In this document: positions 1 through 32,000 of the stretch, one piece after another
Position numbering within the stretch: the stretch's first letter is position 1
Layout: each line of letters begins with the position of its first letter
NCBI RefSeq assembly: GCF_000009965.1
Contig: NC_006624.1
Span: 1,830,001 to 1,862,000, forward strand
Source: Thermococcus kodakarensis KOD1
GTDB taxonomy: Archaea > Methanobacteriota_B > Thermococci > Thermococcales > Thermococcaceae
Reading direction: 5' to 3'
Length of the DNA: 32,000 bases
Notes under the pieces: model-generated
The model's input: only the letters and a program-made list of their open reading frames with translations
Told to the model about the DNA's origin: nothing
The model's database searches: none
Program-made: the position numbers and the translations under genes

Positions 1-479
1 TCCCTTATCCACAGCGGAATTAGCCCGATTTTCGGAAACACGAGCTCTGCCTTGGCCTCGACGGCGTAGCTAGGGACGCAGCCGGCTATCATCCCGTTGG
101 GCATACGGACTTCAAGGGAGCCTTGTGAAGTTGGGTATGGCGGATCGGGAACAGGGTTGTTGTCCCCCCACGTGACGAAGCAGGTCTCTTCTTTTCCATT
201 GAGCTTCACGGTTGAGATGTATCTAACGCGGTGGATTATGGGGTAGGGGTAACCTGGGCGCTTGTAAACTATCACGTCGTTGACTCTCACCTGCGACGGG
301 TCGGTGACGCCCTTCAGAAGAACTACGTCACCGCGGTAGAAGACGGGCTCCATCGAGCCGCTGACGACTATGACCAGGGGCGAATCGGTATGGAGGACGA
401 ACCTGAGGCCCGAGTGTATGCCGGCGACTATGATGATCGTCAAAACGACCCATGCGACGTCTTTTTTCCACTCTTCCAT
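1..479 (-). CDS. Signal peptidase I, archaeal Sec11/S26B type. The 3' end runs off the window, and the ORF is absent from the supplied ORF track.
   Basis: My own minus-strand translation from the ATG at 479-477 gives MEEWKKDVAWVVLTIIIVAGIHSGLRFVLHTDSPLVIVVSGSMEPVFYRGDVVLLKG...IIHRV...FVTWGDNNPVPD... It has one N-terminal TM helix, the catalytic-Ser box SGSMEP, and the RGD and GDNN boxes typical of type I signal peptidases. GGAGG lies about 9 nt upstream of the ATG. The frame stays open to position 1. Confidence 0.8.
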   Translation of the reverse strand, partial: MEEWKKDVAWVVLTIIIVAGIHSGLRFVLHTDSPLVIVVSGSMEPVFYRGDVVLLKGVTDPSQVRVNDVIVYKRPGYPYPIIHRVRYISTVKLNGKEETCFVTWGDNNPVPDPPYPTSQGSLEVRMPNGMIAGCVPSYAVEAKAELVFPKIGLIPLWIR

Positions 480-1009
480 TTTAACGCCTCCATGTACGTT
501 GCTATTCTAGCGCCTATCGCGCCCATCGCGGTGCACGTTTCGAGGCTCGTTCTCTTTCCAGTCACATCCATGTGGTACCTTGCAATCTTAAAGATTTCCT
601 CCGGCAGGCCGTGCCGTCCAAGCCCTATGAGGAGGAGAAAGCTTCTGCCCGAGAGCGCTTCCCTCGTTAGGTCGAGGGGGGTTATCTCCTTCTCCGGCCA
701 AGGTTTTCTAGTTGTTGCAACTGGAGTCCCAAACTGTGGAGGGAACCCCTTCTTAGGGAATTCGAGAAGGTGGAACTTGTTTGCCTTAGCCAGTTCCTGG
801 AGGTACTTTCCCCCATCTCCGATCGTGGTATGCCTGCTGACTTCTTCTGCTATCTCCATCGGTTTTCCGTCGAGCGGAAAGCCAACGAGGGCCAAGTGGA
901 ACCCGTAGGCATACGCTATGGGCGCGGCCCTGGCTATTGCCCTCAGGTGGGCTTCGTGCAAACGTTTTGTGTCATAAGTGTTGTACAATGCAAGGGTCAG
1001 CGTTGCCAT
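440..1009 (-). CDS. SPOUT-superfamily (SpoU/TrmH-like, DUF531-like) putative RNA methyltransferase
   Basis: 189-aa ORF. The C-terminal half, FLLLIGLGRHGLPEEIFKIARYHMDVTGKRTSLETCTAMGAIGARI, resembles SPOUT knot motifs 2/3 (G-x-G-x-x-G-hP ... SLE/N ... A-x-x-I). The family name DUF531/COG4080 is from memory and unverified. Confidence 0.6.
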   Translation of the reverse strand: MATLTLALYNTYDTKRLHEAHLRAIARAAPIAYAYGFHLALVGFPLDGKPMEIAEEVSRHTTIGDGGKYLQELAKANKFHLLEFPKKGFPPQFGTPVATTRKPWPEKEITPLDLTREALSGRSFLLLIGLGRHGLPEEIFKIARYHMDVTGKRTSLETCTAMGAIGARIATYMEALKWKSGKKTSHGSF

Positions 1010-1032
1010 AGGTTTGAAATTTCAAGGAACCC

Positions 1033-1042
1033 TTATAAATAT
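1033..1042. promoter_or_regulatory. Single near-palindromic TATA box (TTATAAATAT) between divergent genes. The spacing suggests both mRNAs are leaderless or nearly so.
   Basis: The box centre is about 26 nt from the ATG at 1063 (+) and about 28 nt from the ATG at 1009 (-). That matches the usual archaeal TATA-to-TSS distance. No SD sequence fits in either direction. Confidence 0.45.
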
Positions 1043-1062
1043 TGAGTACCAAAAATATATCC

Positions 1063-2136
1063 ATGATGAGCATAGATGATATACTTGCCCTTGCCGAGAG
1101 GGGACAGTTTGATGAGGCCATCCAAAGGGTTCCAGAACTCTACGATCCAGTGGAACAGATTAGGGCACTCACTAAGATTGCGCTCATAATGGCGGAAAAG
1201 GGTCTTGGAGAATGGGTATGGGACGTTATTGAGGATGCGGAGTACATAGCAGAGAACTCAAAAGAGAGCTACGTTAAGAGCCTCGGCTATGCACTGATAG
1301 GTGCTGCCCTTTTCAAGCTTGGGGATCAAGACGGCGCAGAGGAGTATCTGGATATGGCCTTGGAAGAGGCGAGTGGTATAGAAGACCCGCTCGAAAAGGG
1401 GGAGGTCGTGGCGGAGATAGCCCGCAGTGTAGCAATGACTGGAGACCTCGATGGGGCAATGGAGCTTTTTGACGAGGCATTCGACTTAATAGCAAGGGCA
1501 GAGATTGACTACAGGACGAAGGTTGATGAACTGATAAAGATTGGGGAGATTATTGAAAAAACGGGGGACGACCTTCCTTCGAGAACAGCGAGGGAGTTTT
1601 ACAGGATAGCTTTTGACATATTCGACAAGCTCCGCGTGAATCAGAGGGCGGCGATAGTTGAGAAAAAACTCCTGCTTACAAAGACAGTCGAAAACGTTGG
1701 ACTGCCCGAGATACGAAAGGCCCTTCTGGAAGGCAGGTATCACTATGCTTTGGCCCTCATAAGGCGTAAGTTTAAGGGCGTGAAAGTGCTTATGGGCCAG
1801 CTTGAGGTTGCACTGTGGATGAAAATGGTGAACGACCCCGAATATATAGACTTGACAAACCAGACCTTGAGCGAGCTTCAGAACACAGAAGTTCTCCCCT
1901 CAAATGCCTATTCAATTGCACTCATTCTGACAGAACTGGAGTACTTGCGGGAGGCCCTTTACTTTGTCAGGCTCATAGATGATCAAGTAAAGAGGGATGA
2001 AGCGCTCCGTAAGATAGCCCTGGCCTTCTCAGAGCAGGGAGAATTCGAAGCAGCCCGGAAAGTAGCGGGTGCAATCTCCGATCCAATACTAAGGACACAA
2101 ACCTTAAGGGACATCGAGGCTATTGAGATAGGGTGA
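1063..2136 (+). CDS. Alpha-helical repeat (TPR/HEAT-like) protein of unknown function
   Basis: The ORF track gives 1042-2136 with a TTG start. I prefer the ATG-ATG at 1063 because of the TATA spacing. Repeated helix-pair pattern: LGYALIGAALFKLGDQDGAEEYLDMALEEA, VVAEIARSVAMTGDLDGAMELFDEAFDLIA, LRKIALAFSEQGEFEAARKVAGAI. Confidence 0.6.
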   Translation: MMSIDDILALAERGQFDEAIQRVPELYDPVEQIRALTKIALIMAEKGLGEWVWDVIEDAEYIAENSKESYVKSLGYALIGAALFKLGDQDGAEEYLDMALEEASGIEDPLEKGEVVAEIARSVAMTGDLDGAMELFDEAFDLIARAEIDYRTKVDELIKIGEIIEKTGDDLPSRTAREFYRIAFDIFDKLRVNQRAAIVEKKLLLTKTVENVGLPEIRKALLEGRYHYALALIRRKFKGVKVLMGQLEVALWMKMVNDPEYIDLTNQTLSELQNTEVLPSNAYSIALILTELEYLREALYFVRLIDDQVKRDEALRKIALAFSEQGEFEAARKVAGAISDPILRTQTLRDIEAIEIG

Positions 2137-2140
2137 GCAG

Positions 2141-3073
2141 ATGATATTCGACGCGCATTCCGACCTGCCGACGTTCGTTTACGATGAGAAAAAGAGCGGG
2201 GCAACAAGGGTTCTTGAGAGGAACTACTATCGCTTCTTTGGGGATAAGATAACCTCCAGAGTTATGGCCATCTGGACGCGGCCCGAACGGAGAAAGGACG
2301 CAACAGCCTACGGGCTTGAGGTGTTGAACACCCTCCTCAAGGACATCGACGAAAGCGATAGCTTTGAGCTTGTAAGGAACGTTGAGGAAATGCAGAAGAC
2401 GATCAGAGAAGGCAGGGTCGCCCTGTGGCTCGGCCTCGAAGGTGGAGAACCCATCGGCGAGAGCATTGAGCTCCTCGAGGTCTTCTACCGTCTCGGCCTC
2501 CGAGTTCTGACTCTAACTTGGAGCCTCAGGAACGCCATCGGTGACGGCGTCTTTGAGAGAACCAACGGCGGCCTGACCAGGTTCGGCGTTGAAGTGGTCG
2601 GAAAGGCTGAAGAGCTGGGAATAGTCGTTGACCTCAGCCACATAAACGAAGCTGGATTCTGGGACACGCTCGACGTCACATCTTTCCCCGTGATTGCGTC
2701 CCACTCAAACGCCAGGGCGCTCTGCGACAGCCCCAGAAACCTGACCGACGAGCAGCTGAAGGCGATAGCGGAGAGGGACGGCGTTGTTGGGGCCGTTGCA
2801 ATACCCTCCTTCGTGGACAGGGAGAAGCCGACGATTGAGAAGTACGTTGAGCACATAGAATATATGGCCGACCTCATAGGCTATGAGCACGTGGGCCTCG
2901 GATTCGACTTCGTGTACTACCTTAGGGAATGGGGTGGAAAGAGCGTTGAAGGCTTTGAGAACGAGTCAAAGATTCCGGAGCTGTTAAATCTCCTCCACGA
3001 GAGGTTCAGTAAGAAGGAAGTTGAGGGGATAACATTCAAAAACTTCGAACGGGTGTTCGAGAGAATCACCTAA
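2141..3073 (+). CDS. Membrane-type (renal) dipeptidase family, peptidase M19
   Basis: N-terminal DAHSD metal-binding box, LEGGEP, DLSH, and ASHSNARALCDSPRNLTDEQLKAIAERDGVVG, the hallmark M19 block. It starts 4 nt after the upstream gene and is probably co-transcribed with it. Confidence 0.85.
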   Translation: MIFDAHSDLPTFVYDEKKSGATRVLERNYYRFFGDKITSRVMAIWTRPERRKDATAYGLEVLNTLLKDIDESDSFELVRNVEEMQKTIREGRVALWLGLEGGEPIGESIELLEVFYRLGLRVLTLTWSLRNAIGDGVFERTNGGLTRFGVEVVGKAEELGIVVDLSHINEAGFWDTLDVTSFPVIASHSNARALCDSPRNLTDEQLKAIAERDGVVGAVAIPSFVDREKPTIEKYVEHIEYMADLIGYEHVGLGFDFVYYLREWGGKSVEGFENESKIPELLNLLHERFSKKEVEGITFKNFERVFERIT

Positions 3074-3522
3074 CGCCTCCCGAGAAACCTTGGCAGGCTG
3101 AGGGTTCTAACCTGATCCATAATCTGGGAGCGCAGGAGCATCCTCGGCTCTCCTGTCAGCCTAACTCTGAGCATCTTGGGTATTCTGGTTTGAGGGGGTA
3201 AAACTCTGATTTCCTGTATTTTCTTTACTTCATGCTCAACCTCTTCCGGGGAAAGTGGCCTATACAGTCCTTGGGCGATTGCCAGCTCCCTGTCGTGTGC
3301 GCCATCTTTCTTACCCCTGCGGTAGGCATCAATGGCCTTCCTTAAGACGCCGCTCTCCTCAGCGCTCTCCAAGACGGAATCTCTAAGCTCACGCCATACG
3401 CCGACCCAGTCGGTATGGCCGTAGTACGCTATAAAGTAGCCCAGAAGGTAGGCCTTCTTTACAGGATCTCCCTCCGCAAGAATCTTTTTGAGGTCGAGCG
3501 GCCCTTTCGGCAGTTCCTTCAT
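3070..3522 (-). CDS. Hypothetical 150-aa protein translationally coupled to the KaiC-like ATPase
   Basis: 4-nt overlap with the upstream ATPase gene (3519-3522). The protein looks helical with a basic C-terminal tail (RIPKMLRVRLTGEPRMLLRS...LPRFLGRR). I recognise no motif. Confidence 0.6.
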   Translation of the reverse strand: MKELPKGPLDLKKILAEGDPVKKAYLLGYFIAYYGHTDWVGVWRELRDSVLESAEESGVLRKAIDAYRRGKKDGAHDRELAIAQGLYRPLSPEEVEHEVKKIQEIRVLPPQTRIPKMLRVRLTGEPRMLLRSQIMDQVRTLSLPRFLGRR

Positions 3523-4220
3523 AAAACTGGCCCCCTAACAACGAGGCCCTTTGGTCCGAACTCCAGGCGGTACATCTTGGTCTCGTGCCTTGTTCTCCTC
3601 ATCTTGAGAACCTGGATTGCCCTTGCCATATCGTTGCCTTCCAGGTAGTAGTGGAGCATTATGACGCCGTCAACGAGATAGTGCTCCTCGCTGTACCTGT
3701 CCAGGTCGGTCAGCTCTGCTATCAGAAGGCTGGTTATCCCGAGGGCACTCATTGTCCTGAGGAACGTGGCAAGCTCTGCCCTCTTCTCAGCGGGGTCAGA
3801 AGTCGGGAAGTCTATGGCCGTGAGCGGGTCTATTACAAGGCGAGTTATGTTGCTTTCCCGGACAAGATCTTTTATCCTGAACATGACACTGCTCCACTGG
3901 GGCGGCTTTGCGGTCGAACCCCAGAGCTCCTTCCCCAGGTCGTACAGTATCAGGTTTCCCTTCTGGACGTAGTTCCAGACTGCCGGATCAAAACGCTCGT
4001 AGTCCTTTATTACCTCTTCAGGATCCTGGACGAGGGATATGTAAGCTACCTTCTCGCCCCTTTTGGCACCATCAACCAGAAACTGGACACCGAATGTCGT
4101 TTTCCCGCTTCCAGGAGGGCCAGTGATGAGGTATGACTTTGACTTAACAAAACCCCCCTCTATTAGGGGGTCAAACCCTTCGATACCAGTTGGAACCCTT
4201 TCAACCCTTCCAGTAATCAT
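3519..4220 (-). CDS. Single-domain KaiC-like / RadA-paralog RecA-superfamily ATPase
   Basis: TGIEGFDPLIEGGF followed by Walker A GPPGSGKTTFGVQF. Walker B-like ITRLVIDPLTAI. Length 233 aa, typical of archaeal stand-alone KaiC-like ATPases. Confidence 0.85.
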   Translation of the reverse strand: MITGRVERVPTGIEGFDPLIEGGFVKSKSYLITGPPGSGKTTFGVQFLVDGAKRGEKVAYISLVQDPEEVIKDYERFDPAVWNYVQKGNLILYDLGKELWGSTAKPPQWSSVMFRIKDLVRESNITRLVIDPLTAIDFPTSDPAEKRAELATFLRTMSALGITSLLIAELTDLDRYSEEHYLVDGVIMLHYYLEGNDMARAIQVLKMRRTRHETKMYRLEFGPKGLVVRGPVL

Positions 4221-4355
4221 GTTGCAGCACCTATGCTCATTGTAGGTTCAAAATCCTATAAAGTTTTTCGTGAAAGTTTTGGTAAAATATTCAACTTCTT
4301 GAAGGGTTGAAAGGGTTATAAAGGTGAACGCCAGAATAGATTATGGTGAGCATCA

Positions 4356-4967
4356 ATGCTCAGGGAAATCCTTGAGACCATCGAAGCGCGCGGCGGGGGG
4401 CTTGTTTTAGTGGAGTATTCTTCCCTCGATCACCCGGAGCTTGTGTTCGCTGAGATCATTACCGGCTGGAGAGAGAAAGGTATAATACCTCTGATTGTGG
4501 ACATTGGCGACACTCTCCATATTTTCACGTCCAAATTGCGGATGATGGGGGTAAACATCGAGGTTGAAGATTTCCCAGTTGTTAAAGAAATTGGGAACAC
4601 GAGGGTTGGTAACATCGTAGGTGAAGTCCATGAGATAGAGGATTTTGATTACCATATGGCAAAATACGCTCAAATAGCCAAAAAGGTGCCGGAAGAGAGC
4701 AAAAAGCATACGATAGTCCTCGGAATGGAGAAGTTCTCTTTTACCTTCATGGACAATCCCCCGAAGCTTGAGAGGTACTTTGAGAAGATAAACAGAAGGT
4801 ACCTGAAATATCCTGATGTGAAGGACGTTATCTTCCTGAACACTTCAGTGGCTAGCGAATACCTCACCAAGAGCCTCGAACAGGACTATGACTACGTTCT
4901 CCGACTGAGGGGAACAGATCTCAGCCTCGTAAAAACACCCGGGGGTGAAAGCGTTGAAGTTCGGTGA
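4356..4967 (+). CDS. Walker-A-less KaiC/RecA-like protein (DUF257-like), paralog 1
   Basis: GGGLVLVEYSSLDHPELVFAEIITGWREKGIIPLIVDIGD aligns by eye with the KaiC-like pattern (G-x-hhhh-G-x-PGSGKT-x-F-x-x-Q-F ... G-x-x-hhYh). The P-loop is replaced by YSSLDHPE. The DUF257 name is from memory. Confidence 0.6.
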   Translation: MLREILETIEARGGGLVLVEYSSLDHPELVFAEIITGWREKGIIPLIVDIGDTLHIFTSKLRMMGVNIEVEDFPVVKEIGNTRVGNIVGEVHEIEDFDYHMAKYAQIAKKVPEESKKHTIVLGMEKFSFTFMDNPPKLERYFEKINRRYLKYPDVKDVIFLNTSVASEYLTKSLEQDYDYVLRLRGTDLSLVKTPGGESVEVR

Positions 4968-5565
4968 GTACTTAGAAACTTTAAGGCCGGGAGAAAGTGT
5001 TCTCGTCGAGCACACATCTATTTCGCCCTACCCAGTGCTCTTCTACGAGATAGGAAAAAATAGCGGGTGGGACAACATCCTGGTGATTGACATAATAGAC
5101 TCTGCACTCCCCGTTTTGAGGTGGCTTAAGTTTGCGGGTTTAGATGTGCCCGAGAAGAGCATAGCCAGGATAAAAGCGGGCGGCACTTCAGAGTGGGGGA
5201 GGATTGTAATTGACGTGGATCCGCATAAGGATCCGGGGATTTTCATGAGCAAGTTCCTTTCGAACCTCCTCAGTTATTACCGCGCAAACAAAAACGTGAC
5301 GACGATTATAATGAACCCCGAGAGGATTATTCCCCTCCAGGACAACAGACCTTCGTTCGTTCTCTACCTTGCGAACGCGGCCGCTGGGTTCCTTGGCAAT
5401 CCGCACAGGAAAACTTTCTACTTCGTGAATTATGAACTTGCGCATAAGGGGTACCTTGCACTTCTTGAAGAAGCCTTCACGCGCGTCCTGAGGATAGAGG
5501 ACAGCTCAGTTAGGATACTGAAGTCGCTAAACCTTGACGAGGAGGGGACAACCCTCCAGCTTTGA
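4945..5565 (+). CDS. Walker-A-less KaiC/RecA-like protein (DUF257-like), paralog 2
   Basis: GTG start overlapping the upstream gene by 23 nt. PGESVLVEHTSISPYPVLFYEIGKNSGWDNILVIDIID has the same layout as paralog 1, with HTSISPYP in place of a P-loop. Confidence 0.55.
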   Translation: MKALKFGEYLETLRPGESVLVEHTSISPYPVLFYEIGKNSGWDNILVIDIIDSALPVLRWLKFAGLDVPEKSIARIKAGGTSEWGRIVIDVDPHKDPGIFMSKFLSNLLSYYRANKNVTTIIMNPERIIPLQDNRPSFVLYLANAAAGFLGNPHRKTFYFVNYELAHKGYLALLEEAFTRVLRIEDSSVRILKSLNLDEEGTTLQL

Positions 5566-5602
5566 GGCGAAGCCTTTTTAACACCCTTTCAAATTTCGGA
5601 AC

Positions 5603-6475
5603 ATGGAAGAGATTTATTACATCACGTTCAGAGAGGCCAGAATGCTCCTCGCTTCAAGGGGAAATGTCAAGCTCAACCTCGACCTAAGGAAAACTAACAG
5701 GGTCCAAGAAGTCGAGATAAAAGATGAAGGAGCGGTTTTTCCGGACGGTACCCTCGTTGAGAGGGAAGTTCTTGAGAAGATAGCCAGAGACGATGGGACG
5801 GTCTACTTCGTTTCTAACGGTGGGGTGTATAAAGCGGCCATAGCGGGTGAATCAGGCTTTTACAAGCTCGTCCCAACGATTCCACCGACGATAGAGATAA
5901 ACGGTATTCGAATGCACCGAACAAAGGAGATGAACCCCCTCCAGGACACGAGGAACAAGGTGAACACTGTGATGCCGAGGGAGGGTGAAACAGTCCTCGA
6001 CACCTGCATGGGGCTGGGTTACACCGCTATCGAGGCATCAAAGAGGGGAGCCTACGTCATAACCATAGAGAAAGACCCCAACGTCATTGAAATAGCGAGG
6101 ATAAACCCCTGGAGCAGGGAGCTGTTCACGGGAGGGAAAATCCAGGTCATCCAGGGGGACGCCTTTGAGGTAGTTAAGAAGTTCAAGCAAGCAAGCTTTG
6201 ACGTGATCATCCACGACCCCCCGCGCTTCTCATTGGCGGGCCATCTCTACTCAGAGGAGTTCTACAGGGAGCTTTTCAGGATTCTTAAGCCTGGTGGAAG
6301 GCTCTTCCACTACGTAGGCAACCCGGGGAAGAAGTACAGGAGAAAAGACCTCCAAAAGGGAGTCATGGAAAGGCTGAGGAGAGTCGGTTTTGTCGGCGTT
6401 AGAAGGGTCGAGGAAGCGCTTGGGGTTGTGGCAAGAAAGCCTGAAAAGGGAGTAAAAGCGAGCCAGCGGGATTAA
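5603..6475 (+). CDS. Class I SAM-dependent methyltransferase with a DPPR(F) catalytic motif and a roughly 120-aa N-terminal extra domain
   Basis: Motif I VLDTCMGLGYTAIEA, post-I VITIEKD, motif IV IIHDPPRFS (amino-group methyltransferase type), then LKPGGRLFHY. The substrate cannot be called from sequence. Confidence 0.75.
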   Translation: MEEIYYITFREARMLLASRGNVKLNLDLRKTNRVQEVEIKDEGAVFPDGTLVEREVLEKIARDDGTVYFVSNGGVYKAAIAGESGFYKLVPTIPPTIEINGIRMHRTKEMNPLQDTRNKVNTVMPREGETVLDTCMGLGYTAIEASKRGAYVITIEKDPNVIEIARINPWSRELFTGGKIQVIQGDAFEVVKKFKQASFDVIIHDPPRFSLAGHLYSEEFYRELFRILKPGGRLFHYVGNPGKKYRRKDLQKGVMERLRRVGFVGVRRVEEALGVVARKPEKGVKASQRD

Positions 6476-7872
6476 ATCCCGCCGACCTCTTCCAGCTCTT
6501 CGAAGGCTTCCAGGTTGGTGTAGTAGTCCATTAGTTTAGCCAGCTCTTTTCTCAGCCTGATGCTCCTGACTATGGCTATTCCAAAGCCTATGATCGAGGG
6601 CCATATGAGGTAGAGGAGCAGCCTTGCGTCGCTTATCGGTATCGGCCTCGGGTCTGTGAAGCGGTTGAAGTTCCATATCATAAGGGCTATCATGAGCCAG
6701 GCCGTCGAGAAGTTGGTAAGTCCACTGCCGCTCTCTCCAAGCTTAAATCCTGGAATGACGTCCTTGGTTATCGGCGGGAAGAGGTTGCTGCCCATGAAGC
6801 CCAGCTGGTCCTCGAAGACGTGGAGCCACTGGCCTATCATCGAGGCGAGGGCAAGGTCAGTCGCGTGGCTGTAGCCGAAGAGCTTCGCCAAGAGGAAGAC
6901 CACAGCACCGATTATCACTCCCATCGTCATCGAGTGGCTGAAGCCGTGGTGCCAGGGCAGGAACCTGTCCTTGACCACCGTCTTGCCCTGGTGTTTTGTG
7001 AGTCTGAAGGCTATCTCTGGCCCTGAGAACGAGTCTATTCTCGTCGGCTTCGGGTAGGTCTTGATGAACGGCACGTTCACCCTCGCTATTCCGTACTTCC
7101 TGTACTCCGGCGGCTCGCCCCCAATGGCGACCCCACCGGGGGTGACTATCGGCCCCATCTCGACCCTTACCTCCCTCTTCGGCGGGTCGAGGTGTATCCA
7201 GAACTGCCTGTAAACGTCTCCCGGAAGGCGGATGTTGTGTATCTTGACTATCTTCTCGCCCTCTTCGTAGGCCTTTTCTATTGCCTCGGCTATGATGTCG
7301 GCGATTCCCTGCGGGTGCGGGGCATCGCTGACGACGAACCTCAGCGAGCCGTCTGGATCAACGTCCACGTAACCGAACACGAGCATTTCTTTGCCCTCTT
7401 CGATCTGACCGAACTCCTCCTCGAAGATCTTGTAGTCGTCTCCAAAGGCCTCAACGGTTATCTTTCCAGTCCCGTCATTGAGGATGAAGACTATCGTGTT
7501 GTACTCTTCCGTTACCGTCTTCACGTTGCCCTTCTCATCAAAGACCTCGTAGGACATCGTCCCTGAGCCTTTTGTGAGTATCTCCTCGACCCTACCCTCG
7601 ATGGCGAAGAACTGGTAGCGGTTCTTCTCGCTCAGATCCTTTATTTTAACGAGCTTGGGCGCGTAGTGCTTCTTCTCGTCCCATGGAGCCGGGTCTATCT
7701 CGTAGTCCCTCCTCGCGAAGAACTTGCCGAACTTGAAGTCCACGAAGTCAGGGAAATAAGCCGAAGCCGCCGCTATGACCGCTGCCAGAGTGCCCATCCT
7801 TATGTCGGCAACTAGGGCGGGGAAGAAGGTCGCCGCGGCGAGGCCCGATATGTAGTGAGTGAAACCCCTCAT
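6472..7872 (-). CDS. YdjM/DUF457-type membrane-embedded metal-dependent hydrolase interrupted by a roughly 255-aa insertion containing an OB-fold-like module
   Basis: The family motifs appear in order: N-terminal THYISG, FPDFVDF (PDxD box), WHHGFSHSMTMG (compare HRGFTHS in E. coli YdjM, from memory), and QWLHVFEDQLGFMGSNLFPP (compare SHxxxD...P...P). The insertion spans residues about 51-306. It includes FFAIEGRVEEIL...IVFILNDGTGKITVEAFGDD...MLVFGYVDVDPDGSLRFVV, an RPA/anticodon-type OB signature. Confidence 0.7.
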   Translation of the reverse strand: MRGFTHYISGLAAATFFPALVADIRMGTLAAVIAAASAYFPDFVDFKFGKFFARRDYEIDPAPWDEKKHYAPKLVKIKDLSEKNRYQFFAIEGRVEEILTKGSGTMSYEVFDEKGNVKTVTEEYNTIVFILNDGTGKITVEAFGDDYKIFEEEFGQIEEGKEMLVFGYVDVDPDGSLRFVVSDAPHPQGIADIIAEAIEKAYEEGEKIVKIHNIRLPGDVYRQFWIHLDPPKREVRVEMGPIVTPGGVAIGGEPPEYRKYGIARVNVPFIKTYPKPTRIDSFSGPEIAFRLTKHQGKTVVKDRFLPWHHGFSHSMTMGVIIGAVVFLLAKLFGYSHATDLALASMIGQWLHVFEDQLGFMGSNLFPPITKDVIPGFKLGESGSGLTNFSTAWLMIALMIWNFNRFTDPRPIPISDARLLLYLIWPSIIGFGIAIVRSIRLRKELAKLMDYYTNLEAFEELEEVGGI

Positions 7873-7878
7873 CTCACA

Positions 7879-9207
7879 TCACCCCAGTCCGAGCAGGTGC
7901 ATGAACACTTCTGTGTGTCCGGTCATGCTGAGGAGTACTGGCAGTATGAGGCCGCCGAGGCAGTAGCTCCTCCTCGTGTTGAAGGCAGCCGCCATTAGGC
8001 CGATGGCAGTTGAGACGAAGAGCACGACCACTCCCATCCAGCCCGTCAGGAGGTAGGAGATAACGACGAGCACTGCCGCGACGAAGTAGGAGACCTTCTT
8101 GATGTGCATGACGTTGAAGCTCCTCGCTATGAGCCTTGAAAGCCCGTAGGTGAAGAGGAAGCTTATTCCAGAGGCGAGCAGGATGACGCCGATGGCCGCT
8201 ATGTACTCCGAGTAGCTCTTGGGCGTGTAGAGGGAGCTGACGAGCCACGCTCCAGCTCCCCTCGTGAGCCTCAGGTTCGGCAGGAAGAGAAGTGAGAAGG
8301 CCCCGACGTAGTAGAGGACTCTGTTGACGCCCTGGCTGATGATGAATGCGTCGTCGCCGCGCTGGCTCGTCATATGCCCCGCTACCATTGCTCCCATACC
8401 TCCAGTGATTATCGGATAAACTGCAGCTATTGTCCCTCCGAGGGCACCTCCGAAGCTGGCCTTCAGGGTGTTGTAGATACTGCTCTCGACTTTGTCCTCG
8501 GGCTTCTGCGGGAGCATCGGCGGGTTGGAGAGTATGTTGAGTATCACCCACGACATTCCGAAGAAGCCTATGAACATCGGCGTTAGCCTCGTGTAAGCAC
8601 TAGTCGCTGGCAGGATGTTGGTGTTCGTGACTATGAACCCGAGTATCCCCGAGAGGAAGAACACGAAGATTCCGCCGAGTATCTGCCTCCAGGCAAGCCA
8701 GAGCCTTTCCTTCACCGTCTTGCCCCTGTCGCCTTCCTTGGGCCACTCGCTCATGAACATGAAGAGGACGATGGCCACGAGGAAGTAGGTGATGTACGGG
8801 CTGGTCGCCTGGTATATCGGCGGCAGCACCTTGGGGAATACGAAGAGCATTCCGAGGACGAGGATCAGCGTTCCCGCAACGGCCCCGATGAGGTAGAGCA
8901 GTACCGCCTCATGCCCCCTGCCGAGGAGGAGGTACCTCTGTGTCGGGAAGAGGAGGAACACTGCACTCTCGTCAGCAACGCTGAAGTAGACGCTGGAAAT
9001 TGCGCTCACGTAGGCGTAAGCGACTATGGCTCCCACTGCGAAGAACGGGAACGCCTGGACTGGCATGAGCTCACCCACGCCGAAGACCGCCACCAGTAGG
9101 GCTATGATGTTGTAGATGTGGAACCCTGGAATCCAGGATATCAGCGAGCCGAAGAGCACGCCGGCGAACGACCAGATTAAAAGATCTGAGAGGGGGAGCA
9201 CGGCCAT
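7879..9207 (-). CDS. TctA/DUF112-like polytopic membrane protein (about 12 hydrophobic segments)
   Basis: Highly hydrophobic 442-443 aa ORF. Gly-rich blocks FGGALGGTIAAVYPIITGGMGAMVAG and RGAGAWL resemble TctA-family large subunits (from memory). The ATG at 9207 overlaps the upstream stop (TGATG). The track's GTG at 9210 is the alternative start. Confidence 0.6.
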   Translation of the reverse strand: MAVLPLSDLLIWSFAGVLFGSLISWIPGFHIYNIIALLVAVFGVGELMPVQAFPFFAVGAIVAYAYVSAISSVYFSVADESAVFLLFPTQRYLLLGRGHEAVLLYLIGAVAGTLILVLGMLFVFPKVLPPIYQATSPYITYFLVAIVLFMFMSEWPKEGDRGKTVKERLWLAWRQILGGIFVFFLSGILGFIVTNTNILPATSAYTRLTPMFIGFFGMSWVILNILSNPPMLPQKPEDKVESSIYNTLKASFGGALGGTIAAVYPIITGGMGAMVAGHMTSQRGDDAFIISQGVNRVLYYVGAFSLLFLPNLRLTRGAGAWLVSSLYTPKSYSEYIAAIGVILLASGISFLFTYGLSRLIARSFNVMHIKKVSYFVAAVLVVISYLLTGWMGVVVLFVSTAIGLMAAAFNTRRSYCLGGLILPVLLSMTGHTEVFMHLLGLG

Positions 9208-12185
9208 CACCTCACCTCTATGGCATCGGCGGTGTACGGGATGACCTCAACCGTCCCCTTGTACTCAGTCACGTAGCCTCCGACCCTTATCGTCTGTCCC
9301 TCGCTGAAGGTTAGGTCTCCTCCGACGCTCTTCGGGATGAAGATAACCAGCTCCCCGCTTCCGTCGTCTATCGTGAGCTTGATGAAAGTCCTTCCTTCGT
9401 AAACGTCCTTGATCGTGCCCTCAACGATTACTGTTTTGCCCTTCATGTCGAGGGTGACGTCGCCAGTCTTGTAAGTCTCGGAAGGTATAGCCTCGATGAC
9501 GGTGAGTGAGACCACTTTCTTTGCGTCGGCGTCGTAGGTTATCTCTATCCTGCTTCCCGTTCCGGCCTCGAACGGGTTCGGGAGGAGTTCGCGGCTGATT
9601 GAGAGTGTGGCACTTCCTGTATCGTCGCTGACGGTGATGTAGTAGCCGTTGTCGTAGTCCAAGCTATCCCAGACCACGGTAAGGTTCACCTGGCCAGTAG
9701 CTGAGGAAAGCTCTGAAACGGTGACCTCCTTGGTGGTCTCAGTTCCTCCTTGCGATGGTGCTCCCTCGACCTTCACTGCCTCGGTGGTGTACACTACGAG
9801 CTCCGGTGCACCGTTGTACTCTTCCACGTAGCCTGCCGTATAGACCACTGAGCCCTCGTCAACGCTCAGTTCTGCACCGTTCGGTATGAACACCGCTATC
9901 CCACCGCTTCCGTCGTCGAGGGTGAGCTTGAGGTTGTCTCCAACTGCCGCTACCTTGACTGCTGTCGCGTTGAGTGCTATGACCTTACCCTTCATGTCGA
10001 GCGTAACCTCTCCAGTCTGGTAAAGCTTCGGTGGAACTGCTTTTGCAATCTCCAGGGAGGTTACACTGCCGGAGAGCGGGTCGACAACGAGTTTGAGAGT
10101 GCTCCCAGTGGCAGCTTCGAGCGGGTTCGGTAGGAGATCCTTGGTTGCCGTCACGGTCGTGCTTCCCGTGTCGTCGTGGATTCCAAGGTAGTACTCTCCG
10201 CTCTCATAGGAGAGGGAGTCCCATGTGACCGTCAGGAGGAGCGGCTCGGTTGCGCTCTTGAGGTCAGATACCGTTCCCTCAACTGGCCCGCTCGCCCCTA
10301 TCTTTCTGATGGCCTCTGGGTGGAAGACGACAATCTCAGGCTCGTCGCGGTAGAGCTCAACGTAGCCGCCTATCTCAACTAGGTCGCCCTCCTGTGGGAC
10401 GTAGGCCAGCTCGTTGGCAGTAGTCCTTGGCACGAACACCGGGAGGCTTCCAAGGGTTATCTTGAGGTTGCCGCTGAGGTTCGCAACGTCCGTGACCCTG
10501 CCCGCGACGGCCACTACTTTGCCCACCATGTCCGATGTAACGTCCTCAGGCTTTATCTGAACTGGCGGAACCGCAGCCTGCACGGTCAGGGACTCTCCCT
10601 TGAGATTGTTCGGATCCTTGACGAACCCCCTTATGACGAGGACGCTTCCTTCACCCGCGTCGAGTGGGTTAAGGGCCATCAGGACGTCCCTCGAAATGGA
10701 GACGGTGACGCTGTCAACGTTCAGGTAGTAGGTTCCGTTGGCGTAGGTGAGTCCCTGGAGGGAGCCGACGAAGTCAACGAGCTTTCCAGTGTATTTTCCA
10801 AGCTCCGAGGCCTTAACCTTTGGAAGCTCGACTTCTGAAGAACCGACTGGCCTTCCCAGTGCCTTTATTCCGCTGCCCGTGTAGACAACTACCTCCAGGC
10901 TGCCGCGGTACTCGTCGAGGTAGCCGGCGACCTCAACGCCGAGCCCTTCCTTGAGGTCTGCTAGGGTCTCGTTGGAGAGCTCCCTGAGGGCGGCCGACGG
11001 TATGAATACGTCTATCTTCCCCGTTCCGTCGCTCACGACGAGCTTGAGGTTCGAACCGACGTTCTGGACGTCTTCAATATTCGCCTTGACTGCCACTATC
11101 GTGCCCTTCATGTCGGGTGTTAAAACTCCAATCGGAAGGAACTCCGTTTTGACGGCCTCAATGACCCCTAGATACGCGCCGACGAGCCTGCCGTCGTCAC
11201 CCATCTTTCCAGCGGCCTTGATTAGGCTTCCGCTTGCCAGCTCGAACGGGTTGAGGTTGGCGAGGACTTCCCTCGGGACGAGAACTTCGAGGTAGTTGGT
11301 TCCGTCGGTGAGCGTGAGGACGTAGCGGCCGCTCTCGTAGGTTATTCCCGTGAGGCTGCCCTGAACTGACATGACCATTCCGACGTAGCCAGGAGCTTCC
11401 GCCAGCGGAACGAGCGGCGCGCTCTCTATCGGCGTCACGTTGAACTGCTCAAGCGACCTGACGACGATTTCAGGGGAGGTTCCCTTGTAGAGGTAAACGA
11501 TACCAGGAGCATAAACCGTGTCTCCAACCTTCACAGAAACGTTGTTTTTGATGAGGAGAACCCTCGGTATGAGGACGGTCACGGGCGCAACTCCAGTATC
11601 AACCGTCAGGAGGTAGCCGGAGCTGACGTTGGAGAACTCGGTAACGACGCCCTGAACGGCGACGTAGGTGTTGCTCATGTTCTCGGTGAGCTCCATCACT
11701 GTTTTGGGACTCTCGGAATAGAGCTTGTTATTAAATTCCAGGCCCCCGAGATATTGGAGTATCGCATAGGTGTAGGTCTCCCTAACGCGGAGCTGCACTT
11801 CAGCGGTGACGTTGTCTCCCGGGAACGGGATCACGCCCTTTTCAACCATTTCATCCGCGAGCGGCGAGTAAACCCTGACGTCCATCTGACCAGTCCCGTC
11901 GTCTATCGTGAACGTCAGCGAGAGCTTACCGCCGGATTCCGATACGTAGGGAACGCTCGAGATGGTTCCGCTCAGCCTTACGACGGCGTAGTTCATCATG
12001 TAGTTGCCAGTGACGTCGCTGACCTTCATCAGCGGGGCCTGGGCGCTCTGAGCAGCCACCAGGAGCACCGCGACCCCAATCACCGACAGCAGAAGGGAGA
12101 GGTATTTCAGCTTCGATACGTCGATCTTCTTCTGTTCCTTTAGGCCGTGATAATACAGCTTTTTCTCTTGTTTTTCGCCGGCCAT
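9207..12185 (-). CDS. Signal-anchored surface protein (992 aa) built from about ten tandem OB-fold-like modules
   Basis: A K-rich N-terminus is followed by one TM helix (LSLLLSVIGVAVLLVAAQSAQA, nt about 12045-12107), so the predicted topology is N-in/C-out. There are nine N-x-S/T sequons. Repeated cores are TIDDGTGQMDVRVY, VVSDGTGKIDVFIP, TLDDGSGGIAVFIP and TIDDGSGELVIFIP. Module ends are GYLDEYRGSLEVVVYT, GYVELYRDEPEIVVFH, GYVEEYNGAPELVVYT and GYVTEYKGTVEVIPYT. Confidence 0.75.
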   Translation of the reverse strand: MAGEKQEKKLYYHGLKEQKKIDVSKLKYLSLLLSVIGVAVLLVAAQSAQAPLMKVSDVTGNYMMNYAVVRLSGTISSVPYVSESGGKLSLTFTIDDGTGQMDVRVYSPLADEMVEKGVIPFPGDNVTAEVQLRVRETYTYAILQYLGGLEFNNKLYSESPKTVMELTENMSNTYVAVQGVVTEFSNVSSGYLLTVDTGVAPVTVLIPRVLLIKNNVSVKVGDTVYAPGIVYLYKGTSPEIVVRSLEQFNVTPIESAPLVPLAEAPGYVGMVMSVQGSLTGITYESGRYVLTLTDGTNYLEVLVPREVLANLNPFELASGSLIKAAGKMGDDGRLVGAYLGVIEAVKTEFLPIGVLTPDMKGTIVAVKANIEDVQNVGSNLKLVVSDGTGKIDVFIPSAALRELSNETLADLKEGLGVEVAGYLDEYRGSLEVVVYTGSGIKALGRPVGSSEVELPKVKASELGKYTGKLVDFVGSLQGLTYANGTYYLNVDSVTVSISRDVLMALNPLDAGEGSVLVIRGFVKDPNNLKGESLTVQAAVPPVQIKPEDVTSDMVGKVVAVAGRVTDVANLSGNLKITLGSLPVFVPRTTANELAYVPQEGDLVEIGGYVELYRDEPEIVVFHPEAIRKIGASGPVEGTVSDLKSATEPLLLTVTWDSLSYESGEYYLGIHDDTGSTTVTATKDLLPNPLEAATGSTLKLVVDPLSGSVTSLEIAKAVPPKLYQTGEVTLDMKGKVIALNATAVKVAAVGDNLKLTLDDGSGGIAVFIPNGAELSVDEGSVVYTAGYVEEYNGAPELVVYTTEAVKVEGAPSQGGTETTKEVTVSELSSATGQVNLTVVWDSLDYDNGYYITVSDDTGSATLSISRELLPNPFEAGTGSRIEITYDADAKKVVSLTVIEAIPSETYKTGDVTLDMKGKTVIVEGTIKDVYEGRTFIKLTIDDGSGELVIFIPKSVGGDLTFSEGQTIRVGGYVTEYKGTVEVIPYTADAIEVR
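9210..11414 (-). repeat. Intragenic protein-level tandem repeat: four two-module (B-A) units of about 170-190 aa
   Basis: The units are at residues 258-445 (nt 10851-11414), 455-630 (10296-10823), 637-808 (9762-10277) and 821-992 (9210-9725). B modules share x-Y-E/A/D-x-G-x-Y-Y/V-L...LxxNPxEAxxGS. A modules share T-x-DMKGK-x-V...NLKL-x-x-DDGSG...GYV-x-EY-x-G. Units 3 and 4 are the most alike. Confidence 0.7.
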
Positions 12186-12338
12186 AAACCTGACCTCCGA
12201 TTATTTAACGTAGCGGAGGGGTTGGTGGGTGGCCTTTTTAACACTTTCGTGTCAAATCAATTCAGAGGTGGGCAGAACTGGGTAGGATTCAACATGACTT
12301 TCAGATATTGTAACTCTCAAGCCCTTGCACTGTCAAGG

Positions 12339-12346
12339 AAAAATAA
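12339..12346 (-). terminator. Oligo-T terminator (TTATTTTT on the minus strand) after the S9 peptidase gene
   Basis: The T-run lies 14-21 nt downstream of the stop at 12360-12362. Archaeal RNA polymerase terminates at oligo-T tracts. Confidence 0.5.
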
Positions 12347-12359
12347 GGTGAGAAGAGCG

Positions 12360-14228
12360 TCAGGAGTCCCCCTTCAGAATCTTCTCAACCTCAAAGCCTT
12401 CCTCGTACTTCTTCAGCTTCCTCTCGAAGAACTCGATGAAGAGCTTGTAGCGCTTGGCCCTGTGCTTCGGGCTTCCGCGGATGCTGTGGCCGTGTGCTCC
12501 CCTCCTGAATATCGCTATGTATGCCTCCTTTCCAAGGTCTTTGAGAACGTTGTAGAACATCAGGCTCTGGTCGAGCGGGCAGCGGTAGTCCTCAAGGCTG
12601 TGAATGAGGAGGAGCGGCGCCTTCACCCTGTCTGCGTAGAACAGAGGGCTTAACTTGCGATAGTTCTCGTTTTCGAGCGGGTTAGGGCCAATTACCTCGA
12701 CATCGTACCAGAGGCCTATGTCCGAGAATGCGTAGCTGGTCAGCCAGTAGCTTATCCCGTTCTCGCTTATGCCTGCCTTGAAGAGGTCTGACTGCGTTAC
12801 CGCCCAGTTCGTCATATAACCTCCATAGCTTATGCCCGTTATACCAACCCTCTCGCGGTCTGCCTGGGGCTCAAGCTTGAGGAACTCTTCTATGCCGTTC
12901 ATTATATCCTCGAAGTCTTCCAAGCCCGTCCTTTCGAGAACTCTCAAAGCGAAGTCTTCATCGTAGCCGTTGCTCCCGCGCGGGTTTACAAAGACGACGT
13001 AGTATCCTTTGCTCGCCATCAGCTGCATCTCGTACTTGAAGTAGTGGCCGTACATCCCCTTCGGCCCGCCGTGGACGAAGACTATGACCGGGGCTTTTTC
13101 TCCCTCATTGAGTTCGGGCCTGATGTACCAGCCGTCTATCTCGAGGTCTTTGCTCCTGAAGAGGAAGTGCCTCGGCTCGAAGGTCTTAAGCTTCGCGAAT
13201 ATCGGCCCGTTGTAGTCGGTTATCTGCTTAAGCTCGCCATCGTAGAGGTAGAGCTCCCTTAGCCTCGTTGCTGTCTCTATAAGGAGTGCTATCCTTCCGT
13301 CATGGACATCGAAGCCCATTATCCAGTGGTCGCCGACGATGAGCGGCTTAACTTCACCGTCCCAGAGGTAGAGGTTCACCCTTCCAGCGTCGGGAACCGT
13401 GAAGTAGACTTTCCCGCCGTCGAGCTTTGCACTCCCTGTGTTGAGCGGACCTTCATATACGGGCTTAAGTTCTCCGTCCCAGAGGTAGAGCCAGTCGTGC
13501 TCGCTCATGAACTTCTTCTCCCTCTTTCCGTGGAGGAGGATGGCCTTTCCGTCGGAATCAACAGCCTCGAATGAGACCCTCTCGAAGAGTTTTTCCTCAT
13601 CTCCGTCCTTCCATAGGTAGATGTCGTAGAACTTGAAGAGGGCCGGCTTACTCCCTTCCCTGTGCGGGACGTTGATAACTACTCCATCGCCGTGCCATAC
13701 CCCGCTGGAAAAGCGCGGCTTCTCGAACTCCTCAAGGATTTCTTCGCTCTCCGTGTCAAGTATCCAGAAGGTGGTCTTCTCGCCGTCGAGGAATCCCATG
13801 TTGTCGAACCAGACGGGAACGTCGTCATCGAAGACAAAGTCCTCATCATCCCTTCTCTTGAAGCCCACAACGAGAAGCCTCCTCGAGTCGTCGTTCCACT
13901 GGACTGAGCGGATGTTTTTGGCGGAGAGGACTTTCTTTGCGCTGAGGGTCTCAATATCTGCAACCCATATCTCGGTCTCCTTCTTCTCCTCGTTGGAACG
14001 CATGAATGCGAGCTTTTTCCCGTCCGGAGAAATTCTCGGCATTGAGGCGTTCTCAACGAACCTCTTGGTTCCTCTCTCAAGGTCTTCAACCACAACGGTG
14101 CTCTCGTATTTGTTGTCCTTCATGTTGACCTTCGTGAGAACGTAGGCAACTTTGCTTCCCCTTATCCTGGGATCGCCGAGGTAGGCGAACTTAGAAAAGG
14201 TCTTCTCGTTCCATTCGATACTGCTCAT
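12360..14228 (-). CDS. S9-family serine peptidase (acylaminoacyl-peptidase / prolyl oligopeptidase-like) with an N-terminal beta-propeller
   Basis: The C-terminal alpha/beta hydrolase domain carries the nucleophile elbow GISYGGYM. The acid and His regions are LLLIHSLEDYRCP and RRGAHGHS. VIVFVHGGPKG is also present. The N-terminal roughly 350 aa have a repetitive beta pattern (propeller). Confidence 0.85.
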   Translation of the reverse strand: MSSIEWNEKTFSKFAYLGDPRIRGSKVAYVLTKVNMKDNKYESTVVVEDLERGTKRFVENASMPRISPDGKKLAFMRSNEEKKETEIWVADIETLSAKKVLSAKNIRSVQWNDDSRRLLVVGFKRRDDEDFVFDDDVPVWFDNMGFLDGEKTTFWILDTESEEILEEFEKPRFSSGVWHGDGVVINVPHREGSKPALFKFYDIYLWKDGDEEKLFERVSFEAVDSDGKAILLHGKREKKFMSEHDWLYLWDGELKPVYEGPLNTGSAKLDGGKVYFTVPDAGRVNLYLWDGEVKPLIVGDHWIMGFDVHDGRIALLIETATRLRELYLYDGELKQITDYNGPIFAKLKTFEPRHFLFRSKDLEIDGWYIRPELNEGEKAPVIVFVHGGPKGMYGHYFKYEMQLMASKGYYVVFVNPRGSNGYDEDFALRVLERTGLEDFEDIMNGIEEFLKLEPQADRERVGITGISYGGYMTNWAVTQSDLFKAGISENGISYWLTSYAFSDIGLWYDVEVIGPNPLENENYRKLSPLFYADRVKAPLLLIHSLEDYRCPLDQSLMFYNVLKDLGKEAYIAIFRRGAHGHSIRGSPKHRAKRYKLFIEFFERKLKKYEEGFEVEKILKGDS

Positions 14229-14310
14229 AACGATATCACCGAATTATGTTTGAGCCGAAGCTTATATCGTTTGCGGAAGGTTTTAAACTCCAAAACTGTA
14301 GTTTTTCTCC

Positions 14311-14637
14311 ATGAGGGAGACAACCGCGGTTGGAATCATACTGGCGTTGGGCGTTGGAATCTCACTTGTAACAAGGAACTACCTCGGCATAGCGTTCGCC
14401 GCGCTTGGAATTCCAGCGTATCTGGCCTACACAGCGAGGGAGCAGAACATTCTGGCGAAGTCCAGGCTCTACGACAGGGACCTCTTCCTGATGATAGTTA
14501 TCTCAGCGGCGGTCATACTGGCCTTCAACTACTTTTTCGACCCAAGGGCGGGCCTGATAATACTGGCGCTGGCGGTTCCACTGATAGCGCTATACGCGGA
14601 CAGGCTAAAGACCAGAAAGAAGGCTCAGGAGGCGTGA
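14311..14637 (+). CDS. Small membrane protein (108 aa, 3-4 TM helices), unknown function
   Basis: Hydrophobic segments VGIILALGVGISLV, LGIAFAALGIPAYLAY, LFLMIVISAAVILAFNYFF and LIILALAVPLIALYA, with a basic tail. I prefer it to the overlapping 146-aa frame, which is G/R/S-rich. Confidence 0.6.
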   Translation: MRETTAVGIILALGVGISLVTRNYLGIAFAALGIPAYLAYTAREQNILAKSRLYDRDLFLMIVISAAVILAFNYFFDPRAGLIILALAVPLIALYADRLKTRKKAQEA

Positions 14638-15255
14638 GAGGCTTCCGGTTCTCTTGTAGTGCCTCAGGGCATCTTTCATTTCTTCCCTGAACTTCTCGTC
14701 GAGACCAAATTTCTCCCGCACCCTCTTTGATATTGCGTTCTCACCTATGAAAATCATCGCCATCGCCGAGGTCAGGTTGTTTGGCTTCCTGAACCCTGCT
14801 TTCTCGAAGTCTATCAAGTAAACGTCCTCGCCGATTATGATGTGCTTCCCGCCCTGTATCTGCCCGTGGTCTATGCCCAGCCGATCCAGGAGTGCGGTTT
14901 TCTCCACTATCCTGAAGAGATGCTCCTTTTCCACGTCCGCGAAGAGGATAGGTTCACCCTCGGCGAACTCCCTGATGAGGTAGGGAAGGCCCTCGAACTC
15001 GCCAAGGCCAATGATCGGAGGAGTTACCCCAAAGGTGGAGGCAATTTTGGTAAGTTCAGCTTCTTTTTCGAAGTTGCTCCTCGGTGAGTCTGGTCTTTGA
15101 AGCTTTATCACGACTTTCCTCCCGCCTAAAACTCCAGTGAAGACTAGGCTCGTCGTCCCCTTGGCGAGTGGCTCAACGCCTCCAACGCCCTCCTCGGCCA
15201 GGTGCCTTAGAAATCCTTCCAGCCTTTTACTACTTATGATGTGTTCGAACGTCAT
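14605..15255 (-). CDS. Small atypical protein-kinase-fold protein (Bud32/RIO-like, COG2112-like)
   Basis: Gly-loop AKGTTSLVF, VAIK-like VVIKLQRP, catalytic-loop-like DHGQIQGGKHIII, and DFG-like LIDFEKAG. I place the start at the internal ATG (15255, MTFEHI...). The longer track ORF (to 15378) would run through the divergent promoter and the neighbouring gene. Confidence 0.65.
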   Translation of the reverse strand: MTFEHIISSKRLEGFLRHLAEEGVGGVEPLAKGTTSLVFTGVLGGRKVVIKLQRPDSPRSNFEKEAELTKIASTFGVTPPIIGLGEFEGLPYLIREFAEGEPILFADVEKEHLFRIVEKTALLDRLGIDHGQIQGGKHIIIGEDVYLIDFEKAGFRKPNNLTSAMAMIFIGENAISKRVREKFGLDEKFREEMKDALRHYKRTGSLSRLLSLLSGL

Positions 15256-15304
15256 ACGCGATAAGCTTAAATAGTCCGGCGATAAAATATTTTTGGTGAT
15301 AGCC

Positions 15305-15532
15305 ATGGTGACGGCTTTTATTCTGATGGTTACGGCCGCCGGAAAGGAAAGGGAAGTTATGGAGAAGCTTCTTGCCATGCCCGAAGTTAAAGAGGCCTAC
15401 GTCGTTTACGGTGAGTACGACCTCGTTGTTAAGGTCGAGACCGAGACGCTCAAGGACCTTGACCAGTTCATAACCGAGAAGATAAGGCGCATGCCCGAGA
15501 TTCAGATGACCTCGACGATGATAGCCATCTGA
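15305..15532 (+). CDS. Stand-alone RAM domain protein (Lrp/AsnC ligand-binding domain only, no HTH)
   Basis: MVTAFILMVTAAGKEREVMEKLLAMPEVKEAYVVYGEYDLVVKVETETLKDLDQFITEKIRRMPEIQMTSTMIAI is the beta-alpha-beta-beta-alpha-beta AsnC_trans_reg pattern (G-x-Y-D-hhhhh). At 75 aa it is too short to include a DNA-binding domain. Confidence 0.8.
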   Translation: MVTAFILMVTAAGKEREVMEKLLAMPEVKEAYVVYGEYDLVVKVETETLKDLDQFITEKIRRMPEIQMTSTMIAI

Positions 15533-15542
15533 ACTTCTGACT

Positions 15543-15556
15543 CTTTTTGTTCTCTT
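15543..15556 (+). terminator. Oligo-T terminator (CTTTTTGTTCTCTT) after the RAM-domain gene
   Basis: The T-rich tract lies 11 nt after the stop at 15530-15532. Confidence 0.5.
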
Positions 15557-15610
15557 ACTCACTGACTTAGCTATTTCTGGGTGCCAGGAATACCCTGTCA
15601 TTATCGTTGT

Positions 15611-15629
15611 CAAAAAGGAAAGAAAAGGG
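15611..15629 (-). terminator. Oligo-T terminator (CCCTTTTCTTTCCTTTTTG on the minus strand) after the ABC ATPase gene
   Basis: Three T-runs immediately downstream of the minus-strand stop at 15631-15633. Confidence 0.55.
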
Positions 15630-15630
15630 T

Positions 15631-16548
15631 TCATTCCACCATTTTTAGGAATATTTCTTCGAGGGTGGGTTCTTTGATTTGTAGGGTGAGTATTTTTGCT
15701 CCTTGTTTTGCTACGTAGTCGTGGAGTTCTTCCCTGATGTCTCTCTCGGCCACAATCCTGTACTTGTTTTCGCCGAGGGGTGAAGCGCGCCAGGGAGCAC
15801 TGCTCCAGTCGACGGGCTTGCTCGTCTCCAGAATTATCGTGTAGCCCGCTTTCTCAAGGAACTCGCGCTTAATCTCTTCCAAGCTTCCTTCCCTGATGAG
15901 TTTTCCCTTCACGATGACTCCAACGGTATCGCAGATCTCCTCAACGTGGGCCAGGATGTGGCTTGAGAAGAAGACCGTTTTGCCCGCCTTCCTCTGCTCC
16001 CTGATTATGTCTTTGAATTCTGCGATGCCCTTTGGATCCAGGCCGCTCATTGGCTCGTCGAGGATTAAGAGGTCCGGGTCGTTAATTAGGGCCTGAGCCA
16101 GGAGGAGTCTCTGTCTCATGCCCTTTGAGAATTTGCCGACTTTTCTGTTCTTAGCCTCGCTTAGGCCGACTAAGTCTAGGAGTTCTTTGATTCTTTTCTC
16201 CTTCTCGGCCTTCGGAATTTTGAAGGCGTCGGCGATTATATCGAGGGTTTGGACTGGTGTGAGAAAGTCCCAGAGGGTCGCATGCTCGGGCATGTAGCCG
16301 ATTCTCTTCTTTGCTTGGACGAGGTTGTTCTCGTCGAATTTTCCATCCCTGAAGACTTCTAGGTCGAAGAGCTGAATGCGGCCTTGTTGTGGGAAGATTA
16401 GGCCGAGGGTGCTGAGGATGGTGGTGCTTTTTCCTGCTCCGTTTGGGCCTAGGAAGCCGTAGATTTGGCCGGGTTTAACCTCAAGGTTAAGGCCGTCGAG
16501 GGCCCTAACGTCCTTGTAGAATTTGACGAGATTCTCAACTCTCATCAC
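15631..16548 (-). CDS. ABC transporter ATP-binding protein (ABC-2/CcmA-type)
   Basis: Walker A GPNGAGKSTT, Q-loop, signature FSKGMRQRL, Walker B LLILDEPMSGLDP, H-loop SSHIL, and a C-terminal accessory domain. Confidence 0.9.
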   Translation of the reverse strand: MMRVENLVKFYKDVRALDGLNLEVKPGQIYGFLGPNGAGKSTTILSTLGLIFPQQGRIQLFDLEVFRDGKFDENNLVQAKKRIGYMPEHATLWDFLTPVQTLDIIADAFKIPKAEKEKRIKELLDLVGLSEAKNRKVGKFSKGMRQRLLLAQALINDPDLLILDEPMSGLDPKGIAEFKDIIREQRKAGKTVFFSSHILAHVEEICDTVGVIVKGKLIREGSLEEIKREFLEKAGYTIILETSKPVDWSSAPWRASPLGENKYRIVAERDIREELHDYVAKQGAKILTLQIKEPTLEEIFLKMVE

Positions 16549-16554
16549 AAACCA

Positions 16555-17475
16555 TCACCTCAAATCCATCCTAAGGAACCTGACTAATCCAAGCGCGAGG
16601 TACACGGGGGTGAGGCCCAGGATTATGAGAACCGGGGCCGGATTTTTGGCTATGGAGTGGCTGACCCCCAGGTATTCAATCGTGTATGTTCCGTCGTTAT
16701 TGAACGAGATTTTTTCTATGTCTTCAAACGCCTCTATCATCATTACCTGGGGTGCGTAGAAGAGGTACTTCAGGTGGTACTCTTCCTGAAGCTCCTCAAG
16801 CCTCTGCTGGTACGCCGAGGCCTCTTCCGGGGTTAATTTGAGAAAATCTCCCCTCTTCTGGATTCCGAATTCCTTATCCGCTTTCTTCTCTGCCCACCCA
16901 TCAACAACCTGGGGCATCACCAGGGAAGTCACAAGGAATAGGACAAGGGCAACTCCAAGGGCCGTGTTCTGGGAGCGTATCACGCTCGATATAAGAATTC
17001 CCAGGGCAAGGAGCTGGAGCATCGCCAGGAGGATGAGACCGTTGGCCAGCACGAGGTCGGAGATCAGCTTCCCCGTGAGCGAGACTCCGTAGTACTTTGT
17101 TATAACGAAGGAGAGCAGGGTGGCGATGAGAATGGCCACGATTATGCTGACCGACTGGCCCAGGAACTTGCCCAAGAGATAGGGGGCTCTTCTTATGGGC
17201 TTGCTGAGGGCCAGTCTTATCGTCCCGTTCTCAAGGTCGGAGTTCAGCGCGGTTGCCCCAGCGATGAGCGCGTAGAGCCCTATGAAGAGGAATGCACCCG
17301 CTACCACGTATTCTACGAGGCTCACTGCCAGGACTTCCTGAGGATTCGAGGCACTCTCAAGGTTGCCTTGGATTTCATAAAAAGCCATGATGTAGATCAG
17401 CACCATCAGAGCCGTTATCAGCCAGAACTTCTTCTGCCGTATGCTGTTCCCAGCTTCTAGTTTTAGACTCCACAC
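16555..17475 (-). CDS. ABC-2 family permease (NosY/YhaP-like), one module with a roughly 90-aa loop insertion
   Basis: 6 TM segments. ENGTIRLALSKPIRRAPYLLGKF follows TM1-TM2. A charged insertion (EKKADKEFGIQKRGDFLKLTPEEASAYQQRLEELQEEYH...) precedes the last TM. Confidence 0.7.
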   Translation of the reverse strand: MWSLKLEAGNSIRQKKFWLITALMVLIYIMAFYEIQGNLESASNPQEVLAVSLVEYVVAGAFLFIGLYALIAGATALNSDLENGTIRLALSKPIRRAPYLLGKFLGQSVSIIVAILIATLLSFVITKYYGVSLTGKLISDLVLANGLILLAMLQLLALGILISSVIRSQNTALGVALVLFLVTSLVMPQVVDGWAEKKADKEFGIQKRGDFLKLTPEEASAYQQRLEELQEEYHLKYLFYAPQVMMIEAFEDIEKISFNNDGTYTIEYLGVSHSIAKNPAPVLIILGLTPVYLALGLVRFLRMDLR

Positions 17476-17480
17476 CTATA

Positions 17481-19028
17481 TCACCTCAGGTCTGCCTTTT
17501 TGAACTTCAACCAAGAGGCGACGAGGTAAAGTACCGTTGGGACGATCAGCATAAGCAAGTTTGCCTCATAGTCTAAAATACTGTCCAGTGGCCCTGGCGG
17601 CAGTGCTTTCTTCGGAGACACCGCCGATGCTAGGACAGAGTGCTGAACCTCTGGAACCGGGAAGTAGAGGGCCTTTCTCGCGAACTCTTCAGAGCGTCCA
17701 AACACTGCCATAAATGCTATCGGTACTGCGAAGTCCAGCAGGAAGGCCAGTAGGATTGAGGTTAGGAGTGCTTTTCTGCCCCCTGTGAGGGTTGAGAGCA
17801 GGTAGCCGAGGGCAAGGTAGTAGAGGAGCGAGAGGAATAGGAGAACTCCGAAGACGAGCCCAATTTCAACGGCCCTCCTTCCACCCCCGAGGTGAACGGC
17901 GTAGGCGATGAGAACCCCAGCGTAAAGGGCCGTGCCGAGGAAGACCGCCACCACGTCGCTCAGGAGCGTTCCCAGGAAGAAGTCCTTTCTCCTTAGGGGC
18001 TTGCTGAGCAGGACTCTGGCAGTTCCGTTCTCCACGGTCGAGCTTATTGAAAGCGCCCCGAGCGGGAGAACCACGAGGGGCAGGGGAACCCCGCTTAGGT
18101 TGAAAATGAGCGAGTTCAAAAGGCCTGCAGGGCCGTAGTGGGTGTAGCCTTTGCTGAGGGAGGGTAACTTCATCAGTGCCATCAAGCCTGAGAAAACTGC
18201 AAAGGCAATGAAGCGCTTGCTCTGCAGGCTCAGACCGAGGAAGACTCCGTAAAGCCCGCGCAGTGGGGAGGAGACACCCACGGGCACTTCCGCGGGTAGG
18301 GATCTGGATCCTCTGAGCTCCGTCAGTCTGAAGATCTCCATTCCAGCGATTGAGAGGGCAAGTGAGAGGGCTAAAAGCTCTCCAACGGACCTGTGAGATA
18401 TCGAGATTTCACTTTCAAGAGAAAGAACCTTTCCGAGATAAACCGTCGGGATAAACGAATAGTCCAGCCCTCCCGCGAGGGCAAGGATGACGAAGGCCCC
18501 GAGGCCGAGAACGACTCCGAAGTCTCGGGAGGTCGCGAGCGGGAGCAGGAGGAGGGCGATTCCGATTACACCGATCAGCGAGAGCGAGAGTGCGAGCGAG
18601 CCGAGAACGTAGTCCCTGACCTCGAAGTCGTGAAGGAACATCGCGAGAGCTCCCGAAAGCACTATCCCAATAGTGGAAGCTAAGGCGAGCTTTAACCCCT
18701 CAATGACCCAGTTGAGGAAGTAGCGCCTTCTCGTTAGTGGCTTTGAGAGCATCAGGACTAAGTTGCCGCGCTCAAAGTCCGAGCCGAAGCGCGAGAGGAG
18801 GAGAATCAGGATAACTGGGAAGATCAGGTACTTGAGAAAGACGGGAAGCCACTCTGTCAAAAGTCTGAGTGTCACTAAGTAGCCAAGCTTTTCTGGGGGG
18901 AGTGTTATGTTGTGGACGCTGAAATAGTATAGCTCCAGCTCTACTCCGATGGCTGGGAAGAGAGAAAGGAGGAAGACGATAACTGGATGGTTAGTTCCGA
19001 TCCGTTCCATCAGCTTGGCTCCTTTCAT
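17481..19028 (-). CDS. Duplicated ABC-2-type permease-like membrane protein (two modules)
   Basis: It carries two copies of the module signature, FERGNLVLMLSKPLTRRRYFLNW and ENGTARVLLSKPLRRKDFFLGT. Each is followed by 4-5 hydrophobic helices. 4-nt overlap with the upstream gene. Confidence 0.65.
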   Translation of the reverse strand: MKGAKLMERIGTNHPVIVFLLSLFPAIGVELELYYFSVHNITLPPEKLGYLVTLRLLTEWLPVFLKYLIFPVILILLLSRFGSDFERGNLVLMLSKPLTRRRYFLNWVIEGLKLALASTIGIVLSGALAMFLHDFEVRDYVLGSLALSLSLIGVIGIALLLLPLATSRDFGVVLGLGAFVILALAGGLDYSFIPTVYLGKVLSLESEISISHRSVGELLALSLALSIAGMEIFRLTELRGSRSLPAEVPVGVSSPLRGLYGVFLGLSLQSKRFIAFAVFSGLMALMKLPSLSKGYTHYGPAGLLNSLIFNLSGVPLPLVVLPLGALSISSTVENGTARVLLSKPLRRKDFFLGTLLSDVVAVFLGTALYAGVLIAYAVHLGGGRRAVEIGLVFGVLLFLSLLYYLALGYLLSTLTGGRKALLTSILLAFLLDFAVPIAFMAVFGRSEEFARKALYFPVPEVQHSVLASAVSPKKALPPGPLDSILDYEANLLMLIVPTVLYLVASWLKFKKADLR

Positions 19029-20257
19029 CTGACCACGCCCCTAAGCTCGATTCTGAGAGCGCGCAGATGGATAAGGAGTATAACGGGTAGCGTGAGAATA
19101 AGGAACAAGACGGCGACGAGGATTGAGTTCTCCTGGAGCGTTGGACTCATCAAAAGCCCTAAAAACGGGAGCACTACGAGCGCCAGTTTCCTGCTGAAGA
19201 GACCGATGAGAAAAATGACGGCCGACGTGAAGAGAAGCACTGGGAAGGAGGGGCCAAAAACAGGTGTGAAAAGAGTAAAAACGGCCGAAACCACGAGGAA
19301 ACGCCTGGTTATGTATGTCCTTCTTACGGGTTTGCTGAGGATTAGGGAGTAATCTTCCGAGAGGATCTCCAGCACTGCCAGGGGGAGGAGGAATAGGGAG
19401 AAGAACGCCTTAAGAGTTCCCTCAACCGGAAGGATCAACACCATGAAGAGCGCGAGGAACGCTCTCGAAGCCCAGAGGGCCGCCACCTCCTTCCGAACCC
19501 ACCAGGGGAGCGATTGGACGTACAGTGATGGGAGTGTCGGTCTTAGAAGTCCGCCTGGTTCGAGGCGGAGGAAAGTAAGGAGGGAAACCGCGAGTAGAAG
19601 GGCCGTAAAGCCAAGAGAAACCCCGAACCTAAGAAATGCATCTTCTCGATCTCCACCCGCAACGTCGCGGGCAAAGAGTTCGAGCTGGACGCCGGGTGAG
19701 AAGAACGCCATATTGCCGTACTCCTTTTCGAGGGAGTGCACGATAGCAGAGTACTCGGCTTTTTTGGCCTCGTAATCAGCAAAGGTCTCGATTCCCAGCG
19801 CTTTCTGAGCGTTGTCTTGGGCCTTCATATCTATGTAGCCCATTGGGACAAACGTCAGAAAGAGGAAAATCACAGTCCCCACGAGGACGACCTTCTTCGG
19901 ATTTTTGAGGAAAAACGCGGTTAGGTATCCCATTGGAAGGAAGGGAAGGGCAAACACGGCATAGAGGGCGCTTATGGGTTTTATGACTGCAGGGAGGAAT
20001 ACAAAAAGGGACAGTGTGATGTGGGAGAGGAGGAGTCCAATGAAGAGCCCGGCCCTTCGGAAAGGCTTAGAGAGCAGTATTTCAATGCCCTCGGAGATGC
20101 CCATCGGGAAAACCGATGAAAGCAAGAAGCCGAGGGCTAAGTAAGGAATTATGGGCGAGATTTCACTATCAATGAGCATGGAGATCAGGGTTAGGGTCGA
20201 TGCAACCAGGAGGGGTCTTGAGAGCCGTCGTGCTTCTATTTTGAGGATGGTCAGCAT
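19025..20257 (-). CDS. Duplicated ABC-2-type permease-like membrane protein (two modules)
   Basis: Signatures ISEGIEILLSKPFRRAGLFIG and LSEDYSLILSKPVRRTYITRRF. I prefer the ATG at 20257 (MLTILKIEARR...), which is preceded by GGTGATAAA, over the track start at 20299. Confidence 0.6.
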   Translation of the reverse strand: MLTILKIEARRLSRPLLVASTLTLISMLIDSEISPIIPYLALGFLLSSVFPMGISEGIEILLSKPFRRAGLFIGLLLSHITLSLFVFLPAVIKPISALYAVFALPFLPMGYLTAFFLKNPKKVVLVGTVIFLFLTFVPMGYIDMKAQDNAQKALGIETFADYEAKKAEYSAIVHSLEKEYGNMAFFSPGVQLELFARDVAGGDREDAFLRFGVSLGFTALLLAVSLLTFLRLEPGGLLRPTLPSLYVQSLPWWVRKEVAALWASRAFLALFMVLILPVEGTLKAFFSLFLLPLAVLEILSEDYSLILSKPVRRTYITRRFLVVSAVFTLFTPVFGPSFPVLLFTSAVIFLIGLFSRKLALVVLPFLGLLMSPTLQENSILVAVLFLILTLPVILLIHLRALRIELRGVVR

Positions 20258-20552
20258 TTTATCACCACAGGAATTCAATCGGGATTTGGCAGGAGGCATG
20301 AATGCTAATGAGCCACTTTTTATATATCTAAAAACTTTAGCACTACTTTAAAGATATCCTCAATTCCAATCAGGAAAAGTTAGAAGGAGAACTTAAAAAT
20401 TTACCTCTTGTCTGTTCCTCATGCGCTTTAGCCCTCGCGGCATCCTTAGACCCTTTGAACACCGCTAAGGGACATGGGATAATGGGCTGGCCGGCATCGT
20501 GGGGAGTACACTCCAACTTCGACCTCTAATTCTGGAGGGAGATACGGCATAA

Positions 20553-21737
20553 TCACAGCCGTGGCTGCCACTGATCAACGTCCTCCTTGAGCACGTTTGA
20601 CACCGCGATTGCAAAGAACGCTATTACCACCGCCGAGACGAGGACTGCCCACCAGTAGCGACCCATCAAGGCTCCCTGCTTGAGAAGTTCTGAGGTGTAA
20701 GAGCCCCAATTAGTGCCAGGAATAATGTTGAACAGACCGAGCACCGAAACAAACGCCACCACCCTGGGGAAGAGCATGCTGACGTAGGAGAGCGTATAAC
20801 TGAGCACGAGGGGGAGAATGTGCCTCAATATTATGTAGACATCCGAGGCACCCATGCTTTTGCTGGCCGCAATGTACTCCTGAACTTTCTCATTTTCCAC
20901 TATGCCCCGTACGGAGTTGGAGTACTGGCTGAAAAAGAAGAGCGCTATGATGATCCCGGCGAGCCAGTCTGGGATAATGAGTTTAGTGTACGCTCCCACC
21001 TTGGAAACGGCGTATATCATTACCAAGACGAGAGGGATTGCCGGTATTGAGTGAAACGCCTCCACAAGCACCCTGGCAGCATCACCGATAACGTTGGAGT
21101 AATAGCCTGACATGACGCCAAAGGGCAGGCCTATGACTATAACGAACAGCACTGCAAAGCCAGCGAGCACAATAGTTCCCCATGTGGCCCGTACAAAGCC
21201 GGCCCATAGATCCCTGCCATATCCGTCGGTACCCAACAGGCCGTAGGCGTTGCCGAATAGAACTACCTCCCCAGATTCGACTCTAATTGTGTAGTCCCCC
21301 ATCAAAAGAGTCCCATCTCCAGAGAGGAAGAGAATCTGAGCAGGCTCGTGAAGAACAATACTCCCCTCATCGAGGCCCAGCTCCCTTCCGAAGGCTTTGA
21401 CTTGGGCGGCCAAGGTGACGTTGGAGTTGACGCTTCCCGTTCCCGAAAGCCTGATTGAAAGGCCATCCGGACGGATTATGAGGAGGGTGGCGTTTGAAAG
21501 CACCAAGTTGGTCGGTAGGGTTCTCACGGACACAACAACCTCATCCCCTTCGCTTAATTTAAGCGACCCCATGTCTGCTCTTGGATGCCAAACAGGGAGG
21601 GCGTTTTTTGGATAGTCGACCCAGTAAAGCCTATCGTCCCAGTGCTTCATCTCCTCTGAAGAAACCGAGCTACGTGCGCCCAGCATGAACACGATAAAAA
21701 CAGCCACCATCATGAGTCCTCGCTTGTTCACCCTCAT
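20553..21737 (-). CDS. Opp/Dpp-family ABC permease (OppC/DppC-like) with a roughly 170-aa N-terminal extracytoplasmic domain
   Basis: GRDLWAGFVRATWGTIVLAGFAVLFVIVIGLPFGVMSGYY and the EAA-region-like AASKSMGASDVYIILRHILPLVLSY. 4-nt overlap with the upstream permease gene. Confidence 0.75.
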   Translation of the reverse strand: MRVNKRGLMMVAVFIVFMLGARSSVSSEEMKHWDDRLYWVDYPKNALPVWHPRADMGSLKLSEGDEVVVSVRTLPTNLVLSNATLLIIRPDGLSIRLSGTGSVNSNVTLAAQVKAFGRELGLDEGSIVLHEPAQILFLSGDGTLLMGDYTIRVESGEVVLFGNAYGLLGTDGYGRDLWAGFVRATWGTIVLAGFAVLFVIVIGLPFGVMSGYYSNVIGDAARVLVEAFHSIPAIPLVLVMIYAVSKVGAYTKLIIPDWLAGIIIALFFFSQYSNSVRGIVENEKVQEYIAASKSMGASDVYIILRHILPLVLSYTLSYVSMLFPRVVAFVSVLGLFNIIPGTNWGSYTSELLKQGALMGRYWWAVLVSAVVIAFFAIAVSNVLKEDVDQWQPRL

Positions 21738-22747
21738 GCCGTAATCCCCCTCGGGTCAAGTCTGGTTTTGAGGAATTCGACTGCCATAGCTATAAGGAGG
21801 TTCAGCACTATGAATACCAAGAGAGGGAATGCAAAGAGGCTGGGGACGAAGTAGAAGGTTTCTGCCATTGAACCGGAGAAGCTTGAACCAATCATTTGTC
21901 CCAGCCCTCCAAGCTTAAAGAGGTGGTCAACGACGATAACTATGCCCTCGACCTCGATTAAGTGAGAAAACCATATGGACAGCGCCGGCACGGATATCGC
22001 CCTAAGGGCGGACATCAGAATCCTGTTTTCGGGAAGGCCCATAGCACGTTTGTAACTCACATAGGGGTTGAGAACCTCCCTGCTTAACAAAAAGTAAAAC
22101 TCGACGGCAAGATACCAGAAAGAGGTCAGGACGACCGTAAGAACGGGGAACACCATGCTCTCAAGGACATCGAGTAGCCCGGCACCTGGTCCGGGGGATA
22201 TTACGAGATCGTTGGGGAGCGGCGAGTAAATGATGAGTAGGATGAAGACAACACCAGGCCACCAGGCGGGAATTCCCAAAACCACCTTGGTAAGGTTATT
22301 CAATAGCCCAGCCACCCTCGGACTTTTTAGTGCCCAAAAGGCAACCATGAGCGAGAGCGGGACTAAAATGATCTCGGAGATAAAGAGGAGAATCAAAGTT
22401 CGCAGAAGAGCCTCTTTTCTTGGAATCCTGAACTGGTATAACTCAAGTTTTCTCCAAATTTTGTCCTGAGGGGGTTTTACCGACGATACGAGTGCATTAA
22501 AGCCCACAACCACCGAGGGCTTTGTGAGTTCCGGGTACTTCTTGGGGGCTATGTACTTCATGTAGTACTCCTCTGGCGTCATGCCCAACTTAGGGGCGTT
22601 TTTGTAAACCTCAGGATGTTTTAGGATATCGTTTTTTGCCATCTCCCTAAGTCCAGCCTTGACGCCCGTTCCCACTAAAAAGGTCACCAGCAAGAGCGTC
22701 AGCGTGAACCTGACGGCCACCCGGAGCAGTCCCCGTGCGTTTCTCAA
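21734..22747 (-). CDS. Opp/Dpp-family ABC permease (OppB/DppB-like)
   Basis: YVSYKRAMGLPENRILMSALRAISVPALS (compare Y-V-x-x-A-R-A-K-G-L) and the C-terminal LKTRLDPRG typical of DppB-type permeases. 6 TM segments. Confidence 0.7.
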   Translation of the reverse strand: MRNARGLLRVAVRFTLTLLLVTFLVGTGVKAGLREMAKNDILKHPEVYKNAPKLGMTPEEYYMKYIAPKKYPELTKPSVVVGFNALVSSVKPPQDKIWRKLELYQFRIPRKEALLRTLILLFISEIILVPLSLMVAFWALKSPRVAGLLNNLTKVVLGIPAWWPGVVFILLIIYSPLPNDLVISPGPGAGLLDVLESMVFPVLTVVLTSFWYLAVEFYFLLSREVLNPYVSYKRAMGLPENRILMSALRAISVPALSIWFSHLIEVEGIVIVVDHLFKLGGLGQMIGSSFSGSMAETFYFVPSLFAFPLLVFIVLNLLIAMAVEFLKTRLDPRGITA

Positions 22748-22800
22748 TCAAATCCCTCCAAAATAATGTCCCCTCAGAAATCGACATTCCCAACTGTTCC

Positions 22801-23148
22801 TCACTTTCCTTTTAGACTTATATCGAGACTTAGGGAATCCCCTCCCTCGTTCCTGATAATAACCTTCCAAGAACCCTCGGGAAGCTTCACGGTCTCCTTA
22901 ACCTTGGTAACGTTCCCCCTCTTGAAAATCTCCTTTGATCCGTCCGAGGAGACTATCAGCAGGGTAAACGGACCGTTTCCGGAGACATTCACGTCCAAAT
23001 CCACAGGTCCCTTAAAGGAGTACCTGAGCTCTTTATGAGGTCCAATTATCTTGCCCTTCGAGTAAACGAAGTTTCCTCCCTCCATGCATCCGGCAACGAG
23101 AGCCACAAGGAGCAAACTGGTTAAAACTACGAGGCCCCCTCTACTCAT
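22801..23148 (-). CDS. Small secreted lipoprotein (115 aa), predicted all-beta, unknown function
   Basis: Signal peptide plus a lipobox-like LVAGC. The mature roughly 95 aa show an alternating beta pattern (VDLDVNVSGNGPFTLLIVSSDGS...WKVIIRNEGGDSLSLDISL). It sits 53 nt upstream of the OppB-like gene. Confidence 0.6.
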   Translation of the reverse strand: MSRGGLVVLTSLLLVALVAGCMEGGNFVYSKGKIIGPHKELRYSFKGPVDLDVNVSGNGPFTLLIVSSDGSKEIFKRGNVTKVKETVKLPEGSWKVIIRNEGGDSLSLDISLKGK

Positions 23149-23296
23149 CCTTCATCCCCCGGCCGATAACTAAAATTCCCAAAGCAGAAATGATCACGAG
23201 ACATTATAAATTTTACCTCTTCTTTGAGACATTGCACTTTATGGATGGGGATAGATAAGTAGCAAAACTAAACACAATAACAATAAAGAAAAATCC

Positions 23297-23971
23297 TCAC
23301 TTGTTCATCATCAGCCTTATCCTCTCGGCGGCGTCCTTCGCCTTGTCGGAGATGTTGCTGAGGGTTCTGGCTATGTTGAGGATGTAGAAGCCCTCGCTCC
23401 AGTCCATCCTGCCAGCGTTCTGGAAGACCAGCCTCATAAGCTCCGTATCGAGGCCGTCGATCTTGCTTTCGACTCCCTCAATCTCATGTATGATCTCGTA
23501 CTCCCTCTCGATCTCCTTTTCTGCAAACCCGCTCTCGATGACCCTGTCCATCTGGACTATCGCCTCATAGACAAGCTTAGCCGCTTTGATGCTCTCCGTG
23601 CCCATCTGAAGGATGACTTCTTTTATCTCCTCTGGAATGTTTCCAGGTTCTTTAACGAGGAGCCACTTGGCTGTGTCCTCTGCGGCATCGGCCACCTTGT
23701 CCTGCATGTGGAGGTATATGAGGACGTCCTCCCTCGCCACTGCCATCATGAGCTTTGAGCTGAGGGAGTCCCTTATCTCCTCTTTTATCCTGTCCGCAAC
23801 GTCCTCAAGCCTGTCCACTTCGAGGGCGAGCTTCTTCATCTCCTCGTAGTTGCCCTCACGCCACGCCTGGAGCGCCTTCTCAAGGGTCTCAACGGTTTGG
23901 AGGGCAACCTCGGCGTGCTTTATCAGAGGTTTAAATGGACTTTTCGCAAAGAGCTTGGTCCAGACCTGCAT
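23297..23971 (-). CDS. DUF47 / PhoU-like phosphate transport regulator (PiT accessory protein)
   Basis: LFAKSPFKPLIKHAEVALQTVETL...VDRLEDVADRIKEEIRD...DKVADAAED...ISDKAKDAAERI are the paired helical PhoU-like repeats of the TIGR00153/DUF47 family. The ATG at 23971 is preceded by GGTGATAAC and lies 4 nt after the PiT stop. Confidence 0.8.
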   Translation of the reverse strand: MQVWTKLFAKSPFKPLIKHAEVALQTVETLEKALQAWREGNYEEMKKLALEVDRLEDVADRIKEEIRDSLSSKLMMAVAREDVLIYLHMQDKVADAAEDTAKWLLVKEPGNIPEEIKEVILQMGTESIKAAKLVYEAIVQMDRVIESGFAEKEIEREYEIIHEIEGVESKIDGLDTELMRLVFQNAGRMDWSEGFYILNIARTLSNISDKAKDAAERIRLMMNK

Positions 23972-23975
23972 GTTA

Positions 23976-25187
23976 TCACCCCACAATCATCAGGATCTTG
24001 AATAGGAAAGCACTGATTAGGGCCGCCACGGGAACCGTAACGAACCACGAGATGATTATATCCCTAACGATGTCCTTGTTTATTGCCTTTACTCCCCTGG
24101 CGAGGCCAACGCCGATGACCGCGCCAACGACAACGTGGGTCGTTGAGATCGGAAGCCCGAGCCAGCTCGCCACAAGAACGACGGTAGCGGCCGAGAAGTC
24201 TATTGTAAAGCCGCGCGTGTTGGTAAGCTCGGTTATCTTCTTCCCAACGGTCTCCATAACGCGGTAGCCGTAGGTGGCCACTCCAATAGCTATGCCAAGG
24301 CCGCCCATGGCCAGTATCCACCTCGGAACTGGAACCTTCATTCCGGCCATCCCCATAGTTGCCACCGCGTAAACAGCCGCCACAGGCCCTATCGCGTTGG
24401 CGACGTCGTTTGCCCCGTGGGCTAAGGCGACGTAGCCAGAGGTTATGACCTGAACGCGCCTGAAAATCGACTCAACCCCTATAAACGGGTCAGATGACGG
24501 GAACTTAACCCTGAGGGTGAGGAAGAGTATCAGGAACACAACGAGGCCTGCAGGAATGCCGTAGAAGAGCACTCCAGTCTTCAGGCTCTTTCCGTGGAGA
24601 ACCTTGATGTAGAACATCGTGCCTATCACAACGAAGGCCAGCCCAATCCAGAAGGGCGACCAGATTTTGGAGCTTCTAACGGGGTCTTTTCTTTCGAAGA
24701 TGCTCTTGGTCAGGGCCTTGAAGACCAGGAAGGCCATTATGGCGCCTATTATCGGTGAGAGTATCCAGCTGAGAACCACTTGAGTCATCTTGCCCCAGTT
24801 GACTATTGAGAACCCTGCGTAGACTATGCCGTAGCCCACGATTCCGCCTATGATCGAATGGGTAGTCGAGACGGGCAGGCCGAACTTAGTGGCTATGACC
24901 AGCCAGATCGTAGCGGCAAGCAGAGCCGCAACCGAGCCATAGATAAGCACCGTTGGATCGGTTATCCTGTCCGGGTAGAGGATTCCTTTCCTTATCGTCT
25001 CCGTGACGCTCTTTCCGAAGAAATACGCTCCAGTGAACTCAAGGACTCCCGCTATCAAAACTGCCTGCTTAGGAGTTATCGCCTTTGCACCAACGGCTGT
25101 GCTCATTGAATTCGCCGCATCGTTCGCTCCTATGGCCCACGCCATTCCAAAACCGACGATTATAGTTATCAGCAACCAGGGATCCAT
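23976..25187 (-). CDS. Inorganic phosphate transporter, PiT (PHO4) family
   Basis: It carries the duplicated GANDxANxxxxxVG signatures, AIGANDAANSMSTAVGAKAIT and AHGANDVANAIGPVAA, with about 10-12 TM segments. The ATG at 25187 (MDPWLL...) is preferred over the TTG at 25208. Confidence 0.9.
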   Translation of the reverse strand: MDPWLLITIIVGFGMAWAIGANDAANSMSTAVGAKAITPKQAVLIAGVLEFTGAYFFGKSVTETIRKGILYPDRITDPTVLIYGSVAALLAATIWLVIATKFGLPVSTTHSIIGGIVGYGIVYAGFSIVNWGKMTQVVLSWILSPIIGAIMAFLVFKALTKSIFERKDPVRSSKIWSPFWIGLAFVVIGTMFYIKVLHGKSLKTGVLFYGIPAGLVVFLILFLTLRVKFPSSDPFIGVESIFRRVQVITSGYVALAHGANDVANAIGPVAAVYAVATMGMAGMKVPVPRWILAMGGLGIAIGVATYGYRVMETVGKKITELTNTRGFTIDFSAATVVLVASWLGLPISTTHVVVGAVIGVGLARGVKAINKDIVRDIIISWFVTVPVAALISAFLFKILMIVG

Positions 25188-25291
25188 GACCGCCACCAGA
25201 GGTAGCAAAATTGTGCTATATAAATATCTTGCCGCAGTAGAATATACTCATGAAGATGTCTCTATATAGGGTGGATAGAATAAATAGAAAA

Positions 25292-26941
25292 TCAGGGAGA
25301 GACTTCAACAGGTTCAACCTCAATAGAACCGTCGTCCCTCATGAACAGACGGACGTAGTGGTAGAAGCCACCCTCCTCTGGCTTGGCGTAGAGTGGAGCA
25401 CCTCCGCCACCAGTTATGACAAACGGAACTCCCTCGTAGGTGCCGTACCAGTAGACGTGGATGTGGCCGAAGATTCCAAAGGCGTTGTATTCCCTCATAA
25501 GTTCGAGAAGCTTCTTGGCATCAGAGGGGTCAAGGGTGTGCTCATCGCTCGGCCTCGGATCGTAGGGCGGCGCGTGCATGACTATGACTGGCCTCTCTCC
25601 GCGTTCCTTCGCCCTTTCAAGTTCTTTCTCCAGCCACGCCCACTGTTCATCGGTGAGCCTGTAGCCGTTCATAACGTTGTTGGCAAAGATGTAGCGGTAG
25701 CCCCCGAGGCTGAAGGCGTAGTCAGTCGGGCCGAAGTAGTAATGGTAGATGTTGACGCTCTCCCCATTGTACTCGTGGTTCCCAACGGCCACGAATACCG
25801 GCTTGTTCCACTTCCAGGCCTTCATAAGCTCCTCCCACTGGTAAATCGTGCCCGAGTACACGAGGTCGCCGCTGTCAATAACAAAGGCACCGTTTTCCTT
25901 GTTGATTGCGTCCCTGATCTTGAAGAAGACCTCTGGCTGTTTCTCGCCGCTTCCTGGCCTGTGGTCGCCGAACGCTAAAACGGTGTAGTTGCTAACGTTT
26001 GCGGGTATTATTGAGAAGTCTCCAGAAGAGACCACGACTACCTTCGTTCCGCCGAAGATTGCCTCTTTCATTGCGTCTTCCTGGTCACTCACGGCCATAA
26101 CGTAGTTGGGGTTGATGTTGTCTATCACATAGGTGAGGGTTATCCCTTTGTTGTTCTTCACCCTAACGCTCACGTTGAAGCCGAGGGCACGGATGTAGAC
26201 CTTGGTGTCGTTCACCATCCTGATGAATCCTCCGCTGACTGTTATGTTCTCTCCTTTAACGACGCGCCAGTAGTACTGGAAGGGTTCGTCGAATATTATC
26301 TGGTGGAGAGTAACGAACTCATCCTCCCCCGCGATTCCGTCGAGGTTCGTGTCCCCTATCTCCTTCACGAGCATCCCCTCGAAGTTCCCCGAGCGGACAA
26401 CTGCCGTCCTGTCGAGCTGGACTTTACCTGATTTTACACCCGCGAGGAAGTTTAGTGCCGCACCGACTCCGGCCCTGCTCGTGCCGGAGACCACCATTAC
26501 AGGGTTTCCTTCTTTGGAGTTGAATATTGCAACAACGCCGTGCCAGGGGCCGATGTAGTGCATGCCGTTCCTGTAGGCTATGTATCCGAAGAAATCAAGC
26601 TTCTGCACCTGAACTGGCTTTCCGAAGAGGATTTTCTTTGAATAAACGTCCTGTGGCGATAAGACCAGGATGCCGCTTCCGGGGTATTCGGAGGAGGGCT
26701 TAACGCTGGCATTTGGGAAGTAGTGCTTGACAAGGTCTTCGTAGCCATTGCTTACGTAGAATGTCTCGTTGAAAAGCTCGTACCAGCTGGCGAGGACCTT
26801 GCCGGGGGCGTAGCTCTTGAAGTTTATGCCTGAACTCCCAGCGCTCGTTGAAGCTGTTTTCGTGTTTGTGTTGGTGGTGCCTCCTATGCAACCGGCTATG
26901 AACACGACGGACAGTATTAAAAGGGCAACAGCTTTTTTCAT
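25292..26941 (-). CDS. Secreted lipoprotein with a C-terminal calcineurin-like metallophosphoesterase domain
   Basis: Signal peptide plus lipobox FIAGC, followed by a T/S/N-rich linker. The metallophosphoesterase motifs are FGDHRPG, DSGDLVY, VGNHEY, VIVMHAPP and GHIHVYW. The N-terminal roughly 290 aa form an unknown domain. Confidence 0.8.
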   Translation of the reverse strand: MKKAVALLILSVVFIAGCIGGTTNTNTKTASTSAGSSGINFKSYAPGKVLASWYELFNETFYVSNGYEDLVKHYFPNASVKPSSEYPGSGILVLSPQDVYSKKILFGKPVQVQKLDFFGYIAYRNGMHYIGPWHGVVAIFNSKEGNPVMVVSGTSRAGVGAALNFLAGVKSGKVQLDRTAVVRSGNFEGMLVKEIGDTNLDGIAGEDEFVTLHQIIFDEPFQYYWRVVKGENITVSGGFIRMVNDTKVYIRALGFNVSVRVKNNKGITLTYVIDNINPNYVMAVSDQEDAMKEAIFGGTKVVVVSSGDFSIIPANVSNYTVLAFGDHRPGSGEKQPEVFFKIRDAINKENGAFVIDSGDLVYSGTIYQWEELMKAWKWNKPVFVAVGNHEYNGESVNIYHYYFGPTDYAFSLGGYRYIFANNVMNGYRLTDEQWAWLEKELERAKERGERPVIVMHAPPYDPRPSDEHTLDPSDAKKLLELMREYNAFGIFGHIHVYWYGTYEGVPFVITGGGGAPLYAKPEEGGFYHYVRLFMRDDGSIEVEPVEVSP

Positions 26942-26980
26942 ACCCATCACCTTTAACTCCCTTCCAAATCGTCGGGGAAC

Positions 26981-26990
26981 GTTTAAATAT
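26981..26990. promoter_or_regulatory. Shared TATA box (GTTTAAATAT) between the divergent phosphoesterase and cupin genes
   Basis: It lies about 30-35 nt from the ATG at 27020 (+; GGTGGT SD at 27011-27016). It lies about 40-45 nt from the ATG at 26941 (-; AAAGGTGAT SD). Confidence 0.4.
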
Positions 26991-27019
26991 GATTCGATTC
27001 AATCTCCTATGGTGGTACC

Positions 27020-27376
27020 ATGTTCGTCGGGCACTATAAGGATGTCCCGGAAAAAAATACGGGTTTTGAGGGAGTGACAATCCGCTGGCTCGTTTCTCCG
27101 AAGCTCGGGGCAAAGAACTTCGCGATGCGCTACTTCGTCATGAAGAAGGGCTCTGAGATTCCAATCCATCAGCACGACTGGGAGCACGAGATATTCATCG
27201 TCAGAGGAGAGGGCATAATAACCAACGGAAAGGAGGAGTTCCACGTTAAGGAAGGCAACTTCCTCTACGTTCCGCCCAACGAGCCGCACGGCTACAAGGC
27301 AACTGGAGAAACGCTGGAGTTCCTCTGCATAATCCCTGCCAAGAAAGAGGCGATTCCAGAGGAAGAGTGGGCCTGA
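27020..27376 (+). CDS. Cupin-domain protein (cupin_2)
   Basis: G-x5-H-x-H-x3-E motif (GSEIPIHQHDWEHEIFIVRGEG) and motif 2 (GNFLYVPPNEPHGYKATG). Confidence 0.85.
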   Translation: MFVGHYKDVPEKNTGFEGVTIRWLVSPKLGAKNFAMRYFVMKKGSEIPIHQHDWEHEIFIVRGEGIITNGKEEFHVKEGNFLYVPPNEPHGYKATGETLEFLCIIPAKKEAIPEEEWA

Positions 27377-27380
27377 GTTC

Positions 27381-28664
27381 TCACTCACTTTTTTCCATCT
27401 CTCCCCGCAGATACGTTGAACCAGCCCACGTAATCTTGGCCCGGGTTATTTCCCCTTTCTCACCGGCATCGAGGATTATCTCCTTGTAGTTGAACGTCCT
27501 GGCATCAATTCCGCCCTTCTCGCCCGGACCGTGAACGAGAACCTCAACTTTCTTCCCAAGATAAGTCTGGTTTATCTCGTAGGCTATCTGGAGGCGGAGT
27601 CTGTGCAAAATCCTGGAGCGCTCCTTAACTTTCCAGCCGGGCAGCTGCTTCCACTTCGCTGCAATCGTCCCCGGCCTTGGGGAATAGCGGGAGACGTTTA
27701 TCTTGTCCGGCCTAACCCTCTTCACAAGCTCAACGGTGTTCTGGAAGGCCTCTTCGCCTTCGCCTGGAAAGCCGACTATTATGTCGGTGTTGAGATTCAA
27801 ACCCGGAATTTTCCTGCGGAACTCACTAACGATTTCCTCGAACTCCTCAACCGTGTAGTTCCTTCCCATTCTCCTCAGGACTTCGTTATCGCCGCTCTGG
27901 ACGGGCAGGTGAAGGAACTTGTAAACCTTAGGGTCTTGGTAGACCTCTATCAGCTCGTCGAGGAACTTTATCACGTGGTTTGGGTTCATCATGCCGACGC
28001 GGATTCTAAAGTCTCCTTCGATGGCTGTTATTTCGTCGAGGAGCTCTGCCAGGTTCGTTCCGATGTCAAAACCGTAGCACCCGGTATCCTCGCTAGAAAG
28101 CTGGATTTCCTTGTAGCCCCTTGCGAGGGCTTCCTTTACCCACTTCAACACGAGTTCGGGCTTGTAGCTCTTGAGCACACCGCGGGCAAACCTTGTCGCG
28201 CAGTATGTGCAGGCGTTGAGGCAACCCTCGCTTATTGGCACAACGAAAACTACACCTGACTTCCAGAGACGCGGCAGTTCGAGCTTGTCTACCTTCCTTT
28301 CCTTCCAGCCCTCAACTGAGACCAGCTTTCCTCCGCGTTCGGCAAGGTCTATCGCCTCGGCGATTCTGTCTATGCTCTTGACGCCGAGCATCCCGGAGAC
28401 GCGGGGGTCAATAACGTCTGGATTAACGTGAACGAGGCATCCTGTAGCGATGACTTTCTTTCCGGAATCGAGCAGTTCGCGTATTCTCCTCGCCATCTTG
28501 TGCTCCGTTGGGTCTTTAACGGCACAGGTGTTCACAACAACGTAATCAGCGCTTTCCGGACTTTCGGCTAACTCATAGCCAGCCCTAAGCAGAATAGCTT
28601 CCATAATCTCCCCGTCTGCCTTATTTCTTGTGCAGCCGTAACTCTCGACGTAAACCCTGACCAT
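27381..28664 (-). CDS. mtaB: Radical-SAM methylthiotransferase of the MiaB/MtaB (CDKAL1-like, archaeal e-MtaB) family with a C-terminal TRAM domain
   Basis: UPF0004 domain VYVESYGCTRNKADGE...VNTCAV...GCL. Radical-SAM cluster CLNACTYC. C-terminal TRAM-like GKKVEVLVHG...GEITRAKITWAGSTYLRGE. The ATG at 28664 is preferred to the longer track ORF. Confidence 0.8.
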   Translation of the reverse strand: MVRVYVESYGCTRNKADGEIMEAILLRAGYELAESPESADYVVVNTCAVKDPTEHKMARRIRELLDSGKKVIATGCLVHVNPDVIDPRVSGMLGVKSIDRIAEAIDLAERGGKLVSVEGWKERKVDKLELPRLWKSGVVFVVPISEGCLNACTYCATRFARGVLKSYKPELVLKWVKEALARGYKEIQLSSEDTGCYGFDIGTNLAELLDEITAIEGDFRIRVGMMNPNHVIKFLDELIEVYQDPKVYKFLHLPVQSGDNEVLRRMGRNYTVEEFEEIVSEFRRKIPGLNLNTDIIVGFPGEGEEAFQNTVELVKRVRPDKINVSRYSPRPGTIAAKWKQLPGWKVKERSRILHRLRLQIAYEINQTYLGKKVEVLVHGPGEKGGIDARTFNYKEIILDAGEKGEITRAKITWAGSTYLRGEMEKSE

Positions 28665-28743
28665 CGGAATGGGTTCAGAAGTGGGTTTAAAAAACAGACG
28701 GGTCAAAAGTGGGAATAAATGAGAGTGAAAAAAGAACTCTCAA

Positions 28744-28962
28744 TCACTCGATGACTGAGGCGAAAGCGAACTTCCTCTTGACTGAGTTGATAACGATCTC
28801 AACCTCGTCTCCGACCTGGGTGTTCGGGACGAATATGACGAACCCCTTTATCTTGGCGATGCCGTCACCGCCCTTTCCAAGGCTCTCAATCTTGACCGTG
28901 TATCTCTCCCCAACCTTAACGGGGGCTTCCTGTCCATATCCACCAAACCTGTCTCCATACAT
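28744..28962 (-). CDS. Stand-alone TRAM domain protein (putative RNA-binding/chaperone)
   Basis: [60 protein letters not shown] is the canonical archaeal single-TRAM pattern. The ATG at 28962 is preferred over the TTG at 28983. Confidence 0.8.
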
Positions 28963-29058
28963 ACCTAACACCAACTCTTTCAACTTTCGGGGGCCCTTCG
29001 GGAAGACTCCAGAAGAGTCCCGTTGTTGGGTTAGTCGCGGAGTATATAAACCTTTGGG

Positions 29059-29505
29059 TCACTTCGCCAGTTTTTCGGCGATCTCGACCGCTTTTTGAAC
29101 CCCAGCCTTTACCTCATCGCTCAGCTCCATGCCCAGGTCTATCTCCTTCGCGACTATCCCGATAAAGTGAATCTCCGCTCTCTTCAGCCTCTCATCGAGC
29201 GCCATGAGGAGCTTCAGCCCATCGATAGCACCCATGAAGTGGGCGCTCCTGATTTCGGCCTTCAGCTTCTCGAATATTTCCTCGCCACTAAAGTGAACTA
29301 CCTCTCCGGGTTTCAGCTTATCGCTCAGGATGGCGTCGATGATTACTATTCTCTCTTCACCGTTGTAGTGGTTCGCCAGGCGGAAGATGTCCGTACCGAC
29401 CTCAAGGACGTTGTAGCCCTTCTCCGCGAGAATTCTGCCCGCTTTCAGCCCGGCTCCGTCGTCTTTCATCAGCTCGTTGCCGAGGGCGAGGATGAGTACT
29501 CTCAC
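29059..29505 (-). CDS. [NiFe] hydrogenase maturation endopeptidase (HycI/HybD/FrhD family)
   Basis: ILALGNELMKDDGAGLKAG (the GNxxxxDDGxG box) and a His-containing SAHFMG region. GTG start, with the AGGTGG SD embedded in the last codons of the upstream vapC. Confidence 0.85.
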   Translation of the reverse strand: MRVLILALGNELMKDDGAGLKAGRILAEKGYNVLEVGTDIFRLANHYNGEERIVIIDAILSDKLKPGEVVHFSGEEIFEKLKAEIRSAHFMGAIDGLKLLMALDERLKRAEIHFIGIVAKEIDLGMELSDEVKAGVQKAVEIAEKLAK

Positions 29506-29507
29506 GG

Positions 29508-29939
29508 CTAACCACCTATGATTTCAACCTTTTCCTTCTCAGCCGGAACCTTGAAGTCGTCGTCTATCGTGGCCAAGGAAAAGCCGTGCTCGATGCAAGT
29601 GGCAAGAATAGGAGCATCGTTGGGAAGGAGCGCGTACTTCTCTATCAGCTCGCGGGCTTTAAAGAGTGCATTCTGAGTCGTGGGTATAAAACCGAAGTCC
29701 TCTAACACCTTGAAAACAGTGGACAGCTCTTTGGGTAGCCTCTCGGGATGACCCTTTATCGTCCGAGGAGATGCCCCCAAGAAGTATCCTAAAAGAATGT
29801 AAACAACTTCACTGAACACGACCTCATTGATATAAAGAACGTCATCACTTTCTTCAAACTGTTCAATCAATCCAACAGCCCGCTCGTTTCCCCTGAAGTA
29901 CTCAATCAGGACAGAACTGTCAATCAATAAGTCCCTCAT
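29508..29939 (-). CDS. vapC: PIN-domain toxin (VapC-type ribonuclease)
   Basis: N-terminal LLIDSSVLIEY (first acidic residue), E at FSEVVY, LPNDAPILATC and LATIDDDF. These are the conserved acidic quartet positions of PIN domains. Size 143 aa. Confidence 0.8.
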   Translation of the reverse strand: MRDLLIDSSVLIEYFRGNERAVGLIEQFEESDDVLYINEVVFSEVVYILLGYFLGASPRTIKGHPERLPKELSTVFKVLEDFGFIPTTQNALFKARELIEKYALLPNDAPILATCIEHGFSLATIDDDFKVPAEKEKVEIIGG

Positions 29940-30129
29940 AGAGCTCCCTCTTTATCTCTTTCCATGACTTGTCGGTCTTCATGATCCCCTTGAGCTTTTT
30001 CAGGTTCTCAAAGAGCTCCTTCTTGTGGGCCAGATACCAAGCCCTAGCTTCGACTTCTTTCCGGAACTCCTCGGCGTACTTCTTCGGGACTTTAACATGA
30101 ATCACAACATCAACAAGCTCCTCGACCAT
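29920..30129 (-). CDS. vapB: Putative VapB-type antitoxin (69 aa)
   Basis: Small ORF overlapping the PIN gene start by 20 nt. It has an N-terminal beta-strand-like VVIHVKVPKKYAEEF (RHH-like) and a helical K/E-rich remainder. A GGTGAG SD lies upstream. Confidence 0.6.
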   Translation of the reverse strand: MVEELVDVVIHVKVPKKYAEEFRKEVEARAWYLAHKKELFENLKKLKGIMKTDKSWKEIKRELYEGLID

Positions 30130-30177
30130 GCCCTCACCACTGGAAAATAGGCTTGAAAACTTAAAAAAGTTGGGAGG

Positions 30178-31464
30178 CTAAAGCCTCGCCACGTGCACTG
30201 AACAGGAGATGCACGGGTCGTAGGCCCTTACAACCATCTCAGCGAGGAGCTTGAGCTTCTCCGGATCGTCGTTGTAGTGCTTCTCCGCCATCATCCTCAC
30301 GTGCTGCTCCATCATGGCGAGGTTGAATGCCGTTGGGGTTATTATGTCTGCGTAGCTAACCCTTCCGTTCTCGACCTTGAGCGCGTAAACGAGCACTCCA
30401 CGCGGGGCTTCGGTAGTTGAGACACCGAAGCCGTCCTTCAAAGCTACCTCGTCCCTCGGCCTTATCGGCCACTTCGCGAGGGCCTCGTCAATCAGGTCTA
30501 TCGCCCTCTCCGTGAAGTAGACGAGCTCAAGCGCCTGCGCGAGGTTGTTGGCGAACGGATTGGTGGATCTCAAAAGGTCTTTATAGCTCTCGTAGAGCTC
30601 CTTAGCCCTTCCGTAGAGTGTATCGGCGTTGTTCACGAGGCGCGAAATGGCACCAACCATGAAGGGCTTTCCGTGGTAGTGGCTGTGCTTGGCGAAGCTG
30701 TGCTCAACGACGAACTCCTTTATGTGCTCCCTGTACTCCTCGCTCGGGAACTCATTTCCGTCCGAGGCCTTGAGGTAGTCGCCGTAGATGCCGTAAACTC
30801 CGTTCCTCGGCTTGACCGCTATGTGGGTGATCGGCCCCTCGACTTCCTCGTACTGCTCAAGCTTCGTGAAGAGCTCGAAGGTGTACTCCGCCTTCGGAAG
30901 GGCTTCCTTAAGGCGTCTCTTCATATTCTCAAGGACGCTCTTGTCCGGGAGCTTTCCGAAGCCGCCCAAAACTGCGTTCTCCTGGTGGATGGCTCTGCTT
31001 CCGAGTTCGTCCATCATCCAGCTCCCGAGGTTCTTTAGGTCGAGAGCTATGCTCATCTCTTTCTTGTACTCGTCTATCATATGGAGCGGCCCGGAGTAGC
31101 CCAGATAATCGGGCAGGACGAGGAGATACAGATGGAGTGCGTGGCTCTCTATCATGTCTCCTATGTAGAGGACTTCCCTGAGGGCCTGGATTTCCTCGCG
31201 CGGGGTGAAGCCTATCGCCTTCTCAGCGGCCTCAACGGCGGTGAGTTTGTGGGCCGCCGAACAGAAAGAGCATATTCTTGGGTAAATCGCTAAAGCTTCG
31301 TCGAGCTTCTTGCCGAGGGTTATGGCCTCGAAAAACCTCGGTCCTTCGATGATGTTAAGCTTGACCTCCTTCACGCCATCGTCGCCGACAACGATCTCAA
31401 CGCCGCCCTTGCCCTCGACCCTCGCTATGTGGTCAACGGTGATCGGGAGATAAACGTTCTTCAT
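30178..31464 (-). CDS. hydA: Cytosolic [NiFe] hydrogenase large (alpha) subunit, sulfhydrogenase type
   Basis: N-terminal Ni-binding [10 protein letters not shown] and C-terminal DPCISCSVH followed by the cleavable VARL tail. 428 aa. As far as I recall, it is near-colinear with the Pyrococcus/Thermococcus sulfhydrogenase I alpha subunit. Confidence 0.9.
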
Positions 31465-32000
31465 TCTTTCACCTCCTGGAATATCTTGTTTACCATCTCC
31501 TCGAGCTTCGGGTTGTGGGCGTTGAACATCCTCATCCTCTCAAGGATCTCCTCCTTGGTCAGCCCCTTCTCCCTGAAGACCCTCGCCAGGGAGTCGAACC
31601 AGGCAACGTCGTAGCCTATCGCCCCCCGACAACCAATGCACGCTATTCCATAGGCAGGGCATCTCGCGTCGCAGCCAGCCCTCGTTACCGGGCCGAGGCA
31701 GGGCTCGCCCCTCTCAAGGAGCACACAAGTGTTGCCCCTGAGCCTGCACTCCAAACAGACTGGATAGTCAATGTCTTCAGGCCACGAACCTATGAGGAGC
31801 GTTCCGAGGGTGTAGAGGAAGTCCCTCTTCTCCGGCGGGCAGCCGTAGATGTTGTAGTCAACCTTGATGTAGTTGGAGATCGGCTCTGCCATCTTTGGCT
31901 GGAACTTGACCTTGGCGTCTCCATAGACGGTCTTCCAAAGCTCCTCCAGCGGTTTGTCCTTCTCCCAGCTCTGAACGCCGCCCTGGACGGCGCAGGAGCC
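31461..32000 (-). CDS. hydD: [NiFe] hydrogenase small (delta) subunit, sulfhydrogenase type. The 5' end lies beyond the window.
   Basis: Fe-S cluster Cys pattern CPP...[11 protein letters not shown]...[15 protein letters not shown]...CIGC. The frame stays open upstream of the track's Met to position 32000 ([42 protein letters not shown]...). 4-nt overlap with hydA. Confidence 0.85.

Follow-up and report, generated by a model that had tools for sequence, protein, structure and literature searches.

The 32,000-nucleotide stretch of the Thermococcus kodakarensis KOD1 genome analyzed here (the window) contains three minus-strand genes, TK2048, TK2047, and TK2046, arranged as a tightly coupled operon. 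The stop codon of TK2048 overlaps the start of TK2047 within TGATG at 9209-9205, the TK2047 ATG occupying 9207-9205, and a 6-nt gap (7873-7878) separates TK2047 from TK2046. The coupled ORFs, the overlap, the gap, and an upstream 174-bp spacer with A/T boxes were all found as claimed in an earlier reading of the same DNA, the original prediction. We infer a candidate promoter for the operon within this spacer. At the other end, the TK2046 stop codon overlaps a convergent methyltransferase gene by 4 nt (6472-6475), and a hairpin at this stop, recognized by consensus match, is terminator-like. The features are:

12186-12359, minus strand: 174-bp upstream intergenic spacer with A/T boxes, candidate archaeal promoter and ribosome-binding site
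12249-12244, minus strand: BRE-like CGAAAG, read directly in the spacer
12241-12234, minus strand: TATA-like TTAAAAAG, approximately 50 nt 5' of the TK2048 ATG
12208-12201, minus strand: second A/T box TTAAATAA in the spacer upstream of TK2048
12198-12193, minus strand: Shine-Dalgarno GGAGGT, 7 nt 5' of the TK2048 ATG at 12185
9207-12185, minus strand: gene 1, TK2048 ORF, 992 aa
12045-12185, minus strand: TK2048 K-rich N-terminal tail (residues 1-25, MAGEKQEKKLYYHGLKEQKKIDVSKLKY) and TM anchor (approximately residues 26-47), by hydropathy
9210-12035, minus strand: OB array M1-M10, predicted extracellular, by module alignment
11736-12035, minus strand: M1, canonical type A
11436-11735, minus strand: M2, canonical type A
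11151-11435, minus strand: M3, divergent type B
10866-11150, minus strand: M4, canonical type A
10566-10865, minus strand: M5, divergent type B
10302-10565, minus strand: M6, canonical type A
10038-10301, minus strand: M7, divergent type B
9786-10037, minus strand: M8, canonical type A
9507-9785, minus strand: M9, divergent type B
9210-9506, minus strand: M10, canonical type A
7879-9207/9210, minus strand: gene 2, TK2047 ORF, 442/443 aa
7879-9207, minus strand: TK2047 as TctA-like (DUF112) polytopic membrane protein, near-complete PF01970 model
6472-7872, minus strand: gene 3, TK2046 ORF, 466 aa
7318-7665, minus strand: TK2046 OB insert, approximately residues 70-185, AF2 strands between residues 88 and 181, pI 4.4
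6958-7317, minus strand: TK2046 second insert domain, alpha/beta, approximately residues 186-305 (about 120 aa), basic, pI 9.4
6475-6957, minus strand: TK2046 C-terminal membrane core, TM3-TM6 (residues ~306-445, AF2 helices), and acidic tail ending EEVGGI
6461-6487, minus strand: terminator-like hairpin across the TK2046 stop codon (12-bp stem, 7 GC pairs), then T-rich tail CGCTTTTACT

Five stretches of TK2048 matched the PF01336 OB fold in Pfam (E = 3e-31), and hydropathy placed a TM segment at residues 26-44 (peak 2.33), bearing out the K-rich N terminus and single TM helix proposed earlier. By the positive-inside rule applied to the K-rich tail, the N terminus would be cytoplasmic. About ten like OB modules had been expected; ten were indeed found, but they fall into two classes, six canonical (M1, M2, M4, M6, M8, and M10) and four divergent (M3, M5, M7, and M9), related to one another with an hhalign probability of 94% (E = 1e-7). 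The module alignment showed the DDG(T/S)G..V and GYV.EY.G..E.VV signatures described before. For M9-M10, the AF2 model (pLDDT 91.2, pTM 0.83) comprised two five-stranded barrels whose best PDB matches by Foldseek were the tandem-OB proteins Teb1 AB, HIN-200, P. abyssi RPA, and Stn1, and the closest sequence relatives of the modules were ssDNA-binding OBs from RPA32/Rfa2, archaeal RPA, Stn1, the ExoVII large subunit, and the PolD small subunit. Pfam, sequence, AF2, and Foldseek thus agreed on OB modules of the nucleic-acid-binding type, as opposed to Ig or CBM.

The TK2048 ectodomain has a pI of 4.46, a net charge of -51, and no Cys, and the individual OB modules are all acidic, with pI values of 4.1-6.4. 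It carries ten N-x-S/T sequons, where nine had been claimed, a modest excess only over the 5.2 ± 2.0 obtained in shuffles. So acidic, Cys-free, and glycoprotein-like an ectodomain could belong to an envelope or surface component, in which the OB rod would act as spacer, adhesin, or scaffold under the S-layer, with the membrane partners serving its assembly or envelope/pilus biogenesis and the methanogen transformation defects described below being secondary. The array is fast-evolving (TK2048 is 63% identical to its T. celer orthologue, whereas gene 2 reaches 85% and gene 3 reaches 77%) and varies in length among relatives (approximately 450, 680, or 990 aa), and the pTM of the two-module model is consistent with a fixed relative orientation. 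Neighboring genes fit as well: pilus-type ATPase and platform genes are next to the TctA-like gene in Methanobacterium, and trios also occur in bacteria, some with a PLD-family gene upstream. We nonetheless find this explanation quite improbable, as the OB subtype matches nucleic-acid binders instead of carbohydrate- or protein-binding OBs, the cytoplasmic OB of TK2046 would have no obvious role in a scaffold, and most TctA-partner proteins in the loci examined have one small OB only, too short for a spacer.

Proteins of the TctA family are secondary carriers of small carboxylates or anions, and no member is known to transport a polymer. TK2047 matched the PF01970 TctA model over positions 1-422 of 423 in Pfam (E = 1.8e-43), in keeping with the predicted TctA/DUF112 character; the figure of 12 TM helices given with it is only approximate, a crude hydropathy profile yielding approximately 11-13 hydrophobic segments. 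The protein can be aligned end to end with TctA-like proteins of archaea, an alignment in which G, P, H, and R positions are invariant, and a sequence search detected no solved structure. The Thermococcus-type permease is approximately 25% identical to the widespread clade and has the motif SWIPGFHIYN instead of GLIPGIHVN. When 72,556 plasmids were searched by tblastn with TK2047, the only matches were two cyanobacterial genes annotated as TctA (23% identity), which suggests that TK2047 is distant from classical bacterial TctA.

The full-length PF01970 match, the suitability of the TctA carrier fold for small anions, and a Pfam scan of the window ORFs that found no TctB or TctC family gene are all compatible with a secondary transporter of the tripartite-tricarboxylate type whose solute would be a small anion, for example an organic acid, nucleotides, or short oligonucleotides. 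In place of TctC, the OB array would then serve as the extracellular receptor, and the YdjM hydrolase would process the import at the inner face. Acidic OB surfaces favor such a role, as does the abundance of the TctA-like family in DPANN archaea (for example, Woesearchaeota and Nanoarchaeota), which depend on scavenged building blocks. Yet a small-solute receptor would not need as many as ten OB modules or an RPA-like OB in the cytoplasm, and the plasmid search suggests that TK2047 is distant from classical TctA; we regard this transporter as possible but unlikely.

TK2046 matched PF04307 YdjM in two stretches (E = 3e-11, 43.4 bits versus a cut-off of 29) and PF01336 (E = 2e-6) in Pfam. A YdjM core split by an OB insertion, as predicted, was thereby recovered, but the insert also holds a previously undescribed alpha/beta domain of about 120 aa. 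AF2 modeling from 29 sequences (pLDDT 86.9) gave this domain a helix at 188-204 and approximately nine strands (pLDDT 80-96). It had no Pfam match and no PDB sequence matches, the latter falling on the OB region only, and was kept in 29 of 29 aligned homologues, including four OB-less short forms (P0038-P0041), one of them annotated as from a Chloroflexota bacterium. The TK2046 profile matched 167 representatives (50% identity) at E ≤ 1e-30; most of the best 150 of these were 310-360 aa forms with the alpha/beta insert, and in 2 of the best 150 the OB insert was matched full length through the OB region. The best Foldseek matches of the TK2046 OB were P. abyssi RPA (22-23% identity), RPA70, and an M. 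maripaludis RPA OB, and the family profile matched the small TctA-partner OB of locus L003 over the OB positions (E = 8e-10).

Invariant or near-invariant residues of TK2046 are H6, D42, D45, H308, H313, H351, E354, and D355. The C-terminal helices span 315-331, 337-357, 384-405, and 415-463, and archaeal members conserve the tail, EE[VI]GG[ILYF], which is disordered in the model. One face, predicted to be cytoplasmic, holds both the K/R-rich loops and the His/Asp cluster. Across the 29 homologues, the positive-inside rule predicts the inner side for the His/Asp cluster, the alpha/beta domain, and the OB insertion, the last of which had been placed there before. TK2046 is a putative YdjM-family membrane hydrolase with a predicted cytoplasmic insert of an RPA-like OB and a basic alpha/beta domain. 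To our knowledge, no nuclease activity has been demonstrated for YdjM-family proteins. With OB modules predicted on the inner and the outer side of the membrane, and with E. coli ydjM a member of the LexA/SOS regulon, the operon might instead release DNA or RNA outside or into membrane vesicles, or act in membrane-associated repair. We judge this very unlikely: no repair or vesicle genes are linked to the operon in the window, and the only genetic data for the family, from the study considered below, concern import.

A pattern scan detected TctA-like relatives in 513 GTDB archaeal species genomes. A small one-TM OB gene lay in the flank of 42 of the 82 TctA-like loci examined (80 from the pattern scan, together with L002 and with L001, a duplicate of L014), mostly abutting upstream. 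These small OB partners are acidic (median pI 4.66), and an HMM of such partners from other archaea matched TK2048 at E = 1e-41, covering the TM segment and the first OB. The trio itself also occurs in T. celer, Thermosphaera chiliense, and one uncultured contig, and the YdjM-OB third gene is linked at 25 of 26 metagenomic loci, defined as OB-bearing YdjM genes with enough upstream sequence, and at 4 genomic loci. In the metagenomes, the TctA-like gene abuts 25 of the 26 OB-bearing YdjM genes versus 6 of 28 loci without OB, and a TM and OB protein of 435-996 aa lies upstream of the TctA-like gene wherever sequence allows. Synteny outside this genome, a check set in advance, was therefore found in archaeal genomes and metagenomes. 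On the two points that could be settled in silico, the fold of the modules and synteny elsewhere, the results favored the original prediction.

According to a 2023 study (PMC10133366, Mol Genet Genomics), in-frame deletion of the adjacent M. maripaludis genes MMJJ_13020, encoding a single-TM OB protein, and MMJJ_13030, encoding a TctA-like protein, abolishes natural transformation and is complemented in trans, and a TctA-like homologue is essential for transformation in Methanoculleus thermophilus. The same study proposes that the TctA-like protein transports DNA and counts T. kodakarensis among the species with a family member (PMC10133366). Nucleic-acid uptake is thus already published as an idea at the family level; it gains real support from the genetics of both methanogens, and a statement that uptake machinery has yet to be proposed for archaea is outdated. 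Loss of the pair, as described there, abolishes uptake of an intact replicating plasmid, for which a nucleotide importer is not obviously required, which argues against the small-solute transporter. We assume that the methanogen genes belong to the widespread TctA-like clade, and we infer orthology with the T. kodakarensis genes from architecture and family, by published description. No YdjM-type gene was found near the 82 widespread-clade loci or among the genes in the accessible part of the methanogen screen table (PMC10133366), which indicates, within that coverage, that the third component is not a general requirement.

We propose, at a probability of approximately 0.5, that TK2048, TK2047, and TK2046 form one membrane complex, the form that the archaeal combination of single-TM OB and TctA-like proteins takes in Thermococcus/Desulfurococcales, most likely for extracellular DNA uptake in natural transformation. 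The rod of ten OB barrels on one N-terminal TM helix would project from the membrane and capture DNA, and the membrane-proximal part of TK2048, homologous to the small one-OB partners, may hand the substrate to the translationally coupled TK2047, which, as the methanogen genetics suggest, would provide or gate membrane passage. TK2046 is predicted to present its RPA-like OB, basic alpha/beta domain, and His/Asp metal site at the cytoplasmic membrane surface, and might there receive the incoming strand, cleave it, or both. Caution on DNA uptake is warranted by the TctA fold, which is that of a small-anion carrier, by the acidity of the OB modules, and by the approximately 25% identity of the Thermococcus-type permease to the widespread clade, and the methanogen transformation defect could be indirect. 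T. kodakarensis is naturally competent, and the literature searched, up to July 2026, names no uptake gene for it. The original interpretation thus stands in part: OB folds, synteny, and the predicted topology were upheld and the uptake reading gained support, while the parallel with ComEC is one of analogy and the statement on uptake machinery is outdated.

ComEC has an established role in bacterial DNA import. Its OB/DUF4131 domain, competence channel, and metallo-beta-lactamase nuclease have counterparts here in the OB modules, the polytopic TK2047, and the metal-dependent hydrolase predicted for TK2046, but the T. kodakarensis parts are three separate proteins and the hydrolase site is predicted to be cytoplasmic. 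No homology was detected: DUF4131 scored 17.7 bits, below its cut-off of 31.6, a profile of the partner OB proteins failed to align with E. coli ComEC (hhalign probability 0.2%), and Pfam detected no Competence or Lactamase_B domain in the three genes. The parallel drawn originally is one of analogy, a resemblance in logic that would be achieved with unrelated parts. TK2047 is homologous over its full length to the TctA subunit of bacterial TctABC (PF01970), but is shorter (442 aa) and has an OB protein as partner instead of a Bug-family binding protein, with TctB and TctC families absent from the window ORFs scanned. With YdjM/YbcI (DUF457, PF04307), inner-membrane putative metal hydrolases, TK2046 shares a score above the cut-off and His/Asp positions conserved across the aligned subfamily, but its core is split by the approximately 250-aa insert of OB and alpha/beta domain. 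The archaeal and eukaryotic proteins RPA, Stn1, and HIN-200 share the fold and tandem OB barrels and give the best sequence and structure matches; they are soluble and intracellular, whereas the ten acidic TK2048 modules are membrane-anchored and predicted to be extracellular.

The closest counterpart is the MMJJ_13020/MMJJ_13030 pair, by its published description (PMC10133366): a PF01336-type OB protein with an N-terminal anchor and a permease of the TctA family are encoded side by side, without TctB or TctC, in a host that is likewise naturally competent. TK2048 differs in having ten OB modules, where most partners at the loci examined have one; TK2047 lies in a separate clade, at the approximately 25% identity given above; and the T. 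kodakarensis system has a strictly linked YdjM-OB third gene. This third gene, the variation in OB-array size, and the bacterial trios appear to be previously undescribed. The trio would represent a widespread archaeal pair enlarged to three parts, and it is the best current candidate for the DNA-import machinery of T. kodakarensis.

The three proteins encoded by the operon are TK2048, TK2047, and TK2046 of Thermococcus kodakarensis KOD1, the last being 100% identical to a protein annotated as a hypothetical membrane protein. The open reading frames, the two tight junctions, and the upstream spacer described in the original prediction were all confirmed on the sequence.

9207-12185, minus strand: TK2048 (gene 1), 992 aa, array of OB modules
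7879-9207, minus strand: TK2047 (gene 2), TctA-like permease
6472-7872, minus strand: TK2046 (gene 3), YdjM membrane protein with an OB and alpha/beta insert
9209-9205: TGATG, overlapping stop of TK2048 and start of TK2047, co-directional
7873-7878: 6-nt gap between TK2047 and TK2046
12249-12234: BRE/TATA-like CGAAAG..TTAAAAAG, within the 174-bp spacer upstream of TK2048
Same spacer: GGAGGT, 7 nt ahead of the TK2048 ATG

The BRE/TATA-like element is a candidate operon promoter, and the stop of gene 3 lies within a hairpin followed by a T-rich tail. A sigma-70 promoter scan was set aside as the host is an archaeon, and only the 3'-end hairpin was retained. None of the three proteins was mentioned in the literature searched or listed in the T. 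kodakarensis transcriptome supplements.

Several neighboring genes were also recorded. The stop of gene 3 shares 4 nt (6472-6475) with that of a convergent SAM-methyltransferase gene (5603-6475), and this methyltransferase is also found beside the operon in T. celer. In the region 3519-5565, the minus-strand gene for a KaiC-like ATPase (3519-4220) adjoins two tandem, partly overlapping DUF257 paralogues (4356-4967 and 4945-5565, both plus strand). No Pfam match was obtained for the ORFs at 14605-15378 (257 aa) and 19025-20299 (424 aa), found on either side of an ABC-2 transporter gene cluster (15631-19028), or for that at 21734-22747 (337 aa), which adjoins a BPD_transp_1 permease gene (20553-21737).

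TK2048 begins with a K-rich tail of 25 residues followed by one TM segment (residues 26-44), beyond which lie 10 modules of 84-100 aa each. Pfam matched the OB fold family PF01336 in five stretches (E 3e-31). Six modules are canonical, with the motifs DDG(T/S)G and GYV.EY.G..E.VV, and alternate with four divergent ones (M3, M5, M7, and M9); the two types are related by hhalign (probability 94%, E 1e-7). M9-M10 was modelled with AlphaFold2 from an alignment of the four other module pairs of TK2048 itself, which gave two five-stranded barrels (pLDDT 91.2, pTM 0.83); the best Foldseek matches to this model in the PDB were the tandem-OB proteins Teb1 AB, HIN-200 domains, Pyrococcus abyssi RPA, and Stn1 (E 1e-5 to 1e-7). 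Because the pair both models and matches as tandem OB, the OB fold proposed for the modules stands, in preference to an Ig, CBM, or other fold.

The TK2048 ectodomain holds 10 sequons, compared to 5.2 +/- 2.0 in shuffled sequences, and no cysteine. Its net charge is -51 and its pI 4.46, every module being acidic. Modules of this OB type would be expected to bind nucleic acid, and their acidic pI is a caution. The array might otherwise be a scaffold related to the envelope or a pilus; we consider this distinctly improbable. An acidic ectodomain with sequons and no cysteine speaks for it, and the match of the modules to nucleic-acid binders such as RPA speaks against it. Gene 1 diverges fastest of the three, with 63% identity to its T. 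celer orthologue compared to 85% for gene 2 and 77% for gene 3.

TK2046 matched PF04307 (YdjM) in two stretches with 43.4 bits (cut-off 29), and PF01336 was matched as well. A model built from 29 homologues (pLDDT 86.9) divides the protein as follows.

Ahead of the insert: two N-terminal TM helices
Residues 88-181: OB barrel
Residues 188-304: second alpha/beta domain, pI 9.4
After the insert: four further TM helices, then a long helix at the C-terminus
Window 6475-6537, residues ~446-466: disordered acidic C-terminal tail ending EE[VI]GG[ILYF]

The best matches to the fold were P. abyssi RPA (22-23% identity), RPA70, and the N-terminal domains of MCM, and the family profile of gene 3 also matched, over its OB positions, the small OB partner of the TctA-like gene at one scanned locus, L003 (E 8e-10). 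No Pfam or PDB match was found for the alpha/beta domain, and no solved structure was found by sequence for the hydrolase-type YdjM part. Residues H6, D42, D45, H308, H313, H351, and D355 are invariant or nearly so among the 29 homologues and with E354 form a conserved cluster (H6/D42/D45/H308/H313/H351/E354/D355), from which metal-dependent hydrolase activity is predicted. A soluble insert of ~250 aa between TM2 and TM3 sets TK2046 apart from the compact all-membrane YdjM form (family model of 176 positions); it belongs to a distinct YdjM subfamily. An exhaustive search with the gene 3 profile gave 167 representatives at E <= 1e-30. The best 150 of these are mostly 310-360 aa with the alpha/beta insert and no OB, and only two of the 150 match at full length through the OB region. 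The acidic tail is kept in archaeal TK2046 homologues, is different in the OB-less short forms (P0038-P0041), and looks like a short docking motif in the style of the bacterial SSB acidic tail.

Across the 29 homologues, K+R counts per loop averaged 4.0 after TM2, 3.0 in loop 4-5, and above 3 after TM6, compared to 0.07-1.3 in the intervening loops. By these counts, the two domains of the insert, the His/Asp cluster, and both termini are predicted to be cytoplasmic, and the placement of OB modules on both sides of the membrane, as first proposed, is borne out as a prediction.

The order OB array, TctA-like gene, YdjM-OB gene extends beyond T. kodakarensis, as anticipated. In T. celer the three proteins measure 990/440/465 aa and the genes on either side of the operon are unchanged; the order recurs in Thermosphaera chiliense (682/444/465 aa), an uncultured contig (674/441/447 aa), and metagenome loci. 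A scan of metagenomes with the gene 3 profile returned 80 loci, of which 30 carry the OB insert. Upstream sequence of 1.4 kb or more is available for 26 of these 30; the TctA-like gene abuts the YdjM gene in 25 of them (gaps of -11 to +18 nt) and lies 759 nt away in the other. The two are co-inherited. Wherever the contig extends upstream of the TctA-like gene, a protein of 435-996 aa with an N-terminal TM segment is encoded, and OB profiles matched 33 of 37 such ORFs. Array lengths group near 450, 650-690, and 990 aa. Thermococcus-like contigs whose gene 3 products are 84-86% identical carry arrays of either ~650-680 or ~991-996 aa, which points to about three modules having been gained or lost recently.

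L090:1968-4007, Thermococcus-like contig, OB array
L091:3307-5256, Thermococcus-like contig, OB array
L092:2691-5666, Thermococcus-like contig, OB array
L094:2677-5667, Thermococcus-like contig, OB array

The TctA-like gene is also present in 19 of the 50 metagenome loci lacking the OB insert, and several of these are complete trios, one of which is bacterial, since a LacI-family regulator adjoins it. In a further bacterial contig (L085:6679-9314), with ECF sigma factor, PlsX, and L32 genes as neighbors, an OB array of 441 aa with a basic pI of 9.3 and an N-terminal zinc-ribbon-like CxxC pair accompanies a TctA-like gene of the Thermococcus type (43% identity), with no adjacent YdjM gene; this suggests transfer between domains. 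At six loci with an OB-less YdjM (L169, L134, L146, L149, L157, and L158), a recurring protein family combines two PLD-like domains with a lamin-tail domain. At L169:1052-3817 the gene for this protein (921 aa) precedes the OB-array, TctA-like, and YdjM genes in the same orientation; the protein could be a nuclease or phospholipase.

TK2047 matched PF01970 (TctA) with E 1.8e-43 and 149.2 bits (cut-off 28.9) over model positions 1-422 of 423. Its homologues at 43-95% identity are from Thermococcus and Desulfurococcales. Full-length relatives at ~25% identity make up another clade, far larger and marked by the motif GLIPGIHVN. A scan for this motif in one genome per GTDB species found the larger clade in 513 genomes, including Hadarchaeota, Hydrothermarchaeales, Methanobacterium, Methanosarcinales MAGs, Methanofastidiosia, Altiarchaeota, Aenigmatarchaeota, and many Woesearchaeota and Nanoarchaeota. 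Methanococcus is absent from the 80 loci examined out of the 513, and protein searches with TK2047 or with a seven-sequence alignment gave no locus from it either. The TctA family consists of carriers, a caution for DNA passage. Import of a small anion or (oligo)nucleotide, with the OB array as receptor, is the corresponding alternative, and we regard it as unlikely; the family of the permease speaks for it, and the methanogen transformation genetics discussed below speak for DNA.

We examined 82 loci of the widespread clade, namely the 80 from the 513-genome scan together with L001, a duplicate of L014, and L002. A gene for a small protein, usually abutting and upstream, flanks the TctA-like gene in 42 of the 82, and no YdjM-type gene was found near any of them. 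The small partner (113-131 aa) combines one TM helix at its N-terminus with a single PF01336 OB. The profile built from such partners matched TK2048 with E 1e-41, aligning with its TM helix and first OB (residues 25-114) and with eight further modules. By this profile, most lineages have one OB module per protein, Hadarchaeota two, a Methanofastidiosia MAG three, and a bacterial contig four, compared to ten modules in T. kodakarensis; the profile is insensitive to the 674-682 aa arrays of Thermosphaera and relatives, in which it detects only 1-4. The solved sequences nearest to the profile are Rfa2/RPA32, archaeal RPA, Stn1, the ExoVII large subunit, the PolD small subunit, and YhaM, all of them nucleic-acid binders. 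Export or some other handling of nucleic acid is a further reading; with the transformation phenotypes of the methanogen pair bearing on uptake, we hold this to be the least probable of the readings considered, and very improbable.

At about 12 Methanobacterium loci (within L043-L082), the TctA-like gene lacks a small OB neighbor, and genes for a T2SSE-type ATPase, a T2SSF-type platform protein, and an M50 peptidase lie within 1-4 kb of it. As a single lineage is concerned, this context counts as one evolutionary event. The transformation screen in M. maripaludis likewise hit genes of these classes.

L043:10372-12009, Methanobacterium pilus-type/peptidase context
L068:12167-13303, Methanobacterium pilus-type/peptidase context
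L073:4110-4715, Methanobacterium pilus-type/peptidase context

The role we favor for TK2048-TK2047-TK2046 is DNA uptake, with a probability of roughly one half. Extracellular DNA would be captured by the OB rod of TK2048, would cross the membrane through TK2047 or under its gating, and would be received or cleaved at the cytoplasmic face by TK2046. Of this picture, the gene order, domain folds, conservation, and co-inheritance are shown, the topology is predicted, and the binding of DNA, its passage, and hydrolysis are inferred. Published genetics support the uptake idea and also make it not new at the family level. According to PMC10133366, in-frame deletion of either gene of an OB/TctA-like pair in M. 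maripaludis (MMJJ_13020 and MMJJ_13030) abolishes natural transformation and is complemented in trans, a TctA-like homologue is likewise required in Methanoculleus thermophilus, and the authors propose that the TctA-like protein is the transporter of DNA in archaea. Caution is called for chiefly by the carrier nature of the TctA family, the acidic OB surfaces, and the ~25% identity between the permease clades; the methanogen phenotype may also be indirect.

Archaea are not known to have ComEC, and to our knowledge the genetic leads to their import of free DNA are limited to pili and the methanogen pair of 2023. T. kodakarensis is naturally competent and among the most tractable archaea. A July 2026 paper on its transformation names no uptake gene. 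The locus places a pair related to the OB/TctA-like one in this organism and offers a model of three proteins whose predicted parts lie both outside and inside the membrane, and the excellent genetics of T. kodakarensis make the long-standing question of uptake directly testable. OB and TctA-like transformation genes as a kind are already known, having been published in 2023 (PMC10133366). In the literature searched, we found no description of the ten-module OB array, the separate permease clade, the array length polymorphism, the bacterial trios, or the strictly linked third gene with its predicted cytoplasmic RPA-like OB and metal-hydrolase core.

More tentatively, the trio may be a complete DNA translocase that works without ComEC, arose independently of the bacterial machine, and is common to hyperthermophilic archaea and some bacteria. 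The extracellular OB rod, its length tuned in module steps, would reel in DNA; a re-purposed TctA carrier would be the membrane conduit; and the YdjM-type metal hydrolase, with its own RPA-like OB, would degrade one strand or receive the single strand on the cytoplasmic side. If the three-protein model holds, it would define a second, independently evolved DNA-import machine, and its genes could serve to predict which uncultured archaea, and which of some bacteria, are competent.

The parallel with ComEC drawn in the original prediction does not hold as homology. Matches to DUF4131 were sub-threshold (E 0.003, 0.03, and 0.005), no Competence (PF03772) or Lactamase_B domain was found in the three proteins, and the partner-OB profile gave no signal above shuffles against the N-terminus of E. 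coli ComEC/YcaI by hmmsearch or hhalign. We retain it as an analogy. A classical TctABC identity was likewise rejected. TK2047 matches TctA over the full model, but in the operon it is accompanied by an OB array and a YdjM protein rather than by TctB and TctC, neither of which was found among the window ORFs scanned, and tblastn of TK2047 against 72,556 plasmids gave only two cyanobacterial TctA-annotated genes at 23% identity; a cyanobacterial plasmid hit showed no annotated OB partner. The tie to MMJJ_13020/13030 is one of family, architecture, and adjacency rather than of sequence alignment, together with the statement in PMC10133366 that the competent archaea with members of the TctA-like family include T. 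kodakarensis and P. furiosus. Like that pair, TK2048 is an OB protein with a single N-terminal TM helix, matching the partner HMM at residues 25-114, and it is followed by an adjacent, co-directional TctA-like gene.
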